Source: Candidatus Ratteibacteria bacterium (lineage in GTDB: Bacteria; Ratteibacteria; UBA8468; B48-G9; DTJG01). Taken from it: a stretch of DNA of 64,000 nt. This document shows positions 1-64,000 of the stretch, in pieces (the first letter of the stretch is position 1; each line of letters opens with the position of its first letter). A program made the position numbers and the translations under genes. Below the pieces are notes generated by a model that did not search any database, was not told the origin of the DNA, and worked only from the letters and a program-made list of their open reading frames with translations. Location of the stretch: NCBI GenBank assembly GCA_041656495.1, contig JBBADJ010000001.1:79382-143381 (forward strand), in the 5' to 3' direction.

Positions 1-2
1 CC

Positions 3-1121
3 GAGATAAACCTTGCATTTATTACCGCAGACACCTCTGGTCCAAAACATCTCTCAATGGTCCTTCGGCGAGCAAAACTTGAAGATCTTATTAAACCTAT
101 TCTTGAAAAATGCCGACAACCAGTCCAGCAAGCACTTTCGGATGCGAAATTAAATCAGCAACAAGTGGATAAAATTATCCTTGTCGGCGGACCCACAAGA
201 ATGCCGATCGTACAGAACTTTATTGAGGAACTTCTCGGAAAGAAACCAGAACGGGGAGTAGATCCTATGGAGTGTGTCTCTATCGGAGCCGCAATTCAGG
301 GCGCTATTCTTGGAGGAGATTTAAAAGATAAGGAAATACTCCTTCTTGATGTAACTCCTCTATCGCTCGGCATAGAAACCCTTGGCGGAGTTTCCACAAA
401 GGTTATAGACCGAAATACCACTATCCCTGTAAAAAAGAGCCAGGTCTTCTCCACTGCCGCTGATAATCAGACAAGTGTTGAAATCCACGTTCTTCAGGGA
501 GAACGCCCCATGTCAACGGATAATGTCAGCCTTGGGAAGTTCCATCTTGAAGGAATTCCCGCCGCTCCTCGGGGACTGCCTCAAATAGAGGTAACTTTTG
601 ATATTGACTCAAACGGCATCCTCGCTGTCTCTGCTAAAGATAAAGGAACTGGAAAAGAACAATCTATCCGTATTACCGCTTCTAGCAAACTTTCAAAGGA
701 TGAGATTGATTCAATGGTTCATCAGGCAGAATCCTTCGCAGAACAGGATAAAAAACGCCAGGAACTTGCTGAACTCTTCAATAAGGCAGATTCTCTCGCT
801 TATAGTCTTGAAAAAACCATTGATCAAAATAGCGAGAAGATTCCTGAACAGGAACAAAAGAATGCTAAAGAAAAAATTGCCGCATTAAAATCCGCAATAG
901 AAAAGAAGGAAGAAGAAGCAACCAAACAAGCTATGCAAGAGATTGAAAAACTTTCCCATAGCATTGCGGAAATTCTCTACAAAAAAACCGAGCAAGAACA
1001 GCAACAACAACAAACTTCCCAATCTCAGACAGATGCTTCTTCGCAGAAGGAATCCGCTGAAGAAAAGGGGAAAACTGTAGATGCGGAATATCGCGAAGTA
1101 AACGAAGATTCTCAGCAATAA
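3..1121 (+). CDS. dnaK: Chaperone DnaK (Hsp70), C-terminal portion; 5' end lies outside the window
   Basis: Reading frame is open from base 3. Translation shows the Hsp70 substrate-binding and lid region ([40 protein letters not shown]) and an acidic, Q-rich C-terminal tail. Confidence 0.9.
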
Positions 1122-1141
1122 GATCTCTTCTATTTTTTTTC

Positions 1142-1181
1142 GGGGAGACCGGCATTTCTTCTGTCGGTCTCCCTTTTTTTT
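1142..1181 (+). terminator. Rho-independent terminator downstream of dnaK
   Basis: GGGGAGACCG ... CGGTCTCCC forms a 9-10 bp stem with a 13-nt loop, followed directly by TTTTTTTT. Confidence 0.7.
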
Positions 1182-1229
1182 CTTTGACTTGCAAATAAAA
1201 AAGCGATATTCTTTTTCTATAAGTAGCAT

Positions 1230-2665
1230 CGTACCCATTACTCTATGGAGGACTATATGGGTATGAAAAAAAATGTTCAACTATGTGATTAAAAGAAATC
1301 CTATTACATTTTGCCCCTCCTTGTCAAGTTCATGGTAAAGCTATGTGTGCAGGAGCAGAAAATCAGGCATAATACAATGACCCGACATCAACACTCAACT
1401 ATTCGCAATAATATCTGCAACAGACCGAATGCGCAAGTCCGGGGGCCTTATTCACGCTTGCGAATTAGCCCCGGAAGGGGTGTGTTTCAAAAACCTTATC
1501 AAGGTCACCCCGGACTTGTTGCTTGTCAGGCTATCTGGTCTGGTGGAAATCGCTTCCCATTTTTCATTTTCAGCCATCAAATACCATATCCAGACCAAGA
1601 GTTTTCTTGCTATAGCCACAACAGCCTTTTTTCTGCCTGCCCGTTTACACACTCTATTAAAGATTCTTCTGGGTTTGTCATCTTCTCTAATAGCAACCCA
1701 TGCCGCATTAATGAGGGCTTTGCGGATAAAGACAGAGCCTTTTTTGGTGATTTTCCCATAGCGAACGGTTTTATCCGAGGCAAAGACTCTGGGACAAAGT
1801 CCTGCATAAGAAGCCAGTTTATCCGGATGATCAAACCTGGAAAAATCTCCTATTTCACTGATAAGACAAGCACAGACGGTATTCCCAATACCCGGAATAG
1901 ATGTCAGAATTTCATACAGTGGTTTAAATCTATCCAAATGCAGGAACGATTCTATTTCTTGTTCCGTTTGTTTAATCTGTCTTTCATTATAAAAAAGGTT
2001 TTCCGAGATTTGCATAAGAAAGTTTTTATGATATATGGAAAACTTTTTTCCGAAACGAGTAAGAAACAATTCCAGAGAGCTTCCGGTAATATGTTTCGGT
2101 CCGGCCAGATTGTTTTTCAAAAGAATTCTATGCGCGCTGTTGATCAAAGAGGTGTGCTGTCTCACAAGATTATGTCTGTGTCTGGTCAGTTCTCTAAAGG
2201 TTCTCAAGGATTTGTCCGGCACGAAGCAAGCCAACGATTTATTTCGCTGAAATTCTCCGCCGGAAAGCAAGAGCGCAAGTTTTTTAGCATCGCGACAATC
2301 TGTTTTGGGTTGATCCCAGCTATACTTTCTGGTCTCAACCGGATTCGCAAGAATAAGCGTTTCCACTTTGTTTTCAAGAAGATCAAACAACCAGTGATAA
2401 AAACCAATGGCTTCTACAACAACGGTGCAGGGATGCAACTGAGGCTGTGCAAAAAACTTTTCTATTTTCCCGGTGCATTTACAAGCAATCTTCTCCTGAC
2501 TTATCCAGTTTCCTTGTTCGTCACAACAAACAATGGTCATGCTATCTTTATGAAGATCCACTCCTATATATATCATTTCTTTCTCCCTGTTATCAGAGCG
2601 TTAGGCAAGCGAGTTGTTTTTCTTGTCAGCCGCTCTATTTCTATAGATAACCATTTTTTTATGGA
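1230..2665 (-). mobile_element. IS110-family insertion sequence (boundaries approximate)
   Basis: It carries a single DEDD-type IS110 transposase gene with no obvious terminal inverted repeats, as is typical for this family. The element sits between the dnaK terminator and the start of a pilin-like gene. Noncoding arms are about 270 bp on the 3' side of the transposase gene and about 97 bp on its 5' side. Confidence 0.55.
1452..2576 (-). CDS. IS110-family transposase/recombinase (DEDD RuvC-like N-terminal domain plus C-terminal Tnp domain)
   Basis: MIYIGVDLHKD N-terminus and the GIGNTVCACLISEIGDFSRF / LASYAGLCPRVFASDKT / ITKKGSVFIRKALINAAWVAI motifs are characteristic of IS110/IS1111 transposases. 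ATG start confirmed. Confidence 0.9.
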   Translation of the reverse strand: MIYIGVDLHKDSMTIVCCDEQGNWISQEKIACKCTGKIEKFFAQPQLHPCTVVVEAIGFYHWLFDLLENKVETLILANPVETRKYSWDQPKTDCRDAKKLALLLSGGEFQRNKSLACFVPDKSLRTFRELTRHRHNLVRQHTSLINSAHRILLKNNLAGPKHITGSSLELFLTRFGKKFSIYHKNFLMQISENLFYNERQIKQTEQEIESFLHLDRFKPLYEILTSIPGIGNTVCACLISEIGDFSRFDHPDKLASYAGLCPRVFASDKTVRYGKITKKGSVFIRKALINAAWVAIREDDKPRRIFNRVCKRAGRKKAVVAIARKLLVWIWYLMAENEKWEAISTRPDSLTSNKSGVTLIRFLKHTPSGANSQA

Positions 2666-2673
2666 GGGGCAAA

Positions 2674-3345
2674 ATGTTTAATGGAAAAGTGATTTCTCGC
2701 AAATCACATGGTTTCACGCTCATAGAATTGTTAGTGGTTATAGCTATTATCGCTATTTTAGCCGCAATGATCCTTCCCGCGCTTTCTCAAGCAAGAAAAA
2801 GAGCCCGTCAGGCTCTCTGTATCAGCAACGCAAAGCAGATCGCCACCGCGATTACGGTCTATGCTCAAGATTATGACGACTGGTTTCCGACTGGTCCGGT
2901 ATACTGGCACTATGTTGTAGATCCTTATTTAGGGTATAAGCCCAGTACAGGAACTCCGGGAGGAGCCATAAAAGATAAACCTGTATGGTGGTGTCCTGAA
3001 ATAATAGCTCCTCTTCCCGACCTCTCCAATCCCACAGGACGAGTCTATTGGGCAATAAATGATACCCGCTATTATTCGCCGGGAAAAGATTGGAAGTTTA
3101 GTTTAGTAAGAAAATCTTCGCAAAAGTTTATGCTTCTTGAATGTGCAAGAAACGATGTGGGATGTACCTGTACCCGTTATTATTGGTACTATCGGAACGC
3201 CTTCCCTCATTTCAATAGAATGAATGTACTCTATTGGGATTTCCATGTGGGCACGGTTCCAAATGCTGAACCCTACTTCTTTCTTGCTAATACCAGCGCA
3301 AATTCAACAAAAGCAAAACCATACTGGGACCCTAATTTCCACTAG
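2674..3345 (+). CDS. Prepilin-type N-terminal cleavage/methylation domain protein with a DUF1559 (H-X9-DG-like) C-terminal domain
   Basis: Class III signal KSHG|[24 protein letters not shown]; C-terminal [12 protein letters not shown] motif; RBS GGAGGGG 4 nt upstream of the ATG. Confidence 0.8.
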
Positions 3346-3365
3346 AGGTAATGAGAAAGAAAGAA

Positions 3366-4001
3366 TTAGATACGGGCTCTTCTACCGCCAGATTCCTCTT
3401 CCAATAGACTCTTGACATGTTTGAGTCTAATCCGGGAAGCGCGTTCATGTTCTTCAAGGCGAAATTCAATCATCCGTATGGAAGCGTCAAGATTCGGAAT
3501 AAGAACAGAATGCAAGGCATTCACTCTTCTTCGGGTACGTCTGATTTCATTCATAAATTGCTTCATTCTTCCTTCAAGTTCCACGACACGCGTAAGAAGA
3601 TCAAGCATCTGAAGGGCAGAGGAATATTCTTGATATACGTCTGGATGAAAAAGGTTTGCGGGCGGAGGTTCAGAAGGAAGATCGCGTTCAATCTGAAACG
3701 AGGGAATATTGAAGATTCTTTTAGGAACCTTTCTCCATACAATTGGTTCGGAAAAAAAACGATATGCGTTCCACTGCTCGGAATCAAATCCTGCACGGAA
3801 TCCGATTGTACCGGCTAAAAAAGAGGGGAAGGCGCGTTCTGCTTCTTCTCGCGCTTTGCGAGATTCCTCAAGAAGAGCACGAAAAGCAATATAAAGCTGT
3901 TCTTCTTTCTCTTTAAGAAGAGAATGCCCACGTTCCGCAAGCGCAAGCCGTTTCTTCAACTTCAGAAGTTCAAGCCGTGTCGGTATTATCCGCTGACGCA
4001 T
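3366..4001 (-). CDS. atpD: V-type ATP synthase subunit D
   Basis: [37 protein letters not shown]-terminus and coiled-coil organisation typical of V/A-ATPase subunit D; overlaps the upstream B-subunit gene by 32 nt. Confidence 0.8.
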
Positions 4002-5379
4002 CTTCTTCCTGAAAAGATTGAAAAATTTCCGGAGGGATCCGTTTTAATTCCTGTCTTGGCAAGCGACGCAGGAGCCGCCATCCAATATCAAGGGTTTCAA
4101 GGATATCCCTAGTTTCATTCTCTTTTTGGCTTACAAATTCCGCTTCAAACTTTCTCATAAATTCAAGGTGAGCAAGATCTATTTCGGTAAGTGCGGCTTC
4201 TCCAAGAACCACCGACAATTCTTCTGCCTGACGACCCTGAGCATACGAGGCAAAAAGCTGACTCGCAAGCGCGGGATGATCTCGTCTGGTAGATTCGCCA
4301 ATTCCTTTATCTCGGAGACGCGATAAAGAAGGAAGAAGATCTATCGGAGGGTAAATACCCTTCAAATGAAGACTTCGTGAAAGAATAATCTGTCCTTCAG
4401 TAATATACCCGGTTAGATCGGGAACAGGGTGAGTTTTATCATCCTCGGGCATGGTAAGAACCGGCATCTGTGTAATAGAACCAGGTTTTCCTTTTATCCG
4501 TCCCGCTCGTTCGTAAATAGAGGCAAGATCTGTGTAAAGGTAGGAAGGGTATCCACGCCTTCCTGGAATCTCGTTTCTAGCGGCGGAGATCTCCCGAAGG
4601 GCCTCTGAATAGATAGTCATATCAGTAAGAACAACCAATACATGCATCCCAAGAGTAAATGCAAGATACTCGGCGCACGTAAGGGCAACACGAGGAGTGG
4701 AGATTCTTTCTATGGCAGGCTCGTCCGCAAGATTAAAGAAGAGAACAGAACGTTCAATAGAGCCGGAAGAAACAAATTCTTTCCGAAAAAATTCCGCTTC
4801 CTCAAATGTAATGCCCATGGCGCCAAAGACCACCGCAAAATCTTCTCCTCCTCCGCGAATAGAGGCCTGGCGGAGAATCTGAGCCACCAGCGCATTATGA
4901 GGAAGACCTGAAGAAGAAAAAACCGGAAGTTTTTGTCCCCGTACCAAGCTATTCAATCCATCAATCGCGGAAATTCCGGTCTGAATAAATTCTGAGGGAT
5001 AATCCCGACGAGTAGGATTGATAGGTTCACCGTTTATATCAAAAGAAAGAGAGGGAATAATAGGAGGGCCGCCATCGCGAAGTTCTCCAAGACCGTTAAA
5101 AACTCTTCCGAGCACATCTCTACCTGTCCGAAATTCAACGGGACGAGCTTGAAACCGAATCTTTACATCCGAGGGAGAAATACCGGTAGTTCCCTCATAT
5201 ACCTGAACAAGCGCCATATCCCTATCAGCCTCTAAAACACTTCCATGACGTACCGTACCTTCGCTTTCAATCCGAACAAGCTCTCCGAGAGCGACATCAG
5301 AAACACCCTCTACCAAAAGCAGGGAACCTGTAATTTGGGAAACTTCCTGATACTCGCGAAAAATAGTAAATGATTTCAT
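3970..5379 (-). CDS. atpB: V-type ATP synthase subunit B (non-catalytic)
   Basis: 469 aa with the RecA-like fold of V/A-ATPase B: a degenerate P-loop region [21 protein letters not shown], plus [22 protein letters not shown]. No intact Walker A motif. Confidence 0.85.
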
Positions 5380-5468
5380 CTTTTTTTGAAAAAAGTTGAA
5401 GTAAAAATCTTTTTAAGTGATAATGAGGCAATATTTAAAGATACCATATATCTGCACAAAGGAGAAAT

Positions 5469-6503
5469 ATGCCCACGTATAAAAGCGCAGGAGTTGATGA
5501 CAAAAAAGCCGAAGCGCTGATAGAGATCATTGCGAAAAAAACCTCGCGTACGAGCCGTTCTGCCAAATCAAGCGCTATAGGATATTTCGGAGGATTCTTT
5601 CCTCTCGCCACAGCAAAGTATCGCCAGCCGGTACTAGTGGCCTCCTGCGATGGCGTAGGAACCAAGCTTCTTATTGCGCATGAGATGCATTCCTACGAAA
5701 ATATCGGCGTAGACCTTGTAGCAATGAACTGCAACGATGTTGCGGTTTGTGGGGCTTCTCCGCTCTTTTTTCTTGACTATCTCGCAGTAGGAAAACTTAA
5801 TCTTATCCGGGAAGAAAAACTTATTGCCGGAATTATAAAAGGCTGTGAAACCGCGGAATGTCTTTTGATTGGTGGAGAGACCGCACAAATGCCGGAAATC
5901 TATAAAAAAGAAGATTTTGATCTTGCGGGCTTCTGTGTTGGTATCGTTGAAAAAAGAAAAATTTTAGGACCCCAAAGGGTAAAAAAGGGAGATATTATTA
6001 TTGGGGTTGCGTCCAATGGACTTCATAGCAACGGATTTTCTCTTGTAAGAAAAATCTTTCTTTCAACCAGTAGAAAAAGAAGCCTTCTCTATGCCTATAA
6101 CCCGACCCTTGGCCGATCCCTCGGCGAGGAACTTCTCAGACCTACCTTTATTTATACCCGCCTCCTTAAAAAACTTGCACAGAACAATTATCTCTCCGCC
6201 TCTGCACATATCACTGGTGGCGGAATCCCTGGAAATCTTTCTCGCGCTCTTCCGGAGGATCTTCAGGCAGTCATTAAAAAAAGCTCATGGCAAGTCCCCC
6301 GGATCTTTCCACTGATGCAGGAAATAGGAAAAATTGCCCCTAGAGAAATGTTTAAGGTATTTAATATGGGATTAGGACTCATCCTTATCGCAAAACCAAC
6401 GCATGAATCCGCTATCCTAAAAGAAGCAAAAAATCAGGGGTACCGTGCACAGGTAATAGGAATAGTGGAACCCGGGCCTAAAAAGGTCACTTTTAAACGG
6501 TAA
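5469..6503 (+). CDS. purM: Phosphoribosylformylglycinamidine cyclo-ligase (AIR synthetase)
   Basis: LVASCDGVGTKLLIA and GGETAQMPEIY motifs; 344 aa; RBS AAAGGAG. Confidence 0.9.
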   Translation: MPTYKSAGVDDKKAEALIEIIAKKTSRTSRSAKSSAIGYFGGFFPLATAKYRQPVLVASCDGVGTKLLIAHEMHSYENIGVDLVAMNCNDVAVCGASPLFFLDYLAVGKLNLIREEKLIAGIIKGCETAECLLIGGETAQMPEIYKKEDFDLAGFCVGIVEKRKILGPQRVKKGDIIIGVASNGLHSNGFSLVRKIFLSTSRKRSLLYAYNPTLGRSLGEELLRPTFIYTRLLKKLAQNNYLSASAHITGGGIPGNLSRALPEDLQAVIKKSSWQVPRIFPLMQEIGKIAPREMFKVFNMGLGLILIAKPTHESAILKEAKNQGYRAQVIGIVEPGPKKVTFKR

Positions 6504-6552
6504 CTGCATATTCCCAAATCTTTCCAAAAAAAGAAAACGGTCCTCTTAAACC

Positions 6553-6580
6553 TTGACGCCGTCTGATTTCTGAGTATACT
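6553..6580 (+). promoter_or_regulatory. Sigma-70-like promoter (TTGACG-N16-TATACT) upstream of the LeuD-like/IDH-like pair
   Basis: Near-consensus -35 and -10 hexamers with 16-nt spacing, about 130 nt upstream of the start codon at 6711. Confidence 0.4.
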
Positions 6581-6710
6581 TTCTTCTTGGAATACGAGCC
6601 ATTTACAAAACTCTTTTCAATAAATCTTTAGGATTTGTTCAATCCTTCTCATCTCTCTTGATAGAGTAGGGTGAAGAGACCGAAAAGAACCACAACGTAC
6701 GGAGGAAGGC

Positions 6711-7208
6711 ATGATACTCAAAGGAAAAGCACATACCTTTGGAGATGATATCAATACTGATTACATTATATCCGGGAGATATAAATTTAAGACATTGGAT
6801 ATGAAGGAACTCTCTACGCACCTTATGGAAGATCTTGATCCTGATTTCTCAAAGAAAATCACGAAAGGAGATTTTCTTGTAGGAGGCGAAAACTTTGGAT
6901 GCGGTTCAAGCAGAGAACAGGCGGTCCTTGCTATAAAATTTGCCGATATCGGCGCGATCATCGCAAAAAGTTTTGCACGCATATTTTTTCGGAATGGAAT
7001 TAATGTCGGACTGGTTCTCATTGAAGCAGATACAGACGGAATCTCCAACAATGACCTACTACAAATCAATCTTCCTGAAGGAAAAATTGAAAATCTTACT
7101 ACAGGCACCACACACTCAATGAGACCTCTTCCAGATTTTTTGCTTTCCATTATTCAAGAAGGCGGAGTTGTGCAGTACCTTAAAAAATATAAGGACTTTA
7201 CTCTATGA
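6711..7208 (+). CDS. Aconitase-family small subunit (LeuD-like, archaeal-type short form)
   Basis: 165 aa; GENFGCGSSREQA motif; paralog of the leuD at 28875..29366. Confidence 0.75.
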   Translation: MILKGKAHTFGDDINTDYIISGRYKFKTLDMKELSTHLMEDLDPDFSKKITKGDFLVGGENFGCGSSREQAVLAIKFADIGAIIAKSFARIFFRNGINVGLVLIEADTDGISNNDLLQINLPEGKIENLTTGTTHSMRPLPDFLLSIIQEGGVVQYLKKYKDFTL

Positions 7209-8287
7209 GCCGCCATACAATAACCCTTATTCCCGGAGACGGGATCGGCCCGGAAATCACTGAAATTACCCGGAAGATTATTCAAGCGGCCGGCGTAGAG
7301 ATTGATTGGGATCTTCAGCCCGCCGGACTTCCTGCAATAGAAGAGTATCAGACGCCTCTACCAGAGAAAACAATCAATTCAATAGAGAAACATCGCGTCT
7401 GTCTTAAAGCGCCTATCACCACTCCTATAGGATCTGGATACCGAAGTGTCAATGTAACACTTCGTCAGCATTTTGACCTTTACGCGTGCGTACGGCCATT
7501 CAAAACATTTGTAGGAACAAAAACCCGATATCCCTCCATAGATCTTGTAGTGATACGAGAAAATATTGAAGACTTATACGCTGGCATTGAAACACCAAAG
7601 GATGCACCGGAAACATTACAACTTATTGACTTTATCTCGGAAAAACTCGGAAAAACAGTCAGAAAAGATTCTGGTATTAGCATCAAACCTATTTCTATAA
7701 GAAATTCAGAACGTATTGTGATATGGGCATTTGAGTATGCAAAAAAATATCGCAGAAAAAAAGTAACCGCGATACATAAAGCAAATATCATGAAATTTAC
7801 CGATGGTCTTTTTTTGGAAGTTGCTAAAACTGTTGCCTCGCGCTACCCGGAGATTGAGTTTGAAGATCGCATTGTAGACAATATGGCCATGCAATTGGTA
7901 CAAAAACCAGAACTGTACGATATTCTTGTCTGTCCGAATCTATACGGAGATATTCTCTCGGATCTATGTGCTGGACTAATCGGAGGGCTCGGAATGTCGC
8001 CCGGAGGAAATATAGGAGAGAGCGCGGCAATCTTTGAAGCAACCCATGGAAGCGCTCCCAAATATGCAGGACAAGATAAAGTCAATCCTTCGGCGCTCAT
8101 TCTTGCCGCAGTCCTGATGTTGCGGCATATCAAAGAAGAAAAGGCCGCAAACGCTATTGAAGAAGCTCTTGCCGCTGTTATTGCCGAAGGACGTTATGTT
8201 ACCTATGATCTGAAACAAGCCGGAGAAATACCGGCAAAATCCTCTGAGATGGGCGAAGCGATTATCGCTGCACTCAAAAAAGCATAA
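7205..8287 (+). CDS. Isocitrate / homoisocitrate / isopropylmalate dehydrogenase family protein (NAD-IDH-like)
   Basis: TLIPGDGIGPE N-terminus; SVNVTLRQHFDLYACVRP; NLYGDILSDL; 4-nt overlap with the upstream small-subunit gene. Confidence 0.75.
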   Translation: MSRHTITLIPGDGIGPEITEITRKIIQAAGVEIDWDLQPAGLPAIEEYQTPLPEKTINSIEKHRVCLKAPITTPIGSGYRSVNVTLRQHFDLYACVRPFKTFVGTKTRYPSIDLVVIRENIEDLYAGIETPKDAPETLQLIDFISEKLGKTVRKDSGISIKPISIRNSERIVIWAFEYAKKYRRKKVTAIHKANIMKFTDGLFLEVAKTVASRYPEIEFEDRIVDNMAMQLVQKPELYDILVCPNLYGDILSDLCAGLIGGLGMSPGGNIGESAAIFEATHGSAPKYAGQDKVNPSALILAAVLMLRHIKEEKAANAIEEALAAVIAEGRYVTYDLKQAGEIPAKSSEMGEAIIAALKKA

Positions 8288-9571
<1,284 letters not shown>

Positions 9572-9655
9572 TCTAAAAAAAGTTTCTTCCAGTTCTTTCA
9601 AATCAAGATACTCTTCTTCTTTATAATCTTGAGATACTTTATCTTGAAGATCTGA

Positions 9656-9684
9656 TTGACAAAGAAAAAAGAGAGTATTATGAT
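9656..9684 (+). promoter_or_regulatory. Sigma-70-like promoter (TTGACA-N17-TATGAT) with a roughly 215-nt 5' UTR before the 971-aa secreted protein gene
   Basis: Consensus -35 TTGACA at 9656-9661 and -10 TATGAT at 9679-9684. Confidence 0.35.
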
Positions 9685-9905
9685 CTATGGTAGAGGAAGA
9701 ATCTCCTCAGAGCTTCCTTGCCGGAGATTTTTAATTTTAGCGGAGATACCTGTCAGGTTCAGAATAATGATTACCCTTTCTATGGAGCATTCCATAAAAA
9801 CGAACCAAGATCCGCAAAGACCTCCCCAAAGTCTATATTCTCTGGATAAAAAAAAAGAAAACTCTTTAGAAAAGGCTATTTCTCTTTTAACATAGGGAGA
9901 GAACC

Positions 9906-12821
9906 ATGAAGCGATGGATTGGAATAATCCTTATTCTTTGGATCGCCTGTCTCTCGGTTGCCGCGGTATCTGCAGGTACAAAACCCATCCTTCTGATTAA
10001 AGACGGAAATTTTGCTCGGTATGATATTCCCCGCTTCATCAATAGAGTCCTTGCTCCCAACGGAATCGTATGGGTTGAAGTAACTACATTTACTCCGGAT
10101 GATTTTTCACAATACAGTGCGGTTATTCTCTTTTCTGGAGTAACGAAAGCGCTCTCACCAGAAGAGATTGAGAGTACCAAAAAGTATCTTGAATCAGGCG
10201 GACTTATATTGCATACCGGCGGAGGCCTCTTTTTACAGGGACTGAAACGAAACCTTAAACCCCATCCATGGGTTAAAGCCCTTAGCTGGCATTATCATTC
10301 CAAAACAAAGATTGTGGGAAAGTTTTTAGAACCCACCCATCCTTTTCTCAAGGGAGTGGATACCTCCCGTGAATATTCCTGGATGAGTGGATTTTATTCC
10401 ATTACTCCGGGAGAAGGAACCACTGCGATCATAGGAGACGGAACCTATGCTATTCTTGCTGATACACCTATGGAAAAGGGAGATCTTGTCTTTTTATGGG
10501 AAGGTCCTTTCCGTACCAGAGAAACAACTCCTGCAGAACGAGAGGCCTATGAAAAGATCCTTCTCAATATCATACAAAGTGTAGATCCGCTTACTAGAAA
10601 GGAAGATCTTGCCGCAAAATTCCGTTCCGCGGGATTATCGGAAGATAGCCTTCTTCTCTGGAAACGAGACTGGCAATACCAACCTCAAGAACGGGCTCTT
10701 TTTGTGCCTTCTTTTCCTGAGAGAGAAGAAATTCTTTCCGCTCTTTCTTTTGCAAGCGCAATGGATGAACGAGATACTCAGTTTTTCCTTTGTCAAACTG
10801 GAAAAACAACAAACCTTACTGTATCGGCCTCTCCCTTAAAACGGATAAGAGATAACCGAGAATATCCCGCGGCTCTCTCTCTCTTTGTGTCAGAGAAGCC
10901 TCCTGTTATTCCTTCCCTCATACCCAAAGAAGGAGAAGCTCTTCCGCAGAAACTTGGAGAATATAACCTCACTCCCATTACAAAACCGATCTCCCTTGTA
11001 GCGCCAGAACCGAGAATTATATGGGTTTCTCTCTCAACCAAGGGACTTGAACCCGGAGAATATCGCTCTTCTCTTACTCTTTCCACGGACAAACAAAGAA
11101 CTTCTCTTCCTATTTCTGTGAAAGTTTTTCCGGTAAGAATGCCGGTACAGAGGCCTGTAGAGCTTCGCTACTGGGGCGGAGGAATGCCTGCGAAAGAACC
11201 TTTTGTCTCAGAACTTGAACGTCAAGGATCTCCCCAACTTACTCTTTCCTATCCTATCCTTTCTAAAATCCTTGTAGGAGAAGAAAAAATTCCCCTTAGT
11301 GAAGCATTGAAAAAGAAGCCCTCACTCTTTGACCCTGACAATTTTCCCATTCTTGATTTTGAACCTGCCTATGGAGAAGCCATTAAACAAGGGCTTTCTC
11401 ATAACCTTACCTATATCTGGTTCAGAGATGTTCGGACCGGAAGTTTTATAGCGGCCGCAGGCACCGGCGAAAAAACGCTTCCAAAGGTTTCGCAATGGAG
11501 CGAAAAATTCCAAAAACTCTATACGCTCTATTATAAAGCGCTCTACACCTACTTCTCGGGAAAGGGATTTCGGGAGGTAGATCTACTATGGATGGACGAA
11601 CCCTCCAGCACAGCAATCAGAACCACCTATATTCCTAGAGCAAAACTCTTTGCGGAAGCAGGAATGGGCTCAGGGAATACATGGACTGCGGGCGGATTTA
11701 TGACTCCGGAAGAAATCAATACCTTTGCTCCTTATACAAGCGATTTTAGTATGTATACTATTATGCTTCCAAAATTCCTTCAATTTATGAAAGAAGGAGC
11801 ATTAACATTCCATCCACGAACCAAAATCGGCACTACCCGCGGAGGAACAGGGCTTGCATTGCGAAGACCTTATAATGCCGCGAGAACTCTTGGATGGACC
11901 ATTGCATACTATGGTCAACCGGTCTCTTTTCTTAGAACAGGACCTCTCTGGAAGGGATGGCTCTACTATGTGGATTTTGATCAAAAAGGGGCTCGTCCTG
12001 AAGGAATTGAAGGAGAGAGGTTGGTTGCCTATGGATCTGAAATGAAGAGCATTCTTTCCTCAAGCGATTGGGAGGGTGCGAGAGATGGCTGTGAAGATGC
12101 CTCTTTAGTACGGATGCTTGAATGGTATATGGAAAAGCTTGCTCCTTTGGCAGGAAAAAGAGCAAACCTTGCCACTACATTGGCAAAAATCGCCACCAAT
12201 AAAGAGAAGTGGTTCGGCAAGGATGGAAAGGGTTTCTTTCAGATTAAACCCTCCCAGTATCGGGTTAAAGAGCTTTCCTATGATTACGATACCCTTATTC
12301 CGCCTTCCAGTAGCGTGATTGAGGAACTCAAACAGAAAGTTCTTGAAGATCTCGCCTCGCTCGCACCTTATGCAACACTTCTTTCTCCATCGCTTACATG
12401 GCATGAGGTCTTGCTTGTAGAAAACGGAAAAAGCAATGCCAGTATTCTTATTCCGCAAAATGCAGATTCTACCATTGTCGCAGAAGCCTCTTCTTTAGCA
12501 AAAAAGATTGCCTCTCTCTCGGGATTTCTACCCAAGGTACTTCAAACCTCTTCTCTGCCTTCAGGAAAAGGACCCTTTATTATTGCGGGAACCACGGAAG
12601 ATCTTCTTGTTAAAAATAGTCCTGTAGAAGGCACGCATCCTATAAAACTCCCACCATTACAGCAAGGAGACTACAGAATCACAAAAGATGCGAAAGGAAC
12701 TATTCTTCTTATTAACGGCGCCGATACAGAAGGTGTTGCGACCGGAATAAAAAATTTCGGAAGATTTCTTAAGGCGGAAGGAGGCTGGATAGAACCTTCA
12801 CAAAGTACCTCGTCTAATTGA
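9906..12821 (+). CDS. Large secreted protein of unknown function (971 aa) with an N-terminal ThuA/class-I-glutamine-amidotransferase-like domain
   Basis: Signal peptide MKRWIGIILILWIACLSVAAVSA. The N-terminal region (ILLIKDG ... VILFSGV ... LESGGLILHTGGG) resembles ThuA / beta-galactosidase-trimerisation-like folds. The rest of the protein has no recognisable catalytic motifs. Confidence 0.6.
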   Translation: MKRWIGIILILWIACLSVAAVSAGTKPILLIKDGNFARYDIPRFINRVLAPNGIVWVEVTTFTPDDFSQYSAVILFSGVTKALSPEEIESTKKYLESGGLILHTGGGLFLQGLKRNLKPHPWVKALSWHYHSKTKIVGKFLEPTHPFLKGVDTSREYSWMSGFYSITPGEGTTAIIGDGTYAILADTPMEKGDLVFLWEGPFRTRETTPAEREAYEKILLNIIQSVDPLTRKEDLAAKFRSAGLSEDSLLLWKRDWQYQPQERALFVPSFPEREEILSALSFASAMDERDTQFFLCQTGKTTNLTVSASPLKRIRDNREYPAALSLFVSEKPPVIPSLIPKEGEALPQKLGEYNLTPITKPISLVAPEPRIIWVSLSTKGLEPGEYRSSLTLSTDKQRTSLPISVKVFPVRMPVQRPVELRYWGGGMPAKEPFVSELERQGSPQLTLSYPILSKILVGEEKIPLSEALKKKPSLFDPDNFPILDFEPAYGEAIKQGLSHNLTYIWFRDVRTGSFIAAAGTGEKTLPKVSQWSEKFQKLYTLYYKALYTYFSGKGFREVDLLWMDEPSSTAIRTTYIPRAKLFAEAGMGSGNTWTAGGFMTPEEINTFAPYTSDFSMYTIMLPKFLQFMKEGALTFHPRTKIGTTRGGTGLALRRPYNAARTLGWTIAYYGQPVSFLRTGPLWKGWLYYVDFDQKGARPEGIEGERLVAYGSEMKSILSSSDWEGARDGCEDASLVRMLEWYMEKLAPLAGKRANLATTLAKIATNKEKWFGKDGKGFFQIKPSQYRVKELSYDYDTLIPPSSSVIEELKQKVLEDLASLAPYATLLSPSLTWHEVLLVENGKSNASILIPQNADSTIVAEASSLAKKIASLSGFLPKVLQTSSLPSGKGPFIIAGTTEDLLVKNSPVEGTHPIKLPPLQQGDYRITKDAKGTILLINGADTEGVATGIKNFGRFLKAEGGWIEPSQSTSSN

Positions 12822-12931
12822 CACAAAAGACCTCTGGTTTTATAATGTCTTTTGACTATTTATTCTTCTTACATTACCTTCTAATAAAGAAGACAATATA
12901 GAAGGAGATACTTTTATTGCCAGGAGTATGC

Positions 12932-14641
12932 ATGACTGGAGCTCAAATAGTTATAGAAGCATTACAACGCGAGAAGGTAGATACGGTATTCGGGTATCCC
13001 GGAGGACAGGTTATTTTTCTCTGCGACGCATTTTACGGGTGTCCCTTGCGATTTATCCTTACTCGTCATGAACAGGGAGCGGCTCATGCCGCGGACGGGT
13101 ATGCTAGAGCCACTGGAAGAACCGGCGTATGTTTGGCAACCTCAGGTCCAGGAGCTACAAACCTTGTTACTGGCATAGCAACCGCCTATATGGATGCTAT
13201 TCCCATGGTAGCGATCACTGGTCAGGTACCTACTAATCTTATTGGAAACGATGCTTTTCAAGAAGTTGACATTACCGGCATTACACGTCCTATCACCAAA
13301 CATAATTTTCTTGTTAAGGATCCGAACGATATAGCCCGCACTATTAAAGAAGCCTTTTATATCGCTTCTTCCGGCCGTCCCGGACCTGTTCTGATAGATC
13401 TTCCTTCTAATGTACAAAAAGCAGAGGTAAAATCTTTTCAATATCCTGAAACCGCGCGTATTCGGAGTTATAAACCTGTCTATGAAGGACATCCTCTTCA
13501 GATTGAACGCGCCCTTGAACTAATCGCCAACGCGAAACAACCTCTGATTCTCGCAGGAGGAGGAATCATCTCCTCCAATGCCAGCAATGAACTCCTTGAA
13601 TTTATTGATAAGACAAAGATTCCCACAGCATTTACACTTATGGGACTCGGCTCTATTCATTCCAACCATCCTCTAAACCTCGGCATGATAGGGATGCACG
13701 GTACCATATATGGAAACCGCGCCCTGATAGAGACCGATGTTCTTATTGCCGCTGGATGCAGATTTGACGACAGAGCGACCGGAAACCTGAATGAATTTGC
13801 AAAACATGCAAAGATTGTTCATATTGACATAGACCCGTCTTCCATAGGAAAGAATGTGCCTGTGGACATTCCTATAGTGGGTGATGTAAAAAATGTCCTT
13901 GTAAAAATGCTTTCATTTCTTAAAAAACCGAGCGTAAGTACAGAACTCTCAGTACCAGAACCTGCCCGGGAGCAATGGTTGCAAAAGATTTCGCAATGGA
14001 AAAAAGACCATCCGCTTACCTACCCGAAAAAGAGTCCTCTTCTTCAACCTCAGCTTGTTATTGAAACCCTCTCTCGGCTTGCGGATGACGATGCAATTAT
14101 TACCACCGAGGTTGGACAAAACCAAATGTGGGCGGCCCAGTTCTATACCTTTAAGAAGGCCCGCACTTTTATTACGTCCGGAGGGTTGGGAACAATGGGA
14201 TTCGGCTTTCCGGCGGCAATCGGCGCTCAGGTAGCTTTTCCCGATAGAATGGTTATAGATATCGCGGGCGATGGAAGTATCCAGATGAATATTCAAGAAT
14301 TAAGTACCGCGGTAGCTGAAAAAATTCCTGTCAAGGTAATTATTCTTAACAATACCCATCTTGGAATGGTACGCCAATGGCAAGAACTCTTTTACCAAAA
14401 ACGATACGCATTTACCTGCCTTGACGGCACACAACCAGATTTTGTAAAACTTGCAGAGGCATACGGCGCGATAGGCTATCGTATTACAGATAAATCCTCG
14501 CTGGAACAAACCCTCCAAGAAGCTCTTCAGGAGCGGGAAAAACCTGTATTCGTAGAATGTGTTGTAGCTCCGGAGGCAAATGTTTTTCCTATGGTTCCCG
14601 CAGGCGCTTCCCTCAACGAAATGATTGAAGGACTCGCATAA
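12932..14641 (+). CDS. ilvB: Acetolactate synthase large subunit (AHAS, TPP-dependent)
   Basis: FGYPGG, GPGATN and the TPP-binding GDGS..MN motifs. Start taken at the ATG at 12932, which has an AGGAG 5 nt upstream. The ORF track begins at a TTG at 12917. Confidence 0.9.
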   Translation: MTGAQIVIEALQREKVDTVFGYPGGQVIFLCDAFYGCPLRFILTRHEQGAAHAADGYARATGRTGVCLATSGPGATNLVTGIATAYMDAIPMVAITGQVPTNLIGNDAFQEVDITGITRPITKHNFLVKDPNDIARTIKEAFYIASSGRPGPVLIDLPSNVQKAEVKSFQYPETARIRSYKPVYEGHPLQIERALELIANAKQPLILAGGGIISSNASNELLEFIDKTKIPTAFTLMGLGSIHSNHPLNLGMIGMHGTIYGNRALIETDVLIAAGCRFDDRATGNLNEFAKHAKIVHIDIDPSSIGKNVPVDIPIVGDVKNVLVKMLSFLKKPSVSTELSVPEPAREQWLQKISQWKKDHPLTYPKKSPLLQPQLVIETLSRLADDDAIITTEVGQNQMWAAQFYTFKKARTFITSGGLGTMGFGFPAAIGAQVAFPDRMVIDIAGDGSIQMNIQELSTAVAEKIPVKVIILNNTHLGMVRQWQELFYQKRYAFTCLDGTQPDFVKLAEAYGAIGYRITDKSSLEQTLQEALQEREKPVFVECVVAPEANVFPMVPAGASLNEMIEGLA

Positions 14642-14642
14642 T

Positions 14643-15161
14643 ATGGCTAATGGAAACGGACAGTTCTCATCGCATATCATATCAGTAACAGTAGAAAACA
14701 AGGCGGGAGTTCTCGCGCGCATTGTCGGACTCTTTTCCGCGCGCGGATATAATATTGACAGTCTTTCTGTCGCTGAAACAGAAGATCCGACCATCTCAAG
14801 GATGACACTGATTGTAAAAGGCGATGATAAAATCCTTGAACAGATCTATAAACAATTAAATAAACTTATTGATGTCATTAAAGTTCAAGATCTTACCTCT
14901 GAAGAATTTGTCGCGCGAGAACTTGTTCTTCTGAAAGTAAGCAGTTCCAATGGATCATCGCGTCAGGAAATTATGCAATTAGTAAATATTTTTAGAGCAA
15001 AGATTATTGATGTCGGTAAGAAAACTCTCACCATTGAATTGGTAGGATCAAGCCCCAAGGTAAAAGCAATGATTGAATTGCTTCAAACCTTTGGAGTCAA
15101 AGAAATTGTAAGAACTGGAGCGATTGCCATATCCCGCGAATTCGGAAAACGTCCCGAGTAG
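14643..15161 (+). CDS. ilvN: Acetolactate synthase small (regulatory) subunit
   Basis: ACT domain [31 protein letters not shown]. The ATG lies 1 nt after the ilvB stop codon. Confidence 0.85.
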
Positions 15162-15240
15162 AAAAAGGTTGATTACTTCCACTACAAAAGAAATCCAAAT
15201 TACCAGTACCGAGCTATCAATAGAACAATGGAGGAAGAAA

Positions 15241-16233
15241 ATGGCGAAGATTTATTATGATAAGGATGTAGATAAAAGCTTGTTCAATGGAAAAACGGTT
15301 GGAATTATCGGATACGGAAGTCAGGGGAGGGCGCATGCACTTAACCTTCGTGACAGCGGTGTTTCGGTTGTAGTGAGCGAACCAGAAGGAACTCCAAACT
15401 GGAAACGGGCAAAAGAAGAAAATTTTACTCCTTTATCTACTTCGGATTTAGTAAAAAAGGCCGATGTAATCATGTTCCTTGCCCAAGATACTATCCAGCC
15501 AGCTGTGTATAAGAGCGATATTGAACCCAATCTCAAGACTGGTAAGGCACTCGGTTTTGCGCATGGATTCTCTATTGTCTACCGTCAAATTCTTCCACCG
15601 GAAGATATTGATATATTCATGGTTGCACCCAAAGGACCCGGAGACCTGCTTAGGGTACAGTATGAGGAAGGAAAAGGCGTACCATGCTTAGTGGCCGCAG
15701 AACAAAACCCCACGGGAAATGCCCTAAAGATCGCCCTTGCCTATGCGCAGGCATTAGGCGGAACCCGTTGCGGCGTAGTAGAAACAACCTTCCGAGAAGA
15801 GACAGAGACCGATCTTTTCGGAGAACAGGCAGTCTTGTGCGGCGGCGCCACCGAATTGATTATTGCGGGCTTTGAAACATTGGTCAACGCAGGGTATCAA
15901 CCAGAAGTAGCCTACTATGAAACCTGTCATGAAATGAAACTTATCGTGGATCTTATTATAGAACGCGGAATTCAAGGAATGAGAGATGTTATCAGCGATA
16001 CCGCGGAATATGGTGACTATTCGCGCGGTCCCCGTGTCATTACCGCCGAAGTGCGTAAAGAAATGAAAAAAATTCTTCTTGAGGTGCAAAACGGAACCTT
16101 TGCACGGGAATGGATCCTTGAAAACCAGGTTGGAAAACCAGTTTACAATGCACTCAAATACAAGGCGGAAAATCATCTCATTGAAAAAATCGGCAAAGTT
16201 ATGAGATCTATGATGCCCTGGTTAAAAAAATAA
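15241..16233 (+). CDS. ilvC: Ketol-acid reductoisomerase
   Basis: [10 protein letters not shown]-terminus, [20 protein letters not shown] Rossmann motif; RBS GGAGGAAG. Confidence 0.9.
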
Positions 16234-16260
16234 CAGGATATTATTTTTTCACAAAGGGGG

Positions 16261-16938
16261 ATGATTATGTACAACGATCTGTTACTCAGCCCCACAAAAG
16301 AGTTAATAAGCAGATTCTGGATACTGGTTTCTAAAGTCATTGTCGGGCTCATGATGTTCGTGATCGGTTGGATCATCGCGAAGGTCGTGAAGGTGCTCGC
16401 AGTGAAGTTTTTCAAGTTGCTCCAGATTGATAGATTGGTAGAAGAATCAGGGTTTCGTGAATTTCTCATCCGTGGGCAGATCACGAAAGAACCATCAGAG
16501 CTTCTTGGAAATATCATCTACTGGCTTTTACTGATTGCGGTCCTCTTTCTTGCGCTCAACGTGGGCGGTATCGCAATTCCTCAACCAGTTATAGAGAATC
16601 TTCTCGCCTTCATTCCCCGTATCATCGTAGGACTTATTATTTTTGTGCTTGGGCTCTTTGTCGGAAATATTATGGAAGGTATCGTCAACGCGGCCGCAGG
16701 AAACGCCGGCATTGAAAAACCCTTTATTTTGGGTAAAACAATTCGTATAGCGATCATTGTCTTCAGTGTTGTCTTGATGTTGGAAGAGATCGGCATCGGA
16801 GTAAACTTTGTCGCTACCGCATTCAATATTGTTTTGGCAAGCGGCGCAATTGCAGTGGCGATCGCGGTAGGTCTCGGCGCAAAAGATCTCGTAAAAGAAT
16901 GGTTAGAATCAACACTTAAAAAGAAAGAAGATAAATAA
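16261..16938 (+). CDS. Membrane protein with conserved TM-helix repeats (MscS-N-terminal-like)
   Basis: Several hydrophobic helices and repeated G-rich TM segments; no catalytic motifs. Confidence 0.55.
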   Translation: MIMYNDLLLSPTKELISRFWILVSKVIVGLMMFVIGWIIAKVVKVLAVKFFKLLQIDRLVEESGFREFLIRGQITKEPSELLGNIIYWLLLIAVLFLALNVGGIAIPQPVIENLLAFIPRIIVGLIIFVLGLFVGNIMEGIVNAAAGNAGIEKPFILGKTIRIAIIVFSVVLMLEEIGIGVNFVATAFNIVLASGAIAVAIAVGLGAKDLVKEWLESTLKKKEDK

Positions 16939-16950
16939 AAATCGTAACAG

Positions 16951-16978
16951 CCAGAAACCGGCATACGCCGGTTTCTGG
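16951..16978 (+). terminator. Perfect 12-bp stem-loop (CCAGAAACCGGC-ATAC-GCCGGTTTCTGG). It is not followed by a U-tract, so it may be a terminator or a regulatory hairpin
   Basis: Perfect inverted repeat seen directly; it lies in the 57-bp gap before thpR-recA. Confidence 0.4.
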
Positions 16979-16995
16979 TACAGCCGGAGATTATC

Positions 16996-17556
16996 ATGAA
17001 GGTTTTTCTTGGTATTCCTGTCGCTGGAGAAACAGGGAAAGCCCTCTCTCAAGCGCTTCGCACAAGCCTATTTGACACGCCGAATATCAGAAAAGTGCCT
17101 TATCAAAACCTTCATATCACTCTCTTTTTTTTTGGTAACATATCTGAACAGAAACAGAAGGAGTTGCAGTCAATTTTTATTCCGCTCTTTGCCTCAAGAA
17201 CTCCGTTTACCCTTACTGCGCGCGGTATTGGTTTTTTTCCCGGAGAAAAAGAGCCATCGGTTATCTGGGCAGGGCTCGCACCACACCCAGAACTTGTTAC
17301 TCTTGTTCAAAAAATTTTTGCGGCTCTTGGAAAAAAAGAATCTCGGCCTTATATCGGTCATATTACCCTTGCCAGACTTTCTGGAACGATACCGCCTGAA
17401 AAAGTTTCTGAAATAAAAAGAGTTCTGTATAATAAATTCTGGGGAAAAATTCCAGCAGATACCGCACATCTCTATGAGAGCGTCCCCTCGCCATCCGGAC
17501 CTGTGTACCGGATCATAGATACATTACCCTTTGAAGGAGAAGAAGGTTATGGATAA
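16996..17556 (+). CDS. thpR: RNA 2',3'-cyclic phosphodiesterase (2H phosphoesterase, LigT/ThpR family)
   Basis: Two H-x-T/S-x motifs (HITLFFFG and HITLARL), about 186 aa. Confidence 0.8.
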
Positions 17557-18577
17557 AGAAAAAGCACTCTTGATCGCAATAGAGCAGATTGAAAAAGAGT
17601 TTGGAAAAGGTTCTATTATGAAATTGGGAGAAAAAAGTCATCTTTCTATTGACTGTATTCCCACAGGCGCCATTTCCCTTGATATTGCCCTTGGCGGCGG
17701 TATTCCCCGAGGGAGAGTAACAGAAATTTTCGGACAGGAATCATCTGGGAAAACAACGATTGCCCTCCACATTATTGCCGAAGCGCAAAAACTTGGGGGA
17801 CAAGCCGCTTTTATTGATGCAGAACATGCCCTTGATCCTTCTTATGCAAAAAAACTGGGCGTAAATCTTGAAGATCTTCTCATTAGTCAGCCCGATACCG
17901 GAGAACAGGCACTTGAAATCGCGGAATCTCTTATCAGAAGCAATGCAGTGGATGTGGTTGTTATAGATTCGGTCGCCGCACTCGTACCACGCGCAGAACT
18001 TGAAGGAGAAATGGGAGATAGCGTTATGGGATTACAGGCGCGCCTTATGTCGCAGGCTCTTAGAAAACTGACTGGATATATCAGTAAATCACGAACCTCG
18101 GCAATCTTTATTAATCAGGTACGAGAAAAAATCGGGATCTTTTTCGGCAATCCGGAAACCACTCCTGGGGGTCGTGCTCTAAAATTCTATGCATCTGTAA
18201 GAATGGATGTACGAAGAATAGAGAGTCTAAAGGGAGAAAAAAATGCTATTATTGGAAACAGGCTTAGAGTAAAAATTGTAAAGAATAAAATCGCTCCGCC
18301 ATTCAAAGATGCGGAAATAGAGATTCTTTATGGGTTTGGTATTTCAAAGGAGGCCTCTATCCTTGAAGCAGGAGTGGCATACGATATTTTTCAGAAAAAA
18401 GGAAACCATATCTATTTTGAAGAAAAATCTTTAGGGAATGGAAAGGAGAATTCCATTAGAACCCTGAAAGAACAGCCCGATATTGCAGAAAGAGCAATGG
18501 ATCTCATTCGCAAAAAGGTATTTCCTGAGACAGAAAACCTTAAGGAAAAGCCCACCTCAAAAGGAGCCGAAACATAA
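17549..18577 (+). CDS. recA: Recombinase RecA
   Basis: GQESSGKTT Walker A, the FGKGSIM N-terminal motif, and the L1/L2 loop regions. The ATG at 17549 overlaps the end of thpR by 8 nt. Confidence 0.95.
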
Positions 18578-18607
18578 ATTCCTATTGATCGTTTTAAGGA
18601 GACTGCA

Positions 18608-19783
18608 ATGAAATCCCGTGTAAGTATCGCATTGATCGGCTATAAGTTTATGGGAAAGGCACATTCTAACGCCTATAGGGATGCAGGTCTTTTTTTTGAT
18701 CTTCCCCTTATCCCTGAAATGAAAATTATCTGCGGAAGAAACCCTTCTGGCCTCGCAGAAGCCCAAAAACGTTTTGGATGGAAAGATACTGAGACCGATT
18801 GGAAAAAAGTTATCCGAAGAAACGATATAGATCTTGTGGATATCTCTTCTCCTCCTGATACCCACCGTGATATAGCCGTAGAGGCCGCAAAAGAAGGAAA
18901 AGCAATCTTCTGTGAAAAACCTCTTGCATTGAATATCGCGGATGCCAGTGCCATGCTTGAAGCAGCAGAAAAGTATGGCGTGGTACACGCGGTCTGTTTC
19001 AATTACCGAAAACTTCCCGCTATCAGGCTTGCAAAAAAAATTATTTCCGAAGGACGAATCGGTGAAATCCGTCATATAAGAGCGGTCTATCTGCAAGACT
19101 GGCTTCTCTCTCCGGAATTTCCTCTTGTCTGGCGGCTAAGAAGAGCAAGTGCGGGTTCTGGAAGCCATGGCGACTTAAACGTCCATCTTGTGGATATGGC
19201 AAGATACCTTATAGGTGAATTTGAATCAGTAATCGGAATGGATAAAACCTTTATTCAAGAACGGCCTCTTCTTAAAGAAGAAGCCAATACCCTGGCTACA
19301 GAGATTGAAACCTCCTCCCACCACGCAAAAAAAGGAAGAGTGGATGTAGATGACGCGATGCTTTTTCTTGCGCGATTCGTAAATGGCGCTATTGGTTCTT
19401 TTGAAGCAAGCAGGTTTGCCAGCGGCAGGAAAAATTATCAGCGATTTGAAATAAATGGAAGCCGTGGTTCTCTTTTATTTAACCTTGAACGCCTTAATGA
19501 ACTTGAGTTTTACTCTCTTGATACTTCCCCTGAAACACAGGGATTCACTCTGATTAACGCCACCGATTCTGTACATCCCGATGCCGACAGTTTCTGGCCT
19601 GTGGGCCATCTCATCGGATATGGAGATACTTTTACCATAATGGTAAAAGACCTTATACAGGCAATCGCTGAAAAAAAAGAAGTTTCTCCAAATTTTCTTG
19701 ATGGCATTGCCGCCCAACGGGTTCTTGACGCGGTGGAAGAATCAATACGCCGAGAAAAATGGATAAAAGTATCTTCACCATAA
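18608..19783 (+). CDS. Gfo/Idh/MocA family NAD(P)-dependent oxidoreductase
   Basis: N-terminal Rossmann fold IALIGYKFMGKAHS and the EKP motif (AIFCEKPLA). Confidence 0.8.
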   Translation: MKSRVSIALIGYKFMGKAHSNAYRDAGLFFDLPLIPEMKIICGRNPSGLAEAQKRFGWKDTETDWKKVIRRNDIDLVDISSPPDTHRDIAVEAAKEGKAIFCEKPLALNIADASAMLEAAEKYGVVHAVCFNYRKLPAIRLAKKIISEGRIGEIRHIRAVYLQDWLLSPEFPLVWRLRRASAGSGSHGDLNVHLVDMARYLIGEFESVIGMDKTFIQERPLLKEEANTLATEIETSSHHAKKGRVDVDDAMLFLARFVNGAIGSFEASRFASGRKNYQRFEINGSRGSLLFNLERLNELEFYSLDTSPETQGFTLINATDSVHPDADSFWPVGHLIGYGDTFTIMVKDLIQAIAEKKEVSPNFLDGIAAQRVLDAVEESIRREKWIKVSSP

Positions 19784-19837
19784 ACTTTTTTTCCTCTTCT
19801 ACATCTAACTTATAATAACTATAAAAGGAGGTTTCTT

Positions 19838-21343
19838 ATGAAACAGTGGTATCTTCGGTATTGGAAAAGAATTCTTGCCGGAGCAGTAGCCTGTCTTATT
19901 ATCTTTGGTATTGCCTATTTCCCACGCTCACATACCAAAGTATCCGGAGCCTATGCCCCTCTAAAAATAGTAGATACATCAGGAGCCTTAGGAACACAGA
20001 ATGCTTTTGTTCAAGTTGTTAAATTAGCCAAACCCTCGGTGGTTCAGATTACCACAGAAAAAACAATCACCTACCGCTACTGGAACCCGTTTGGCGACCT
20101 TGAGGATATGTTCAGAAATCCTTTTGAGGACTTTATGAACCCTAGACAACGACAGCCACGCCAAAGACCGAAAACCTTTGAAAAAAAGCAGGAAGGGCTC
20201 GGATCAGGATTTATCGTGGATGAAAATGGCTATATCTTAACCAACAACCATGTGATTGAAGGAGTTGATAAGATCCTTGTAAAATTCTTTGACGATGAAA
20301 AAAAATATGTTGCAAAAGTAATCGGAACCGATCCAAAAACTGATCTCGCTCTTATAAAAATAGAGACAGGAAAAGCATTAACCGCCATCCCTTTAGCAAA
20401 TTCCGACACTATTGATGTGGGAGAATGGGCAATCGCTATCGGAAACCCCATGGGACTTGAAGAAACAGTAACTGTCGGTATTGTAAGCGCAAAAGGCCGC
20501 AGTGGATTCGGTATTACCCAGTACGAAGATTTTATACAGACCGACGCCGCTATCAATCCGGGAAATTCCGGTGGACCTCTTCTAAACATCCGAGGCGAAG
20601 TAATTGGAATCAATACCTTTATTCTCGCGCCTTATACAGCGCAGAATATCGGCTTTGCGATTCCTGTTAATCTGGCAAAAAAAATCTTCAGCGAATTAAA
20701 AACCCATGGAAAAGTTACCCGAGGGTTCTTAGGGGTCTCTCTTCGTCCGCTTACTCCTGAACTCGCCCAATCTTTCGGTCTTTCCAACCAGGAAGGAGCC
20801 CTTGTACGAGAAGTCATTCCTAATACACCCGCGGAAAAAGCCGGTATTCGGGAAGGAGATATTATCCTTACGTTAAACAATAGTCCGGTAAAGAATGAAA
20901 CATCCCTTACTCTTATGGTTGCCGATACAAAAGTAGGAGAAACAGTAACCCTTACAATATGGCGAAACAAGAAGAAAAGTACACTCTCCCTAAAACTCAT
21001 TGAACGACCCGCAGATGAAGAGTTAGCTTCAACGCAAGGAGAAAAAAGGAAAGGATGGCGTGGAATTTCTGTATCAAACATTACTCCGGAAATACGCGAA
21101 CGACTCGGCATTACAGGAACAGTCAAAGGTGCATTCATTGCCGCTATTGAAGAAGGTTCTCTTGCAGAAGAGGCAAACCTTAAACCCGGTATGATCATCT
21201 TAAAGCTAAACGATACCCTTATCTCCAACGCAAAAGAGTTCAGCGATGCGACCCTTACAATAGAGGAGAAAGCAAGTGTCAGGCTCTGGGTACAGATCGC
21301 ACCATCAGGACTTAAGGACTGGTTCATTCTCAAAGGAAAATAA
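19838..21343 (+). CDS. htrA: Periplasmic serine endoprotease DegP/HtrA with two PDZ domains
   Basis: Signal/TM segment; catalytic triad context with His (TNNHV), Asp (DLALIKI) and Ser (GNSGGPL); two PDZ-like regions. Confidence 0.9.
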   Translation: MKQWYLRYWKRILAGAVACLIIFGIAYFPRSHTKVSGAYAPLKIVDTSGALGTQNAFVQVVKLAKPSVVQITTEKTITYRYWNPFGDLEDMFRNPFEDFMNPRQRQPRQRPKTFEKKQEGLGSGFIVDENGYILTNNHVIEGVDKILVKFFDDEKKYVAKVIGTDPKTDLALIKIETGKALTAIPLANSDTIDVGEWAIAIGNPMGLEETVTVGIVSAKGRSGFGITQYEDFIQTDAAINPGNSGGPLLNIRGEVIGINTFILAPYTAQNIGFAIPVNLAKKIFSELKTHGKVTRGFLGVSLRPLTPELAQSFGLSNQEGALVREVIPNTPAEKAGIREGDIILTLNNSPVKNETSLTLMVADTKVGETVTLTIWRNKKKSTLSLKLIERPADEELASTQGEKRKGWRGISVSNITPEIRERLGITGTVKGAFIAAIEEGSLAEEANLKPGMIILKLNDTLISNAKEFSDATLTIEEKASVRLWVQIAPSGLKDWFILKGK

Positions 21344-21770
21344 TCGGGCAAAACGCTATGCGTTGAAACGCCTCGGAGAGAGAGATTACTCTACCGAAGG
21401 ACTACGGAAAACCTTAAACAAAAAAGAATTTACAGAGAAAGAGATCCGCGCCGCGATACTCTATTGCAAAAAAATGGGGTTGCTTCATGATTCCCTCCTT
21501 GCGCAAAAGATTCTTCAAAAGGTTGCGGAATCAAGGAAAGGAGCTCTTTATGCGCGGTGGGCTCTGGAAAAAAAGGGGATTCCTCCGCATATTGCCTCTT
21601 CTGCCCTGAAGAAATATTATCCAAAAGGAAAAGAGCTAAAGACAGGTCGCGCACTGATTGGTCATACCAAAAAGAGCGAACGAAAAAGAGTAAGATCTCT
21701 CCTTCAACGAAAGGGATTTAGCGAATCAGCCATTGAACAACTGGAGGTTGAATTTGAACGCGATGAGTAG
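21276..21770 (+). CDS. recX: RecA regulator RecX (start uncertain; probably a non-ATG start after the htrA stop at about 21345-21365)
   Basis: Three-helix-repeat RecX-like sequence (ALKRLGERDYSTEGLRKTL ... ALYARWALEKKGI). The 5' part of the ORF overlaps htrA and is probably not translated. Confidence 0.65.
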   Translation: MSGSGYRSHHQDLRTGSFSKENNRAKRYALKRLGERDYSTEGLRKTLNKKEFTEKEIRAAILYCKKMGLLHDSLLAQKILQKVAESRKGALYARWALEKKGIPPHIASSALKKYYPKGKELKTGRALIGHTKKSERKRVRSLLQRKGFSESAIEQLEVEFERDE

Positions 21771-24390
21771 CAATGAAATTCGGGCCGTCTTTATTGATTT
21801 CTTCAAAGAACGCGGTCATACATTAGTTCCCAGCAGTCCTTTAATACCTTTTGACGATCCCACGCTTCTCTTTACCAGCGCGGGAATGGTTCAGTTCAAA
21901 AAATATTGGGCAACCTCCAATCCTCCTCCCTATACACGCGCGGTTACCTGTCAAAAAAGCATGCGGGCCGGCGGAAAAGATAGCGATATAGAACTTATCG
22001 GAACTACCGGAAGACATCACACTTTTTTTGAAATGCTCGGAAACTTCTCCTTTGGAGATTACTTTAAGAAAGAAGCCATTGCCTGGGCATGGGAATTTTC
22101 CTGTTCCATTCTCAAACTTAATCCTGATCTTCTCTCGGTTTCCTACTATCGTGAAGATTTAGAAACCAAAGAATACTGGAGAACCTTCCTTCCGGAAGAG
22201 AAGATTATACCATTAGGAAAAAAAGATAACTTCTGGGGACCTGCGGGAGAAACAGGAGCCTGCGGTCCCTGTACCGAACTATACTATGATTTCGGATTAG
22301 AAAAAGGATGTGGGTCACCCACATGTGGACCAGGATGCGATTGCGATCGTTTTTTGGAGTTTTGGAATCTTGTTTTTCCTCACTATGACCGCCAATTGGA
22401 CGGAAGCCTTAAACCTCTCGCAAAACCAGGCGTAGATACGGGAATGGGACTTGAACGGATAAGCCGTATCCTACAAGAAACCCCTTCAAACTATGAAACA
22501 GACCTTTTTCTTCCTCTTATACAGGAAATCGCCTCCCTTTCACAGACTTCCTATCAAGATAAGAACATTCCCTCTTTCCGTATCATCGCAGACCATGCTC
22601 GGGCGGCCCTATTCGCTATTAGCGATGGGGTGATTCCTCACAACGAAGGAAGAGGATATGTTCTTCGCAGAATTATTAGAAGAGGCGCTCTCCATGGCAA
22701 CAAACTCGGTATCAATGAACCCTTTCTTTTCCGTCTTACCGAGAAGATCGTCCATTCACTCGGCGAAATCTATCCTGAACTTAAAAAAAATCAACGGTAT
22801 ATAGAAGAAACAGTAAAAGAAGAAGAAGAAAAGTTTTCTAGACTTCTGTCATCTGCGAAAAAAATCTTTTCTCAGACAAAACTTCCCGCCAAAGGAGAGA
22901 AGATTTCCGGTGAAACGCTTTTTCTCTGGTATGATACTTATGGTATTCCTAAAGATCTTCTACAGGAACTTGCTGAAGAGAAAGGAATCATTCCTGATTG
23001 GGAGGCATTTGATACATTTCTCGCGATCCAAAGAAAAAGCGGAAGGGCACGTTCCACATTCAATGAAACAGAAGAAATTCGCTTTGAATCCAAACTTCAA
23101 GAAAGCATCTTTACCGGATACCATTCTCTTACCGGAACATCCACTCTTCTCGGGCTCTATTACCTTCCCCGAAAGAAAGAATGGGAGATGGCATTAGATA
23201 GAACGCCATTCTACCCTGAAAAAGGCGGGCAGGTAGGAGACAAGGGAAGTATCTCTGGAAAATCCTGGACTTTTATTGTTACCCATACCCATTCCAATGA
23301 ACATGGCGTGATTCTTCATACTGGATATTTTTCACAAGGAAACGAAAAGATGGCACAGAAAGAAGAATCCGTAAATACCATAGTGGATGAAGAATTTAGA
23401 CGTGCGGTCTCTGTAAACCATACCGCAACCCACCTTCTTCATTATAGCCTTAGACAAATTCTTGGAAAAGAAGTGCGCCAGGCAGGATCATGGGTAGGAG
23501 GAGACCGATTCAGGTTTGATTTTTTCTTTCCTCACTCTGTAAGCCATGAAAAGATAGAACGTATTGAAGAATATGCCAACCAACTTATTATTGAGAATAT
23601 TCCTGTCTCTATTGAAGAGAGCAGTTATGATGCGGCTGTTAAGAAAGGAGCCATAGCGCTCTTTCATGAAAAATACGGCGAAAAAGTCCGTACAATCTCT
23701 TTAAACGGACTTCATACAGAACTCTGCGCCGGAACCCATATATCGTCACTCAACGAAATCATCCTTCTCATTATTCTGTCGTGCAAAAATATCGGAGAGA
23801 ACCTGCGAAGAATAGAGGCAATAACACGGAAAGAAGCCTGGTCTCATACAAAAAAAGAGAGAAAAACCCTAACCTCTCTCGCGGAACTTCTGCAAACATC
23901 CAAAGAAGATCTTCTTCCTCAACTTCAAAAAACACTCTCCAAACTCGCTGAAAAAGAACGTGCGGAAAAACTTTCTTCGGAAGAGACTGTCGTACTTCTA
24001 AGCAAAAAATTGGAAAGTTCAATAAAAACAGTACGCAATAATAAGGAAGTAATCTCTTTCATCGCGGAAACCACAAATGCGGCAACACCTGATGAAATGG
24101 GAAAGGTGGCAGATCTTTTGGTAAAAAAATATACTGGTTTCGCAGTGATTCTTAGCAAATCTACAAAAGAAAAAACACTCTTTCTCTGTAAAGTAAGCCC
24201 TGATATCGCACCGCGGCTTCCTGCGGTTCTACTTCTTACAACCCTCCTTAAAAAAGTTCAAGGCTCCGGAGGAGGCAAGGAAGAATTTGCACAAGGATCC
24301 TCTAAAAATAGCCAAGCATCCGATATTCTTTTTTCAGAAGTCTCTGCAGAAATATTAGCCATTATCCATCAGAGTCCCCATGCAAGATAA
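21763..24390 (+). CDS. alaS: Alanine--tRNA ligase
   Basis: MSSNEIRAVFIDFFKERGH N-terminus; class II core FTSAGMVQFK; editing domain HTATHLLH; C-terminal DHHA1 domain. Confidence 0.95.
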   Translation: MSSNEIRAVFIDFFKERGHTLVPSSPLIPFDDPTLLFTSAGMVQFKKYWATSNPPPYTRAVTCQKSMRAGGKDSDIELIGTTGRHHTFFEMLGNFSFGDYFKKEAIAWAWEFSCSILKLNPDLLSVSYYREDLETKEYWRTFLPEEKIIPLGKKDNFWGPAGETGACGPCTELYYDFGLEKGCGSPTCGPGCDCDRFLEFWNLVFPHYDRQLDGSLKPLAKPGVDTGMGLERISRILQETPSNYETDLFLPLIQEIASLSQTSYQDKNIPSFRIIADHARAALFAISDGVIPHNEGRGYVLRRIIRRGALHGNKLGINEPFLFRLTEKIVHSLGEIYPELKKNQRYIEETVKEEEEKFSRLLSSAKKIFSQTKLPAKGEKISGETLFLWYDTYGIPKDLLQELAEEKGIIPDWEAFDTFLAIQRKSGRARSTFNETEEIRFESKLQESIFTGYHSLTGTSTLLGLYYLPRKKEWEMALDRTPFYPEKGGQVGDKGSISGKSWTFIVTHTHSNEHGVILHTGYFSQGNEKMAQKEESVNTIVDEEFRRAVSVNHTATHLLHYSLRQILGKEVRQAGSWVGGDRFRFDFFFPHSVSHEKIERIEEYANQLIIENIPVSIEESSYDAAVKKGAIALFHEKYGEKVRTISLNGLHTELCAGTHISSLNEIILLIILSCKNIGENLRRIEAITRKEAWSHTKKERKTLTSLAELLQTSKEDLLPQLQKTLSKLAEKERAEKLSSEETVVLLSKKLESSIKTVRNNKEVISFIAETTNAATPDEMGKVADLLVKKYTGFAVILSKSTKEKTLFLCKVSPDIAPRLPAVLLLTTLLKKVQGSGGGKEEFAQGSSKNSQASDILFSEVSAEILAIIHQSPHAR

Positions 24391-25183
24391 TAAAAAAACT
24401 CTTACTCCTGTTCAGGTACGCCATTACATTCGCGCTCTCCGCAAGGGAACTCCCAAAGAAAAGAAGGCCGCAAAGGAAAAACTTGTAAAATACAATCAGA
24501 ATTTGGTCCACTTTATTGTTAAAAAATATGACTTTCTTCCAGGAATTACGCAAGATCTTGTTTCTGCGGGAAACATCGGACTCCTCCATGCCATTAACAA
24601 GTACGACCCTTCACGAAAAACAGCCTTTTCTACCTATGCCTATGAGTGGATCTCCCGAGATATACGGAGAGCCTTAAACAATGAATATCGTTTTTTTAAG
24701 ATTTCAGAGCAATTGGTCCAACTCACACAACGCCACCAAAAAGTTATCTCGCGTTTTTTTATGCAAAAAGGACGAAACCCAACCCAAGAAGAAATAGCGA
24801 AAGAACTTAATATCTCTTTAAAAAAAGTTCAATCTGTCCGCACTGTTTTAGAACTTGTCAGACTTCCTAATGAAAATCCCCATGAAGAGAACGCTCCCGA
24901 TAGATCTGATTCTGTGGCAGTCAAGAAAACAAGTGAAATTCAAGCTTTTCTTTATCGCGACTTTATTGAAAGACTCTTCGCCCGCATTCAACAACGGGAG
25001 AAGCGCGGCAATACCGAGGTATGGTTCAAGGTACTCAGACTCCATTTCGGTATTGAAGACGGAACCCCCTATTCATCCCTTGAAATAGCGAAAAAACTTG
25101 GTCTTTCCCGACAAAGAATCCATCAAATCATACAGAACAGTATACAAAAACTTCAGAACGAATATAAGGAGATAAAAAAATGA
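24380..25183 (+). CDS. RNA polymerase sigma factor, sigma-70 family (group 3-like, about 267 aa)
   Basis: Region 2 (FSTYAYEWISRDIRRAL) and region 4 HTH (EIAKKLGLSRQRIHQI); overlaps the alaS stop by 11 nt. Confidence 0.8.
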   Translation: MQDNKKTLTPVQVRHYIRALRKGTPKEKKAAKEKLVKYNQNLVHFIVKKYDFLPGITQDLVSAGNIGLLHAINKYDPSRKTAFSTYAYEWISRDIRRALNNEYRFFKISEQLVQLTQRHQKVISRFFMQKGRNPTQEEIAKELNISLKKVQSVRTVLELVRLPNENPHEENAPDRSDSVAVKKTSEIQAFLYRDFIERLFARIQQREKRGNTEVWFKVLRLHFGIEDGTPYSSLEIAKKLGLSRQRIHQIIQNSIQKLQNEYKEIKK

Positions 25184-25692
25184 AACCTCTTATTGATTTT
25201 ATTAGAACTATTCCTGATTTTCCAGAGAAAGGTATCTTATTTCAAGATATAACACCTCTTCTTAAGGATCCTGAAGCTTTTCAGGCCTGTCTCTCTGAAA
25301 TGGCCGCCTTTATTCCGCCAGAGGTAGAAAAAATTGTTGGAATAGAAGCAAGAGGCTTTATCTTTGGTGCGGGACTCGCCACCTATCTAAAGAAAGGCTT
25401 TATTCCCATGCGAAAAAAGGGAAAACTTCCCGCTGAAGTACGACAATTTACCTATGATCTTGAATATGGAACAGATACCATAGAAATACATGCGGATGCC
25501 CTTGCACCGGGAGAAAAAGTAGCGCTTATTGACGATGTGCTTGCCACTGGCGGAACAGCACAGGCGGCTTGTAGGTTGATTGAAGATTGCGGAGGAATCC
25601 TTTCTAAAGTAATCTTTCTTATGGAACTAAAAGATTTGAAGGGAAAAGAAAAACTTTCTCATTACGAGGTAGTAAGTCTGCTTACACTGTAA
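25180..25692 (+). CDS. apt: Adenine phosphoribosyltransferase
   Basis: PRPP-binding motif VALIDDVLATGGTA; 170 aa. Confidence 0.9.
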   Translation: MKPLIDFIRTIPDFPEKGILFQDITPLLKDPEAFQACLSEMAAFIPPEVEKIVGIEARGFIFGAGLATYLKKGFIPMRKKGKLPAEVRQFTYDLEYGTDTIEIHADALAPGEKVALIDDVLATGGTAQAACRLIEDCGGILSKVIFLMELKDLKGKEKLSHYEVVSLLTL

Positions 25693-25694
25693 CC

Positions 25695-26207
25695 ATGCGA
25701 TACCTTGCGAAAAATCTTCTACTATCTAAAATTCTTCTCATCGGACTATTCCTCTCTTCTCTCGCGGTATTCTCTTCTTCCGCTGAAACAAAACCATACC
25801 CTGTTATCCCATTTTCCCTATGGCCGCAAAAAACTATCAAGGGATTCCGGATACTTGTTGCGGATAGTCCGAAACTCTCATTTCAAGGGTTTGGCGGAGC
25901 CGCTAAAAAAGAGTTTCATAAAACTCTTATGATTTTTCCCGCTATCTCGGAGGGTACAACATTTGAAAATATCAACCATGGCTTTGGAACTGTTATAGAA
26001 GATCTTGATATTGCTTTTCTTGATCAACAGGGGAGGGTGCTGTGCATAGATCGGATGAAAAAAATCAGAGGTACAGCCACAGCACCATCTCAAACTGTAT
26101 GGGCAGTTGAATTTTCTCCTAAAACCACAAAACAATTAAAACCAAAAAGAGGAGAACTCTTTCCTTACTTCGCAGAAATTGTACTTTTTTTTCTTTCGTT
26201 ACAATAA
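25695..26207 (+). CDS. DUF192 (COG1430) family protein with an N-terminal signal/TM segment
   Basis: Hydrophobic N-terminus; LDIAFLDQQGRV-type DUF192 core. Confidence 0.5.
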   Translation: MRYLAKNLLLSKILLIGLFLSSLAVFSSSAETKPYPVIPFSLWPQKTIKGFRILVADSPKLSFQGFGGAAKKEFHKTLMIFPAISEGTTFENINHGFGTVIEDLDIAFLDQQGRVLCIDRMKKIRGTATAPSQTVWAVEFSPKTTKQLKPKRGELFPYFAEIVLFFLSLQ

Positions 26208-27215
26208 GGAACGCTCTATCATTGTTTCCGCGATCTGAACCGCATTCAATGCCGCACCTTTCCTGATATTATCCGCTACAACCCACATATCAAGCGCATC
26301 TGGAAAAGCACTGTTTCTCCGGATACGACCCACAAAAACTTCATTGCTCTGAGAGAGAGAAAGAGGCACTGGATAACCATCATGTTCGGGATCATCAATA
26401 AGACAGATACCCGGAGCAACAGAAAGAAGAGAACGCACCTCTTTTTCCTCAAAAGGATCTGCAAAACGCGCGGTAACCGCCTCTGAATGCCCGTTAAATA
26501 CCGGCACCCTTACACAGGTTGATGAGATATGTAATGTGGGATGATCTAAAATTTTTCTTGATTCCATCACCATCTTCACCTCTTCGGTGAAATATCCGGG
26601 AAAGGTAGAAGAGAGAGAGCCAATACGGGGAATAACATTTCCTGCAATAGAGTAGGGATAAACCTGCGGAGGAACCTCCTGTCCGGCAACATATCCACGG
26701 ATTTGGTTATCCAACTCCTCAACAGCCTGTCTGCCAGTCCCTGAAACCGCTTGAAATGTTGTAACTATTGCTTCCGTTAAACGGAACGCGCGATGCAACG
26801 GAGAAAGCGCAACCACTAATTGAATCGTAGAACAATTCGGGTTAGCAATAATACCGTGATGAGAATCAAGATGAGAAGGATTCACCTCAGGGACCACAAG
26901 AGGAATATCTGGATCCATCCGAAAATCACCGCCATTATCAATAACCATCACTCCCATTTCCGCGGCTTTCTTCGCAAAGAGCATGCTTGCGCCTTTTTCT
27001 CCTTCTGTACCTGCAAAAAAGGCTATATCCACTCCCTTAAAAGATTCAAGAGTAGTTTCTTCAACGGAAAAATCGCGTCCTGCAATAGATTCCATGCGAG
27101 AACGTGTCGCAAGAATCCGTAAAGAACGAAATGGAAATTTTCGTTCAAGTAAAATCTCTATCATTTGCTTTCCAACCATTCCCACGCCCACCACTACAAC
27201 ATTATAGTCTTTCAT
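26199..27215 (-). CDS. asd: Aspartate-semialdehyde dehydrogenase
   Basis: VVGVGMVGKQM NAD-binding motif and the active-site motif NPNCSTIQ. Start taken at the ATG at 27215 (MKDYNVVVVG). Confidence 0.9.
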   Translation of the reverse strand: MKDYNVVVVGVGMVGKQMIEILLERKFPFRSLRILATRSRMESIAGRDFSVEETTLESFKGVDIAFFAGTEGEKGASMLFAKKAAEMGVMVIDNGGDFRMDPDIPLVVPEVNPSHLDSHHGIIANPNCSTIQLVVALSPLHRAFRLTEAIVTTFQAVSGTGRQAVEELDNQIRGYVAGQEVPPQVYPYSIAGNVIPRIGSLSSTFPGYFTEEVKMVMESRKILDHPTLHISSTCVRVPVFNGHSEAVTARFADPFEEKEVRSLLSVAPGICLIDDPEHDGYPVPLSLSQSNEVFVGRIRRNSAFPDALDMWVVADNIRKGAALNAVQIAETMIERSLL

Positions 27216-27769
27216 ACAAAATCCTCTCTTGATAAAAATTGTACAATCCATGCGGCAAGCAAAGCTTTTCCTATATCAACGAAGAAGAATGGAAAAACTC
27301 CTATAAGAAGAGCGTGCCATAAAGAAATCTGCAGATACCATATAAGCCAGGCAATGGCGCAACCATACATCGCCATCATACCCAAAAGCATCTGTATCGC
27401 CTTTTCACGCATAGAAGAGGCAGGTTTACCGGCAATCCAAGCCATTGCAACAAATCCTATAAGATAGCCGAAAGTAATGCCAACACTAGAGAATCCTGAC
27501 GTAAACCAACCTATTCCTGCAAGTCCGAAAACCACATAGAGAAATTGACCCGCAGCTGCCCACGACCTTCCCAAAAATCCCGCAAAAACAAGGATCGCCA
27601 AGACCTGAGCAGTAACAGGAACAGGCGTAAAAGGAAGAGGAATCCTCACCTGAGCCGCAACTCCGGTAAGAAAGGAAGAAGCAAGGACTATTGGAATTTT
27701 TATTCCTACAGGCATTGTTTCAAATGGAACACAACCTTTGTACAAAGGTATCCTAATCTTTTCCATCAT
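27212..27769 (-). CDS. bioY: Biotin transporter BioY (ECF transporter S component)
   Basis: BioY signature PFTPVPVTAQVLAILVFAG; five or six TM segments. Confidence 0.8.
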   Translation of the reverse strand: MMEKIRIPLYKGCVPFETMPVGIKIPIVLASSFLTGVAAQVRIPLPFTPVPVTAQVLAILVFAGFLGRSWAAAGQFLYVVFGLAGIGWFTSGFSSVGITFGYLIGFVAMAWIAGKPASSMREKAIQMLLGMMAMYGCAIAWLIWYLQISLWHALLIGVFPFFFVDIGKALLAAWIVQFLSREDFV

Positions 27770-27825
27770 ATTTCTCACGCATCCTCCTCAGAGAATCCTC
27801 TTCCTTCCATGGTCTCTAAAAGCTC

Positions 27826-28902
27826 TTATCCCTGCGCAACAAAATCAGCGATAAGATCTCCCACTTCCGAAGTTCCCATCCCCATTCTACCTGCTTCAAG
27901 GCTCTTCACATACCCTTCACCCATTGCTTTGATAATGGCTTTTTCTATTAAAACAGCCGCATCTGTCTCTCCAAGAGTTTCAAGCATCATAGAAGCCGCA
28001 CCAATAGTTGCAACAGGACAAATTTTGTTCTGACCAGTATATTTTGGCGCGGAACCATGAATCGGTTCAAACATTGAAACTCCTTCAGGGTTAATGTTTC
28101 CTCCCGCCGCAATACCAAGACCGCCCTGAGTCATTGCCGCAAGATCTGTAATAATATCTCCGAACATATTGTTGGTTACAATCACATCAAACCATTCGGG
28201 ATTTTTTATCATCCACATACAGGTCGCATCCACAAAGGCATACTCAAGAGAAATTCCAGGATATTCGGAAAGAATGGAACGAGCCGTCCTTCTCCACAGA
28301 TCTCCGGCATAGGTTAAGACATTTGCCTTATCAACAATATGAAGGGTATTCTTCTTTTTTCTCTTCTGAACCATATCAAAGGCATATCGGATACATCGTT
28401 CAACGCCCTTGCGGGTATTTACATCCACTTGTGTGGCTATTTCGTCCGGAGTATCTTTTTTCACACATCCGCCGATACCAGAATAAGCGCCCTCGCTATT
28501 TTCTCGGACAACAAGATAATCAATCTCTTCAGGACCCTTATCTTTTACAGGAGTATAAACGCCCGGATAAAGTTTTACAGGTCTAAGATTGATATACTGA
28601 TCAAGAGAAAAACGGATCTTCAATAAAAGTTCTTTTTCAAGAATACCGGGAGCCACATCCGGATGTCCTACCGCACCAAGATAGATCGCATCAAGTTTTC
28701 GAAACTCATCAAGTGCAGAATCCGGCAAAACCTCTCCTGTTTTTAGATACCGTTCTCCGTTAAAATCATACGGCACAAGATTTAAAGAAAAACCTTTCTT
28801 TTCCGCGGCCGCAGTAAGAACTTTCACTCCTTCCCGTATGATTTCCGGACCCACGCCGTCTCCGGGAATAACACCTATCGTATATACCTTTCCTGTGTCC
28901 AT
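27826..28902 (-). CDS. leuB: 3-isopropylmalate dehydrogenase (tartrate/isopropylmalate dehydrogenase family)
   Basis: IGVIPGDGVGPEI; NMFGDIITDLAA; last gene of the leuA-C-D-B operon. Confidence 0.85.
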   Translation of the reverse strand: MDTGKVYTIGVIPGDGVGPEIIREGVKVLTAAAEKKGFSLNLVPYDFNGERYLKTGEVLPDSALDEFRKLDAIYLGAVGHPDVAPGILEKELLLKIRFSLDQYINLRPVKLYPGVYTPVKDKGPEEIDYLVVRENSEGAYSGIGGCVKKDTPDEIATQVDVNTRKGVERCIRYAFDMVQKRKKKNTLHIVDKANVLTYAGDLWRRTARSILSEYPGISLEYAFVDATCMWMIKNPEWFDVIVTNNMFGDIITDLAAMTQGGLGIAAGGNINPEGVSMFEPIHGSAPKYTGQNKICPVATIGAASMMLETLGETDAAVLIEKAIIKAMGEGYVKSLEAGRMGMGTSEVGDLIADFVAQG

Positions 28903-29366
28903 TTCATCAAACCTCCATATTCAATAAGTTCCCGGAGAAAATCCGGATATCGAGTGAATGTATACTCTTTATTCAAAGTAAGGTTACGGAGAATCCCAGT
29001 GGTCAGATCTATTTCAACAAGATCTTTTTCCCGTAACGCATCAACCTCTTCCAGTTCAACCAATGGCAGTCCGATATTAATTGAATTCCGTAGAAAAATC
29101 CTGGCGAAACTTTTTGCCACCACCACAGAAACTCCAAGTTCTCTTAATGCCACAGGCGCATGCTCTCTGCTAGAACCGCATCCGAAATTTTCTCCGGCAA
29201 CCACTATGTCGCCAGCAACAAATGCATCGGCAAATCCAGGACGAATCGTTTCCATACAATGGGCCGCAAGTTCTTTTCCATCAGTCGTATTCAAATACCT
29301 CGCGGCAATAATATCATCGGTATTAATATGATCACCAAACTTCCAGATTTTTCCCTTTACATTCAT
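28875..29366 (-). CDS. leuD: 3-isopropylmalate dehydratase small subunit (archaeal-type)
   Basis: GENFGCGSSREHA; 163 aa; 4-nt overlap with leuC. Confidence 0.85.
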   Translation of the reverse strand: MNVKGKIWKFGDHINTDDIIAARYLNTTDGKELAAHCMETIRPGFADAFVAGDIVVAGENFGCGSSREHAPVALRELGVSVVVAKSFARIFLRNSINIGLPLVELEEVDALREKDLVEIDLTTGILRNLTLNKEYTFTRYPDFLRELIEYGGLMKWTQERYIR

Positions 29367-30634
29367 TTCCCCACCTCTTCTGGATGAGCAATACTTCCTT
29401 TCACGGCAGATGCCGCCGCCACTTCAGGATTTGAAAGATAAACAAAACTCTCCGGTGAACCCATTCTTCCAATAAAATTTCTGTTTGTTGTCGCAAGCGC
29501 AGTCTCTCCTTTCCCAAGAATACCCATATGGCCGCCAAGACACGGACCACAGGTAGGAGTACTTACCACGCATCCCGCATCAATAAAGATATCCAACAAC
29601 CCCATTTCCAAAGATTGCCGATAAATCTTCTGCGTAGCGGGAATTACAATGGTACGAAGTTCTGGATGAACTTTTTTTCCTTTCATTACCATAGCGGCTT
29701 TTCTCAAATCGCTTAACCTTCCATTAGTACAGGAGCCAATCACCACTTGATCTATTTTCACCGAGGAAAACTCGCGTACATCTTTGGTATTGCTTGGAAG
29801 ATGGGGCGCCGCAACCTGGGGTCCTATCTTAGAAACATCAATATCAATAATCTGGTCATACTTACTTCCAGGATCGCTAAAAAGACCGGCGGGAATCTCG
29901 TTTCGTATATTAAGCTCTCCAGAAAAAAAGGCGCTGGTAATTTCATCGGGCGCAATAATACCATTTTTTGCTCCGGCCTCAATCGCCATATTGCACATCG
30001 TAAACCGATCGTCCATAGGAAGCGTAAGAATGGTTTCACCGGCAAATTCCATAGAACGGTATAAAGCACCGTCAACCCCTATTTTCCCTATTGTATAAAG
30101 AATAAGATCTTTACCGCCGGTCCATCTCTGAAGAGTTCCCCGATAATTAAAACGGATCGTGGAAGGAACCTTAAGCCAAACTTTTCCAGAAATCATCGCG
30201 GCGGCAACATCAGTGCTTCCCACTCCTGTAGAGAAGGCGGCAACCGCACCATAAGTACAGGTATGACTATCAGCTCCAATAATAAGAGCTCCCGGCAATG
30301 TAAGCCCTTCTTCGGGAAGAAGGGCGTGTTCAATACCAACTCTTCCCATTTCATAAAATCGTGTTCCATGTTTTTTAGAGAAGGTCCGAAGGGATTGAAC
30401 AAGTTCTGCGCTTCTAATATCTTTGCAGGGTGTAAAATGATCAGGAACAAGCACAATTTTCTCCGGATCAAATACCTTGGTCGCACCCGCTTTTTCAAAC
30501 TCTTCTATTGCAAGAGGGCCGGTAACATCGTTTGCCAACACTAAATCAAGATCCGCATAAAGAAATTCTCCCGGCACAACCTCTTTTTTATTCGCATGAG
30601 ATGCAAGAATCTTTTCAGTAATCGTCATACGCAT
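29363..30634 (-). CDS. leuC: 3-isopropylmalate dehydratase large subunit (archaeal-type, 423 aa)
   Basis: Aconitase-family cysteine ligand regions (GSCTNGR, PTCGPCLG). Confidence 0.9.
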   Translation of the reverse strand: MRMTITEKILASHANKKEVVPGEFLYADLDLVLANDVTGPLAIEEFEKAGATKVFDPEKIVLVPDHFTPCKDIRSAELVQSLRTFSKKHGTRFYEMGRVGIEHALLPEEGLTLPGALIIGADSHTCTYGAVAAFSTGVGSTDVAAAMISGKVWLKVPSTIRFNYRGTLQRWTGGKDLILYTIGKIGVDGALYRSMEFAGETILTLPMDDRFTMCNMAIEAGAKNGIIAPDEITSAFFSGELNIRNEIPAGLFSDPGSKYDQIIDIDVSKIGPQVAAPHLPSNTKDVREFSSVKIDQVVIGSCTNGRLSDLRKAAMVMKGKKVHPELRTIVIPATQKIYRQSLEMGLLDIFIDAGCVVSTPTCGPCLGGHMGILGKGETALATTNRNFIGRMGSPESFVYLSNPEVAAASAVKGSIAHPEEVGK

Positions 30635-30704
30635 ATCTCCCGCTTATCTTAAAAAGTTTTTCTGTATTTTCTTTGATCTCGCACAGAGTCATCTGCATCA
30701 AGAA

Positions 30705-32234
30705 TTATGTCGCACGTATATTCTTCTTTACAATATCCTTTTTTGCAAGATATTGATTTATCGCATTAAGATATCCTCTAGCGCTCGCTTCTATAATATC
30801 GGTACTTACCCCTCTTCCCGCAACAGGAATTCCCTTGATTTCAAGAAGAACAGAGACCTCTCCCTGCGCATCGGTACCCGGTGTAATGGCGCTGATCTTA
30901 TATTCGTTTAAGTGCGGAGAAAGCCCGGTAATTCTGTCTATCGCATTATATACCGCATCTACAGGTCCATCTCCCCGGGAGGCGTCTTCAAAAAAATCTT
31001 CTCCCTTTTTCAATCTCACGGTAGCAGTGGGAACTGTTGCGCTTCCAGAAAGAACATGAAAATAATCAAGCGCATAAATCGGTTCATACAGAACAGTTTC
31101 ATCCTCATAAATAAAGATAAGATCTGTATCAGAGATCTCTTTTTTCTTATCGGCAAGTTGTTTGAAACGGATAAAAACCTTTTCTAATGATTCGTCGTCC
31201 AAAGTAAAACCAAGTAGTTCCAGCCGGCTTTTCAAGGCATGCCGTCCAGAATGCTTACCCAGCACCAAACCGCTTCCAACTATTCCCACCATTTCAGGAT
31301 GCATTATCTCATAGGTTTCTCGGAACTTAAGAACTCCATCCTGGTGGATTCCGGACTCATGACGAAAAGCATTGTCTCCTACGATGGCTTTATTGGGTTG
31401 AACCAAAATTCCTGTCAAAGAAGAGACCAACCTGCTGGAACGATAAATCTCTTCTGTGTTGATTCCTGTCTCCAATCCATACCTTTTTTTTCTTACGATA
31501 AGGTTCATAACAATCTCTTCAAGAGAAGCGTTTCCCGCGCGCTCACCGATTCCATTCACTGTACATTCAACCTGACGAGCGCCATATTGAAGCGCTGCCA
31601 AAGAATTGGCAACACCCAAACCAAGGTCGTTATGGCAATGAACACTAATAATAATTCCAGGATCCAGTTTTTCGCGAACCGCTCCAATCAATGGTCCGAA
31701 TTCTTCGGGAATAGCATATCCTACTGTATCAGGGATATTAATCACTGTCGCTCCTTCTTCCGCGACCGCCATCGCAACTTCAATCAAAAAATCCGGTTCG
31801 GTTCTTGATGCGTCTTCCGGCGAAAATTCTATCTGGTCAATAAAACGTTTAGCAAATTTCACACTTTCGCAGGCAATTCTGACAATCTCGTTTTTCGCTT
31901 TTCCAAGTTTATGTTTCCTATGAATTTCAGAGGTTGCTAAAAAAAGATGTAACCGCGGTTTTCTAGCATGCTCCAGCGCCTTAAGCGCAACTTCAATATC
32001 TCCCTGACGGCACCGGGCAAGCGCGGAAGTTTCAGGACCTTCCACCTCTTTCCCGACAAGCCGTACTGCTTCGGCATCATCCTGAGAAGTAATGGGGAAA
32101 CCGGCTTCAATCACATCCACGCCTAACCGAGCAAGCTGAAAGGCAATCTTCAGTTTTTCAGTGCTTGAAAGACTAGCTCCCGGCGCCTGTTCCCCATCCC
32201 GTAATGTTGTATCAAATATATAGACTCGTTCCAT
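30705..32234 (-). CDS. leuA: 2-isopropylmalate synthase / (R)-citramalate synthase family (with a C-terminal LeuA-dimer regulatory domain)
   Basis: IFDTTLRDGEQAPG N-terminal DRE-TIM motif; HCHNDLGLGVANSLAA; 509 aa. Confidence 0.85.
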   Translation of the reverse strand: MERVYIFDTTLRDGEQAPGASLSSTEKLKIAFQLARLGVDVIEAGFPITSQDDAEAVRLVGKEVEGPETSALARCRQGDIEVALKALEHARKPRLHLFLATSEIHRKHKLGKAKNEIVRIACESVKFAKRFIDQIEFSPEDASRTEPDFLIEVAMAVAEEGATVINIPDTVGYAIPEEFGPLIGAVREKLDPGIIISVHCHNDLGLGVANSLAALQYGARQVECTVNGIGERAGNASLEEIVMNLIVRKKRYGLETGINTEEIYRSSRLVSSLTGILVQPNKAIVGDNAFRHESGIHQDGVLKFRETYEIMHPEMVGIVGSGLVLGKHSGRHALKSRLELLGFTLDDESLEKVFIRFKQLADKKKEISDTDLIFIYEDETVLYEPIYALDYFHVLSGSATVPTATVRLKKGEDFFEDASRGDGPVDAVYNAIDRITGLSPHLNEYKISAITPGTDAQGEVSVLLEIKGIPVAGRGVSTDIIEASARGYLNAINQYLAKKDIVKKNIRAT

Positions 32235-32410
32235 AACTCCTCCCGACCTTCATCGTCCTTATTCGCCTGCGCATACTTGAAAAAAAAGATCATTACACAG
32301 CCTTTTATAAAGATTCCGAAGAGCTTCTTTTCTTTTGTCTCCGGTTCTCTTCTACTATATCGTATCCCTTCTTATTTGACAAAACCCTTAAAACATTTTT
32401 TACTAATACC

Positions 32411-33115
32411 ATGAAAAAGAATCTATTGTTATTTAGAAGTATGGGAATTATTATAGCACTTTTTTTCTGTTGTGCGACAGGATGTGGGAAAAACAGCAAA
32501 ATCTCCGACGAAGAGAGACCTTTTGTGGAAGAGGCTATTCAATATGGAATAGAGACAAAAGGAATGACCTTTCTTCAGGTTACCAAACCATGGACCATTG
32601 ATCTTGGATACGATCAAACCAAAGGATCCGCAACCTATTGTTCTCCCTTTCTTCGTCTCGCACTTCTCGGAAAAAATGGAGCGGAAAAGAACCAAACCAT
32701 TCCAGAACAGGTCATCACAAAGATCCTCCGAGACAATAAAGGAACCCTTCATTTCTTTCTTAACCTCTATGGCGACGAACCTACCTATTCAAAAAGATTG
32801 GAATTCTTTCTGAAACATGGTGAAAGAACTCTTCTTCCTATAAAAAAAATCATTCCCAATTATAGCGAGTTTTCCCGGGACTATATGAATATTGTAAAAG
32901 GAGAACTCTATTTCTCCAACGAAGGTATCGGCGAGAACGATACTGTAACCTTGGTTGTTAAGATCAATCCCTCATCTGAAGATCAACACCATAGCCATGG
33001 GCATCACGACCATCACGATCATCATCATTCCCATTCTGCGCCTGATGAAACTCCGGTGGAACCAGAACCCATTAGATTTACAGAATTTACCTTTGATCTA
33101 TCACAATACCGTTAA
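32411..33115 (+). CDS. Lipoprotein with a C-terminal histidine-rich tract
   Basis: Signal peptide with lipobox ATGC, and the C-terminal tract SEDQHHSHGHHDHHDHHHSHSAPDE. Confidence 0.6.
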   Translation: MKKNLLLFRSMGIIIALFFCCATGCGKNSKISDEERPFVEEAIQYGIETKGMTFLQVTKPWTIDLGYDQTKGSATYCSPFLRLALLGKNGAEKNQTIPEQVITKILRDNKGTLHFFLNLYGDEPTYSKRLEFFLKHGERTLLPIKKIIPNYSEFSRDYMNIVKGELYFSNEGIGENDTVTLVVKINPSSEDQHHSHGHHDHHDHHHSHSAPDETPVEPEPIRFTEFTFDLSQYR

Positions 33116-33169
33116 GAACATTGATAGACTTTATAACCACCGGACATTCTCCCTTTAGGCATATAAATA

Positions 33170-33805
33170 ATGATCTCTTCTTGTGAATATCGTAAAAAAT
33201 CGTTTGAAGAGTATTTTAAACTTCTTTCTCAAAAAAGCCCCTGTCCAGGAGGCGGAAGCGCCTCTCTTTGCGCGCTCGCACTCGCCAATGCACTTCTCTG
33301 CATGGTGGCGAACTACAGCATAGATAGTTCACGCGTCTCTCCAGACCATCGGCGCCAACTTCGCACCATTCTTGACAATGCACATTCTCTCGGAGAAAAA
33401 ATACTTGATGCCGTGGAAAAAGATAGCGAACTCTTCATCGCTATCCAAAATTCTTCCCGCAAAGCTAAAAAAGATCCTTTATGTCAATCACTTTTCCATG
33501 ACGCCTTGAAAAACTCTATTCTCTTCCATCTTACGGCACTAGCATGGGGAATAAAAATCATTACATGGAATCATACACTTCTTACGCAAGGAAACCCTAA
33601 TCTTGCCAGCGATGCGCGCGTCTCCGCATCTCTGGCGTCAGGATCGTTCCAAGGCCTGAAAACTCTTATTCATGTTAACCTTGAGGAGATACCTGACGAC
33701 GATCCTTTCCATATCCGGTTTCTCACTATAACCAACCATCTTTCCGATCTTTTTCTCCAGCGCGACGCGTTCTTTCAGGAGATGAAAGAGAAAAACAGGA
33801 GATAA
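33170..33805 (+). CDS. fchA: Methenyltetrahydrofolate cyclohydrolase (FchA / cyclodeaminase-cyclohydrolase FTCD_C family)
   Basis: SPCPGGGSASLCALALANAL signature of the FTCD_C domain; 211 aa. Confidence 0.7.
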   Translation: MISSCEYRKKSFEEYFKLLSQKSPCPGGGSASLCALALANALLCMVANYSIDSSRVSPDHRRQLRTILDNAHSLGEKILDAVEKDSELFIAIQNSSRKAKKDPLCQSLFHDALKNSILFHLTALAWGIKIITWNHTLLTQGNPNLASDARVSASLASGSFQGLKTLIHVNLEEIPDDDPFHIRFLTITNHLSDLFLQRDAFFQEMKEKNRR

Positions 33806-33809
33806 GATA

Positions 33810-34670
33810 ATGCCTGCCACAATTCTTTCTGGAAAAGAGATTGCCGCAACCATCAAAAATAGAGTAACAGAGCATCTTCACGCCTTCAAAGAACAGGGTA
33901 TAACACCCAATATTGCCGCGATTCAGGTTGGCGACAACCCCTCCTCTTCAATCTACCTCAAAGCACAGCGGAACCACTGTCTTTCCGTGGGAATTTCTCA
34001 TCAGCTTCAACAGATTCCCGCCGACGTATCAACAGAAACCCTGGCCGCACTTATTCAACGTTTAAATGAGAATCCTGCAATACAAGGGATTATTCTTCAG
34101 ATGCCTCTTCCTGCCCACCTTGACGCGAGCCTGTTTCAATCAATGATTTCACCTGTCAAAGATATTGAGGGAGTAAATCCGGAAAATATTGGAAAGATCA
34201 TCTACGGAAAAGCTCGGCTCGCCCCATGCACCGCACTTGCCGCGACCCGACTCATAGAAGAAACCGGTATTGATCCATACGGTAAAGAGATGGTTATCGT
34301 CGGTCATAGCGAAATTGTGGGAAAACCTTTAGCACTTCTATGGCTTAACAAATTTGCCACTCTATCGGTCTGCCATATTGCCACTTCACAAAGCGGACAT
34401 CTACAATCCCATGTAGAAAGAGCGGAAATATTGGTTGTCGCCGTTGGAAAAGCACACCTTATTCCCGGAAGCTGGATCCGGGAAGGAGCAATAGTCATAG
34501 ATGTAGGAATCAACAGAGTACATGGTACAATTATAGGAGACGTAGAATATGAAACCGCAAAAGAACGGGCATCGTGGATTACTCCGGTACCGGGTGGAGT
34601 AGGGCCTGTAACCACCGCCATGCTCCTTCATAATATCATTGAGGCAACTAAATGGCAGATGTCATTGTAA
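33810..34670 (+). CDS. folD: Bifunctional 5,10-methylene-THF dehydrogenase / 5,10-methenyl-THF cyclohydrolase
   Basis: ILSGKEIA N-terminus; YLKAQ and PVPGGVGPVT motifs. Confidence 0.9.
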   Translation: MPATILSGKEIAATIKNRVTEHLHAFKEQGITPNIAAIQVGDNPSSSIYLKAQRNHCLSVGISHQLQQIPADVSTETLAALIQRLNENPAIQGIILQMPLPAHLDASLFQSMISPVKDIEGVNPENIGKIIYGKARLAPCTALAATRLIEETGIDPYGKEMVIVGHSEIVGKPLALLWLNKFATLSVCHIATSQSGHLQSHVERAEILVVAVGKAHLIPGSWIREGAIVIDVGINRVHGTIIGDVEYETAKERASWITPVPGGVGPVTTAMLLHNIIEATKWQMSL

Positions 34671-36670
34671 AAGACCTAACGAAGTTTCGTCTAAAACAAA
34701 AAGAAGAACTCGTTGAAACTCTTTCTCATATCTCATCAATATCCCTTCTCTGGTGTGAAAAATGTTTTACCGCAGAAGAGCTTTCCGATAAAGATATCGC
34801 GGCATTCAAAGAGATTTCCGATCTTTCCCATCTCTCTATTTCTCAGGATATCCGGATACCTTTTCTCTGCAACCGTATAAAAACCAGTTCATTACTGCAA
34901 GAAACATTATCCCCTGAAACAAAGAGAATTGCTGTTGCATCCTGCGGTATAGGCATTCAAACCATCTCTTCTCTCTTTCCGGATCTTCCTATTATCGCTT
35001 TGACGGATTCCATTCCACAATCTCTTAATGCTACCTCTCTTACAGCATTTCACGGTATTACTCTCGCAAAATTAATGTGTGCCGGATGCGGCAACTGTGT
35101 CCTTACAAAAACCGCGGGAATATGTCCGGTAACCGCCTGCGCAAAGAGTCTTTTGCATGGTCCTTGCGGAGGCGCTAAAAACGGGATGTGCGAAGTATCT
35201 CCGGAACGGGAATGTGCATGGGAAAAAATTTTTTCTCGGTTGGAAAAACAGAAAAAAAAATGGGAAGATTCCTCTACGCTCCATAACTTTGCCGCTTTTT
35301 CTTTTTCGCAACATCTCGTTTATCGTAAAGAAAACGCCTTGCGCCATGAAAAACCTTTTTATGGAGGAGTTCATCCACCCGACGAGAAAAAAAGCACTGA
35401 ATCATCTCCATTACGCCATTTTTCTCCTCCGGAAAAGGTTATCCTCTTTCTCTCACAACACGCGGGAATGCCTGCAAAACCCCTTGTACAAAGAGGAGAT
35501 TCTGTTTGTATCGGAGAAAAAATTGCCGATGCGGACGGATTGATTTCTCTTCCTCTGCATACAGGCATCAGTGGAACCGTACGAGATATTTCCACTGAGT
35601 GGCATCCTATTCTGCTTCAGCCAATGCCTGCGATTATTATTGAAAACAATGGAAAAAACCTCTTTTCGGACAATTACACGAGATTTCCTAATTGGAAAGA
35701 TACAGACCCTGACATACTCTTAGACCATATCCGTGAAACTGGTATTGCAGGACTCGGTGGAGCGATGTTTCCCACTAACGTAAAACTTTCAGTAAAAAAA
35801 GCTCGCATTCTTATCATTAACGGATGTGAATGCGAACCCTTTCTTACCGGCGACACACGCCTGATGATAGAACGTTCTTCAGAACTTATGGAAGGCTGTG
35901 CCATCGCCGCTTATCTTCTCGGCGTCAAAGAAACAGTAGTCGCCATGGAAGAAAATTCTCAGGAAGCATTTTTATCCTGTTCAACCGCGGCACAGAATTT
36001 TTCTGAAATACGGATTGAACAATTCCCCACCGCCTATCCTCAGGGTGCGGAAAAAATGCTTGTACAAGCAGTAACCGATGAAAAAGTTCCTAAAGGAAAG
36101 ATTCCCCCGGATATAGGTATTGTAATACTCAACGCGGGAACTGTGATCGCCTTGCGTAACGCGATAATAGAAGGAAAACCGCTTATTGAAAGAACCTTGA
36201 CTGTGTCTGGACCTTTCTTCAGAGAAAAAGGGAACTTCATCGTAACAATCGGCACTCCACTAAACCATATTTTCCACGAGACAAAAACCGATCCTTCCGA
36301 CATAGGAAAGGAATGGATCCTTAAAATGGGTGGACCCATGATGGGAACTATTGTTCCCCATACCCGTACCGCTGTCATCAAAGGAACCACTGGCCTGATA
36401 TCTCAGCCTTTTCCCGCGGTGAAAGCAAGTGAAACGCGTGATTGTATCCGATGCGGTCGCTGTGTGGACGTCTGTCCCATGAAACTTTTGCCGCTTGATT
36501 ACGTCGCGCACGCAAAACGAGAAGAATGGAAGGCTTGTAAAGAAAAAGATCTTCTTTCCTGTATTGAATGTGGATGTTGCAACTATATATGCGCATCAAA
36601 AATTGATATTCTTTCACATATAAAAAAGGCAAAACATCATGCTTATTACGCATCTGAAACCAGAGAATGA
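34652..36670 (+). CDS. Fusion protein: an N-terminal MetV-like domain (methylene-THF reductase C-terminal-type zinc-ribbon domain) fused to an RnfC/NqrA-like flavin/NADH-binding module carrying two [4Fe-4S] ferredoxin motifs
   Basis: The N-terminus has SCGIGIQ and CGNCVLTKTAGICPVTACAKSLLHGPCGGAKNGMCEV. The C-terminus has GIAGLGGAMFPTNVK (as in RnfC) and the CIRCGRCVDVCP and CIECGCCNYICA ferredoxin motifs. Confidence 0.7.
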   Translation: MADVIVKDLTKFRLKQKEELVETLSHISSISLLWCEKCFTAEELSDKDIAAFKEISDLSHLSISQDIRIPFLCNRIKTSSLLQETLSPETKRIAVASCGIGIQTISSLFPDLPIIALTDSIPQSLNATSLTAFHGITLAKLMCAGCGNCVLTKTAGICPVTACAKSLLHGPCGGAKNGMCEVSPERECAWEKIFSRLEKQKKKWEDSSTLHNFAAFSFSQHLVYRKENALRHEKPFYGGVHPPDEKKSTESSPLRHFSPPEKVILFLSQHAGMPAKPLVQRGDSVCIGEKIADADGLISLPLHTGISGTVRDISTEWHPILLQPMPAIIIENNGKNLFSDNYTRFPNWKDTDPDILLDHIRETGIAGLGGAMFPTNVKLSVKKARILIINGCECEPFLTGDTRLMIERSSELMEGCAIAAYLLGVKETVVAMEENSQEAFLSCSTAAQNFSEIRIEQFPTAYPQGAEKMLVQAVTDEKVPKGKIPPDIGIVILNAGTVIALRNAIIEGKPLIERTLTVSGPFFREKGNFIVTIGTPLNHIFHETKTDPSDIGKEWILKMGGPMMGTIVPHTRTAVIKGTTGLISQPFPAVKASETRDCIRCGRCVDVCPMKLLPLDYVAHAKREEWKACKEKDLLSCIECGCCNYICASKIDILSHIKKAKHHAYYASETRE

Positions 36671-37289
36671 GCTGGTGCCGATACTTTCCCGAAAACCCCT
36701 TGTTGTATGCTGTTTCGGGTGCGCCGAGCTATTTTTTCCAGAAGAAGAAATTCTCTCTTTTCTTTCCCGGTACCCTGACTCTTATTCTGGCCTCATCCGG
36801 TGCGACTATCTCTGCAATAGAGAATTCTGTAAAGAATATCTTTCTCAAGAAAGAATCCACACTCCTTCCACGGTACTGATTTTTTCATGCGGGGTAGGGA
36901 TTCAAAGCGCCGCGGAACATCTGGAATCCATCCCTGTATTCGCAGGGTGCGACACCTTAATGGTAAATGGTTTTCAGGGAATAAGTATCACGGAAAACCA
37001 ATGCCATCAATGCGGAGAATGCCGGCTTAACGAAACCGGAGGGATATGTCCAATCACCGCCTGCGCAAAAGGTCTTTTAAACGGACCCTGCGGAGGCGCA
37101 AAAAACGGAAAATGCGAGGTGGACCCTGCCATGGAATGTGGATGGGAAAAAATATGGTGTAGATGGAAAGAGCAGGGGAAGATTAATCTCTCTCCAACTT
37201 CTATCGCAATCCGAGATTATGAAAAACTAAGCACGGGAAGAACCGGATCGTTTTCCAGCCGCCAGATCAACGCGGTCCCCAAAGATTGA
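36639..37289 (+). CDS. metV: MetV-like protein (MTHFR small subunit, zinc-ribbon type)
   Basis: SCGVGIQ; CHQCGECRLNETGGICPITACAKGLLNGPCGGAKNGKCEV; paralogous to the N-terminal domain of the preceding gene. Confidence 0.7.
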   Translation: MLITHLKPENELVPILSRKPLVVCCFGCAELFFPEEEILSFLSRYPDSYSGLIRCDYLCNREFCKEYLSQERIHTPSTVLIFSCGVGIQSAAEHLESIPVFAGCDTLMVNGFQGISITENQCHQCGECRLNETGGICPITACAKGLLNGPCGGAKNGKCEVDPAMECGWEKIWCRWKEQGKINLSPTSIAIRDYEKLSTGRTGSFSSRQINAVPKD

Positions 37290-37338
37290 GACCAAAGGAA
37301 CTTGAAAAAAAGACCGAAAATTTATTATAGGAGAAAGA

Positions 37339-38211
37339 ATGCCTTTCAAAGAAAAACTTCAACAAAAAAAATTTGTGGTAACTTCGGAAGTAGGGCCCCC
37401 GAAAGGTGTTGCGATTGATCCGTATCTCAATGAAGCAGAAGAACTCAAAGACAAGGTAGATGCCTTCAATGTAACCGATCTTCAAAGTTCTGTTATGCGT
37501 TTGGGATCGTTGGCAGTATCTCACCTACTCTATAAGAGAGGTCTTGAACCAATCTTTCAAATCACCTGCCGCGACAGAAACCGACTGGCGCTTCAATCAG
37601 ACCTTTTAAGCGCTTGGGTTCTCGGAATCAGAAATGTATTGGTCCTTACCGGAGATCATCCGGTACTCGGAGACCATCCAGACGCAAAACCTGTCTTTGA
37701 TCTTGATTCTGTAAGCCTTCTTTCCGTTCTTTCGGGATTAATGGAAGGAACCGATATGAAAGGAAACAGCCTTGAAGGCACTCCTGATTTTTTTGCGGGC
37801 GCGGTTGTAAATCCCGGATCAGACCCTATAGAACCCCAACTCTATAAAATGGAGGCGAAATTGGCCGCGGGAGCCCGTTTTTTTCAGACTCAAGCAATAT
37901 ACGATCTTGATATTTTTGAACGTTTTATGAAAAAAGCAGAGAGCTTTCATGTTCCTATACTTGGTGGAATCGTACTTCTTAAATCTGCTGGTATGGCAAA
38001 ATTTATGAATGAAAAGGTTGCGGGAATTTCAGTACCGAACCATTATATACAAAAGATGGCACAAACAAAAAAAGAAGAACGACCGGGCGCAAGCATTGAG
38101 ATAGCCACAGAACTTATCAAAGGAATGAAATCTCTATGCGCAGGCATTCATATTATGCCGCTTGGTTGGGAACAATATGTTCCGGAACTACTGCGTCAAA
38201 GCGGAATATAA
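37339..38211 (+). CDS. metF: 5,10-methylenetetrahydrofolate reductase (acetogen/anaerobe-type MetF)
   Basis: TIM-barrel MTHFR family with FAD-binding context (VTDLQSSVMRLGS, VLTGDHP, FFQTQAIYDLD); 290 aa. Confidence 0.85.
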   Translation: MPFKEKLQQKKFVVTSEVGPPKGVAIDPYLNEAEELKDKVDAFNVTDLQSSVMRLGSLAVSHLLYKRGLEPIFQITCRDRNRLALQSDLLSAWVLGIRNVLVLTGDHPVLGDHPDAKPVFDLDSVSLLSVLSGLMEGTDMKGNSLEGTPDFFAGAVVNPGSDPIEPQLYKMEAKLAAGARFFQTQAIYDLDIFERFMKKAESFHVPILGGIVLLKSAGMAKFMNEKVAGISVPNHYIQKMAQTKKEERPGASIEIATELIKGMKSLCAGIHIMPLGWEQYVPELLRQSGI

Positions 38212-38241
38212 GGAAAATACCGTACGTTACAGGGAGAAAAG

Positions 38242-39936
38242 ATGGAGAACGATCTTACTATTGCGCAAAAAGCGCCACAGAAGGATATCCGCACCATTGC
38301 CGCGAATGCGGGAATTCCAGAGACATTTCTTGAACTCTACCATACCACAAAAGCAAAGGTATCTCTTGATATTCTTCCCACACTTCAAGAACGTCCAATA
38401 GGAAAATATATTGATGTTACCGCTATTACGCCTACACCTCTCGGAGAAGGAAAGACCGTTACAACCATAGGATTATCGCAGGCGATCGCCCGTTTAGGAC
38501 ATTCGGTATTCACCTGTATCCGTCAACCCTCTCTTGGACCGGTTTTTGGCATTAAAGGAGGTGCGGCAGGAGGAGGGTACTCTCAAGTAATTCCCATGGA
38601 AGATTTTAATCTTCACCTTACCGGCGATGTACATGCGGTCGGTCTTGCCCATAACCTTCTTGCGGCATTCATTGAGAACTCTCTCGCAAAAAAGAATCCT
38701 CTCAACCTCAACCCGCAAAAGATTACCTGGCCTCGGGTAATTGATGTAAGCGACAGAGCATTGCGAAACATTATTACAGGTTTAGGAGGAAAAGAAAACG
38801 GAATACCTCGTGAAACCCGTTTTGATATTACAGTTGCCTCGGAAGTAATGGCGATTCTTGCGCTTACCTCTGATATTTCCGATCTTCGCGACCGGCTTGG
38901 CCGTATTATTGTGGGAACTACCTATAATGGAGATCCAGTTACTGCGGAATCTCTTCATGTCGCGGGCGCAATGACAGTTCTCCTTAAAGATGCTATTAAA
39001 CCAACCCTTATGCAAACCCTTGAACATACCCCTGTTTTTGTTCATACAGGACCATTTGCCAATATCGCGCATGGAAACAGCTCTATCATCGCGGATCAAA
39101 TAGCGCTTCGCCTAGCAAAGTATACAGTTACAGAGAGCGGATTCGGCGCAGATTGCGGATTTGAAAAGTTTATTGATATCAAATGCCGATACAGTGGGTT
39201 GCGTCCCGACTGCGCTGTTATCGTCTGTTCGGTCCGCGCGCTGAAAATGCATAGCGGGCAATTCCGTATTATCCCTGGAAAAAGCCTATCAAAAAAGATT
39301 CTTGCGGAAAACCTTGATGCTATTGCGAAGGGAGCTGAAAACCTCGTAAAACATATAGAAAACGTACAATTATTCGGAATCCCCGCGGTGGTTGCAATCA
39401 ATCGATTTTCCACAGATACCGAGTCTGAACTAAACCTTATAAAAGAAATTTCAAAGAATGCGGGAGCAAAATATGTGGCAATAAGCAATGTATGGGAAAA
39501 AGGCGGTAATGGCGGCATTGAACTCGCCGAGGCAGTCATTCATGCCTGTGAAGAGGAAAACCATTTCCAATTTCTCTATCCTCAAACTGCCACTCTTTTG
39601 GAAAAAATTGAATCCATCGCAAAAAAGATCTATGGCGCCGAGAAGGTTCTTCTCAGCAAAACCGCCAAACAAAAATTACGAACCTTCTCCCAATGGGGTT
39701 TTGAATCTCTTCCTATCTGTATGGCAAAAACACATCTTTCTCTTTCTCACGATCCCTCCCTTAAGGGAAGACCTCGGGATTTTACCCTTCCCATTGACGA
39801 TATACGGATCTCTGCCGGCGCAGGATTCATATATCCGCTTTGCGGAGAAATTCGCACGATGCCAGGACTTCCCACAGAACCTGCGGGAGAAAAGATAGAT
39901 ATAGATTCTCACGGAAAGATCACCGGTCTTTTTTAA
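38242..39936 (+). CDS. fhs: Formate--tetrahydrofolate ligase
   Basis: ITPTPLGEGKTVTTIGL P-loop; 564 aa; FTHFS family throughout. Confidence 0.95.
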   Translation: MENDLTIAQKAPQKDIRTIAANAGIPETFLELYHTTKAKVSLDILPTLQERPIGKYIDVTAITPTPLGEGKTVTTIGLSQAIARLGHSVFTCIRQPSLGPVFGIKGGAAGGGYSQVIPMEDFNLHLTGDVHAVGLAHNLLAAFIENSLAKKNPLNLNPQKITWPRVIDVSDRALRNIITGLGGKENGIPRETRFDITVASEVMAILALTSDISDLRDRLGRIIVGTTYNGDPVTAESLHVAGAMTVLLKDAIKPTLMQTLEHTPVFVHTGPFANIAHGNSSIIADQIALRLAKYTVTESGFGADCGFEKFIDIKCRYSGLRPDCAVIVCSVRALKMHSGQFRIIPGKSLSKKILAENLDAIAKGAENLVKHIENVQLFGIPAVVAINRFSTDTESELNLIKEISKNAGAKYVAISNVWEKGGNGGIELAEAVIHACEEENHFQFLYPQTATLLEKIESIAKKIYGAEKVLLSKTAKQKLRTFSQWGFESLPICMAKTHLSLSHDPSLKGRPRDFTLPIDDIRISAGAGFIYPLCGEIRTMPGLPTEPAGEKIDIDSHGKITGLF

Positions 39937-39952
39937 CTCTATAACAATTCGT

Positions 39953-41389
39953 ATGAAAAAAAAATCAAACCCTGAACAGATTCTTATAGAACAAATTGAA
40001 GAATGGGCAAAAAAGCAGAAAGAAAAAGCCTATCTTGTAGGCGGATATGTCCGAGATCGTTTTCGTAGAAGACGTACCCGTGATATAGATATTGTCGTAG
40101 AAGGAGACGCCCTTGCATTCGCGCGCGCCTTTTCACGCGCTCACCGGTATCCCACACCGATATTTTATGGCAAATTCGGGACCGCCATGATAGAGATAGA
40201 AGGGATAAAGCTTGAGTTTGCAACCGCTCGCAAAGAAAGTTATCATGCCCTTTCTAGAAAACCACAGGTGAAACCCACCACAATTCTTGAAGACCTGGAG
40301 CGCCGCGATTTTACTATCAATGCCATTGCTTATGATCTTCTTGAAAAAAAATATCTTGACCCATTTAACGGAAAGAAAGATATAAAAGAAAAAGTAATCA
40401 GAACACCGGTATCTCCCGATCAAACCTTTTTCGACGATCCTCTCCGCATTCTTAGAGGGATCAGGTTTGCTTCTCATTTCTCCTTTTCCATTGATGCCCG
40501 CACTTTTGAAGGAATGGCGAATAATGCGCACCGATTATCCATTGTGAGTATAGAACGAATCTCTGATGAACTCATAAAAACCCTTTCTGCTCCATTGCCC
40601 GGATATGGATTTTCCCTTATGGAACAGTCGGGAGTACTCGGTTTAATACTTCCGGAAGTAGCAAACCTTAGAGAAGAAAAGAGAGACCTTTCCTATAAAG
40701 AACTTTTTGAACATACCCTGCAGGTTCTTGATAATCTCTCCCAAAGAACAAAAGATCCTTATCTCAGGCTTACCGGACTGCTTCACGATATCGGAAAACC
40801 AAAAACTTTCCGTAAAATTGATGGAAAAGTCTCATTCCACCGGCACGAATTTGTGGGAGAACGGATGGCAAAAACAATCTGTGAAAGATTAAAGATTCCC
40901 GCAGATAAAACAGAGATGATCCTTCTTCTCATCCGCTACCATCTTCGTCCCCATCTTCTTGCAAAAGAAGAACCTACCGATAATGCGCTTGCCAGATTTA
41001 TCCGAGAAATCGGAAAAAATATGAAAGAACTTTTTCTTCTCGCAGAATCAGACCTTACCAGTAAAAATAAAAGAAAAGTTATGGAAGCGCAAGATTCGCT
41101 AAAGGCGCTTTATGAACGGATCAAAGCACTCAACAAAAAAAGGAAACTTGCCCGTTTTTCTCTGAAATTGGATGGGTTTCTTCTTATGGAAACCCTTGGG
41201 ATTCCTCCTGGGCCTCAGGTAGGAATTATTAAACAATATCTTGAAGAACGTGTTCTTGACGGTCTTGTAGAGAATAAAAAAAGAGCGCTTCTTTCCTATG
41301 TAAAAGAATATCATAGAGAACTTCTCGGCCTCAACGCAGACTCTATACAGAAGAAAAAAAGCGAGTCCGCAGAAGAGAATATTCCATAA
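39953..41389 (+). CDS. cca: CCA-adding enzyme / tRNA nucleotidyltransferase with an HD domain
   Basis: Pol-beta nucleotidyltransferase head (GGYVRDR ... DIDIVV), RDFTINA motif, HD motif LLHDIGKP. Confidence 0.8.
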   Translation: MKKKSNPEQILIEQIEEWAKKQKEKAYLVGGYVRDRFRRRRTRDIDIVVEGDALAFARAFSRAHRYPTPIFYGKFGTAMIEIEGIKLEFATARKESYHALSRKPQVKPTTILEDLERRDFTINAIAYDLLEKKYLDPFNGKKDIKEKVIRTPVSPDQTFFDDPLRILRGIRFASHFSFSIDARTFEGMANNAHRLSIVSIERISDELIKTLSAPLPGYGFSLMEQSGVLGLILPEVANLREEKRDLSYKELFEHTLQVLDNLSQRTKDPYLRLTGLLHDIGKPKTFRKIDGKVSFHRHEFVGERMAKTICERLKIPADKTEMILLLIRYHLRPHLLAKEEPTDNALARFIREIGKNMKELFLLAESDLTSKNKRKVMEAQDSLKALYERIKALNKKRKLARFSLKLDGFLLMETLGIPPGPQVGIIKQYLEERVLDGLVENKKRALLSYVKEYHRELLGLNADSIQKKKSESAEENIP

Positions 41390-41553
41390 AACCCTGGAAA
41401 AGAGCTCTCTAAAAGTAAAAAGGTTGCAATAAAGATAGTTTCGCATACAATGTCATCATAGAAGATCTAACAGCATAGAAGAGAAGAAAAAAAGCTTTCC
41501 GGATCCTTCTTCATCGTAGTCATTGCTATTATTACAAAACACAAGGAGTTCCT

Positions 41554-42057
41554 ATGCCTAAACAATCTTCCATATCGCACAATCTTCTATGGGCCCCCTG
41601 GCGCTCTACTTATATTACTCAACCTCCACCGCAGGACTGTTTTCTTTGCGATTTTGCAGAACGTGGCGGAAAACTTCTTCTTCATAAAGGCAATACCTGT
41701 ATCGTTGTAATGAATCTCTTTCCTTATAATAACGGCCACCTTTTAATCGCTCCCAAAAAACATAAGAAAGATCTTTCGTCTCTTACAAAACAGGAGAGAG
41801 AAGAACTCTTTTTCCTTCTTATACAATGCGAATCTATCCTGAAAAAAAAGATCTCTCCTGAAGGATTTAATATCGGAGCCAATCTTGGTAAAATTGCTGG
41901 CGCCGGAGTTCCCGGACACCTGCATTTCCATATTGTGCCGCGATGGAAGGGAGATACCAATTTTATGCCTGTCCTTGGAAAAACAAAAATCATTTCTCAG
42001 TCGTTGGATCAATTATATAAAGTTCTTAAACCTGAATTTCAACATCTTAAGGAGTAA
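41554..42057 (+). CDS. HIT-family nucleotide hydrolase/transferase
   Basis: Histidine triad HLHFHIVPRW and the APWR N-terminal motif; RBS AAGGAG. Confidence 0.8.
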   Translation: MPKQSSISHNLLWAPWRSTYITQPPPQDCFLCDFAERGGKLLLHKGNTCIVVMNLFPYNNGHLLIAPKKHKKDLSSLTKQEREELFFLLIQCESILKKKISPEGFNIGANLGKIAGAGVPGHLHFHIVPRWKGDTNFMPVLGKTKIISQSLDQLYKVLKPEFQHLKE

Positions 42058-42060
42058 CCT

Positions 42061-43296
42061 ATGTATATCGCGGACTTTCACATTCATTCAAAGTATAGCA
42101 GGGCTACCAGCCCCTCAATGGATATAGAGAAGTGTGCCCAATGGAGCCGTATAAAGGGTATTGATCTTCTTGGTACCGGAGATATTACCCACCCGTTATG
42201 GAGAAAAAAATTACAAAAAGCTCTTCTTCCAACTGATCGTAAGGGCATCTATTCATACCGCAATACCGACTTTATCCTTACAGGAGAAGTTAGTAGTATC
42301 TATCATAAAAACGGAGCATTACGAAAAATTCATATTATACTTTTCTTCTCTTCCTTTGAAAGAGCTGAAAATTTCAGCGCGGCTGTCGCAAAGTACGGAG
42401 ATCTTATGAGCGACGGAAGGCCAATCCTTTCGCTTGATGCAAAAAAAGTCGCAACAATGGTACGACAAAACGATCCAGAAGGATTTATCGTTCCCGCCCA
42501 TATCTGGACTCCTCATTTTTCTCTCTTTGGAGCCCATTCAGGGTTTGACCGTATTGAAGATTGTTTTGAAGAAGAGACTGCCTTTATTCCCGCCCTTGAA
42601 ACAGGTCTTAGTAGCGATCCTCCTATGAACCGACGACTTTCAAGTCTTGACAAGTTTACCCTTATCTCTAACTCTGACGCCCATTCTCCGCAAAAATTGG
42701 CAAGAGAAGCCAATATCTTTTCTTCTTCCTTCTCAATCGGAGAATTATACAGGATCCTTAAAGACCAAGATACGCGGCGTTTTCTTTCTACTGTGGAATA
42801 TTTCCCGGAAGAAGGCAAGTACCATCTTGACGGACATAGAAACTGCAATGCAAGAAGTACTCCAGAAGAAACAATCGCCAATCGCTATCTTTGTCCTGTC
42901 TGCAAAAAAAGAGTAACAGTCGGCGTTATGCACCGTATAACCCTTCTCGCGGACCGACCCCCAAACGCCATTTCTTCCATGCCGTTTCATCATATAGTCC
43001 CTCTTGACCAAATTCTTTCCTCTGTCCTTGAAAAAAATCCCGCTTCACAAACAGTGCAGAACCATTATAACCACGCTATTGAAACGCTCGGGCCTGAATT
43101 AACCATTCTTCTTACCACTCCCCCAGAGAAGATCTTCTCTGCTCTTTCAGAGCCCATTGCGAGCGCTATTGTCAAGATGAGAGAGGGGAAAATACTGGTT
43201 GAACCGGGATACGATGGAAAGTTTGGAACCATTACTATCAGCCCTACTCACGACGAGGCACAAAACGAAACTACTCAGCAACAGAGTCTTTTCTGA
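42061..43296 (+). CDS. PHP-domain phosphoesterase with a C-terminal zinc ribbon (COG1379, endonuclease Q-like)
   Basis: N-terminal DFHIHSKYS PHP motif; C-terminal GHRNCN ... YLCPVCKK zinc-binding cluster. The roughly 411 aa size matches archaeal EndoQ. Confidence 0.55.
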   Translation: MYIADFHIHSKYSRATSPSMDIEKCAQWSRIKGIDLLGTGDITHPLWRKKLQKALLPTDRKGIYSYRNTDFILTGEVSSIYHKNGALRKIHIILFFSSFERAENFSAAVAKYGDLMSDGRPILSLDAKKVATMVRQNDPEGFIVPAHIWTPHFSLFGAHSGFDRIEDCFEEETAFIPALETGLSSDPPMNRRLSSLDKFTLISNSDAHSPQKLAREANIFSSSFSIGELYRILKDQDTRRFLSTVEYFPEEGKYHLDGHRNCNARSTPEETIANRYLCPVCKKRVTVGVMHRITLLADRPPNAISSMPFHHIVPLDQILSSVLEKNPASQTVQNHYNHAIETLGPELTILLTTPPEKIFSALSEPIASAIVKMREGKILVEPGYDGKFGTITISPTHDEAQNETTQQQSLF

Positions 43297-44308
43297 CTTT
43301 TTCCATAGAGAGGTCGTATCACGTGCGGGAAAATCGTTCGCATGGGCTATTTGGGCGGCGCTTACGCTTCCTTTCACTCCCTTCTGGCTCCTCACCTTTT
43401 TTATTGCTCGGTTCCGGCCTGCTATCAATCTCTCAGTTCCCTCTATTTCAGTGGGAAATATTGAAATGGGAGGCACAGGAAAAACACCTCTTGTTCTTTT
43501 TATCGCCCAATACCTTGTAGAATTACACTATTCTGTTGCAATCGTCTGCTATGGAACCCGATCTACCCGCTGGGACGAAGCCCGACTACTCTCCCAACAC
43601 CTTTCCGGCGCAAAGATCTATTCTGGGCGAAACAAAGTTCTCCTTGCAAAACAAGCAATTCAAGAAGGAGCTTCCTGCATTCTCTTTGATGATGCGTTCC
43701 ACCATTTTCGTATTCAACAAAAACTTGATATTGTCCTTATTAATCCCTCTTCATGGCCTCCGATTCTTTTTCCCGCGGGAAGATATAGAATGCCGATTAG
43801 ATTTCTTCGTTATGCAGATATTATCCTTTCCCATACTCCTCACAATCTCCAAAAAAAAGAGAAAAAGAAGGTACAAAAGAGATTTAAAACAGGAAATACT
43901 CCACTCTTCTTTATGCATCCGTCACCCCGCTATCTTGAATCCTCCTTTGGAAGAGAAGAATCTCTCTCAAAAATTGCCCATAACCGGGTTCTTGCCTTCT
44001 GCGGAATCGGAAATCCCGACTCCTTTCTTGCGACGATTCATTCTCTCAAGCCCGCTTCAGTTGAACTTATCAGGTTTCCGGATCATTTCTCCTATACAAA
44101 AGAAGATATTCTTGCGATCCATCGTCGTTTTAAAGATTCTCAGGCGGATCTTTGTCTTACCACTTCAAAAGATATGGTAAAAATTAAGCCATTTCTTCGC
44201 TCTTTTGAGATCTTTATCCTTCATATTGAAACAGAAATTGAAGAAAAAGAGATATTCCTTAAATATATCTCAAATTATTTGACAAAACAGAACTCTATGA
44301 TATACTGA
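43214..44308 (+). CDS. lpxK: Tetraacyldisaccharide 4'-kinase (start uncertain; overlaps the preceding gene)
   Basis: ISVGNIEMGGTGKTP P-loop characteristic of LpxK. Confidence 0.8.
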   Translation: MESLEPLLSALLTTRHKTKLLSNRVFSDFFHREVVSRAGKSFAWAIWAALTLPFTPFWLLTFFIARFRPAINLSVPSISVGNIEMGGTGKTPLVLFIAQYLVELHYSVAIVCYGTRSTRWDEARLLSQHLSGAKIYSGRNKVLLAKQAIQEGASCILFDDAFHHFRIQQKLDIVLINPSSWPPILFPAGRYRMPIRFLRYADIILSHTPHNLQKKEKKKVQKRFKTGNTPLFFMHPSPRYLESSFGREESLSKIAHNRVLAFCGIGNPDSFLATIHSLKPASVELIRFPDHFSYTKEDILAIHRRFKDSQADLCLTTSKDMVKIKPFLRSFEIFILHIETEIEEKEIFLKYISNYLTKQNSMIY

Positions 44309-44328
44309 CGGTAACTTTTCTCTGCAAA

Positions 44329-45267
44329 ATGAAAAATTTCCAAGCGCGTTCATTCGTTAGACGAAAAACGAATCAACTTTCCCTCTCATTGCGAGAGAAA
44401 AAAACTATTATTGCTGTATCTGGCGGTATTGACAGTACCGTCTGCGCCCTTCTTGTACAGCACGCCTCTAAAGAACCCTTTATAGCCCTCTATCTTGATA
44501 CAGGAATGATGAGATCCAATGAAAAGGAGACAACTACCGCATTATTCGCGAAACATAAGATAGAACTTCAGGTGTGGGATGTACAGGACCGATTCTTTGA
44601 GGCATTACAAAATAAGCTTGATCCTGAAGAAAAAAGAAAAACATTTCGCGATACTTTTTATCGTGTCTTCAGCCAGGCGATTAGAAGTTACTCCGCAGAT
44701 ATCCTTGTTCAAGGAACGATCCTTCCTGATATTATGGAAACACAGCATGGCATCAAAACATACCATAATGTTCTCCAACAAGCAGGGATCAATCCTAACC
44801 ACTATGGCCTGCAAATCCTTGAACCTCTTAGGGAACTTACCAAATCACAGGCAAAATCAGTCGCAAAACATATAGGCCTTCCTAAGAAAATTATTAATCA
44901 ATGGCCTTTTCCGGGTCCTGGCCTTTCTCTTCGGGTAGTCGGAGAAGTAAATCCCGACCGGGTTGAAATTGCCAGACGCGCGACTACAATCATAGAGAAA
45001 AACCTTAGAAGCCCCGCTATTTTTCAAGCATTTCCAGTTCTTTTAAGCAATAAAGCCACTGGTATTGCAAACAACACAAGGATATTGGGAGAAACAGTCG
45101 TTGTACGCGCGGTAGAATCAAAAGATGGGCTTACCGCAAAACCATACCGGTTTACCTGGAAAAAAATGGAACAACTTTCCAATCAAATCCTCAAAGAAAT
45201 TCCGGGAATAGTCAAGGTTCTCTTTGACACCACTCCCAAACCTCCCAGTACCATAGAGTATTTCTAA
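44329..45267 (+). CDS. guaA: GMP synthase, ATP pyrophosphatase subunit (archaeal-type split GuaA subunit B)
   Basis: PP-loop SGGIDS and the GMP-synthase C-terminal signature WPFPGPGLSLRVVGEV. No glutamine amidotransferase domain is present in this ORF. Confidence 0.75.
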   Translation: MKNFQARSFVRRKTNQLSLSLREKKTIIAVSGGIDSTVCALLVQHASKEPFIALYLDTGMMRSNEKETTTALFAKHKIELQVWDVQDRFFEALQNKLDPEEKRKTFRDTFYRVFSQAIRSYSADILVQGTILPDIMETQHGIKTYHNVLQQAGINPNHYGLQILEPLRELTKSQAKSVAKHIGLPKKIINQWPFPGPGLSLRVVGEVNPDRVEIARRATTIIEKNLRSPAIFQAFPVLLSNKATGIANNTRILGETVVVRAVESKDGLTAKPYRFTWKKMEQLSNQILKEIPGIVKVLFDTTPKPPSTIEYF

Positions 45268-45357
45268 TACCCGGTATACCACTCTCGTATTCTATACAAC
45301 AAAAGAAGAATTTTCTCATAAAAAGAGTATTGTCGCGGGAAGATAGCCTTGAACAGC

Positions 45358-47025
45358 ATGCCTGGAGGATTTTTTTCTCTTTTTGCCGCAAAGAAGGCCT
45401 TCTGCATAGATACGTTGAATCCTTATCATACGCGACAGAAAAAAAAATGGATAGGTCTCATGGCAGAAAAAAGATATTCTCTTATAAAAAAAGAGAGCAA
45501 CATTGATAACGAAAAAAGAAGATCCCCTTCATTCTATACGATTATTTTTTTCTCTCTTCTTTTTCTTTTTACTCTTTGTCGGATCTGGATAGGGAGTAGG
45601 GTGCCCCTTGGTGCGGACGAAGCATATATCTGGGAATGGTCGCGCCATCCGGCGCTTTGTTACTACGATCATCCTCCTCTTACAGCATGGATCGTCCGAT
45701 TCTTTACATGGATTTCCGCTACAAAAACAACTGTACGACTCGTGGGTCCTCTTTCTTTTGCAGGCTTCTCCTTTATACTCTGGAAATTTACAAAAAAATT
45801 ATATTCTTCTTCTGCAACCGCAATGCTTGCCGGACTCCTTCCATCAACAATACCACTCTTTGCGGTCGGTGGAATCATTACATCTGTGGAAGGGCCTTTT
45901 ATTCTTACATGGATCTTAACGCTTTTCTTTTTTCATAGCGCCATAATAAAAAAGAAACCCATTGCATGGTATCTAACAGGAATCGCGATAGGACTCGGAA
46001 TGATGAGCAAATATCTTATGATTCTCTTCCTTCCTGCCGCTTTTTTCTTTCTTCTTTTCTCTAAACAACACCGACCTCTTCTTCGCACCAAAGAGCCCTG
46101 GCTTGCCCTTCTTCTCGCATTCATTCTTTTTATTCCAGCTATTATATGGAATGCGAATCATCACTGGGCAAATTTCGCCCTTAACTTTACTAATCGGGGT
46201 TCTCCCAACCCTATTTCTCCGCAGGTCTCTTCATTTCTTCTCTTTTTTGCCACACAAGCCGCTGTTATCACCCCTCTCTTCTTTATAGGGATCATCGTTC
46301 TTATCGCTACTTTTCTTTCTACAAAAAAAGAAAAGAATGAAGATAGCTTTTTTCTCCTAATGATGTCTCTTCCGATTTTCATATTTTTTCTCTTTTTCAG
46401 CGCCATAGGAAAAACAGCCGCCCATTGGCCTGCAATCGGATATATTGCGCTTTTTCCTCCTTTAGCACATGCTATTGTTTCTTCCTCTTTTACCACACAA
46501 TGGAAACGGACCCTCTTCCTTGCAGGAACTCTTTTCGCATTTTTCATTACTCTTATTCTTCATACTGCCATACTTTTTCCCAATACAACAGCGCGGTTAT
46601 TGCCATCCAAACAAAGAGCGCGTTTTCTATTCTTTATGGGGCCATGGCAGAAAAAACTTGCAACACACATAGCCTCGTTACAGGAAGAGTTGGGAGGAAC
46701 AAATAACACCTTTCTTATGTGCAGAGGATTTTCTCTTGCGAGTTATATTGCGTTTTCTCATCCACTTCAACCAGAAGTATACGCAATCTTTCAACAACCG
46801 GGTCTTGGCCGCGGATATTCTTACTGGCAAGATTTTACTCGCGTCTTAGGAAAGGACTGTATCTTCATAGAAGAGGGTGGAAGAGAATCCACCACAGCCC
46901 GTCTTACAAAGGCATTTGATACAATAGAAAAAATGGATGACATTACCTTTATAGAGGAAGGAATTCCCATGATGCGTATTGCGTTATGGAAATGTTCTCA
47001 TTTTAAGGGACTTCGGGACGCATAG
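45358..47025 (+). CDS. ArnT/PMT-like membrane glycosyltransferase (GT83/GT39 family); start uncertain
   Basis: Multi-TM protein carrying a GADEAYIWEWSRHP ... YDHPPL motif. Confidence 0.7.
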   Translation: MPGGFFSLFAAKKAFCIDTLNPYHTRQKKKWIGLMAEKRYSLIKKESNIDNEKRRSPSFYTIIFFSLLFLFTLCRIWIGSRVPLGADEAYIWEWSRHPALCYYDHPPLTAWIVRFFTWISATKTTVRLVGPLSFAGFSFILWKFTKKLYSSSATAMLAGLLPSTIPLFAVGGIITSVEGPFILTWILTLFFFHSAIIKKKPIAWYLTGIAIGLGMMSKYLMILFLPAAFFFLLFSKQHRPLLRTKEPWLALLLAFILFIPAIIWNANHHWANFALNFTNRGSPNPISPQVSSFLLFFATQAAVITPLFFIGIIVLIATFLSTKKEKNEDSFFLLMMSLPIFIFFLFFSAIGKTAAHWPAIGYIALFPPLAHAIVSSSFTTQWKRTLFLAGTLFAFFITLILHTAILFPNTTARLLPSKQRARFLFFMGPWQKKLATHIASLQEELGGTNNTFLMCRGFSLASYIAFSHPLQPEVYAIFQQPGLGRGYSYWQDFTRVLGKDCIFIEEGGRESTTARLTKAFDTIEKMDDITFIEEGIPMMRIALWKCSHFKGLRDA

Positions 47026-47026
47026 T

Positions 47027-48115
47027 ATGAAAATCCTTCTTCTTCATGATGGCATTCAAGGAAACCTTCATCAATCTTTGGCAATAGCGCGTCTTCTTAG
47101 CGATACAGTAGAGATTGTTACAATACGGATAAAGGGTCCCTCATACCGGCTTCCAATGAGAAAAGGAAGATATCCGATCATTTCAAAACTTGTAGGATTC
47201 CTACTCCGGCTTGGATTAAAAAAGACCGCACAGCGCCTTTTACAATGGACACTTATAGATGGAGAAAAGATATTCTCATTATCCTATGATACCATCATCT
47301 CAACAGGCTCTTCTCTTGCTCCAATCAATGCAATACTGAAAAAAGAACATTCCTTTTCTATCTGTATTCTTACGCCAGAAGGTATTCCTCTCTCGCTCTT
47401 TGACGCATTAGTTGTTCCCAAGCATGACCTTCTCCGTTATCCTTCTCTAAAAAAGCATCCTTGCGTTATCGCTACCCTCGGCGCTCCGACTCCTGTAACC
47501 CGCGAACTTCTTGAAGATGAAGCGCGCCATCTTTCTTCTTTACTTCCACAATCGCCTCCTTCCCCCAAAATAGCTCTTCTTATTGGAGGAGACGACCAAA
47601 CCTACCACATTGATCCGCAATGGATTGAAACTCTTATTCCCCCTCTCTCTCTATTTCTCAAGAAAGAAGAGGCGCAATCTCTTCTAACCACCTCTCGGCG
47701 CACTTCACAAAAGAGCTGTGCCAAAATTCGCCTTCTCACTGAAGAAAAAAGAGAATTTCCATACCGGGAATTTCCTGAAGAAAAGAAAAAATCTCATTAT
47801 TTCGGAATTCTTGGAATTTCTGATATGATATTGGTAACAGAAGATAGCATAAACATGATATCCGAGGCCTGTTCCACAGGAAAACCAGTGATTGTTCTTG
47901 AAGTGCGCAGAAAAAAAGATTCCACAATCTTTGAGACCACCATCGCACAGCTTGAAAGAGGAGGCCACTGCGTACGCATAGCAGTAGACCAACTTCCTTC
48001 GCTTCCCGCTATACTACAGGAATGTAAATCAAAACATTTCATCGCACTCAACGAGGCGCAACGATGTTCTGCTTTGCTTCGCACAGAAATAAGCCGAAAA
48101 AAATCCTCATTATAG
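47027..48115 (+). CDS. ELM1/DUF1022-family protein (predicted GT-B-like glycosyltransferase in LPS loci)
   Basis: MKILLLHDGIQGNLHQSLAIARLL N-terminus resembles DUF1022/ELM1 proteins. Confidence 0.45.
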   Translation: MKILLLHDGIQGNLHQSLAIARLLSDTVEIVTIRIKGPSYRLPMRKGRYPIISKLVGFLLRLGLKKTAQRLLQWTLIDGEKIFSLSYDTIISTGSSLAPINAILKKEHSFSICILTPEGIPLSLFDALVVPKHDLLRYPSLKKHPCVIATLGAPTPVTRELLEDEARHLSSLLPQSPPSPKIALLIGGDDQTYHIDPQWIETLIPPLSLFLKKEEAQSLLTTSRRTSQKSCAKIRLLTEEKREFPYREFPEEKKKSHYFGILGISDMILVTEDSINMISEACSTGKPVIVLEVRRKKDSTIFETTIAQLERGGHCVRIAVDQLPSLPAILQECKSKHFIALNEAQRCSALLRTEISRKKSSL

Positions 48116-49086
48116 GCGGCAGAAAACTCAATGAAAACCTTCTTATGAGTCCTGCTGTCACCATGATACGGAACCACTTTTCCGAGGCAGAGATCTTTCT
48201 TGCCGCGGGAGAAGAGGCAAAAGACTATCTCCTACATAGCCAGCGCCTTGCAGGTGTGCATCTTATCCCAGAAAACGCCTCGCTCTTCTCAATCATAGCT
48301 CTTTTGCGAAAAGAACGATACGATCTTGGAATAGACCTTACAAACGGATTTATTCCTTACGCGCTCCGAATAAAAAAACGTCTCTTCTTTTTTTCTCATA
48401 CAATTCTTTCCGACAAATGTTATACCCACGAAAGCGATCGTTTCATTGGCATTGTCTCCTCTCTCCTGAAAACTCCGGTTCCAAAAACCACCTCACTCTT
48501 TTTCCCTTCCTTTTCAGCTGAAAAAGAGAAGGTTACAGAAGAATTAAAGAAAAAAGGAATCACTTCTTCTACTCCGATTGTCGTCATCGCTCCCGGAACA
48601 GAAGAAAAAAAATATCAATGGCCAACAGAAAAATATGCCCATATCGCCAATACTCTTGCGGAAGAGTATGAAACAAAGATTATCTTTCTTGGTATTGAGA
48701 AAAAAGCCGTAGAAGAAATATCCTCCTTCATCTCCAAAAAAGAATCTATCCTTCCTTATGCGCCTGTCCGTTCTATCCATGAAACTGCCGCCATTCTTTC
48801 CCGTTCTACCCTTGTGATTTCCGAACATAACACGATTATGTACCTTGCCTCTGCACTTGCCATTCCCACTGTTGCAATCTTTGGTCCCACCAACCCTTAC
48901 CGATTTGGACCTATAGGAACCGAACATTCAATCATCCATGCGGAACTCTCCTGTTTTCCCTGCAAAAATCCCAAAAAATGCAGATTATCTCTGCAATGCC
49001 TTACTCAACTATCTCCGGAAAAAGTTCTCTCTGCCTGCCGTTTAATCCTTGATAAAAAAGAACAACTCTATCTCTTTGACCTTTAA
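48064..49086 (+). CDS. Glycosyltransferase family 9 (LPS heptosyltransferase-like)
   Basis: KKILIIGGRKLNENLLMSPAV N-terminal GT9 motif and overall GT9 topology. Confidence 0.75.
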   Translation: MFCFASHRNKPKKILIIGGRKLNENLLMSPAVTMIRNHFSEAEIFLAAGEEAKDYLLHSQRLAGVHLIPENASLFSIIALLRKERYDLGIDLTNGFIPYALRIKKRLFFFSHTILSDKCYTHESDRFIGIVSSLLKTPVPKTTSLFFPSFSAEKEKVTEELKKKGITSSTPIVVIAPGTEEKKYQWPTEKYAHIANTLAEEYETKIIFLGIEKKAVEEISSFISKKESILPYAPVRSIHETAAILSRSTLVISEHNTIMYLASALAIPTVAIFGPTNPYRFGPIGTEHSIIHAELSCFPCKNPKKCRLSLQCLTQLSPEKVLSACRLILDKKEQLYLFDL

Positions 49087-49087
49087 G

Positions 49088-50161
49088 ATGAAAATCCTTC
49101 GTATCCTTCCCTCTCTTGGTATCGGCGGTATAGAAATGTGGGTGCGGGATTTTGCCATTCAGGCAAAAAAAGATGGACATCATATCGCCATTGCCGCAGG
49201 AGAGGGATCTCTTCTTCCTCAACTACAAGAAGCGAATGTTAGATGGTACAACCTTCCCATGGATACAAAAACCCCCCGCGTCTTCCTTAGATCTTGTAAA
49301 ATTCTTGCAACAATCATAGAAAAAGAAGAACCCGATATTCTTCATGCGGAAAGTAGATTCCCTTGCTGGGTAGCCTACCACACACGTAAAAAATTTCCCG
49401 ATCTTCCATGGGTTACCTCGGTTCATAGCTATTGTCCGATAAATCCATGGACGCGCTCTCTTATCCTTGGCGACAGAATTATCACGGTAAGCAAGGCGCT
49501 TGCAGAATTTTCAGTTTCTCGGCTCGGCGCCAATCCCGCAAAAATATCTGTGGTTTACAATGGAATCAATCCTTTTCTCTTCACCCCTCAATCTTTAAAA
49601 GAACAGAAACCGCCCACTATTGGAATTGTAGGAAGGCTTACCCCTGGGAAAGGCCATCTCTTCTTTCTAAAAGCGCTCTCTCTCCTCAAAAAAAAAGGTA
49701 TTTCCTTTCAGGGAATTATATTAGGAAACGGAAGCGAAAGAAGAAAGAGAAAAATCACAAGAATAATCCATTCCCTCAACCTTTCAGAAGATGTAACATT
49801 ATTTTCAGGTCCCTCGGAAAAGTATATTCCAAACCTTACCATCCTTATCTCTGCGGCAACTGTTCCAGAAGGATTCGGTCGCACTGTCGCGGAAGCGCAA
49901 ATGGCGGAAGTTCCAGTTATTGCCGCATCAGGCGGCGCGATAAAGGAGCTGGTTATTCACAAAAAGACCGGATACCTTACCACACCCGGAAACTTCCACG
50001 AAATCGCCCATTGGATCAGCCATCTTCTTACCTATCCAGAAGAAGCGAGAGAAATCGCAACACGCGCGCGAAAATATGCATACACCCGTTTTTCTCTTGA
50101 TAAAACAGTCTCTGACACTCTTGCGGTATATCAACAACTCATTAAAAAGGAATCCCAATGA
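49088..50161 (+). CDS. Glycosyltransferase family 4
   Basis: N-terminal GGIEMW motif; C-terminal E-x7-E region EGFGRTVAEAQMAEVPVIA. Confidence 0.8.
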   Translation: MKILRILPSLGIGGIEMWVRDFAIQAKKDGHHIAIAAGEGSLLPQLQEANVRWYNLPMDTKTPRVFLRSCKILATIIEKEEPDILHAESRFPCWVAYHTRKKFPDLPWVTSVHSYCPINPWTRSLILGDRIITVSKALAEFSVSRLGANPAKISVVYNGINPFLFTPQSLKEQKPPTIGIVGRLTPGKGHLFFLKALSLLKKKGISFQGIILGNGSERRKRKITRIIHSLNLSEDVTLFSGPSEKYIPNLTILISAATVPEGFGRTVAEAQMAEVPVIAASGGAIKELVIHKKTGYLTTPGNFHEIAHWISHLLTYPEEAREIATRARKYAYTRFSLDKTVSDTLAVYQQLIKKESQ

Positions 50162-51162
50162 AGTCTCCCGCGACCATTCTTCTTATACGAACAGGCGCCC
50201 TCGGCGATATTATTACAATGATTCCTTTGTTTGAAGGAATAAAAGAGGCCTTCCCTAAAAGCCATATTACCCTTCTTACCCACAAACCTTTTGAAGAAGT
50301 TGTCGCATTTATTCCCGGACTTTCTCGCATTCTTTCCTTTTCAGGTTCGCGGCCACGAGATTTCTTTCAAATTCTTCTCCCTTTAAGAAAAGAACGATTT
50401 GATCTTGTCATAGATTTACAGGGAAACTTCAAAACAAACCTTCTTACCCTATGGTTCGGAAGAAACAAACGCGCGGGATTTACCAATAACCCGGCAAGGA
50501 ACTTTCTTCATATAGCGGAAGAACGGAATGTTTCTCACTTCACTGATTCCCATAAAGTTCTTCTGAAACGTTTAGGAGGAGATTCTATCAAACTTTCTCC
50601 GGCACGAATATATGAATCTCCCGAGGCAGAAAAGATATTTTCTTCTATCTCTGCACGCGGCCAATTTTCCGGGAAACCACGAATCCTTCTTCATCCTTTT
50701 TCAAGCAAAAGATGGAAGAGCAAACAGTGGATTCCAAAACGTTTTGCGGATCTTGCAAAAAAACTGGATAGCTCTGGGATGGAAGCGATTTTTATCGGAA
50801 TAGATCCTAATGGATACTTTCATGCAATAGAGCCTTATCTTTCTGGAAAAGAAATTACTTTAGTGAATCGTCTTACCTTTACCGAACTTATAGTCCTTAT
50901 GTACCGAAGCGCTGGAATCGTCACCACCGACAGCGGACCACTTCATGCGGCCGTTGCCTGCGGCCTTCCGGCAGTTGCTATTTTCGGACCGACTGATCCT
51001 ACATGCCACTGCCCAACCGGAGTAGAAGTTCTTTTTAAACCATGCCCTGTAGGTCCCTGCTATAGACCTCACTGCTTCCATCCTATCTGTATGGAAAAAA
51101 TTACCGTAGAAGATGTTCTCACCGCACTTAACCGCCTCCTTACAGAAAGAAATAGACCATGA
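50158..51162 (+). CDS. Glycosyltransferase family 9 (LPS heptosyltransferase-like), second copy
   Basis: ILLIRTGALGDIITMIPL N-terminal GT9 motif. Confidence 0.8.
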   Translation: MKSPATILLIRTGALGDIITMIPLFEGIKEAFPKSHITLLTHKPFEEVVAFIPGLSRILSFSGSRPRDFFQILLPLRKERFDLVIDLQGNFKTNLLTLWFGRNKRAGFTNNPARNFLHIAEERNVSHFTDSHKVLLKRLGGDSIKLSPARIYESPEAEKIFSSISARGQFSGKPRILLHPFSSKRWKSKQWIPKRFADLAKKLDSSGMEAIFIGIDPNGYFHAIEPYLSGKEITLVNRLTFTELIVLMYRSAGIVTTDSGPLHAAVACGLPAVAIFGPTDPTCHCPTGVEVLFKPCPVGPCYRPHCFHPICMEKITVEDVLTALNRLLTERNRP

Positions 51163-51842
51163 CAACCATTTCCTGTTGCTGTAACACCACGCGCCATAAA
51201 AAATTATTCGCCACAAAGGAATATACCATTGTTTCCTGTTCTTATTGCAATCTTGGCTTTGTAAATCCTCAACCCGATAAAGAAACTCTCTCTTCTTTTT
51301 ACCATTCTACCCAAACCTACTATGTTGAAAATTATGCGCGCAAAGAATCTTCAAAAATGCGGGACACCCGACGAAAAAGAAGACGGATCAGCCGTCTTCT
51401 TGGAAGAAAAAGCGATATATCTCTTCTTGATATCGGGTGCAGTTGCGATTTCCTTCTTGCGGCCGCACAAGATCGGAAATGGGAGACTTACAAAATAGAT
51501 AGAAGCAAAAAAGAGAGTGAATATGCAAGAAAAACCTATCAAGTACATGCATTGGTTACAGATTTCTCCCACAGCATTTCTCTTCCTCCAAAAGAGTTTG
51601 ATGCAATTACTATGTTTAATGTTATTAAACATCTCCAAAATCCACTCTCTGCTCTTCAGCTCTGCGATGACCTTCTTGCACCCGAAGGAATCCTTATCAT
51701 AGGAACCCCGGATTTTGGTCATTCCAAAGCACAACAACTTGGAGCACAATGGCCTGATATCAAACCACTGGAACATTTTTACTATTTTTCTCGCAAAACG
51801 CGCGCTCTTCTTTTTATAGGAGAGTTTTACAGGGTTCCATAG
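51159..51842 (+). CDS. Class I SAM-dependent methyltransferase with an N-terminal Cys-rich zinc-ribbon-like segment
   Basis: LDIGCSCDF motif I; N-terminal CCCNTT ... CSYCNL cysteine cluster. Confidence 0.7.
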   Translation: MTTISCCCNTTRHKKLFATKEYTIVSCSYCNLGFVNPQPDKETLSSFYHSTQTYYVENYARKESSKMRDTRRKRRRISRLLGRKSDISLLDIGCSCDFLLAAAQDRKWETYKIDRSKKESEYARKTYQVHALVTDFSHSISLPPKEFDAITMFNVIKHLQNPLSALQLCDDLLAPEGILIIGTPDFGHSKAQQLGAQWPDIKPLEHFYYFSRKTRALLFIGEFYRVP

Positions 51843-51915
51843 CAGACACAGATGAAACTCACTTTTACGAAAAGAAGATAATCTTTTTTTGATGATAGCA
51901 AAAGAGAATAAAAGA

Positions 51916-51944
51916 TTGTCTTCTCGCCCTATTTACACTATAAT
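51916..51944 (+). promoter_or_regulatory. Sigma-70-like promoter (TTGTCT-N17-TATAAT) upstream of msbA
   Basis: Hexamers and spacing seen directly. Confidence 0.4.
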
Positions 51945-52007
51945 GCAGAGTTGGAAAGAATAGAAATAGGCTGTGTTAAGTTCTGGCATACAGACAGGAA
52001 AAAGAGA

Positions 52008-53810
52008 ATGATTCGGGAATACCTTAAATTAAAACGCTACCTTCGGATACCTTTTGGGAGATTATATGCCGGCATACTTTTTGCATGGCTCTGTTCTCTT
52101 ACCAATGGTATTTCCCTTGGAATGATAGTACCGCTTGTAGACAGAGTCTTTCAACATTCTCCCATCGTACTTCAAAAACGACTTCCAGGACCATTACAGC
52201 ATCTTCTTGAATCCCTTCTCAATAAAATCAATGCCATGGATCCTATTCTTCTTCTAAAAACCGTTATTACGCTTATCGTGCTCCTTATGGTCGTCAAAGG
52301 CGCCACTTTCTATCTTCAGAACTATTTTCTTCACTATTTCAGTAAACGTATTATTGCAGATCTTAGAAACGCTCTGTATGAAAAGACTCTCTCTCTTTCT
52401 CTTGATTACTTCCATCGGAACAGGGCAGGGGAGATGATGAGCCGCATTACCTATGATATTAATCTTCTTGATGAATCGTTAAGCATAGGGTTTCCTACTT
52501 TTCTCTTTAAGTTTTTTGAAACCCTTGTCTATCTTACCATTATATTTTTTCTTATATGGAAACTCTCTCTTATCTCAATTTTTATCTTTCCTCTTCTTAT
52601 GTTGCCCCTCTGGAACCTTGGAAAAAAGGTTAGAAAACTTACCAAAAAAAATCAGGAAACCGTTGGAGCCATGACCAGCATTATCCATGAAGGCATCTAT
52701 GCGCAACCAATCATTAAAGCATTCAATAGAGAAAAATATGAAGTAGAGCGCTTTTCCCAAAAGAGCGAAACTATCTTCAAAATTCTTATGTCCACAATAA
52801 AACGACTTGCGATTGTTTCTCCCTTCACAGAACTAACCGCAACCTTTGGCGGCGCCTTGATTATCGTATACGGCGCGCGTCACGTAATGGCGGGCTCCAT
52901 CTCAACCGGAATCTTTATGCTCTTTCTTTTTGCGCTCTTTTCCCTTCTTAGCCCATTAAAATCGCTCGGTAACTCAAGCGTCTCTCTGCAACAGGGATTT
53001 ACCGTTCTTCCCCGGATCTTTACTGTTCTTGATGAAGATGCTAGCGTTCCTGATACAGGGAACGAAAAACTTTCCGAAATCAAGAAAACCATTGAATTCC
53101 GAAATCTTTCCTTTTCTTATGGTAAAAAAGAAATTCTCAAAAATATCAATCTTACGGTACAAGCAGGAGAAAAAATTGGAATTGTCGGTTCAACGGGAAC
53201 AGGAAAAACAACCCTTACCAACCTCCTTCTCAGATTCTATGATCCTACATCCGGCATGATCCTTATTGATGGAACCAATATCCAACATTATACTCTCGCC
53301 TCGCTCAGAGAACTCTTCGGACTCGTTACACAAGAACCCATTCTTTTTCGAGATACAGTGAGAAACAATATCTCATACGGAAAACATAATGCCTCTTTTG
53401 AAGAGATTGTTCATGCGGCCCAAAGAGCAAATGTCCATACACAGATCCTAAATCTTCAAGATGGATATGACACTATCATCGGTGAACGCGGCACCACACT
53501 TTCCGGAGGTCAAAAACAGATGTTAACAATCGCGCGCGCGATCCTGAAAAATCCTCCTGTCCTTATTCTTGACGAGGCAACCGCCTCTCTTGACAGCGCC
53601 TCGGAACAGCTTGTGCAAGAAGCACTCTCCAATGCTATGTCTGGAAGAACCGCCTTTATTGTTGCCCACCGCCTGACAACCCTTCAAATTGTAGACCGCA
53701 TTATTGTTATTGAAAAAGGAGTTATCACTGAAAGCGGATCCCATGCGGAACTTCTCCAACTAAACCGCTCCTATCGGAAATTCTGGGACCTGCAAACCGC
53801 CCAATCTTGA
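52008..53810 (+). CDS. msbA: Lipid A export ABC transporter (fused permease and ATPase), MsbA-like
   Basis: Six-TM N-terminal domain, Walker A GSTGTGKTT, ABC signature LSGGQKQ, Walker B ILDEATASLD. Start taken at the ATG at 52008. Confidence 0.85.
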   Translation: MIREYLKLKRYLRIPFGRLYAGILFAWLCSLTNGISLGMIVPLVDRVFQHSPIVLQKRLPGPLQHLLESLLNKINAMDPILLLKTVITLIVLLMVVKGATFYLQNYFLHYFSKRIIADLRNALYEKTLSLSLDYFHRNRAGEMMSRITYDINLLDESLSIGFPTFLFKFFETLVYLTIIFFLIWKLSLISIFIFPLLMLPLWNLGKKVRKLTKKNQETVGAMTSIIHEGIYAQPIIKAFNREKYEVERFSQKSETIFKILMSTIKRLAIVSPFTELTATFGGALIIVYGARHVMAGSISTGIFMLFLFALFSLLSPLKSLGNSSVSLQQGFTVLPRIFTVLDEDASVPDTGNEKLSEIKKTIEFRNLSFSYGKKEILKNINLTVQAGEKIGIVGSTGTGKTTLTNLLLRFYDPTSGMILIDGTNIQHYTLASLRELFGLVTQEPILFRDTVRNNISYGKHNASFEEIVHAAQRANVHTQILNLQDGYDTIIGERGTTLSGGQKQMLTIARAILKNPPVLILDEATASLDSASEQLVQEALSNAMSGRTAFIVAHRLTTLQIVDRIIVIEKGVITESGSHAELLQLNRSYRKFWDLQTAQS

Positions 53811-53990
53811 AGAGAGATGCAGTAAAAAAAACAGTAGGTTCTTTTTTTAACTCTTTCTCTATTGCTTCCAACATATACCGGGATCCATGCAATGCTAAAA
53901 GTATGCTTTTGATGATACGAAAGAGAAAAAAAAAAGATGAGAGCGAAACAAGAAGAAACAAAAAATGGAAGAGGGATTATCTTTATTCTT

Positions 53991-54263
53991 TTACACCGTG
54001 TTCTTTTCAGAAACCACAATATCAGTACATACCGCAGTATCCAATCCCAACTCTGTCTGCCCAACCCTTACCACATAAAGAGGAAAGGTTTGAAGAACTT
54101 CAACCTCACTTCCCGGAACAATGCCGTACGAGTAGAGTAGGGCTTTCCTTTTTCCGCATACTATTTCCACAACCGCTTTTTCGCCTCGGCGGAGTTCTGC
54201 GAGAGAACGGCCCCATGCATTATTTCTACACAACCCCCATCTACAACGTGTTTGCCTTCTCAT
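53991..54263 (-). CDS. feoA: Ferrous iron transport protein FeoA (start uncertain)
   Basis: FeoA SH3-like domain: LAELRRGEKAVVEIV ... LLYSYGIVPGSEVEVL ... VRVGQTELGLDTAVCTDIVV. Confidence 0.7.
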   Translation of the reverse strand: MRRQTRCRWGLCRNNAWGRSLAELRRGEKAVVEIVCGKRKALLYSYGIVPGSEVEVLQTFPLYVVRVGQTELGLDTAVCTDIVVSEKNTV

Positions 54264-56245
54264 GCCACACCCCCAAAGAGAGAGAGGGAATGTATTAGAA
54301 TCCCAATAAGTTTGCCTCCGATAATCGCAAGAAAAAAGACTGCGGTCGCAATCATAAGCGCGGTTTTAAGTCCGCGTTCACGCACCATCAGAAAAAATTG
54401 CGCACAACAGGGAATAAAGAGGGTAAAGACAACCGCGGCAATAACTGTCTGACCGACTGAAAGAAGTCCTTTCTGAAAAAGATCATAAAGCATGGCGGCC
54501 CCATAATCTCTTCGGAAAAAACCAGTAACAAAGACAATGCCGGATTCAAAGGGAAGCCCTAAAAATTTGGCAAAAAATCCAGAGATAGCATTGATTGTTT
54601 TCATTATTCCCACTACATCGCATAAAAAAAGAATAATGCTTCCAAAAAGAAAAATAGGAAGAACCTCCTTCATATACCACGAAACCCGATGCCCTGTCTT
54701 CAAGAAAACATTTCGCATCCCGGGCCTCCGCAATGGAGGAATTTCTATCACGCTCAACAATTCGTCTCCGCGAATAATACGGTCAAGAAAGGTTCCCACC
54801 ACTACCATAAAGAAAAGAATAGTCACCACCCAAACCGCAAGCGCCGCGAAAGAAATCCCTCCCAAAATACCTATCGTAACGCCAAGTTGCGCGGAACAGG
54901 GAACCGCAAGCGCCAGAAGAAAAGTGGCAATAAAACGCTCTTTCGCGCTTTCCAAAATACGGGTTGAAAGAGTCGCCATGGTCCCGCATCCAAGGCCAAG
55001 CAACATTGGAATCACCGCCCGTCCGCTTACACCAACAAGTTTGGCAACCCGATCGGCAAGCACCGATATTCTCGGCAGGTATCCGCTGTCTTCAAGAAGA
55101 GCAAAAAAGAAGAAAAAGGTGGTGGTAATAGGTAAAATAATGCCAAATGCATACGTAACCGCCATAGTGATAACTCCATAAGGACCGGTAAAAAATTCCT
55201 TTATCAATAATGGCGCGTCATGTAAGAGAGTGTTGACTACAGGTATAAAAAAACGATCAAAAAATTCTCTACCGATAAAATCCACTAAAAATCCCGCTCC
55301 AAACATTCCCACAAAAAGAAACATAACAACAAGAACCGCAATCGCGATAAACAGACCTGCCACCGGCTGAATCGCTACATTACCAATGGCTTCAAGAAAT
55401 CTATCGGCAGCCGGCTTTGTATTAAGAACCACCTGTTTCACAGAACGTTTCGCAATATCGGTGGAAACCTGCATCCACGAACTCGCAAGCATGGCGGGAA
55501 ACGATTCCTTCTGTTCTATACAGAATTTTTTTCCCACCTTATCCACACAATCTAAAAGTGCACGATCAAAAGTTTCACACTCAAAACGTTCCGGAGCGCA
55601 AAGCGCCACAATCGCGGCTCCCTTTCTATCAGGCTGTTCTAAAGGAAAACATTCTTCCGCTTCTGAAACAGCCATCGCAAGATCTGAAGAAAGGGGAGGA
55701 AAATAAGAACTGGAAGTTGCGGCATCTATCGCATCAAGAAGATCTTCAAACCCCACGCTTTTCACCGCAACCATCGGAACCACCGGAACATTGAACAATC
55801 GCTTGAGGATAGAAAAATCAATTTCAATTCCTCGGTGTTCGGCTTCATCTATCATATTCAACACAATAACCATCTTTCTTCCAAGAGCAGAAAGAAAAAG
55901 AGCGAGATAAAGGCCCCGGGAAAGATTTTTCACATCCACCACAAGAACTGTCGTCGCCTCTGGATAAGAAAAAACCACATCCCTCGCCACCCGCTCATCT
56001 TCGCTTCTTCCCGCAAAATCCGCAACACCGGGAGTATCAATCACTTCACGTTTTACTCCCCGAAACTCCATTACGCCCTGCAAAAGTTCTACCGTTGTAC
56101 CCGGATAATTAGAAACCGCCGCATAAGCGCGGGTAAGAAGAGAAAAAATAACACTCTTTCCCACATTTGCGTTACCTATCAGGATAACGGGAGGAGTAGA
56201 TAGTTGATGGTTCTCTTTCTGAGAAGGGATTTTTTCATCATTCAT
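54260..56245 (-). CDS. feoB: Ferrous iron transporter FeoB
   Basis: N-terminal G-domain (ILIGNANVGKS, DTPG) followed by a polytopic membrane domain with gate motifs. Confidence 0.9.
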   Translation of the reverse strand: MNDEKIPSQKENHQLSTPPVILIGNANVGKSVIFSLLTRAYAAVSNYPGTTVELLQGVMEFRGVKREVIDTPGVADFAGRSEDERVARDVVFSYPEATTVLVVDVKNLSRGLYLALFLSALGRKMVIVLNMIDEAEHRGIEIDFSILKRLFNVPVVPMVAVKSVGFEDLLDAIDAATSSSYFPPLSSDLAMAVSEAEECFPLEQPDRKGAAIVALCAPERFECETFDRALLDCVDKVGKKFCIEQKESFPAMLASSWMQVSTDIAKRSVKQVVLNTKPAADRFLEAIGNVAIQPVAGLFIAIAVLVVMFLFVGMFGAGFLVDFIGREFFDRFFIPVVNTLLHDAPLLIKEFFTGPYGVITMAVTYAFGIILPITTTFFFFFALLEDSGYLPRISVLADRVAKLVGVSGRAVIPMLLGLGCGTMATLSTRILESAKERFIATFLLALAVPCSAQLGVTIGILGGISFAALAVWVVTILFFMVVVGTFLDRIIRGDELLSVIEIPPLRRPGMRNVFLKTGHRVSWYMKEVLPIFLFGSIILFLCDVVGIMKTINAISGFFAKFLGLPFESGIVFVTGFFRRDYGAAMLYDLFQKGLLSVGQTVIAAVVFTLFIPCCAQFFLMVRERGLKTALMIATAVFFLAIIGGKLIGILIHSLSLFGGVA

Positions 56246-56448
56246 TTCAAGTCCTTATTAAAGCCTATGGCAGATCATTCTATGCACAAGGAAAAAATAG
56301 AATATTATTGTATCATATCTTTTCTTCCTTCCAAGAAACTTTTTTTCTTATCTTTTTTTATCTCCCTGCAATAGATTAAAAAAAGGTTGAAAACCAGCAA
56401 GGTCTTTCATTTGCAAATTTCACAAAAAAAGATATACTACCTTAACGT

Positions 56449-57618
56449 ATGCGCCATTATTTACAAACACTTATTATTTCAGGCGGATTCCTTCTTCTTC
56501 TCTTTTTTTCAGGATGTTCTGAACAAAGTGAAGTAGTAATCCAAAAAACAGAAGCAATCCCTGAAGATGGACTTTCTTCAGAAACCAGCTTTGCAGAAGA
56601 GGTCCTGACAGAAACCTCTCTACAAGAGGAGATTATTACTCCTGTTCTTACAAAGAAAACTCCTTCTCCTGTGGAACAGGCAACCCCTCCGCCCAAAAGC
56701 GCTTCTGTTATGCAGGATACTCCCATTGTAAAAGAAACAGAGCCTGTTGAAGATTCCACGCTTATTGCCAAATCAGAAAAAATCACCATTGACGAAGAGG
56801 ACGAACCAACCGATCCTTCCCAATCTAGCCAATCTGCGAGAGCACCCATTTCAAAAGCCACACTTCTTGCAATTCCTGGCGAATGTATCGTATACACGGT
56901 TCGTTGGAATTTCGCCCATGTAGGAAAACTTCTTCTTGCCTGTAAAAAAGAGAAATTGCAAGGATCAGATGTATACCATTTTGTCGGTATTACCCTTCCA
57001 GAAGGTCTTATGACCAAAGTAGGATACGGCTATAACCGATTTGATTCGTATGTAGATGTAAAGACCAATCTTCCGTTCTACTACTATGGTTACTATGCAG
57101 GAAGAAAAAGCTCTCAAATAACCACGACCCGTATCAATCAACGAAAAAAAGAACTCACCTATGAAACAAAAAAATACCGAAATAATGTCATGTATGCCAA
57201 AACAACGAATACCGTGCCATTTACTTCCTATGTTTATGATGGACTTTCGGTCTTTTACGGAGTAAGGGGAATGAACATTGGCAATCCTTGCAACTTTTCC
57301 CTTCCGGTCGGTATTACAAAAGTATGGAACCTCAGGGTATCGTTTATAGAAAAAAAGACACAAACATTTCCCTCAGTAGGACGGAGAAATTATGTGCTTC
57401 TTCATACAGAGGGCGATGAAGATCAAGGCATTTTCAAAGCAGGCAAACTTATGGTAGGAATCAGCGCCGATGAAGAAAAGATTCCTCTGTTTTTTAGAGG
57501 AAGCGTACCTTTAGGAACCGCCAACATAGATATTGTTGCAAGGGTTAATATGGGCGACAAATTATCCCTTGACAGCAAAAGTCTTACGAACCTGCTTCTT
57601 TCTCTTTCAAAAAAATAA
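56449..57618 (+). CDS. Lipoprotein, DUF3108-like beta-rich domain protein
   Basis: Signal peptide with a Cys in SGCS; low-complexity acidic/Ser-Thr-Pro linker; C-terminal beta-rich domain. Confidence 0.5.
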   Translation: MRHYLQTLIISGGFLLLLFFSGCSEQSEVVIQKTEAIPEDGLSSETSFAEEVLTETSLQEEIITPVLTKKTPSPVEQATPPPKSASVMQDTPIVKETEPVEDSTLIAKSEKITIDEEDEPTDPSQSSQSARAPISKATLLAIPGECIVYTVRWNFAHVGKLLLACKKEKLQGSDVYHFVGITLPEGLMTKVGYGYNRFDSYVDVKTNLPFYYYGYYAGRKSSQITTTRINQRKKELTYETKKYRNNVMYAKTTNTVPFTSYVYDGLSVFYGVRGMNIGNPCNFSLPVGITKVWNLRVSFIEKKTQTFPSVGRRNYVLLHTEGDEDQGIFKAGKLMVGISADEEKIPLFFRGSVPLGTANIDIVARVNMGDKLSLDSKSLTNLLLSLSKK

Positions 57619-57700
57619 TGGTCTATATTTCATTTCAACCCGTTTATAAAGCCTTCTTATTATTCACTCTATAAATATTAATACACTATCTGGATCCGCG

Positions 57701-58315
57701 ATGACGATTCTTTCAATTGAACTTTCCCACCGCCCCGCAAGTATTGCGATAAGCATAGAAGAAAAAATAGCCGCTTCTCTCGTATGGGAAAGCGAAGATC
57801 CTGGAAAAGAGCTTTTTACCGCAATCAACGCAATAGTAAAAATGGCAAAAATAGATAAAAAAAAAATTAGCCTTTTTGTGCCATCCTTAGGTCCAGGATC
57901 ATGGACAGGAATCCGCCTCGGTATGGGAGCGGCAATCGGTATGGCAGAAGCCAATATGGAAAAACTCTATCCTGTCGGATCTCTTGACGGCATAGGATAT
58001 GCGCTTCGCCATAACGGTAAAAGGGCAATTATTTTTTCAGCGACAGAACAGAAGTTTCATAGCGCAATTTTTTCTTCAGACCGCGATGCTCTTCATACTG
58101 AACCGTTTGCAACCTTAAACGAAGAGGATACCCGTATCCGTTTACAGGGATGCAAGATTGTTGCCTGCGCGGATTCCTCTGTAGAACAGACCTTTCTCAA
58201 TTCTCAGCGAATAACTCTTACAATCCCTCCTCAAGCGGCATTGAATGCACTTTTAGCGCTACGAAGAAAAAGTCTTGGCATCCCTCCAACACTTTCTCCC
58301 TTTTATGAGAAATAA
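57701..58315 (+). CDS. tsaB: tRNA threonylcarbamoyladenosine biosynthesis protein TsaB (YeaZ)
   Basis: ILSIELSHRPASIAI N-terminus and GPGSWTGIRLGMGAAIGMA motif of Kae1/YeaZ-family proteins lacking metal ligands; 204 aa. Confidence 0.8.
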   Translation: MTILSIELSHRPASIAISIEEKIAASLVWESEDPGKELFTAINAIVKMAKIDKKKISLFVPSLGPGSWTGIRLGMGAAIGMAEANMEKLYPVGSLDGIGYALRHNGKRAIIFSATEQKFHSAIFSSDRDALHTEPFATLNEEDTRIRLQGCKIVACADSSVEQTFLNSQRITLTIPPQAALNALLALRRKSLGIPPTLSPFYEK

Positions 58316-59441
58316 GATCATCTATCTAATTCCAAGCAAAAAACTTGGCGGAACAGAAAAAATGCTTGCACTCCTTGCAAAAAAGATCTCCTGCCATGGA
58401 TTCTCTCCAATGATTATCACCATGGACAAAAGAGGACCTTTCCACGATATGTTAGATCAAATGGCTGTGCCGAACTATGCACTTAACCTAAAACATACGC
58501 CATTACAAGGTATTTTCCGCCTTATCACGCGCTTTATCGCAATAAAACCGGTTCTTATCCATTCTTTTCTCTTCTGGGGGAACCTTTTAGGAAAAGCGCT
58601 TTGTATCTGTACTGGAACCCCTCTTATTATGTCGCAACGAAGTACCGACAATTGGAAAAAAAGCTTTCACTGGATCGCGGAATATTTTCCTCCCTCAATT
58701 CCCTCCGCGGTTATTTCCAATTCCACCGCGGGTATTCGCGCATTACACACCCATACTTCTCTTTCAAAGCACCGTATTTACCATATTCCCAATGGAATCT
58801 CTCTTGATTCTCTCTCCTTCATTCAACCAGATAGAGGCTATTATGGATTTTCTCAAAAAGAGATTATAGTAGGAAGCATTGGAAACCTACGGATTGCCAA
58901 AGGATATAACGATTTTCTCTATGCCGCGAAAATTGTCTTACACCATTATCCGAATACCATCTTTACTATTGCGGGCGAGGGACCTGAACGATCCTTTCTT
59001 GAAGAACTCGCAACAACTCTTTCTATTCAATCAAAGGTACGCCTTCCCGGATTTCTTTCTCCGGTGTATAATTATCTTGCCTGTTTTGATATTGTTGTTA
59101 TATCTTCCCTCTGGGAGGGATTCCCTGTAGCGGCGCTTGAAGCAATGGGAATGGGAAAACCAATCGTCGCTACCAATGTCGGAGACCTTTCTGAAATCAT
59201 AGAAGACGGTATTTCAGGTTTTTTAGTACCAGTGTCAAACCCTGAAGAACTTGCACAACGAATGATGCAACTCATTAAAGATCCTTCTCTGGCAAACTCT
59301 ATGGGAAAAGCGGCACGCGCTAGGGTAGAGAAACATTATCAACTGAAAAATATGATTGCGGCGCATAGTGCGCTCTATCAAAAGATTCTCAACAAAAGAA
59401 AGAACTCCCAGAAGACTATGTACAACACATCCTGTATATAA
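58305..59441 (+). CDS. Glycosyltransferase family 4
   Basis: N-terminal LGGTE motif; C-terminal EGFPVAALEAMGMGKPIVAT. Confidence 0.8.
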   Translation: MRNKIIYLIPSKKLGGTEKMLALLAKKISCHGFSPMIITMDKRGPFHDMLDQMAVPNYALNLKHTPLQGIFRLITRFIAIKPVLIHSFLFWGNLLGKALCICTGTPLIMSQRSTDNWKKSFHWIAEYFPPSIPSAVISNSTAGIRALHTHTSLSKHRIYHIPNGISLDSLSFIQPDRGYYGFSQKEIIVGSIGNLRIAKGYNDFLYAAKIVLHHYPNTIFTIAGEGPERSFLEELATTLSIQSKVRLPGFLSPVYNYLACFDIVVISSLWEGFPVAALEAMGMGKPIVATNVGDLSEIIEDGISGFLVPVSNPEELAQRMMQLIKDPSLANSMGKAARARVEKHYQLKNMIAAHSALYQKILNKRKNSQKTMYNTSCI

Positions 59442-59451
59442 GAGGTCCTTT

Positions 59452-59991
59452 ATGAAACAGAAAGAAAGAAGCAATAAAAAGAAAGAAATTCTCTCATGGA
59501 TATATGCGATAGCCTTTGTCTTGATATTACGGACATTTTTTGTGCAAGCATTCAAAATTCCAAGCACCTCAATGCTTCCCACATTAAAAGTGGGAGATCG
59601 CCTTCTCGCAAATAAAGTTCTTTATAAAATACGAGATCCCAAACGAGGAGAAGTTATCATCTTTAAATATCCCGAGGACCCTAAAAGAGATTTCGTCAAA
59701 CGTCTTATCGCACTTCAAGGCGAAGAGGTAAAGATTTATAGTGGAAAAATTTTCATCAACAACAATGAACTTACCTCTCCTGAAAATATAACTTCTCACT
59801 ACTATTACAGTGAAGGAGAGTATGGCACAACACACCCCACATTAGTTCCGGATAGATCTATTTTTGTCCTTGGCGACAACAGTTTTATCAGCAAAGATAG
59901 CAGATTTTGGGGGTTTGTTCCAGAAAAATATATTGTGGGAAAGGCGCTTTTTATCTACTGGCCTCCCTGGCGAATGGGAATCATACAATGA
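59452..59991 (+). CDS. lepB: Signal peptidase I
   Basis: SMLPTL (catalytic Ser), KRLIAL (catalytic Lys), GDNSFISKDSRFWG box E. Confidence 0.85.
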   Translation: MKQKERSNKKKEILSWIYAIAFVLILRTFFVQAFKIPSTSMLPTLKVGDRLLANKVLYKIRDPKRGEVIIFKYPEDPKRDFVKRLIALQGEEVKIYSGKIFINNNELTSPENITSHYYYSEGEYGTTHPTLVPDRSIFVLGDNSFISKDSRFWGFVPEKYIVGKALFIYWPPWRMGIIQ

Positions 59992-60596
59992 ATATATTAC
60001 GAAAAAAAGGGGCAATATCAAGAAGGAACCGTATCATTCACCTAAGAGAACAGGATATTTCCAACCTAAAAGCAATGGGGATCCGATTTCGGAGAGCTGA
60101 AAAAGAACGTCTCCGTTTAAACAAAGAACTTACAGAATGGCAAGAACGCGCAAAACGCCTTGCCGCAGAACTAGATAATTTTCGGAAACGAGCAGAAAAA
60201 GAGAAGATGGAAACTCGTCAATATGCCATTGCCTCAACCGTACAGCATCTTCTTGGCTTTGATGAACTCTTTTCAAAAGCGCTCTCTGGACTCACTGGAT
60301 CCGATAAGAACAACCATACTATTATGGTCGGAATCAAAATGATCGGGAAGGAGTTTGACAATCTTCTCTCTTCACTCGGTATTGCAAAAATTCCCACTGT
60401 AGGCGAGACATTTAATCCCTCCCTCCATGAAGCGATAGATATAGAAGAAAGCAGTGAATACAAGCCTAACACTATCCTCAAAGAGCTTCGGCCCGGATAT
60501 ACATTAGAAGGGAAACTCCTTAGAGCCGCACAGGTAAAGATCGCAAAAGAAGCAAAAACATCCCTTCACAAGCCTCACCCCCCTTCAGATGTATGA
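59988..60596 (+). CDS. grpE: Nucleotide exchange factor GrpE
   Basis: Coiled-coil N-terminus, FNPSLHEAI and a C-terminal beta-domain; ATGA overlap with lepB. Confidence 0.8.
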   Translation: MNILRKKGAISRRNRIIHLREQDISNLKAMGIRFRRAEKERLRLNKELTEWQERAKRLAAELDNFRKRAEKEKMETRQYAIASTVQHLLGFDELFSKALSGLTGSDKNNHTIMVGIKMIGKEFDNLLSSLGIAKIPTVGETFNPSLHEAIDIEESSEYKPNTILKELRPGYTLEGKLLRAAQVKIAKEAKTSLHKPHPPSDV

Positions 60597-61495
60597 GCGC
60601 CATACTCCTCTCTTCTCCGGCAAAAATTAATCTCTTCCTTGAAATTACCGGTAGACGTTCCGATGGTTACCATACACTCTGTTCTTTGGTAGATCTTATC
60701 TCTCTCCATGATACAATTAAGCTAACTCCCGCCTCTCAATTTACGGTTTCCTTTGAAAGCCCATGGAGAATCCCCTCTGAGAATAGTGTTACAAAAACAG
60801 TTCGCCTTATTGAATCCCTTGCATCTTCAAAAGCATCTCTTCCCCGATACGCTCTTCGCATCACGAAAAGAATTCCTCCTGGAAGTGGTATGGGAGGAGG
60901 AAGCAGTAATGCGGCATCTATCTTAAAATTTTTCAATACCCATTGGAACCTCGGCCTTGATAAAAAGAGCCTGTTTCAAAGAGGCACCACTATTGGCGCC
61001 GATGTTCCTCTCTTTTTGCATGGCAGACAATCTATCATAACAGGAATCGGAGAGACCATTCATCCCTTACCCGCCCCCTTTCATCTTTCTTATCTTATTT
61101 TTGTTCCAGCCTTTGAAGTTTCTACAAAAAAAGTCTATGAGACTCTTTCTCTCAAAAATTATGTAAATTTGACAACAGCCCGCGAGAACATTACAATTTT
61201 ATTGAATTTTTTATGGAAAAACAAAATCACAGAAGCGCAGTGCCGTATGTTCAACAGACTTGAGGAGCCAAGTATGCGCGTAAGAAAGGAACTTGCGGCT
61301 ACTCGCACTATGCTCCAACAAACCTTTCATTCTCCCTTTTTTCTTACTGGAACAGGAGGCGCACTTTTTTCTATATTTCCTAATGACTATGTTCTGCCCG
61401 CAAGCCATCCTAAGGAAGTAATGTCATGGCAAAGATATGCTGCATCCAGCGAACCTTGCACCATAGACAAGGAGGAATTCAATGGAAATAACTGA
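60593..61495 (+). CDS. ispE: 4-diphosphocytidyl-2-C-methyl-D-erythritol kinase
   Basis: PAKINLFLEITGRRSDGYH N-terminus; GHMP kinase motif PPGSGMGGGSSNAA. Confidence 0.85.
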   Translation: MSAILLSSPAKINLFLEITGRRSDGYHTLCSLVDLISLHDTIKLTPASQFTVSFESPWRIPSENSVTKTVRLIESLASSKASLPRYALRITKRIPPGSGMGGGSSNAASILKFFNTHWNLGLDKKSLFQRGTTIGADVPLFLHGRQSIITGIGETIHPLPAPFHLSYLIFVPAFEVSTKKVYETLSLKNYVNLTTARENITILLNFLWKNKITEAQCRMFNRLEEPSMRVRKELAATRTMLQQTFHSPFFLTGTGGALFSIFPNDYVLPASHPKEVMSWQRYAASSEPCTIDKEEFNGNN

Positions 61496-61919
61496 AACGC
61501 GGATATCTCTGATCCACAAAGCAGACAGTCGCCTCCGGGCTTATGCATCGGTTACATTTGATCATTCTTTCGTCGTCAGAGAAATACGGATCATTGAAGG
61601 GAAAAACGGCCTTTTTGTTGCCATGCCAAGCAGAAAAACACAAAAATCTTGTATAAAATGTGGTTTTAAAAACTCTGTCAGCAATAAATTTTGCGGCAAC
61701 TGCGCAACATCAATCTCTCCTACAAAAGGAGTAAAACTTCTTGCTTCTCAGCAACATAAAGATATTGCGCATCCAATCAATACAGAATTTAGAGAGTATC
61801 TTCAGAATAAAATTTTAATAGAGTATGAAGAGCAAAAAACAACCGCACCTGTAACAACTCCCGAAGAAAGAGAAAAAACAGAAGGAATAGAAGAAATAGA
61901 AGAACAGCCCATAGAGTAG
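61482..61919 (+). CDS. spoVG: SpoVG-family nucleic-acid-binding protein containing an inserted C4 zinc-ribbon
   Basis: MEITETRISLI ... AYASVTFDHSFVVREIRIIEGKNGLFVAMPSRKT ... DIAHPIN matches the SpoVG core. A CIKCGF-x9-CGNC segment is inserted where canonical SpoVG has PDGEFR. Confidence 0.8.
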   Translation: MEITETRISLIHKADSRLRAYASVTFDHSFVVREIRIIEGKNGLFVAMPSRKTQKSCIKCGFKNSVSNKFCGNCATSISPTKGVKLLASQQHKDIAHPINTEFREYLQNKILIEYEEQKTTAPVTTPEEREKTEGIEEIEEQPIE

Positions 61920-61940
61920 GGGGCTGATTCTAAAACAGGA

Positions 61941-62011
61941 TGCCCGGTGGTGTAATGGTAACACACCGGTCTTTGGAGCCGTGGTTCGAGGTTCGAATCC
62001 TCGCCGGGCAG
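61941..62011 (+). tRNA. tRNA-Gln (anticodon UUG)
   Basis: Manual fold: acceptor TGCCCGG/CCGGGCA with U1-A72 as in bacterial tRNA-Gln; D-arm GTGT/ACAC; anticodon loop CTTTGGA (U33, anticodon TTG, G37); T-arm CGAGG-TTCGAAT-CCTCG; discriminator G; CCA not encoded. Confidence 0.8.
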
Positions 62012-62760
62012 CATATATATATATATTACTTCTTCTGAGAGAGGATTCGAAAGGAGCGAAGTGGAAAGATTGCGAGTGAGCGCAGCAATCTTCGCGAATG
62101 GCCGACCCCGAACGTTCCGAAAGTGAGGGGCGCCGATCCTCGCCGGGCAGCATATATATATATATATTACTTCTTCTGAGAGAGGATTCGAAAGGAGCGA
62201 AGTGGAAAGATTGCGAGTGAGCGCAGCAATCTTCGCGAATGGCCGACCCCGAACGTTCCGAAAGTGAGGGGCAGCTGATCCTCGCCGGGCAGCATATATA
62301 TATATATATTACTTCTTCTGAGAGAGGATTCGAAAGGAGCGAAGTGGAAAGATTGCGAGCGAGCGCAGCAATCTTCGCGAATGGCCGACCCCGAACGTTC
62401 CGAAAGTGAGGGGCGCCGATCCTCGCGGAGCAGCATATATATATATATATTACTTCTTCTGAGAGAGGATTCGAAGAGAACGAAGTCAGGCAATCCGACG
62501 AAGAGGCAGGATTGCCAGCGAGTGGCCGACCTGAGCCGTATCGAAAACCGAGGCTTGTTTGTAACTTACATACCACACCCGGTATAACTTGAGCCGAGGT
62601 GGTGCGTCATACCAAACTTAACATGACGGTGAAGCACCAGGCAAGGCGCCGCACCTACGACCACTCTTCTTTGGAATTCCTTTGGAAGAGGATGTGCGTA
62701 ACGTATTTCAGCCGCACAATCCTCGCGGAGCAGCATATATATATTACTTTTCCTCACCAC
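61997..62760 (+). repeat. Tandem array of 139-142-bp direct repeats, each beginning with the 17-nt 3' end of tRNA-Gln (ATCCTCGCCGGGCAGCA) followed by a variable (AT)5-8 tract. Four tandem copies and one distal copy
   Basis: 17-mer copies at 61997, 62136, 62278, 62419 (variant CGCGGAGCAG) and 62719. The unit body is near-identical and contains the palindromes TTCGAA, TTCGCGAA and GAACGTTC. Confidence 0.85.
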
Positions 62761-62783
62761 CAACCTTATATAGGCAGAGAAAA

Positions 62784-63536
62784 ATGAACGAACCCTTAGG
62801 AATAGTAATACTTGCGGCAGGAAAAGGAAAACGGCTTGGAGGACAAAAACAAAAAACCATCCAAAAACTTCAGAATAAAAGCCTCCTTCACTATCTCTTT
62901 GACACCATTCTACAGCTTCATCCTGAAAAAATCGTGGTCGTTGTTGGCCACAAAAAAGAGGATGTAATAGAAGAACTAAAAGGGTTTCCCGTTATCTTCG
63001 TAGAACAGACAGAACTTGCGGGAACCGGAAATGCGGTTCTTATAACTCGCCTCGCATTTGAGAACTTTTCAGGAACCATTCTTGTCATGTGCGGAGATAC
63101 TCCATTTCTTTCCACTGAAACATTGCGAAACCTTCGCACAACCCATATCAATAGCAATGCATCCTGCACTATTCTTACCGCCAAAGTAGAAGAACCAAAA
63201 GGATATGGGAGAATAGCACGAAACGATTTAGGCGGCATTGTCCGTATCGTAGAAGAATTGAATGCCACTGAAAAAGAAAGGGAAATTAATGAGATCAATA
63301 CAGGAGTGTACCTCTTTAAGGCTCAAGATCTCTTCTTCTTCCTTCCCCAAATAGAGCGCAATCCACTCAAACAAGAATATTATCTTACTGATATTGTGGA
63401 ACTTATGAGCAATGCGGGAAAGACCATCACAACCTGCATCACATCTTCTCCGGAAGAAACTCTTGGCATTAATACCTTGGAAGATTTACAGAAAGCAGAA
63501 ACGTACCTTCGCAAAAAAAAGGCGGTGAACCCATGA
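62784..63536 (+). CDS. glmU: Sugar-1-phosphate nucleotidyltransferase corresponding to the GlmU N-terminal (uridyltransferase) domain only; the LbH acetyltransferase domain is absent
   Basis: [13 protein letters not shown] nucleotide-binding motif, about 250 aa, ending before any hexapeptide-repeat region; ATGA overlap with prs. Confidence 0.7.
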
Positions 63537-64000
63537 ACAACTGTGTACTTGTATCAGGAAACGCCAATCTATCACTGGCGAAAAAAATCGCGGATTATCT
63601 CAATAAACCGCTTGCAACAATCAATATCTCTCGTTTTTTTGATGGTGAGGTATCTGTTCAAATAGAAGAAAATATCAGGGGAAAAGATATCTTTTTTATC
63701 CAACCCACAAGTCCGCCAGTAAATGAGAACCTAATGGAACTACTCGTTATTCTTGATGCAATACGGCGCGCTTCTCCAAAACGACTTACTGTAGTTATCC
63801 CTTATTATGGATATGCTCGCCAAGATCGGAAAGATAGACCAAGGGTTCCTATTACCGCAAAACTTGTTGCAAACCTTTTGGTTGCCGCAGGCGCACAGAG
63901 AATCCTTGCAATGGATCTTCATGCGCCCCAAATTCAGGGATTTTTTGATATTCCGGTTGATCATCTCTTTGCCGCGCCTGTATTGACCAATTATCTGAAA
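63533..64000 (+). CDS. prs: Ribose-phosphate pyrophosphokinase (3' end lies outside the window)
   Basis: [23 protein letters not shown] ... [18 protein letters not shown], typical PRPP synthetase N-terminal half; the ORF is still open at the window end. Confidence 0.9.

Follow-up and report, generated by a model that had tools for sequence, protein, structure and literature searches.

A predicted formate-to-methyl-tetrahydrofolate operon with an Acetobacterium-like RnfC2-MetV-MetF reductase in Candidatus Ratteibacteria

Six adjacent genes in a 64 kb stretch of Candidatus Ratteibacteria DNA (hereafter the window) raise the question of which kind of methylene-tetrahydrofolate (THF) reductase they encode and what the host might use it for. 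A first-pass annotation had described positions 33170-39936 as six co-directional, tightly spaced or overlapping genes, and the ORF listing bears this out, with all six on the + strand. They are given here together with the co-directional ORF that precedes them.

32411..33115, + strand: upstream ORF, 234 aa (hydrophobic/Cys stretch at the N terminus; tail rich in His)
33170..33805, + strand: FchA-like protein (FTCD_C family), 211 aa
33810..34670, + strand: FolD homologue, 286 aa
34652..36670, + strand: RnfC2, a MetV::RnfC fusion, 672 aa
36639..37289, + strand: MetV, 216 aa
37339..38211, + strand: MetF, 290 aa
38242..39936, + strand: Fhs, 564 aa

Organization and genomic setting of the cluster

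The spacing between consecutive genes, from fchA to fhs, is +4, -19, -32, +49 and +30 nt, and such overlapping or near-abutting genes suggest co-translation. From sequence comparison, we consider it likely (probability of about 0.8) that the six genes constitute one operon for the THF-bound C1 steps between formate and methyl-THF, including a type III reductase. Promoter and terminator scans of the cluster performed no better than chance, and its G+C content (0.43-0.445) is the same as that of its flanks. The transcription unit may already open with the 234-aa ORF, which is separated from fchA by 54 nt and from the divergently oriented leuA by 176 nt. Its membership in the cluster is doubtful; it matched no Pfam family and has no counterpart directly 5' of fchA in another locus (L089). 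On the other side, the gene for the CCA-adding enzyme (cca) starts 16 nt 3' of fhs. The flanking genes serve housekeeping biosynthesis (leu, ilv, pur, asd and LPS), a neighbourhood that, together with the closeness of cca to fhs, is as compatible with constitutive anabolism as with catabolism. The DNA was recovered from an anoxic, methanogenic landfill leachate well, and the LPS genes within the window accord with a host from a Gram-negative-type candidate phylum.

The RnfC2-MetV-MetF reductase and its relatives

The gene assignments made earlier were borne out by HMM searches, by setting the genes against Acetobacterium loci, by synteny and by a paralogue tree, and the MetV- and RnfC-like ORFs fell into the expected families with no unrelated ones among them. 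Fhs is assigned by homology as a formate-tetrahydrofolate ligase (Pfam FTHFS, 850 bits, 6e-256; NCBIfam PRK13505, 793 bits against a cutoff of 652). MetF matches Pfam MTHFR (129 bits, 2.2e-37) and shares 54% identity with its A. paludosum counterpart (E=8e-106) and 71-76% with the MetF of Dehalococcoidales and Aerophobetes. By contrast, the E. coli-type model PRK09432 gives it only 26 bits and TIGR00676 63 bits, and even the closest solved structures are distant from it (E about 5e-8). These comparisons, and a setting that is not that of a methionine operon, point to the catalytic flavoprotein subunit of a methylene-THF reductase of the MetV-associated type. MetV, in turn, is by homology the small FeS/zinc subunit of that reductase: it matches Pfam DUF5981 (99 bits, 1.1e-28), shares 43% identity with the A. 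paludosum protein (E=1e-57) and carries thirteen Cys that are invariant in 49/49 MetVs.

The proposed electron-input subunit, RnfC2, comprises a MetV-like N-domain (~1-205) and an RnfC core (236-663) made up of a barrel-sandwich domain, an FMN/NADH-binding domain and two 4Fe-4S motifs, with Pfam matches to DUF5981/'MTHFR C-terminal' (125-203), RnfC_N (236-335), Complex1_51K (360-501) and a 4Fe-4S dicluster (598-650). Identity is 40% (E=3e-40) between the N-domain and the window's own MetV, and 39% between the complete protein and A. paludosum RnfC2 (full length, 649 aa), with 22/22 conserved Cys retained. In a paralogue tree of 49 loci, RnfC2 N-domains split cleanly from free MetVs (bootstrap 99/100), and the window N-domain groups with the former; on this evidence it is orthologous to the N-domain of Acetobacterium RnfC2. 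An assembly artefact was ruled out as the origin of the fusion, since an identical 672-aa protein is on record in several contigs from independent datasets and the same architecture occurs in all of the best 120 database matches.

Could the 672-aa protein instead belong to a membrane Rnf complex, as its RnfC/RsxC subunit, and be unrelated to the reductase? Its NCBI name, 'electron transport complex subunit RsxC', says so, and a C-terminal part of 430 residues scores above the cutoff of the rnfC model (TIGR01945, residues 236-663, 456 bits against 246). Over their entire length, residues 235-663 can be aligned with solved Rnf-complex RnfC chains (A. woodii 9eri_C, Azotobacter 8ahx_C and Clostridium 7zc6_C; E=4e-92 to 6e-87), the FMN/NADH and both 4Fe-4S motifs included, the best match being 9eri_C (E=4e-92), in which GLGGAMFPT and both CxxCxxCxxxCP motifs are aligned. 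In a crude NJ tree, moreover, the RnfC core lies no nearer to Firmicute RnfC2 than to plain RnfC. However, the window protein adds a 230-residue MetV-like N-domain with 12 conserved Cys, absent from plain RnfCs and orthologous to that of Acetobacterium RnfC2, and no rnf membrane genes (rnfABDEG) adjoin it or occur elsewhere in the 64 kb window. The order rnfC2-metV-metF is kept in 45/45 loci with an intact fusion and an intact downstream flank (from Firmicutes, Ratteibacteria, Omnitrophota, Aerophobetes, Dehalococcoidales and Elusimicrobia), while plain RnfC loci have neither metV nor metF. We therefore regard a membrane Rnf subunit as very improbable.

The likeness to the A. woodii MetF/MetV/RnfC2 reductase that had been proposed for this locus is upheld by the identities and the tree given above and by synteny. 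A. woodii cluster II has the order fhs1-fchA-folD-rnfC2-metV-metF, and in its RnfC2 a MetV-like extension of 220 aa at the N terminus precedes the RnfC part (PMC3315566). The window has the same six gene families, the same fusion architecture, the same rnfC2-metV-metF order with fchA-folD directly upstream, and all conserved Cys ligands; in contrast, fhs lies at the 3' end rather than the 5' end, and the host belongs to a Gram-negative-type candidate phylum rather than to the Firmicutes. Identity to the Acetobacterium proteins increases from FchA (23%) and FolD (32%) through RnfC2 (39%) and MetV (43%) to MetF (54%). The purified A. woodii complex has a 1:1:1 stoichiometry with 2 FMN, iron and sulfur contents in keeping with six predicted [4Fe4S] clusters, and an NADH-dependent activity in which ferredoxin neither stimulates nor is reduced (PMC8760232). 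The window reductase matches this type III enzyme in every feature testable from sequence, and we infer that NADH specificity and subunit stoichiometry carry over. It shares the MetF and MetV families with the type II reductases of Clostridium ljungdahlii, Thermoanaerobacter kivui and Eubacterium callanderi, enzymes without RnfC2 that make no use of NAD(P)H, and the MetF/MetV core with the type IV MetFV-HdrCBA-MvhD reductase of other acetogens (PMC8760232). Unlike the former, the window has rnfC2, the end of which overlaps the start of metV by 32 nt; unlike the latter, it holds no Hdr or MvhD genes. The first-pass annotation had called the cluster notable for its lineage, yet the fusion is not exceptional in Ratteibacteria, because database matches and loci show it to be abundant there and in Omnitrophota, Elusimicrobia, Aerophobetes and Dehalococcoidales. 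The locus adds a new lineage to a known system rather than representing a new mechanism.

Division of labour between the FchA-like protein and the FolD homologue

The FolD homologue had been read as bifunctional, which would make the standalone cyclohydrolase redundant. It belongs to the two-domain fold family of bifunctional FolD (E. coli 1B0A, P. aeruginosa 4A5O and human DC301; Pfam THF_DHG_CYH, 6.4e-33, and THF_DHG_CYH_C, 1e-58) and keeps the YxxxK Tyr and Gln98. Unlike those enzymes, it has Gln in place of the catalytic Lys (motif S-S-I-Y-L-K-A-Q-R, at the position of E. coli K54 and of the P. aeruginosa FolD Lys) and Glu at E. coli Asp121, and it misses every NCBIfam FolD equivalog cutoff (best, 308 bits against 355). 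The Acetobacterium FolD likewise has no YxxxK lysine, with Ile at that position, although the window protein resembles bifunctional FolDs far more than its Acetobacterium counterpart does (272 bits with the P. aeruginosa enzyme). The lysine is replaced in 29/30 FolD homologues that adjoin an FchA-like gene, cases that represent no more than three or four sequence groups and so are not independent events. It is retained in a tiny control group, namely the sole FolD without such a neighbour (locus L010) and the three solved bifunctional chains compared, two of which are from E. coli. Lys56 of YxxxK is a key residue, strictly conserved in the bifunctional enzymes compared, and a part in the dehydrogenase reaction has been ascribed to it as well (PMC3368264). 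Both activities of the Gln variant could therefore be weakened; the K56E mutant, however, keeps measurable dehydrogenase kinetics (PMC9173628). The substitution, combined with the 29/30 pattern, suggests that the FolD homologue is likely a monofunctional methylene-THF dehydrogenase.

The FchA-like gene ends 4 nt 5' of this lysine-less FolD homologue, and its product is, judging by family and position, a probable methenyl-THF cyclohydrolase that is probably not redundant. It matches Pfam FTCD_C (96.8 bits, 1.7e-27), the family of A. paludosum FchA itself (223 bits), and is 33-34% identical to homologues in three other loci (L008, L009 and L089). The family also includes formimino-THF cyclodeaminases. 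The protein is very divergent, with only 61 bits against the NCBIfam FchA equivalog cutoff of 275 and 23% identity to A. paludosum FchA.

Possible physiological roles

In the proposed scheme, Fhs would use ATP to convert formate to 10-formyl-THF, which the FchA-like protein would cyclize to methenyl-THF; the FolD homologue, acting only as a dehydrogenase, would yield methylene-THF, and the three-subunit type III reductase would reduce this to methyl-THF. NADH would be oxidized at the FMN site in the RnfC core, with electrons passing through the FeS clusters of RnfC2 and then of MetV to the MetF flavin and, on the model of the A. woodii enzyme, without bifurcation.

The direction and purpose of this route could be read in several ways, which we graded by judgement rather than measurement after annotating all genes in the window and checking them for pathway partners. 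The 64 kb window holds no CODH/ACS genes, as had been noted before, and none for formate dehydrogenase, Rnf membrane subunits or corrinoid methyltransferases either. A reductive methyl branch that supplies a CODH/ACS encoded outside the window is a tentative reading, to which we give somewhat less than an even chance. The cluster could also work in the oxidative direction, converting methyl-THF (from methylated substrates via corrinoid demethylation, or from acetate cleavage) by MetF/MetV/RnfC2, FolD, FchA and then Fhs to formate, with a yield of NADH and ATP. A Dehalococcoidales locus (L010) has a RACo corrinoid activase and a pterin-binding methyltransferase upstream of rnfC2-metV-metF-folD-fhs, and a B12-binding protein and a URO-D-family methyltransferase downstream, and a syntrophic partner in the methanogenic leachate well could conceivably take the formate or H2. 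The window, however, has no gene for a corrinoid protein or corrinoid methyltransferase, and methyl-THF oxidation with NAD+ is thermodynamically uphill; we consider this direction rather unlikely.

The reductive glycine pathway, in which Fhs, FchA and FolD would supply methylene-THF to a glycine cleavage/synthase system, had also been suggested as a use. That pathway needs no methylene-THF reductase, so it would leave the reductase (3/6 genes), central in the operon, unexplained, and neither gcv nor grd genes occur in the window. Even though Fhs and FolD are common to both pathways and the glycine route has been proposed for a related PVC lineage (PMC12057145), we find it highly improbable here. 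A housekeeping supply of C1 units alone, from formate through 10-formyl-, methylene- and methyl-THF to purines, thymidylate and methionine in a fermenter without the Wood-Ljungdahl pathway, is unlikely but to be taken seriously. The neighbours are all biosynthetic or housekeeping genes, including the nearby cca, CODH/ACS is absent from the 64 kb, and many Omnitrophota are predicted acetate makers with a partial or no Wood-Ljungdahl pathway (PMC10066038). Against this, no methionine genes, methionine synthase included, were found in the window and no SAM, THF or ZTP riboswitches near the operon, and the RnfC2 literature that we found describes the three-subunit NADH-linked reductase only in Firmicute acetogens, e.g., Acetobacterium and Blautia. 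Housekeeping C1 supply and a catabolic role are compatible and not mutually exclusive.

The folate gene cluster

The six open reading frames described in the first-pass annotation were recovered on the + strand at exactly the positions claimed for them, spanning 33170-39936, with intergenic spacings of +4, -19, -32, +49 and +30 nt from 5' to 3'. Families were assigned with Pfam and NCBIfam models.

Genes of the cluster (window positions, strand, product, length, families)
33170-33805, + strand, FchA-like protein, 211 aa, FTCD_C (PF04961)
33810-34670, + strand, FolD homologue, 286 aa, both FolD domains (PF00763, PF02882)
34652-36670, + strand, RnfC2 (MetV::RnfC fusion), 672 aa, DUF5981, RnfC_N, Complex1_51K and Fer4
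36639-37289, + strand, MetV, 216 aa, DUF5981
37339-38211, + strand, MetF, 290 aa, MTHFR
38242-39936, + strand, Fhs, 564 aa, FTHFS

Fhs exceeds the curated cutoff of the PRK13505 equivalog (793 bits against 652) over its full length, residues 1-564, which upholds the formate-THF ligase proposed earlier from the sequence. The FchA-like protein scores 96.8 bits with PF04961 (cutoff 24.5) but only 61 bits with the FchA equivalog NF045657 (cutoff 275), and its assignment therefore rests on family and context. It shares 23% identity with A. paludosum FchA, both being FTCD_C proteins, and is named "cyclodeaminase/cyclohydrolase family protein" at NCBI.

Base composition is uniform throughout the cluster and its flanks, and a search for a signal of horizontal transfer by composition found no difference between them. 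Neither ZTP, THF nor SAM riboswitches were found across the window, where a tRNA alone rose above threshold, and promoter and terminator scans gave counts equal to the shuffled expectation. Just 5' of fchA lies a 234-aa ORF (32411-33115, + strand) without a Pfam family, with a lipoprotein-like N-terminal hydrophobic and Cys stretch and a His-rich tail (HHSHGHHDHHDHHHSH); it may be a metal binder. No counterpart was present immediately 5' of fchA in a comparison locus (L089).

RnfC2-MetV-MetF as a probable type III reductase

"Cluster II" of Acetobacterium woodii has the order fhs1-fchA-folD-rnfC2-metV-metF, and its RnfC2 is an RnfC homologue with a 220-aa MetV-like N-terminal extension (PMC3315566). 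The purified RnfC2-MetV-MetF complex, the "type III" methylene-THF reductase, has a 1:1:1 stoichiometry, two FMN, and Fe and S contents in keeping with six predicted [4Fe4S] clusters; its activity depends on NADH, and ferredoxin neither stimulates the reaction nor is reduced (PMC8760232). The combination of NADH:methylene-THF activity, lack of bifurcation and a 1:1:1 complex is known only for the A. woodii enzyme (PMC8760232).

In the window, the RnfC-like subunit with its N-terminal MetV-like domain is encoded by a single 672-aa ORF, and a separate metV followed by metF lies immediately 3' of it. The domain order of the fusion is DUF5981/"MTHFR C-terminal", RnfC_N, Nuo51-type FMN-binding domain and a double [4Fe-4S] motif; with the rnfC model the protein reaches 456 bits (cutoff 246), and the N-terminal 235 residues are 40% identical to the window's separate MetV (E=3e-40). 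Since the identical protein is recorded on several contigs from independent datasets, the fusion is not an assembly artefact. We consider it very unlikely to be the RnfC subunit of an Rnf complex: Rnf/Nqr membrane-subunit families (rnfABDEG) are absent from the window's genes.

Residues 6-671 of RnfC2 are 38-39% identical to Acetobacterium RnfC2, and with the A. paludosum protein identity is 39% over 649 residues, with 22 of 22 conserved Cys residues kept; MetV and MetF share 43% and 54% identity, respectively, with their A. paludosum counterparts. Over its whole length the RnfC core can be aligned with the A. woodii RnfC of known structure; both CxxCxxCxxxCP motifs are retained, and the flavin/NADH motif GLGGAMFPT matches GLGGATFPT there. 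The FeS Cys sets of both RnfC2 and MetV are thus conserved together with the FMN/NADH site. Thirteen Cys residues are invariant in MetV (49 partner MetVs), and an extra invariant Cys of MetV, C104, is missing from the fusion N-domains. A search of solved structures by sequence returned none for MetV and only remote matches for the window's MetF type.

In gene identities, architecture, orthology and ligand conservation, this is a system of a known, biochemically characterised kind, represented here by a divergent member in a candidate phylum. By analogy with the A. woodii enzyme, cofactor specificity, stoichiometry, absence of bifurcation and direction would be expected to carry over. Fhs would ligate formate to THF at the expense of ATP, FchA would interconvert formyl-THF and methenyl-THF, and the FolD homologue would interconvert methenyl-THF and methylene-THF with a pyridine nucleotide. 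Electrons from NADH would then enter at the FMN of RnfC2 and be relayed by the FeS clusters of RnfC2 and MetV to the MetF flavin, where methylene-THF would be reduced. NADH as reductant, rather than ferredoxin or a bifurcating Hdr module, would fix the ATP balance of any Wood-Ljungdahl-type metabolism here.

The cluster had initially seemed notable for its lineage, an impression that did not survive a scan of 185,579 species genomes, since the fusion is common outside the Firmicutes. Full-length matches occurred within that phylum (Acetobacterium paludosum, A. tundrae, many Blautia, Marvinbryantia, Sporobacter, Bilifractor, Lachnospiraceae, Oscillospiraceae) and beyond it in Ratteibacteria, Omnitrophota, Aerophobetes, Dehalococcoidales and Elusimicrobia. 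All of the best 120 database matches, at 40-46% identity, have the same architecture, and those named to phylum among them belong to Ratteibacteria, Omnitrophica, Elusimicrobia (including one Endomicrobiia) and Aerophobetes. When loci were mapped by tblastn, the order rnfC2-metV-metF was found in 45 of 45 with the fusion and an intact downstream flank, and plain-RnfC loci were without metV and without metF.

A neighbour-joining (NJ) tree of 49 fusion N-domains and their 49 partner MetVs divided cleanly into these two sets (bootstrap 99/100), and the N-domains of the window and of Acetobacterium therefore represent one paralogue; these sequences support one origin of the paralogue. In a crude NJ tree of the RnfC core, the fusions formed two deep groups, one from Firmicutes and one from candidate phyla, plain RnfCs falling in between, and fusion monophyly appeared in 6 of 100 bootstraps. 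In the NJ tree, the rnfC2-metV-metF genes of a contig labelled Prevotella sp. (L012, CAVEKJ010000128.1) formed a tight cluster with Blautia and Ruminococcus, probably through mis-binning of the contig or else through a recent transfer of the genes.

Probable division of labour between FolD and FchA

The window FolD homologue contains both expected domains (PF00763, 113.9 bits; PF02882, 197.6 bits) and scores below cutoff with all 25 of the NCBIfam FolD models shown, the best being PRK10792 at 308 bits against 355. In its motif S-S-I-Y-L-K-A-Q-R, the catalytic Lys of YxxxK (K54 in E. coli, K56 in human) is replaced by Gln, as seen in alignments to both E. coli and P. aeruginosa FolD, and the position of Asp121 is occupied by Glu. 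The bifunctional FolD enzymes that have been compared share a set of strictly conserved key residues to which this Lys belongs, and it has been proposed to act in the cyclohydrolase step (PMC3368264). In a K56E mutant, dehydrogenase kinetics were still measurable, with a Km more than sixfold higher (PMC9173628).

Among 31 FolD homologues in the fetched loci, 30 adjoin an FchA-like gene, and the Lys is absent from 29 of these 30 (Ala in 15, Ile in 8, Gln in 6), which are not independent events; the Lys is kept in the sole FolD without such a neighbour, from Dehalococcoidales (L010), a very small control group. The FTCD_C proteins found in a metagenome scan with an FchA alignment were mostly remote (22-34% identity) and their contexts mixed, and the scan was useful for the FolD Lys count only. 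The Ala, Ile and Gln classes belong to different FolD sequence groups, and that of the window lies far nearer to the bifunctional enzymes (272 bits to P. aeruginosa FolD) than to the Acetobacterium type (32% identity), which together suggest that the YxxxK Lys was lost more than once.

A redundant cyclohydrolase had been proposed in the first-pass annotation. Given a FolD that lacks the YxxxK Lys and falls below every equivalog cutoff shown, FchA is probably not redundant beside it. The methylene-THF dehydrogenase of A. woodii was reportedly purified as a monofunctional enzyme. A monofunctional enzyme has also been cited for Peptostreptococcus (Blautia) productus (PMC6443876). The association of a Lys-less FolD with FchA could provide a simple sequence rule for separating monofunctional from bifunctional FolD in annotation. 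Overall, the finding amounts to a sound annotation that widens the taxonomic range modestly and refines the mechanism in one respect, this probable division of labour; the understanding of the reductase mechanism itself is unchanged.

Pathway context and genomic surroundings

Every gene of the 64-kb window was annotated, and CODH/ACS genes are indeed absent from it, as the initial reading had stated. No genes for formate dehydrogenase, Rnf membrane subunits, an Rnf/Ech complex, glycine cleavage or glycine reductase, methionine synthase or a corrinoid methyltransferase were found in the window either, and the approximately 10 kb past its right end hold envelope genes only. The cluster may serve a reductive methyl branch, a tentative reading to which we give a probability of roughly 0.4. 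A purely anabolic supply of C1 units is possible but doubtful, and operation towards methyl oxidation we consider somewhat more doubtful still. As a main role, the reductive glycine pathway is unlikely, since it can do without MetF.

Complete or partial Wood-Ljungdahl pathways, often starting from formate, have been predicted in many Omnitrophota (PMC10066038). The window's DNA is also present in IMG metagenome 3300015214, a sample from leachate well LW2 of a Southern Ontario municipal landfill, an anoxic methanogenic habitat (PMC9723747). A literature search on the metabolism of Ratteibacteria or UBA8468 found no relevant account.

The contexts of related loci vary. In one Ratteibacteria and one Omnitrophota locus (L008 and L009), fchA-folD-rnfC2-metV runs as far as the contig end, and in L089 fchA-folD-rnfC2-metV-metF is followed by moaA and moaC. 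In the Dehalococcoidales MAG locus L010 (CAYMVL010000014.1, 7285-21597), an RACo corrinoid activase and a pterin-binding methyltransferase lie 5' of rnfC2-metV-metF, and the Lys-containing folD, fhs, a TRAP transporter, a B12-binding (corrinoid) protein and a URO-D-family methyltransferase lie 3' of metF; fchA is absent from this gene set, in which the type III reductase sits within a methyl-transfer module. In an Omnitrophica locus (L088; GCA_018812925.1, JAHJCU010000003.1, 1-13503), rnfC2-metV-metF stands directly 3' of, and in the same direction as, an Mbh/Mrp-type membrane-bound [NiFe] hydrogenase operon, a ferredoxin and the HycI protease gene (hycI), with hypF a few genes on. In a metagenome contig (L091; Ga0078972_1003171, 9995-15841), some 2.8 kb of unannotated sequence separates fchA and a folD of the Gln type from metV-metF; the RnfC2 fusion is absent, and a different electron-input module may serve the same folate cluster.

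It is conceivable, although improbable in our judgement, that PVC-related candidate phyla (Ratteibacteria, Omnitrophota, Elusimicrobia, Aerophobetes) possess an ancient module made up of RnfC2-MetV-MetF with a Lys-less FolD and FchA, separated from the Firmicute enzymes as deeply as plain RnfC is. If so, it would mark unrecognised acetogens or methyl-oxidisers among these ultra-small bacteria, and some of them might couple it directly to a membrane complex; an arrangement such as that beside the hydrogenase operon would give new life to an earlier proposal, in which RnfC2 docks onto a complex that pumps ions. The accounts of acetogen RnfC2 found in a literature search concern Firmicutes only, and with the present cluster a characterised enzyme type reaches a candidate phylum that has no cultured representatives and whose metabolism has hardly been described. 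The fusion is named "electron transport complex subunit RsxC" at NCBI, and reconstructions of metabolism in these phyla may therefore give wrong counts of both Rnf complexes and types of methylene-THF reductase.

On the 5' side of the cluster, the opposite strand carries leuA-leuC-leuD-leuB, bioY and asd, and further left are a sigma factor, alaS, recX, htrA, recA, ilvBNC, purA and purM. A 971-aa ORF (9906-12821, + strand) between purA and ilvB has no Pfam family and is 100% identical in several contigs. Besides leuD/leuB at 27826-29366, a further gene pair at 6711-8287 (+ strand) encodes a small subunit of the aconitase type and a dehydrogenase of the isopropylmalate/isocitrate type, and could belong to a route of the homoaconitase or citramalate type. 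The genes for V-type ATPase subunits B (469 aa) and D (211 aa) form an isolated pair at 3366-5379 (- strand); where subunit A would be expected, the opposite strand carries purM. Flanked by dnaK and a prepilin-type N_methyl protein is a transposase of the IS110 family (DEDD_Tnp_IS110 and Transposase_20; 1452-2576, - strand). Left of purM, the gene content of a related contig (L006) is completely different, and the left side of the window has therefore been rearranged between strains.

On the 3' side, the CCA-adding enzyme begins 16 nt after fhs and is accompanied by a HIT protein, lpxK, a GMP-synthase-like protein, LPS glycosyltransferases, an ABC exporter, feoAB, tsaB, grpE, ispE, spoVG and tRNA-Gln. 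The tRNA-Gln (61941-62012) is directly followed by a 141-bp tandem repeat of 3.5 copies at 96% identity (61997-62486), alternatively counted as 1.9 copies of a 283-bp unit reaching 62531; both JGI contigs of the organism break inside this array, which marks the 61941-62531 region as assembly-breaking.

Follow-up and report, generated by a model that had tools for sequence, protein, structure and literature searches.

The window analysed here is a stretch of 64,000 nucleotides from an uncultured Candidatus Ratteibacteria bacterium. The following genes and domains are found on its forward strand:

33170..33805, + strand, fchA-like methenyl-THF cyclohydrolase of the FTCD_C family (Pfam PF04961, 1.7e-27)
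33810..34670, + strand, folD, bifunctional methylene-THF dehydrogenase/cyclohydrolase (Pfam PF00763, 6.4e-33; PF02882, 1e-58)
34652..36670, + strand, putative rnfC2, MetV-like/RnfC fusion of 672 aa with an ATG start, predicted NADH-oxidising subunit of a type III MTHFR
34652..35356, + strand, MetV-like N-terminal domain of RnfC2, residues 1-235 (PF12225, 7.6e-27)
35357..36670, + strand, RnfC module of RnfC2, comprising a barrel-sandwich domain, a Nuo51-type FMN/NADH domain with GLGGAMFP and two four-cysteine [4Fe-4S] motifs (Pfam, NCBIfam and PDB matches)
36639..37289, + strand, putative metV, predicted small Fe-S/Zn subunit of MTHFR, 216 aa with an ATG start (PF12225, 1.1e-28)
37339..38211, + strand, putative metF, predicted catalytic flavoprotein subunit of MTHFR, 290 aa (PF02219, 2.2e-37, full length)
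38242..39936, + strand, fhs, formate-tetrahydrofolate ligase (PF01268, 6.3e-256)

The genes rnfC2, metV and metF share one strand. The folD and rnfC2 genes overlap by 19 nt, rnfC2 and metV by 32 nt (36639-36670), and a gap of 49 nt separates metV from metF. The two overlaps and the tight spacing suggest translational coupling of the subunits. Judged by its gene content, fchA-folD-rnfC2-metV-metF-fhs is a complete methyl-branch cluster, predicted to lead from formate to methyl-THF. A scan of the ~46 larger ORFs of the window detected no CODH/ACS genes of the carbonyl branch, no families of Rnf membrane subunits (rnfD/G/E/A/B) and no hdr/mvhD. A His-rich upstream ORF is rejected as a conserved member of the cluster, as it lacks a homologue in the 80 related loci.

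Both ORFs to which the first-pass annotation had drawn attention (34652..36670 and 36639..37289) and their overlap are confirmed, and Pfam/HMM mapping bears out the domain assignments. In the fusion ORF, PF12225 (MTHFR C-terminal/DUF5981) is found at residues 125-203 (7.6e-27), followed by RnfC_N at 236-335 (1.4e-27), Complex1_51K at 360-501 (1.2e-42) and Fer4_7 at 598-650. The C-terminal module had been described as RnfC/NqrA-like. Its RnfC part is borne out by NCBIfam, with 456 bits for TIGR01945 rnfC over residues 236-663, while the NqrA part is rejected with only 31 bits for nqrA. A PDB sequence search matches residues 235-663 end to end with solved RnfC chains (E 4e-92 to 6e-87), the top match being A. 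woodii RnfC (9eri_C, 4e-92 over residues 235-663). The FMN/NADH domain and the two [4Fe-4S] motifs lie within the aligned region. The same search gives no match for the N-domain and no relevant match for MetV, the best one being unrelated at E 0.5. No solved structure of any MetV-type protein is thus detectable by sequence in the PDB.

The second ORF is MetV-like as proposed (PF12225, 1.1e-28), and it is 40% identical to the N-domain of the fusion over 194 aa (E 3e-40). The motifs quoted for the two proteins, SCGIGIQ/SCGVGIQ, the Cys-rich C-terminal block, GLGGAMFPT and two four-cysteine ferredoxin motifs, are present and invariant in homologues. In the alignment this invariance covers C598/601/604/608, C637/640/643/647 and GLGGAMFP of the RnfC module. 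Twelve invariant cysteines are located in the N-domain (C35, C38, C73, C98, C143, C146, C149, C158, C163, C172, C180 and C188), and conservation of these 12 positions reaches 100% in each of the two MetV-type groups, across 64 fused N-domains as well as 64 standalone MetVs. They are predicted to form two [4Fe-4S] clusters and a Zn site in each MetV-type module. Together, the cysteine sets are consistent with some six [4Fe-4S] clusters: each MetV-type module would have two, and the ferredoxin domain of RnfC another two.

A neighbour-joining tree separates the MetV-type sequences cleanly, with the 64 fused N-domains in one clade and the 64 standalone MetVs in the other. The fused clade takes in the window, Acetobacterium, Blautia, Omnitrophota and others, and the N-domain and MetV of the window fall on the expected sides. 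Mean identity is 65% among N-domains, 66% among MetVs and 40% between the two groups. This bipartition rules out an independent lineage-specific fusion and makes one ancient duplication and fusion the probable origin of the MetV-like N-domain. The tree and the identities also show that RnfC2 of the window is orthologous to RnfC2 of the retrieved Acetobacterium and Blautia loci. Along 661 aa, RnfC2 of the window and that of Acetobacterium paludosum DSM 8237 share 40% identity (E 2e-165) and are collinear, the N-domain included; the direct Acetobacterium comparison covers A. paludosum and A. tundrae, A. woodii RnfC2 being absent from the 80 loci retrieved.

The gene order is conserved as well. 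A fused RnfC2 followed by metV and then metF is found in about 60-65 of the best 80 species genomes, and the metF of the window is 50-79% identical to the metF located 3' of metV in most related loci. In Acetobacterium the genes run fhs-folD-rnfC2-metV-metF. The folD gene lies directly upstream of rnfC2 in the Omnitrophota/Ratteibacteria relatives (loci L001-L003 and L006) and in three Acetobacterium loci (L021, L032 and L035). In the same Omnitrophota/Ratteibacteria loci, fchA occupies the same position as in the window, and fhs belongs to the same cluster in one Omnitrophota locus (L002) and two Acetobacterium loci (L021 and L035).

The domain architecture, orthology, synteny and conserved cofactor-binding motifs described above identify the locus, with high probability, as a type III (3S) MTHFR of the composition RnfC2-MetV-MetF inside a complete methyl-branch cluster. 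The fusion ORF would be its RnfC2 subunit. The first-pass annotation had taken the arrangement to be undescribed, and this is wrong. All known RnfC2 proteins join a MetV-like Fe-S domain at the N-terminus to an RnfC module at the C-terminus, and the A. woodii RnfC2 is described with a MetV-like N-terminal extension of ~220 aa and with metV and metF as the next genes (Poehlein et al., Oppinger et al., Yi et al.; PMC3315566, PMC8760232, PMC8515935). This architecture was published in 2012 (PMC3315566) and its biochemistry in 2015 (Bertsch, as cited in PMC8760232). A MetV-RnfC fusion with a second MetV is the normal, already published layout, so that the claim of novelty fails. The discovery value is small, since textbook accounts of the NADH-dependent type III MTHFR already show the flagged arrangement.

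As reported in PMC8760232, citing Bertsch 2015, the A. woodii complex is a soluble, NADH-dependent and non-bifurcating trimer with RnfC2:MetV:MetF at 1:1:1. The enzyme contains 23.5 Fe and has an NADH:methylene-THF activity of 248 U/mg; six [4Fe-4S] clusters and 2 FMN are both predicted and measured. Ferredoxin is not reduced by the enzyme, alone or with methylene-THF and NADH, according to the same source. By analogy with the purified A. woodii enzyme, NADH would deliver its electrons to the FMN in the Nuo51-like domain of RnfC2. From there they would travel along the Fe-S clusters of this subunit, of which two [4Fe-4S] are predicted in the ferredoxin-like motifs of the C-terminal part and two in the MetV-like N-domain, and would go on via the two MetV clusters to the flavin of MetF. 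MetF would then reduce methylene-THF to methyl-THF. The proposed route contains no reduction of ferredoxin and therefore would involve no bifurcation. With no more than ~37-43% identity to the characterised clade, the specificity for NADH as electron donor is extrapolated. The cofactor content, the cluster order and the 1:1:1 stoichiometry would likewise carry over by analogy.

Several other readings of the locus were weighed. In the literature searched, type III MTHFR appears as a speciality of few Bacillota acetogens (Acetobacterium, Blautia). It could instead be a widespread enzyme that has been inherited vertically in candidate phyla without cultured members (Ratteibacteria, Omnitrophota, Aerophobota, Elusimicrobiota, Dehalococcoidales) and is hidden there under the name 'RsxC'. 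In these lineages it might belong to a C1 pathway other than acetogenesis or, following a speculation of Poehlein et al., bind to Rnf so that methylene-THF reduction is tied directly to ion translocation. The occurrence in these groups is a matter of observation. We found the type III architecture in Ratteibacteria, Omnitrophota, Aerophobetes, Elusimicrobia and Dehalococcoidales, and the same Pfam architecture is seen in proteins of Acetobacterium, Blautia, Sporobacter, Dehalococcoidales and Elusimicrobia. A different physiology or coupling is speculative, and the reading as a whole is unlikely. A literature search on Ratteibacteria and the Wood-Ljungdahl pathway gave nothing related, and RnfC2 in Omnitrophota, Elusimicrobia, Aerophobetes or Dehalococcoidia was not found among the literature matches listed. 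The occurrence of type III MTHFR with a full methyl-branch cluster in these candidate phyla, for which the literature searched holds no discussion, would be a minor possible novelty.

We consider it quite unlikely that RnfC2 takes the place of RnfC on the membrane Rnf complex and wires methylene-THF reduction directly to the ion-translocating Rnf, rather than acting as a soluble NADH dehydrogenase module. Such a model was drawn for A. woodii by Poehlein et al. 2012 (Fig. 4B; PMC3315566) and is repeated in PMC8760232 and PMC8515935, and the RnfC module is indeed complete in length, with solved RnfC structures matching it at E 4e-92. However, PMC8760232 reports that the A. woodii enzyme purifies in soluble form, as a 1:1:1 trimer whose NADH:methylene-THF activity is high. 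The intact FMN/NADH motif and the lack of rnfD/G/E/A/B among the ~46 larger ORFs scanned in the window also argue against docking.

The first-pass annotation had further suggested a different stoichiometry or bifurcation wiring. Bifurcation at the methylene-THF step was once proposed on thermodynamic grounds (PMC3315566), and several Fe-S clusters and two flavins would be available to an enzyme that uses its tandem MetV-type domains to pass electrons from NADH to both methylene-THF and ferredoxin. The architecture of the window protein is, however, no different from that of the A. woodii-type enzyme. The characterised orthologue from A. woodii, with the same two MetV-type modules, is 1:1:1, NADH-dependent and non-bifurcating and does not reduce ferredoxin, as reported in PMC8760232, so the arrangement gives no hint of an unusual stoichiometry or wiring. 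Electron bifurcation or another stoichiometry is thus very improbable.

Public annotation names the fusion protein 'electron transport complex subunit RsxC', and database relatives carry the same name. The name arises because the protein passes the cutoff of the RsxC equivalog HMM (NCBIfam NF003454, 416.6 bits vs cutoff 345). As a statement that the ORF encodes a true RnfC/RsxC subunit of an Rnf/Rsx complex, it has a negligible probability. The solved RnfC chains are 435-496 aa long and their matches start at query residue 235-236, whereas the window protein carries a MetV-like N-domain of 235 aa ahead of them. Its flanks are folD and metV-metF, not rnfDGEAB, and it is orthologous to Acetobacterium RnfC2. 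Loci with a plain RnfC (L066 and L068-L080) have neither the N-domain nor metVF. As annotation pipelines name RnfC2 'RsxC', the inference of Rnf complexes from candidate-phyla genomes can be misled.

The fusion is also a real gene. The gene recurs in identical form, with its 672 aa and the 32-nt overlap, in independently assembled contigs, eight in all, with JGI metagenome 3300015214 and the Logan assembly of SRR11702764 as independent sources. The best 120 database relatives have 657-691 aa, 96-100% query coverage and all carry PF12225 and the RnfC domains. Collinear homologues of ~670 aa form more than 120 protein clusters. The alignment is unbroken across the MetV-like/RnfC junction, and the C-terminus of rnfC2 and the N-terminus of MetV align end to end with homologues. 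MLITxLK is the MetV start in 60/60 related loci with a readable rnfC2-metV junction, and relatives from Omnitrophota, Aerophobetes and Dehalococcoidales show rnfC2/metV overlaps of 20-26 nt. That genes were merged or split by an assembly or frameshift artefact, for which nothing speaks save the a priori chance of one in a metagenome-assembled genome, has next to no probability in view of the unchanged gene structure in assemblies made independently from different samples, the collinear homologues, the continuous junction and the conserved MetV start and overlap pattern.

The type III MTHFR of the window can be compared with four known systems. The type IV (6S) enzyme MetFV-HdrABC-MvhD of Moorella thermoacetica and Sporomusa ovata shares the MetF/MetV core and has an extra NADH-oxidising module, which is HdrA-based and proposed to bifurcate (PMC8760232, PMC8515935). 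The genes adjoining metVF here are rnfC2 and fhs, not hdrABC/mvhD, and a type IV enzyme is rejected. The type II (2S) MetVF of Clostridium ljungdahlii, C. formicoaceticum, Eubacterium callanderi and Thermoanaerobacter kivui consists of homologous MetV and MetF. Its MetV has two predicted [4Fe-4S] clusters and Zn, and the enzymes lack RnfC2, take no electrons from NADH, and work with reduced ferredoxin in vitro (PMC8760232, PMC8515935). The presence of rnfC2 directly upstream of metV, and overlapping it, rules out MetVF alone. RnfC of the Rnf complex has no MetV-like N-domain and is encoded in rnfCDGEAB operons, while the window gene lies among folate-pathway genes.

The closest likeness is to the type III system of A. 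woodii (Awo_c09290-09310; Poehlein 2012, Bertsch 2015), a member of the Bacillota, whereas the host here belongs to Candidatus Ratteibacteria. The fhs gene lies downstream of metF here but at the head of the cluster in A. woodii, and rnfC2 and metV overlap by 32 nt here but are separated by a gap of ~1 nt there. The SLBB domain of the window RnfC2 stays below the Pfam threshold, unlike that of the Acetobacterium-type comparison protein. Otherwise, the window cluster mirrors the Wood-Ljungdahl methyl-branch cluster II of A. woodii, which contains fchA (PMC3315566). The architecture of RnfC2 is the same, with a MetV-like N-domain of ~220 aa and an RnfC module, and so is the order rnfC2-metV-metF, set among fchA, folD and fhs. 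The identity between N-domain and MetV, ~40% here, is close to the 41% reported for A. woodii (PMC8515935), and the Cys and FMN motifs of type III are all kept in the window proteins.

Six closely spaced genes are found on the + strand of the window between 33170 and 39936:
33170-33805, +, fchA-like cyclohydrolase (Pfam FTCD_C, 1.7e-27)
33810-34670, +, folD (Pfam THF_DHG_CYH and THF_DHG_CYH_C)
34652-36670, +, rnfC2, 672 aa (PF12225 and RnfC domains)
36639-37289, +, metV, 216 aa (PF12225, 1.1e-28)
37339-38211, +, metF (PF02219, 2.2e-37)
38242-39936, +, fhs (PF01268, 6.3e-256)
Directly upstream of fchA is a 234-aa ORF (32411-33115, +) whose N-terminus is lipoprotein-like and which includes a His-rich tract (HHSHGHHDHHDHHHSHS). 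It is also present in independent assemblies, shows no Pfam family and is without homologues among the 80 related loci. Its product may bind metal.

The 672-aa RnfC2 protein contains PF12225 (MTHFR C-terminal/DUF5981; residues 125-203, 7.6e-27), RnfC_N (236-335), a Nuo51-type FMN domain (360-501, 1.2e-42) and a 2x[4Fe-4S] ferredoxin domain (598-650), as identified by Pfam. Residues 236-663 match NCBIfam TIGR01945 (rnfC) with 456 bits, and the N-terminal 235 residues (the N-domain) share 40% identity with the standalone MetV (E 3e-40). The first-pass annotation had described a MetV-like domain joined to an RnfC-like module, followed by a second MetV ORF with a 32-nt overlap. ORF calls, Pfam and NCBIfam recover all of these, so each of its sequence-level statements is correct.

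The MetV-RnfC fusion is genuine. An assembly error is contradicted by 8 independently assembled contigs (JGI metagenome 3300015214, Logan SRR11702764), on which the gene structure and the 32-nt overlap are reproduced exactly. The exact protein is deposited as 'MAG: electron transport complex subunit RsxC [Candidatus Ratteibacteria bacterium]'. Each of its 120 best relatives is 657-691 aa long and carries PF12225 and the RnfC domains (query coverage 96-100%, identity 40-46%), and an alignment of 13 sequences shows no break at the MetV-like/RnfC junction. The MetV start MLITxLK is kept in 60/60 related loci with a readable junction. The overlap between the rnfC2 stop and the metV start is 32 nt in the window and 20-26 nt in relatives from Omnitrophota, Aerophobetes and Dehalococcoidales (loci L002, L003, L004 and L013), whereas nearly all loci from Firmicutes leave about 1 nt between the two genes; the coupling geometry differs between clades in this way.

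A homologue scan with one genome per GTDB species gave more than 600 matches, of which the best 80 were examined. About 65 of these 80 are full-length fused proteins (query residues ~6-662). Their hosts include Blautia, Lachnospiraceae, Oscillospiraceae, Marvinbryantia and Sporobacter termitidis DSM 10068, Acetobacterium paludosum DSM 8237 and A. tundrae DSM 9173, and members of Omnitrophota, Aerophobetes, Dehalococcoidales and Elusimicrobia. In most of the best 80 loci, tblastn with the window proteins finds the order fused rnfC2, metV, metF. Since A. woodii itself is outside the best 80, its two congeners were used for direct comparison. The window RnfC2 is collinear with the A. paludosum protein, N-terminal domain included (40% identity over 661 aa, E 2e-165), and the Acetobacterium, Blautia, Sporobacter, Dehalococcoidales and Elusimicrobia proteins have the same Pfam architecture. 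When the N-domains of 64 fused proteins are placed with 64 standalone MetVs in a neighbour-joining tree, the two groups separate cleanly, with a mean identity of 65% among N-domains, 66% among MetVs and 40% between groups. This bipartition, together with the identities, points to a single duplication and fusion before these lineages diverged. The gene in the window is an orthologue of the Acetobacterium/Blautia RnfC2 and not a new fusion.

Two contigs labelled 'Prevotella sp.' (L008) and 'Coriobacteriaceae bacterium' (L059) carry rnfC2-metV-metF clusters whose length, spacing and degree of identity with the window are those of the Blautia/Lachnospiraceae loci; these host labels are probably binning contamination. 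The Lachnospiraceae MAG locus L027 has a second, type II-like metV-metF pair lacking rnfC2 (967-2528; its products are 37% and 44% identical to those of the window), 2.5 kb upstream of its complete type III cluster (5001-8469).

By homology, electrons would pass from NADH via RnfC2 and MetV to MetF, the cluster order being likewise a proposal. NADH would be oxidised by FMN in the Nuo51-like domain of RnfC2, whose GLGGAMFP motif is invariant in the 13-sequence alignment. The RnfC2 clusters would carry the electrons onward (C598/601/604/608 and C637/640/643/647 are invariant) and hand them to MetV, from which the MetF flavin would receive them and reduce methylene-THF. Twelve cysteines are invariant in the N-domain, and the same 12 are found in MetV, with 100% conservation in both groups (64 + 64). 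This number fits a putative assignment of two [4Fe-4S] clusters (8 Cys) and one tetra-Cys Zn site to each MetV-type module, which agrees with papers that describe MetV as containing Fe-S clusters and zinc (PMC8760232, PMC8515935). A PDB sequence search with the N-domain and MetV found no solved structure for any MetV-type protein. The standalone MetV has an extra cysteine (C104, 'GCDT'; 36639-37289), present in 98% of the 64 MetVs versus 6% of the 64 fused N-domains; the window N-domain (34652-35356) reads 'LTDS' here. The A. paludosum N-domain appears to retain this cysteine, because its 'AGCDTI' stands opposite 'LTDS' in the pairwise alignment. C104 may be a marker of the MetV side that faces MetF.

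The remainder of the 64-kb window is housekeeping: DnaK, V/A-type ATPase subunits, purM, purA, ilvBNC, recA, alaS, leuABCD genes, asd, guaA, glycosyltransferases, feoB and grpE. No genes for Rnf membrane subunits, CODH/ACS or Hdr/MvhD are seen among the larger window ORFs scanned. The V/A-type ATP synthase genes at 3366-5379 (-), which encode subunit D and an ATP-synt_ab protein with the V/A C-terminal domain, bear on energy metabolism in this Ratteibacteria genome. Two isopropylmalate-pathway-like sets are present:
6711-8287, +, Aconitase_C small subunit and Iso_dh
27826-32234, -, leuA-, leuC-, leuD- and leuB-like genes (Pfam support for leuA only; others read from translations)
One of them may serve another 2-oxoacid elongation, e.g. 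citramalate or homocitrate. Three ORFs on the + strand show no Pfam family at E<=1e-6, namely 9906-12821 (971 aa), 1311-2681 (456 aa) and 42061-43296 (411 aa); the last, as read from its sequence, starts with a PHP-like 'DFHIHSKYSRA' motif.

The window RnfC2 scores 416.6 bits against the RsxC equivalog NF003454 (NCBIfam; cutoff 345), and in public records the RnfC2 proteins of type III MTHFR (the database match P0001 and others) bear the name 'electron transport complex subunit RsxC'. The misannotation looks systematic and could lead to Rnf being overpredicted in candidate phyla. Only this label and the distribution of type III MTHFR among candidate phyla are mildly new; the searchable literature does not discuss the enzyme in Ratteibacteria, Omnitrophota or other candidate phyla.

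The first-pass annotation was right about the domains and wrong about their novelty. As it states, RnfC2 and MetV are separate subunits in known complexes, but it misses that RnfC2 itself is a MetV-RnfC fusion, an arrangement already in print (Poehlein et al., PMC3315566; Oppinger et al., PMC8760232; Yi et al. 2021, PMC8515935). The N-domain/MetV identity of 41% reported by Yi et al. is essentially equal to the 40% in the window. The Acetobacterium loci among the best 80 have the context fhs-folD-rnfC2-metV-metF. As summarised by Oppinger et al. from Bertsch et al. 2015, the A. woodii complex has RnfC2:MetV:MetF of 1:1:1, 2 FMN and 23.5 Fe, with six [4Fe-4S] clusters predicted; it shows an NADH:methylene-THF activity of 248 U/mg, which ferredoxin does not stimulate, and no ferredoxin reduction. 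The suggested change in stoichiometry or bifurcation wiring is therefore not implied by this layout. As judged from sequence, the locus is an ordinary orthologue of this known, biochemically characterised enzyme complex.

Follow-up and report, generated by a model that had tools for sequence, protein, structure and literature searches.

The spoVG gene at 61482..61919 (+ strand) of the window, the whole stretch of 64,000 nucleotides that we analysed, encodes what is, with near certainty, a SpoVG protein carrying a Cys4 zinc-ribbon-type insert. An earlier note on this DNA had claimed a real SpoVG with such an insert in the loop beside its nucleic-acid-binding residues, and Pfam, phmmer, the homologue alignment, AlphaFold2 (AF2) and Foldseek agree with that claim. 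On balance, we favour the explanation that the protein is an orthologous SpoVG in which a Cys4 zinc ribbon and a floppy linker provide added nucleic-acid-binding surface. SpoVG is a widespread, poorly understood small DNA/RNA-binding regulator, characterised in B. burgdorferi, S. aureus and L. monocytogenes; to our knowledge, its biochemistry to date has all been done on insert-free proteins, from Firmicutes and Borrelia.

An intact gene and a conserved SpoVG core

The open reading frame is intact and starts with ATG, and its translation agrees with the one in the earlier note. It encodes 145 amino acids plus a stop, shares 14 nt with the 3' end of ispE, and is preceded by a Shine-Dalgarno-like AAGGAGG (61469..61475, + strand), which direct reading of the sequence places 6 nt 5' of the ATG. 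The Pfam SpoVG family (PF04026, E=3.5e-29) matched residues 1-117 across all 82 model positions, with 101.2 bits against a cut-off of 29.6. The NCBIfam equivalog NF009749, 'septation regulator SpoVG', scored 105.3 bits, below its cut-off of 108, and its match was split in two; because it is the insertion that splits the match, this narrow miss does not contradict SpoVG membership. The protein is 100% identical to MFA5644858.1 and MFA7516617.1, both named 'SpoVG family protein [Candidatus Ratteibacteria bacterium]', and the sequence occurs on four contigs.

The N-terminal beta-sheet core, residues 1-54 (61482..61643, + strand), aligns to residues 4-56 of 2ia9, 2i9z and 2i9x. In the AF2 model its strands span residues 3-10, 18-26, 30-40, 43-47 and 50-56, and within it lies the doublet R51-K52, the counterpart of K50-R51 in S. 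aureus SpoVG. The C-terminal core, residues 91-121 (61752..61844, + strand), aligns to residues 59-89 of 2ia9 and consists of a QHKDIAHPIN strand and loop followed by a helix, residues 101-121 in the model. The earlier reading of DIAHPIN as itself helical was thus mistaken: the motif is the strand and loop that precede the helix. The alignment of 84 sequences shows no variation at D94, A96, H97, P98, I99 and R104, and the window protein has both the conserved basic doublet and the D94-I-A-H-P-I99 motif. Beyond the core, residues 122-145 (61845..61916, + strand; pLDDT about 50) form an acidic, probably disordered C-terminal tail. The acidic stretch, which the earlier note had pointed out, is indeed present at residues 128-145, with the sequence EEREKTEGIEEIEEQPIE. 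Tail length varies among homologues, reaching about 350 aa in Planctomycetota, where the tails are rich in E/P/R/G/A/D.

Compared with canonical SpoVG (PF04026; 2IA9 of B. subtilis, 2I9Z/2I9X of S. epidermidis), the window protein has the same fold, AMPSRK and DIAHPI motifs, C-terminal helix, basic doublet and acidic tail, and its gene occupies the same slot after ispE. The difference lies at a hairpin tip, which comprises 2 residues in the canonical protein and 36, including the Cys4 ribbon, in the window protein.

A conserved Cys4 ribbon on a variable linker

The insert was delimited by a phmmer comparison with PDB sequences: residues 1-54 and 91-121 of the query matched residues 4-56 and 59-89 of B. 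subtilis 2ia9, and the alignments with S. epidermidis 2i9z/2i9x were split likewise. It follows that the 36 residues in the gap, residues 55-90 (61644..61751, + strand), replace the two-residue hairpin tip of canonical SpoVG, a net gain of 34 residues. An insert of ~35 aa had been proposed from the sequence, and it is real, but the string quoted for it ran to 38 aa. The two CxxC pairs also proposed are present, although the spacing between them is x10 and not x9: the protein has four cysteines in all, C57, C60, C71 and C74, arranged as C57-x2-C60-x10-C71-x2-C74.

The insert comprises a Cys4 zinc-ribbon module, residues 57-78 (61650..61715, + strand), delineated by weak Pfam matches, invariant cysteines, pLDDT and Foldseek, and a variable linker, residues 79-90 (61716..61751, + strand), that leads from the ribbon back to the SpoVG core and is unconserved in homologues. 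We found the four cysteines retained without exception in 84/84 homologues of the alignment and in 266 sequences with the motif, and they lie at the same places in 120/120 of the best 90%-clusters among a collection of 5.8 billion proteins; this conservation excludes a chance cysteine pattern. The 266 sequences give the ribbon consensus C-P-[KR]-C-G-x-K-N-x-[LIV]-x-x-[KR]-[FY]-C-x-x-C-G-x-x-L. Conservation thus extends beyond the cysteines, with K63, N64, F/Y70, G75 and L78 conserved at 76-96%: in the same set, position 63 is K/R in 92%, position 64 is N in 94%, position 69 is K/R in 82% and position 70 is F/Y in 96%, and position 75, Gly in 96% of homologues, is Ala in the window protein. The ribbon is basic, with K/R at positions 59, 63, 67 and 69 and a mean net charge of +2.8 ± 1.05 over the 266 sequences. 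Pfam zinc-ribbon models matched residues 57-79 of the window protein below their gathering thresholds (DZR, 20.7 vs 27.3; Zn_Ribbon_1, 18.3 vs 25), and precomputed PF12773/PF13240 annotations are present on many homologues. The segment from just after the fourth cysteine to the His before D-I-A-H-P measures 14-33 residues among the 266 sequences and is unconserved, bland in composition and about neutral.

We give next to no credence to the idea that faulty assembly, a frameshift or a recent mobile insertion produced the Cys-rich segment. The earlier note had named a sequencing or frameshift artefact, or cysteines that vary among close homologues, as findings that would speak against its reading; in the homologue alignment the insert is in frame, there is no frameshift, and the four cysteines are invariant. 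An artefact is excluded by the uninterrupted reading frame, by the invariant cysteines and by the identical NCBI entries; moreover, the identical protein lies on several independent contigs, and the same in-frame insert recurs in hundreds of homologues. A foreign or mobile insert was likewise rejected, as its composition does not stand out within the gene: at 35%, its GC content is close to the 34% of the C-terminal part, though that of the N-terminal part is 44%. In addition, reading through the gene revealed no flanking repeats; repeat-finding covered 61900-62750.

Predicted structure of the insert

AF2 was run with the 84-sequence homologue alignment and gave a model with a mean pLDDT of 76.9. 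Values were about 85-88 for core residues 1-50, about 86-87 for residues 51-80, which include the ribbon, 56-61 for residues 81-100 (linker and return strand), and about 50-67 for tail residues 121-145. Foldseek matched the model to 2i9z, 2ia9 and 2i9x with E-values of 1e-6 to 1e-5 and TM scores, normalised to the target, of 0.67-0.79; these alignments extend over 117-121 columns, against targets of 84-99 residues, which indicates that the insert is looped out. By DSSP, strands 50-56 and 92-94 of the model flank the ribbon and linker, and we infer that these therefore form the tip of a hairpin that is short in canonical SpoVG.

An AlphaFold prediction had been suggested as a check on whether the four cysteines form a zinc site, and its outcome is in line with that reading: the ribbon is modelled confidently and, in isolation, can be matched to solved structures of Zn-bound RanBP2/NZF fingers over 24-28 residues (rmsd 0.6-1.0 Å, Foldseek probability about 0.95). 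In the same range, it also superposes on small chains in structures of archaeal ribosomes; these chains are presumably ribosomal proteins of the zinc-ribbon type. These superpositions suggest, indirectly, that the four cysteines of the model adopt Zn-knuckle geometry; binding of Zn(II) by the four cysteines is a prediction.

Genomic position and orthology

In the window, spoVG lies between ispE (60593..61495, + strand), a GHMP kinase gene matching Pfam GHMP_kinases_N, and tRNA-Gln(UUG) (61941..62012, + strand), which was found by ARAGORN and scored 62.1 bits with the Rfam tRNA model. The local gene order is tsaB-like, glycosyltransferase, lepB, grpE, ispE, spoVG, tRNA-Gln(UUG), glmU-like NTP transferase. 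Among 80 loci, ispE is directly 5' of spoVG in most related loci, insert-bearing and insert-free alike, and tRNA-Gln is in the same position in 21/26 related loci scanned. The order ispE-spoVG-tRNA-Gln-NTP transferase recurs in insert-bearing loci, and ispE-spoVG(-tRNA-Gln) is also found in insert-free loci, for example in Treponema (L049) and Elusimicrobia (L053). A tblastn search of the window with the protein returned the self match only, with no second SpoVG, and we saw no neighbour gene specific to insert-bearing loci, the synteny being as in canonical loci. From the shared synteny and the lack of a second copy in the window, we conclude that the ribbon-bearing SpoVG is an orthologue in the ancestral slot. 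A paralogue or neofunctionalised extra copy is ruled out for the window by the same two results.

As a separate observation, 141-nt repeats lie downstream of spoVG. They matched no Rfam family, showed no unusual RNA stability (z = 0.43) and are absent from related loci.

Distribution, origin and prior literature

The earlier note had considered the insert an unusual architectural variant. This did not hold: judged by sequence, the insert-bearing form is the standard SpoVG of several phyla, and the indel was published in 2012. A HMMER scan of 1.84 billion 50%-identity representatives yielded 4255 SpoVG relatives, and 149 of the best 150 of these cluster representatives have the motif at position ~57. 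Many of these best relatives are 200-470 aa long, with low-complexity tails rich in E/P/R/G/A/D, and those that are named are Planctomycetota. The insert is also present in 49/80 GTDB species-representative loci retrieved, labelled Omnitrophota, Ratteibacteria, Desantisbacteria, Auribacterota, TA06, uncultured Planctomycetia and 'Vermiphilus sp.', the last of which we suspect to be a wrong label. Insert-free, canonical genes belong to Spirochaetes, Elusimicrobia, WOR-3, Bacillota, Izemoplasmatales and two Omnitrophota-labelled MAGs. Three Planctomycetota-labelled sequences (P0222, P0169 and P0153) contain CxxC-x10-CxxC at position ~57, matching the window protein.

The identical site and the conserved ribbon sequence would favour a single origin of the insert. 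A neighbour-joining tree of 81 core columns, which hold little signal, placed 34/48 insert-bearing sequences in one pure clade, and recovered full monophyly in 3.5% of 200 bootstraps.

Gupta, Bhandari & Naushad 2012 (Front Microbiol 3:327, PMC3444138) describe an insert of 36 aa that interrupts a conserved region of SpoVG, with a size of 32-36 aa according to the legend of Figure A3, as a "Planctomycetes-specific" signature indel exclusive to that phylum; their text mentions neither zinc nor cysteine. The window insert is of the same size and also within the conserved region, and differs by occurring in other phyla. It is almost certainly the same indel as the one they describe, since the Planctomycetota homologues share its motif and position. 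That it also occurs in Ratteibacteria, Omnitrophota, Desantisbacteria, Auribacterota and a TA06-labelled MAG overturns the claim of exclusivity and leaves its homology untouched. With its spread beyond Planctomycetes, a phylogenetic marker already in print is corrected, and several candidate phyla gain a rare shared trait that can help to place them.

The indexed literature that we searched contained nothing relevant on a zinc-ribbon or zinc-finger account of SpoVG, and no experiment on any insert-bearing SpoVG. Within that literature, the zinc-ribbon reading and the placement of the insert relative to mapped binding residues appear to be unreported, as does the insert outside Planctomycetes. 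The window protein itself is the Ratteibacteria member of a known insert-bearing SpoVG subfamily, its architecture catalogued and its indel published, and is an ordinary member of that subfamily.

Likely role of the ribbon

The residues with which canonical SpoVG binds DNA have been mapped. DNA binding by S. aureus SpoVG requires K50 and R51 (R53/R54 in Borrelia), and the six helix residues S66-E71 of the S. aureus protein set DNA sequence specificity (Jutras et al. 2013, PMC3688583). Their counterparts in the window protein are R51-K52 and, roughly, N100-E105; the insert falls precisely in between, and C57 comes five residues past K52. In the mechanism that we propose, the four cysteines would bind one structural Zn(II), on which the ribbon would fold into a rigid basic knob. 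Such a knob would stand close to the doublet in contact with the phosphate backbone, at a distance of five residues, and could enlarge the nucleic-acid-binding surface through extra backbone or single-strand contacts; these contacts, in turn, might change affinity or substrate preference relative to canonical SpoVG. An insert-bearing SpoVG with a rigid basic zinc knob between two mapped binding determinants would be a natural probe of nucleic-acid engagement, and what is learned from SpoVG of model species may fail to carry over to Planctomycetota and related phyla.

An added nucleic-acid contact module with a structural zinc site is the likeliest single role for the ribbon, to which we would give somewhat less than an even chance. 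It is favoured because the ribbon is basic, is strongly conserved and sits at the tip of the doublet-bearing hairpin. One point against it is that the closest structural matches, NZF and RanBP2 fingers, mostly bind proteins (ubiquitin and Ran). Furthermore, the poor conservation and low modelling confidence of the linker mean that the ribbon may not be fixed next to the DNA/RNA site. Against our overall explanation we also count the sub-threshold Pfam zinc-ribbon scores and the Ala that the window protein has at the usual Gly75.

The same structural matches bear on a reading that we regard as unlikely, in which the ribbon serves protein-protein interaction or oligomerisation, for instance by stabilising multimers or recruiting a partner, and does not touch nucleic acid. 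The best local matches are ubiquitin-binding NZF and Ran-binding RanBP2 fingers, and small DZR-type ribbons are generic adaptor modules. Oligomer contacts also matter in the family, as S. aureus SpoVG in solution is part of a complex of 55-60 kDa (Jutras et al., PMC3688583). However, the conserved surface is mainly basic (K/R at 59, 63, 67 and 69; +2.8), which fits polyanion binding better, and insert-bearing loci share no conserved neighbour gene of their own.

The insert could instead be a tolerated decoration that became fixed a single time in an ancestor, marks a lineage and has no function beyond stable folding. The SpoVG core motifs are unchanged, the linker half of the insert is unconserved and variable in length, and the insert was published purely as a conserved signature indel (PMC3444138). 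We nevertheless consider a mere decoration distinctly improbable: conservation of the ribbon past its cysteines, at 76-96% for K63, N64, F/Y70, G75 and L78, across phylum-level divergence argues for selection beyond tolerance.

To a redox or zinc-availability switch we assign a lower probability still. Here, the knob would come unfolded upon oxidation or loss of zinc at the Cys4 site, and SpoVG activity would change as a result, which would link regulation to stress. Zn(Cys)4 sites react with oxidants, zinc and non-zinc forms of the same ribosomal protein exist, and all four cysteines of the ribbon are invariant; but that invariance is equally expected from a purely structural zinc site, and many of the host lineages are anaerobes of sediment or groundwater.

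A bolder version of the nucleic-acid-contact role is, in our view, doubtful, if less so than these three alternatives. The ribbon of Planctomycetota, Omnitrophota, Ratteibacteria and allied phyla might form a second element for nucleic-acid recognition, dependent on zinc and adjacent to the canonical pocket, that admits other targets (e.g. single-stranded RNA motifs, which RanBP2-type fingers like that of ZRANB2 bind) or a response to zinc or redox state. The insert might then also unite Ratteibacteria, Desantisbacteria and Auribacterota with the PVC radiation as a synapomorphy.

Comparison with other zinc ribbons

Ribosomal proteins S4, S14, L31 and L36 offer a possible analogy, as they likewise exist in lineage versions with (C+) and without (C-) a Cys4 ribbon. 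The SpoVG ribbon differs in being a discrete insertion, and the window holds one SpoVG copy and no C+/C- paralogue pair. DZR/zinc_ribbon_2-type ribbons (PF12773, PF13240, PF13248) share with the window ribbon the spacing C-x2-C-x3-N-x6-C-x2-C, including the conserved Asn. Unlike DZR-type ribbons and RanBP2 fingers, the window ribbon gives sub-threshold Pfam scores, is more basic and is embedded within another domain, where those form terminal modules. Its spacing also equals that of the RanBP2-type consensus, which has a Trp before the first Cys where the window ribbon has another residue.

Ribbon-bearing SpoVG in related loci and homologues

Two of the loci retrieved with SpoVG, L001 and L007, come from metagenome-assembled genomes that carry the label 'Vermiphilus sp.', a genus of Dependentiae. 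We found that their ribbon-bearing SpoVG proteins are 70% identical to the window protein, and that both loci retain the full GT-lepB-grpE-ispE-spoVG synteny common to loci of the Ratteibacteria/Omnitrophota type. Together, this identity and the intact synteny suggest that the 'Vermiphilus sp.' label of the two loci is a taxonomic mislabel.

The ribbon-bearing SpoVG proteins of Planctomycetota (among homologues P0122-P0267) carry low-complexity C-terminal tails, rich in E, P, R, G, A and D, that reach up to ~350 aa; in contrast, the acidic tail of the window SpoVG is 24 aa long. The long Planctomycetota tails may be a sign of an additional, disordered-region function. Another homologue from outside the window, P0121 (388 aa), lacks the CxxC motif and, with ~8 separate stretches that match the N-terminal half of SpoVG, is apparently a SpoVG protein made of tandem repeats.

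A tandem array at the 3' end of tRNA-Gln(UUG)

Downstream of spoVG, we observed a tandem array (61997-62531) with a period of 141 nt, ~3.5-4 copies and 96% matches, which begins within the 3' end of tRNA-Gln(UUG). The last 17 nt of this tRNA gene, ATCCTCGCCGGGCAGCA, are duplicated at the end of every array unit and are followed by (TA)n. The repeats matched no Rfam family, their predicted RNA stability was not unusual (z = 0.43), and the array was not found in any of the 80 related loci. The array resembles either repeated att-like duplications of the tRNA 3' end or an intergenic unit amplified by slippage.

A further, degenerate copy of the repeat lies at 62719-62748, where it is overlapped by the first ~34 codons of the ORF for a glmU-like NTP transferase (62682-63536; called start, TTG at 62682). 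The real start of this gene is probably an ATG ~100 nt downstream of the listed TTG. As called, the 284-aa product consists of the nucleotidyltransferase domain alone, without the acetyltransferase half.

Follow-up and report, generated by a model that had tools for sequence, protein, structure and literature searches.

Tandem structured modules behind tRNA-Gln in a Ratteibacteria lineage resemble the RtT repeats of E. coli in design

To our knowledge, the RtT element behind E. coli tRNA-Tyr has stood alone as a curiosity since the late 1970s, and neither an origin nor a function has been accepted for it; we know of no place other than E. coli tyrT/RtT where a design of direct and inverted copies of the repeats' own tRNA was previously described. 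At tyrT/tyrV, a 178-bp unit is repeated 3.1 times, every repeat closes with the 3' end of tRNA-Tyr, and the array is annotated as the ncRNA rttR. The E. coli units score 133-137 bits against Rfam RtT (RF00391; gathering score 45 bits), and in the tyrT repeats GGGGAAGGAT is the reverse complement of ATCCTTCCCC (10 nt), the two pairing in the helix that closes the Rfam RtT consensus structure. Functional RNAs can also come from tRNA trailers without repeats, and 3'ETS-leuZ in E. coli is said to be a sponge for RyhB and RybB. RNAs of this type, from tRNA 3' external transcribed spacers, are mentioned in PMC6191717.

Here we analyse a repeat array behind tRNA-Gln in a 64-kb window (the whole stretch of DNA studied) from a Candidatus Ratteibacteria MAG. 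An earlier note on this DNA knew of no described element class that matched the array, a view that the matching design of the tyrT/tyrV repeats overturns. Among the options it listed, small-RNA modules are the best supported.

Anatomy and structure of the array

All positions are those of the window and all features lie on the + strand. The tRNA-Gln(UUG) gene was placed at 61941..62012 by ARAGORN (TTG anticodon) and by Rfam (tRNA, 62 bits), in agreement with the earlier note. Upstream lies the operon gene spoVG (61482..61919; from the ORF list, with Pfam SpoVG on an identical protein), and downstream follow three units of ~141 bp and a diverged one of 300 bp, an array of ~770 bp in total. At each unit boundary the tRNA 3' end is present as a 17-nt copy followed by (TA)n, and the 17-mers start at 61997, 62136, 62278, 62419 and 62719, where 100 shuffles gave none. 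Their spacings are 139, 142 and 141, as previously reported, and then 300; TRF returned a period of 141 with 3.5 copies and 96% matches. Several details of the earlier description needed correction. All five 17-mer positions were right, but only three copies are exact (ATCCTCGCCGGGCAGCA), the last two sharing two substitutions (ATCCTCGCGGAGCAGCA). The (AT)n tracts behind the five copies have 6, 7, 7, 7 and 4 repeats, and across copies and strains (TA)n ranges from 2 to 7. The three palindromes TTCGAA, TTCGCGAA and GAACGTTC are indeed in every short unit, and the near-identity of the repeat bodies applies to the three short units but not to the fourth, in which homology is confined to the first ~100 nt and is diverged.

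Within a unit, a short linker is followed by an inverted tRNA copy, a ~81-nt conserved core and a direct tRNA copy. The segments copied are nt 54-64 of the tRNA (TTCGAATCCTC; T-loop and T-stem 3' strand), present as an exact reverse complement, and the last 17 nt. The direct copy spans T-loop nt 59 to two bases beyond the discriminator; like the repeats at integrase att sites, it has its start in the T-loop, and the note was correct to see the tRNA 3' end as the seed of the repeats. The first 17-mer (61997..62013) is the genuine tRNA 3' end. Linker 1 (62013..62040), which is (AT)6 A followed by TTACTTCTTCTGAGA, is AU-rich and a putative endonuclease site; it recurs at 62152-62181, 62294-62323 and 62435-62464. 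The inverted copy GAGGATTCGAA, which matches tRNA nt 54-64 in exact reverse complement, lies at 62041..62051 and again at 62182-62192, 62324-62334 and 62465-62475. The short units, told apart by private SNPs or indels, have the cores S1 (62054..62134; 103 bits with our covariance model R1, and supported by pair counts), S2 (62195..62275; 93 bits, its 3' end being GGGGCAGCTG in place of GGGGCGCCG) and S3 (62337..62417; 103 bits, with P2 loop GAGCGAGC). They are closed by 17-mer copies 2 (62136..62152, exact), 3 (62278..62294, exact) and 4 (62419..62435, the ATCCTCGCGGAGCAGCA variant), respectively.

The long unit has a diverged core at 62478..62557 (50 bits with R1, and by alignment) with a b-type P2, GGCAATCC...GGATTGCC, and an altered P3, then ~160 nt found in this unit only (62558..62718) and 17-mer copy 5 (62719..62735, ATCCTCGCGGAGCAGCA again). 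That copy, placed by the earlier note directly before glmU, ends 50 nt ahead of the ATG at 62786. The tail in between (62736..62785) reads (TA)4, TTACTT and TTCCTCACCACCAACC-TTATATAGGC, and its last part is homologous to the tRNA-3'-like end and linker of a unit in a strain variant (L129), so the tail looks like the remnant of an older unit, now probably serving as the glmU leader. The glmU-like gene (62786..63536), which has an NTP_transferase domain only, and prs are the downstream operon genes.

The repeated entity is a ~95-nt module of three helices. P1 pairs the inverted copy of tRNA nt 54-64 (5' strand, 62041..62051 in S1) with the direct 3'-end copy (3' strand, 62136..62152) and closes the module; since this complementarity is automatic if both flanks are copied from the tRNA, it is no independent evidence of selection for pairing. 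In S1, the P2 arms lie at 62066-62073 and 62085-62092, and P3, with a tandem GA/GA internal loop, at 62100-62134. P2 occurs as a-type (AAGATTGC/GCAATCTT) and b-type (GGCAATCC/GGATTGCC) alleles, between which five of eight pairs are changed on both sides and none is broken; these sequences were compared by eye because the covariance-model alignment left the P2 alleles out of register. P3 is 92-97% paired, and compensatory CG<->UA and AU<->CG changes flank the conserved GA/GA loop. On the alignment used, none of 500 shuffles reached the observed covariation score and slid controls collapsed, with the covariation resting on few alleles in related sequences. The comparison of alleles thus indicates that P2 and P3 pairing is kept through compensatory changes. 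Minimum free energy (MFE) z-scores were not significant for single a-type units; they were -2 to -2.8 for b-type units and the long unit, and the whole 300-bp unit folds somewhat better than shuffles (z = -2.7).

Insertion site, strain variation and other tRNA loci

In relatives the gene order tsaB-GT-lepB-grpE-ispE-spoVG-tRNAGln-glmU-prs is kept in seven loci. In these loci the spoVG-glmU gap is 98 bp and tRNA-Gln ends 15 nt before the glmU ATG. The array is therefore a lineage-specific insertion. The gene-order interruption of the earlier note stands for the array, but not for tRNA-Gln itself, which is ancestral between spoVG and glmU in the clade.

Independent ENA, JGI and Logan assemblies contain the same units, so the array is not an artefact of one assembly. 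They hold one, two or three short units, a count that short-read collapse could also produce, and copy number may vary accordingly. Composition differs between strains: a strain of 92-94% identity has its own version of the array, and the tRNA-Gln array of L129 is a mosaic in which units end in the 3' ends of other tRNAs (ATTCCTCACCGCCCACA and ACTCCCTTCCCCGGCAC). A GlmU profile search of genome contigs, in which the matches listed were from distant phyla only, found a MAG (L034) with a different, REP-like repeat set in the equivalent spacer.

The spurious antisense ORF over the array served as the query to find further arrays, and the same core was found at three tRNA loci, with flanks that match the respective tRNA exactly; the inverted copies are exact, 11-12 nt long, at all three. 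At locus L136, two modules lie behind tRNA-His, and the core of the first is 97% identical to S1. They end in ATCCCCTCACCCACCCA, the tRNA-His 3' end, and are preceded by AGGGGATTTGAA, the reverse complement of TTCAAATCCCCT. A degenerate module with the tRNA-His 17-mer lies 3.9 kb downstream, and the block so bracketed, containing AbiE, DUF454 and catalase genes, resembles an island with att repeats at its ends. At locus L176, a class-II-like tRNA (tRNA-X) is followed by three modules with the direct repeat CAACTCCCTTCCCCGGCAC and the inverted copy AGGGAGTTGAA, and an IS110-like fragment lies 5 kb from the array. The linkers at the His and X loci (AAAAGTTTTCCTTC, TACTCTTCTGTGT) have no TA tract, and the modules are the same as at the Gln locus. 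All 14 modules recovered with R1 lie directly 3' of tRNAs or within such arrays. The core was not found elsewhere in the 64-kb window or in ~125 kb of further loci examined, and dispersed copies lacking tRNA linkage, which would have spoken for an ordinary repeat family, were likewise absent there. An exact 19-mer scan of JGI metagenomes returned the Gln locus only. Viral contigs scanned with the 17-mer plus TATA, a 16-mer and a core motif gave nothing or chance matches, and BLAST against phages and plasmids gave no match. The modules are therefore a small family located 3' of several tRNA genes in this Ratteibacteria lineage.

Possible origins and expression of the array

On balance we lean towards reading the array as tandem structured ~95-nt tRNA-linked modules of an RtT-like trailer RNA, co-transcribed with the tRNA, cut in the linkers and expanded by recombination. 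We infer trailer transcription and processing purely from the geometry of the operon. Because glmU starts 15 nt past the tRNA in relatives, glmU-prs is probably read through from upstream, and the array would thus be transcribed as the trailer of tRNA-Gln and the leader of glmU in one transcript. A scan of the array found no terminator-like site on the + strand and no sigma-70 consensus (nothing above shuffles). tRNA-precursor endonucleases would cut the AU-rich (UA)n linkers after every tRNA-like 3' end, which would free the tRNA and the glmU-prs mRNA along with module RNAs of ~125 nt. Copy number would shift when the ~57-nt blocks common to the units, each made up of a 17-mer, (TA)n and linker, cross over unequally, and recombination inside the conserved core could shuffle units between tRNA loci.

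The main rival, which we consider unlikely, is a stack of att scars left by tyrosine-integrase elements that cross over in the T-loop and inserted repeatedly at tRNA-Gln, tRNA-His and tRNA-X, each unit being an attP leftover or a trans-mobilised mini-element. In its mapping, the P' arm corresponds to the linker and the P arm to the module, the element body being lost. Here the direct repeat from the T-loop to the tRNA 3' end is the classical att identity block, and arrays accrete beside tRNA genes as such elements do. The array is also lineage-specific and strain-variable, with a copy number that varies between assemblies (where collapse may contribute). The tRNA-His and tRNA-X arrays are followed by accessory genes (AbiEi/AbiEii, catalase and the IS110-like fragment), and at L136 the module remnant with the tRNA-His 17-mer closes the 3.9-kb gene block. 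A search for an integrase was negative: neither a tyrosine-recombinase box-II-like motif (a heuristic search) nor Phage_integrase in precomputed Pfam annotation was found in the window, L136 or L176, and there was no viral-contig, phage or plasmid match. Repeated insertion at one tRNA does not predict the mixed tRNA ends of the L129 tRNA-Gln array. The exact inverted copy of nt 54-64 is 15-30 bp away from the direct copy, and the core separates it from its pairing partner, which is not the C-O-C' layout of a core site, and att arms predict neither an inverted copy nor compensatory changes in P2 and P3. The same design is found at E. coli tyrT with no associated integrative element.

Quite unlikely, in our judgement, is that the tRNA-matching segments (11-12 nt antisense, 17-19 nt sense) are programmable parts of a mobile RNA module, rewritten for each host tRNA by templated copying, whose RNAs act on the cognate tRNA or its enzymes. 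Such RNAs may be acceptor-end mimics or decoys for tRNA-3'-end-modifying toxins, and AbiEii/MenT nucleotidyltransferases adjoin two of the three arrays. Alternatively, they may switch precursor folding; in the predicted MFE fold of the tRNA with one unit, the T-arm pairs with the antisense copy. If this were true, E. coli RtT would belong to the same class, by convergence or as a very distant member.

We attach little credence to the view that each unit is an independent sRNA gene, with (TA)n as promoter or -10 element and the RNA ending at the tRNA-like 3' stem. TA-rich tracts do precede every unit and glmU, and the modules are structured, but the array contains neither a sigma-70-type promoter consensus nor + strand terminators. 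The same modules follow the TA-free linkers of the His and X loci, and (TA)n lengths of 2 to 7 would disturb a fixed -10/-35 geometry.

A non-autonomous ssDNA transposon (an IS200/IS605-type PATE or REP-like element with P2 and P3 as subterminal hairpins, inserting after T(C/T)GAA in T-loop-like hairpins) is highly improbable. It would account for two hairpins close to the core ends, for a left junction that always follows TCGAA or TTGAA, for TTAC, the IS608 target, in the Gln linker, and for another REP-like repeat in the same spacer of MAG L034. The core, however, is only in tRNA-linked arrays (64-kb window, ~125 kb of further loci, JGI 19-mer scan), and no HUH transposase or TnpB was seen near any array. 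The supposed target is not a tRNA gene, because on the left the core is flanked by the tRNA 3' half, copied in inverted orientation, and not by the true T-stem 5' strand.

Repeat expansion or chimerism in a short-read MAG, a possibility that the earlier note had raised and that could explain why several contigs break within the array and why one, two or three short units appear depending on the assembly, is largely refuted and can hardly be credited, since the private SNPs and indels of the three short units recur in the same order in independent JGI contigs, complete arrays with both flanking genes are present in ENA, JGI and NCBI/GEM assemblies, and the 92-94%-identical strain carries its own version.

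Several other readings were rejected. Protein coding is contradicted by a stop in a-type P2 in the frame that matches the SD-preceded 41-codon frame of L129 module 2, and P2 changes compensate pairing, not coding. The antisense ORF of 253 aa, which overlaps both spoVG and the tRNA, has no Pfam match and is spurious. A MITE with terminal inverted repeats does not fit inverted repeats that are tRNA-derived and change with the tRNA. For hammerhead and other self-cleaving ribozymes, IS110 bridge RNA, TnpB omega-RNA with a 17-nt guide, integron attC and permuted or split tRNA, the defining partner gene or motif is absent. Type III toxin-antitoxin (ToxI-like) arrays were also rejected: the Gln array precedes glmU, not an endoribonuclease toxin gene; at L136 the array and the AbiE genes converge; and at L176, the only locus where they are co-oriented, AbiEii is a nucleotidyltransferase and not a ToxN-type RNase.

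Comparison with known systems

REP/BIME and MITE repeats are, like these modules, short, hairpin-forming and tandemly clustered in intergenic regions, but they are dispersed at many loci without tRNA-derived flanks, whereas the core here is found only behind tRNAs. Integrase att islands of the T-loop class share the direct repeat and the accessory genes close by at two module loci; the present arrays differ from them in having 125-141-bp units, an inverted tRNA copy, covarying hairpins and mixed tRNA ends in one array. With 3'ETS-leuZ the modules would share the release of a functional RNA from a tRNA trailer by precursor processing, as far as the operon geometry suggests; 3'ETS-leuZ is a single short spacer without repeats or a tRNA-end copy.

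The likeness to RtT is one of design and not demonstrated homology, because covariance-model and pairwise tests fail. An Rfam scan of the array returned tRNA only, with no RtT match at E <= 10, and pairwise alignment of an array unit to an RtT unit scored no better than shuffles; sequence homology was rejected on these grounds. The host here is a candidate phylum and there Enterobacteria. Our family serves three or more tRNAs, its flanks matching each of them, and its arrays can be mosaic. Its inverted copy covers the T-loop and T-stem (nt 54-64) and that of RtT the T-stem and part of the acceptor strand. The array here sits inside an operon upstream of essential genes, with no tpr-like ORF and no encoded CCA.

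Arrays of this kind matter for MAG annotation because they break short-read contigs and yield spurious antisense ORFs (P0126-P0132). Their several tRNAs, mosaic arrays and strain variants also offer a comparative case for testing the mechanism and any function. In both RtT and the present array, tandem units lie directly 3' of a tRNA gene, within the tRNA trailer: 3.1 repeats of 178 bp in E. coli, and three of 141 bp with a long unit behind tRNA-Gln. The units end in a copy of the tRNA 3' end that starts in the T-loop and measures 19 nt in E. coli and 17 nt in the Gln array, and an upstream inverted copy forms a closing helix around internal hairpins. The same design, a direct copy and an inverted copy closing a structured core, now turns up in an uncultured phylum far from E. 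coli, in a sequence family that is unrelated. Its recurrence there, at three or more tRNAs, argues for tRNA-linked repeats as a class that arises repeatedly and whose generating mechanism can be defined.

A tandem repeat array behind tRNA-Gln

The tRNA-Gln(UUG) gene lies at 61941-62012 on the + strand (ARAGORN and Rfam) and is the sole tRNA in the window. The earlier note had described it as followed by tandem repeats seeded by its 3' end, and this was confirmed using ARAGORN, Rfam, TRF and a 17-mer search against shuffled sequence. The last 17 nt of the tRNA, ATCCTCGCCGGGCAGCA, occur again at 62136 and 62278. All five copies claimed were present, compared to none in shuffles, although the last two (62419 and 62719) are a variant with two substitutions, ATCCTCGCGGAGCAGCA. 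Each copy is followed directly by (AT)4-7 and TTACTT, and the three palindromes that had been named were found in every short unit. TRF reported a period of 141 bp (3.5 copies, 96% identity). The spacings of 139, 142 and 141 bp between successive 17-mers stood, but a fourth unit of 300 bp had gone unnoticed. Its homology to the short units is diverged and limited to the first ~100 nt; the extra ~160 nt (62558-62718) form local hairpins, e.g. GAGGATGTGCG...CGCACAATCCTC, and had no homologue among the other units or databases searched. No further array-like sequence was found in the rest of the 64-kb window, either by similarity comparison or using R1, a covariance model of the hairpins P2 and P3 (see below).

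Complete arrays from spoVG to glmU were found in independent assemblies of this species. These have the long unit in every case, joined by one short unit in L001 and L137 and by two in L110, compared to three in the window; some other contigs begin or end within the array. Private differences set the three short units apart (T/C in the P2 loop; a 3' end of CGCCG or CAGCTG), and the units recur in the same order in JGI contigs. The array is thus real and not an assembly artefact. The differing number of short units fits true copy-number variation and short-read assembly collapse alike, and the two cannot be separated.

In a strain 92-94% identical to the window (L109/L124) the array has two units, one of which joins the first hairpin of the long unit to the second hairpin of a short unit, so units recombine with each other. 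Another contig of this strain (L129) carries modules behind tRNA-Gln with the same ~81-nt core and other flanks; consecutive modules end in ATTCCTCACCGCCCACA and ACTCCCTTCCCCGGCAC, both laid out like a tRNA 3' end (2 nt of T-loop, 5 of T-stem and 7 of acceptor, then the discriminator and 2 more). The tail ahead of glmU in the window (TTCCTCACCACCAACC-TTATATAGGC) is homologous to the ATTCCTCACCGCCCACA end plus its linker and, on that homology, looks to be the remnant of an old unit.

The antisense strand of the array (61815-62576, - strand) is open in several frames and public pipelines call a protein there; none of the predicted proteins P0126-P0132 from such ORFs matched Pfam. Spurious as they are, these ORFs can serve to locate related arrays, and P0132 stands for one further array.

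Module flanks and core at three tRNA loci

Protein searches using the antisense ORF as the query located arrays behind other tRNAs. On L136, a contig whose sample also yielded a 297-kb contig of the window's species, two modules stand behind tRNA-His(GUG). One, next to the tRNA, has a core 97% identical to that of the first short unit (S1) and the other carries the second P2 allele; both end in the 17-nt tRNA-His 3' end, ATCCCCTCACCCACCCA. On L176, three modules, each ending in CAACTCCCTTCCCCGGCAC, follow a tRNA (X) whose long variable arm and A73 suggest that it is Leu-like.

At all three loci (3/3, by script) the core is directly preceded by 11-12 nt that match, in exact reverse complement, the T-loop and T-stem 3' strand of the local tRNA: TTCGAATCCTC in the tRNA and GAGGATTCGAA as the inverted copy for Gln, TTCAAATCCCCT and AGGGGATTTGAA for His, and TTCAACTCCCT and AGGGAGTTGAA for X. 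These nucleotides do not copy the T-stem 5' strand. P1, the closing helix of 8-10 bp, forms between the inverted copy and the direct copy at the module 3' end.

Within the core, the P2 hairpin has 8 bp and a loop of 11-12 nt, and comes in two alleles, a (AAGATTGC and GCAATCTT around GAGYGRGCGCA) and b (GGCAATCC and GGATTGCC around GACGAAGAGGCA), both present at the Gln locus and at the His locus. With the pairs counted from the 3' arm, five are changed on both sides, three are the same and none is broken. The outer stem of P3 carries two bulges; a middle stem follows, then a conserved symmetric GA/GA internal loop and an inner stem capped by a loop of 9 nt. Double changes (CG<->UA and AU<->CG) occur in the middle and inner stems. 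P3 cells were 92-97% paired, falling to 34-51% when partners were slid by 1-3 columns, and 0/500 shuffles reached the observed covariation score on the alignment used. R1, which covers P2 and P3, found 14 modules in the loci searched, all within tRNA-linked arrays, and gave no match in the relatives' loci or the E. coli tyrT locus. Thermodynamic support for the predicted fold is modest: b-type units and the long unit had folding z-scores between -2 and -2.8, and the z-scores of a-type units were not significant. In the minimum free energy structure of tRNA-Gln plus unit 1 (61941-62152) the inverted copy is paired to the T-loop/T-stem 3' strand, and the distal 17-mer to the tRNA 5' acceptor strand. 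The precursor could take this fold as an alternative to the cloverleaf; folding during transcription would favour the cloverleaf.

AbiEi/AbiEii toxin-antitoxin pairs adjoin the tRNA-His array (two pairs; L136 1-1007 and 3913-4981) and the tRNA-X array (L176 4359-5670). DUF1814 nucleotidyltransferase toxins of the AbiEii family modify tRNA 3' acceptor ends (PMC7450476, PMC10435456); a link between AbiE toxins and arrays of tRNA-3'-end mimics is speculative. At a distance of 3.9 kb downstream from the tRNA-His array there is a degenerate module with the tRNA-His 17-mer (L136 1075-1180, - strand); the array and this module bracket AbiE, DUF454 and catalase genes, resembling an island with att-repeat borders.

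Operon context and transcription

The order tsaB-glycosyltransferase-lepB-grpE-ispE-spoVG-tRNAGln-glmU-prs is kept in relatives, where the spoVG-glmU gap was 98 bp in all loci examined and tRNA-Gln ends about 15 nt from the glmU start codon. The array had been said to interrupt the gene order; since relatives carry the tRNA in the same gap, the tRNA is ancestral there and only ~770 bp (62013 to 62785) are new. The relatives' gap is too small for a promoter, so glmU-prs must be read through the tRNA, and we infer + strand transcription of the array; a scan of that strand found no terminator-like or sigma-70-like site.

The downstream protein (62786-63536) is a 250-aa GlmU homologue with the NTP-transferase domain only (nearest relatives ~55% identical), and public MAGs carry it under the annotation Candidatus Ratteibacteria. 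It has the N-terminal nucleotidyltransferase domain alone, with no LbH acetyltransferase part, and its gene overlaps prs by 4 nt; a length of about 250 aa is common to most of its closest homologues. SpoVG (61482-61919; 145 aa, versus 128-133 aa in close relatives) has a CxxC...CxxC zinc-ribbon-like insert (KCGFKNSVSNKFCGNC), with a faint DZR hit in one relative, and an acidic C-terminal tail whose coding sequence is a tandem repeat of 9 bp (GAAGAAATA x 4.7, 61863-61904). In an Omnitrophota MAG (L034 3683-3860) another insert occupies this tRNA-Gln/glmU spacer, with four REP-like copies of GTAGCGGTGCAATTCATTGCAC and an inverted partner. The spacer looks like a hot spot for repeats that form hairpins.

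Competing readings and comparison with E. coli RtT

The earlier note's observation was confirmed and its interpretation partly supported. Its reading of the units as remnants of integrase-mediated insertion at tRNA genes is consistent with the direct repeat's register, with accessory genes adjoining two arrays (L136 and L176), and with the module remnant and tRNA-His 17-mer that close the 3.9-kb block of AbiE, DUF454 and catalase genes. However, no integrase was seen in the 64-kb window, L136 or L176 (heuristic motif scan, precomputed Pfam), and this reading fails on the mosaic arrays (L129), the inverted tRNA copy in each unit and the RNA-like covariation, including the conserved tandem GA loop. 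Other readings fared worse: the TA tracts are unlikely to act as independent promoters, since linkers at the His and X loci lack such tracts, and a single-stranded DNA transposon fits neither the confinement of modules to tRNA-linked arrays nor the lack of a transposase near them.

An RtT-like tRNA-trailer RNA module is therefore favoured, in line with the small-RNA option that had also been raised; the inverted tRNA copy and the P2/P3 covariation support it. The module would be co-transcribed with the tRNA and may be excised at AU-rich linkers. Units could have been amplified via unequal crossing-over between the ~57-nt blocks common to them, and shuffled among tRNA loci through recombination in the conserved core.

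In E. coli, the tyrT operon reportedly carries a 178-bp unit x 3.14, which starts inside the tRNA-Tyr 3' end and yields rtT RNA (Egan & Landy 1978; Rossi et al. 1981; Bosl & Kersten 1991). In NC_000913.3, examined as a check, a 178-bp unit is repeated 3.1 times behind tyrV (95% identity) in a region annotated as the ncRNA rttR and tpr, and AATCCTTCCCCCACCACCA ends every unit. Rfam RF00391 matched four E. coli units at 133-137 bits, and in its consensus closing helix GGGGAAGGAU pairs with AUCCUUCCCC, so that an inverted copy meets the copy of the tRNA end. According to a recent summary, rtT RNA takes part in processing the tyrT transcript and may act in the stringent response, its mode of action being unknown (bioRxiv preprint 10.1101/2024.07.17.603846). 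RF00391 gave no match to the array in an Rfam scan, the alignment of array and RtT unit scored inside the shuffle distribution and R1 did not match at tyrT; on this basis the sequence family appears distinct. The design, which the earlier note could assign to no known class, is nevertheless that of the E. coli repeats: in both, tandem units behind a tRNA each end in a copy of the tRNA 3' end, and an inverted copy paired to it closes the RNA. An orphan oddity of E. coli thus becomes a recurrent class open to comparative study.
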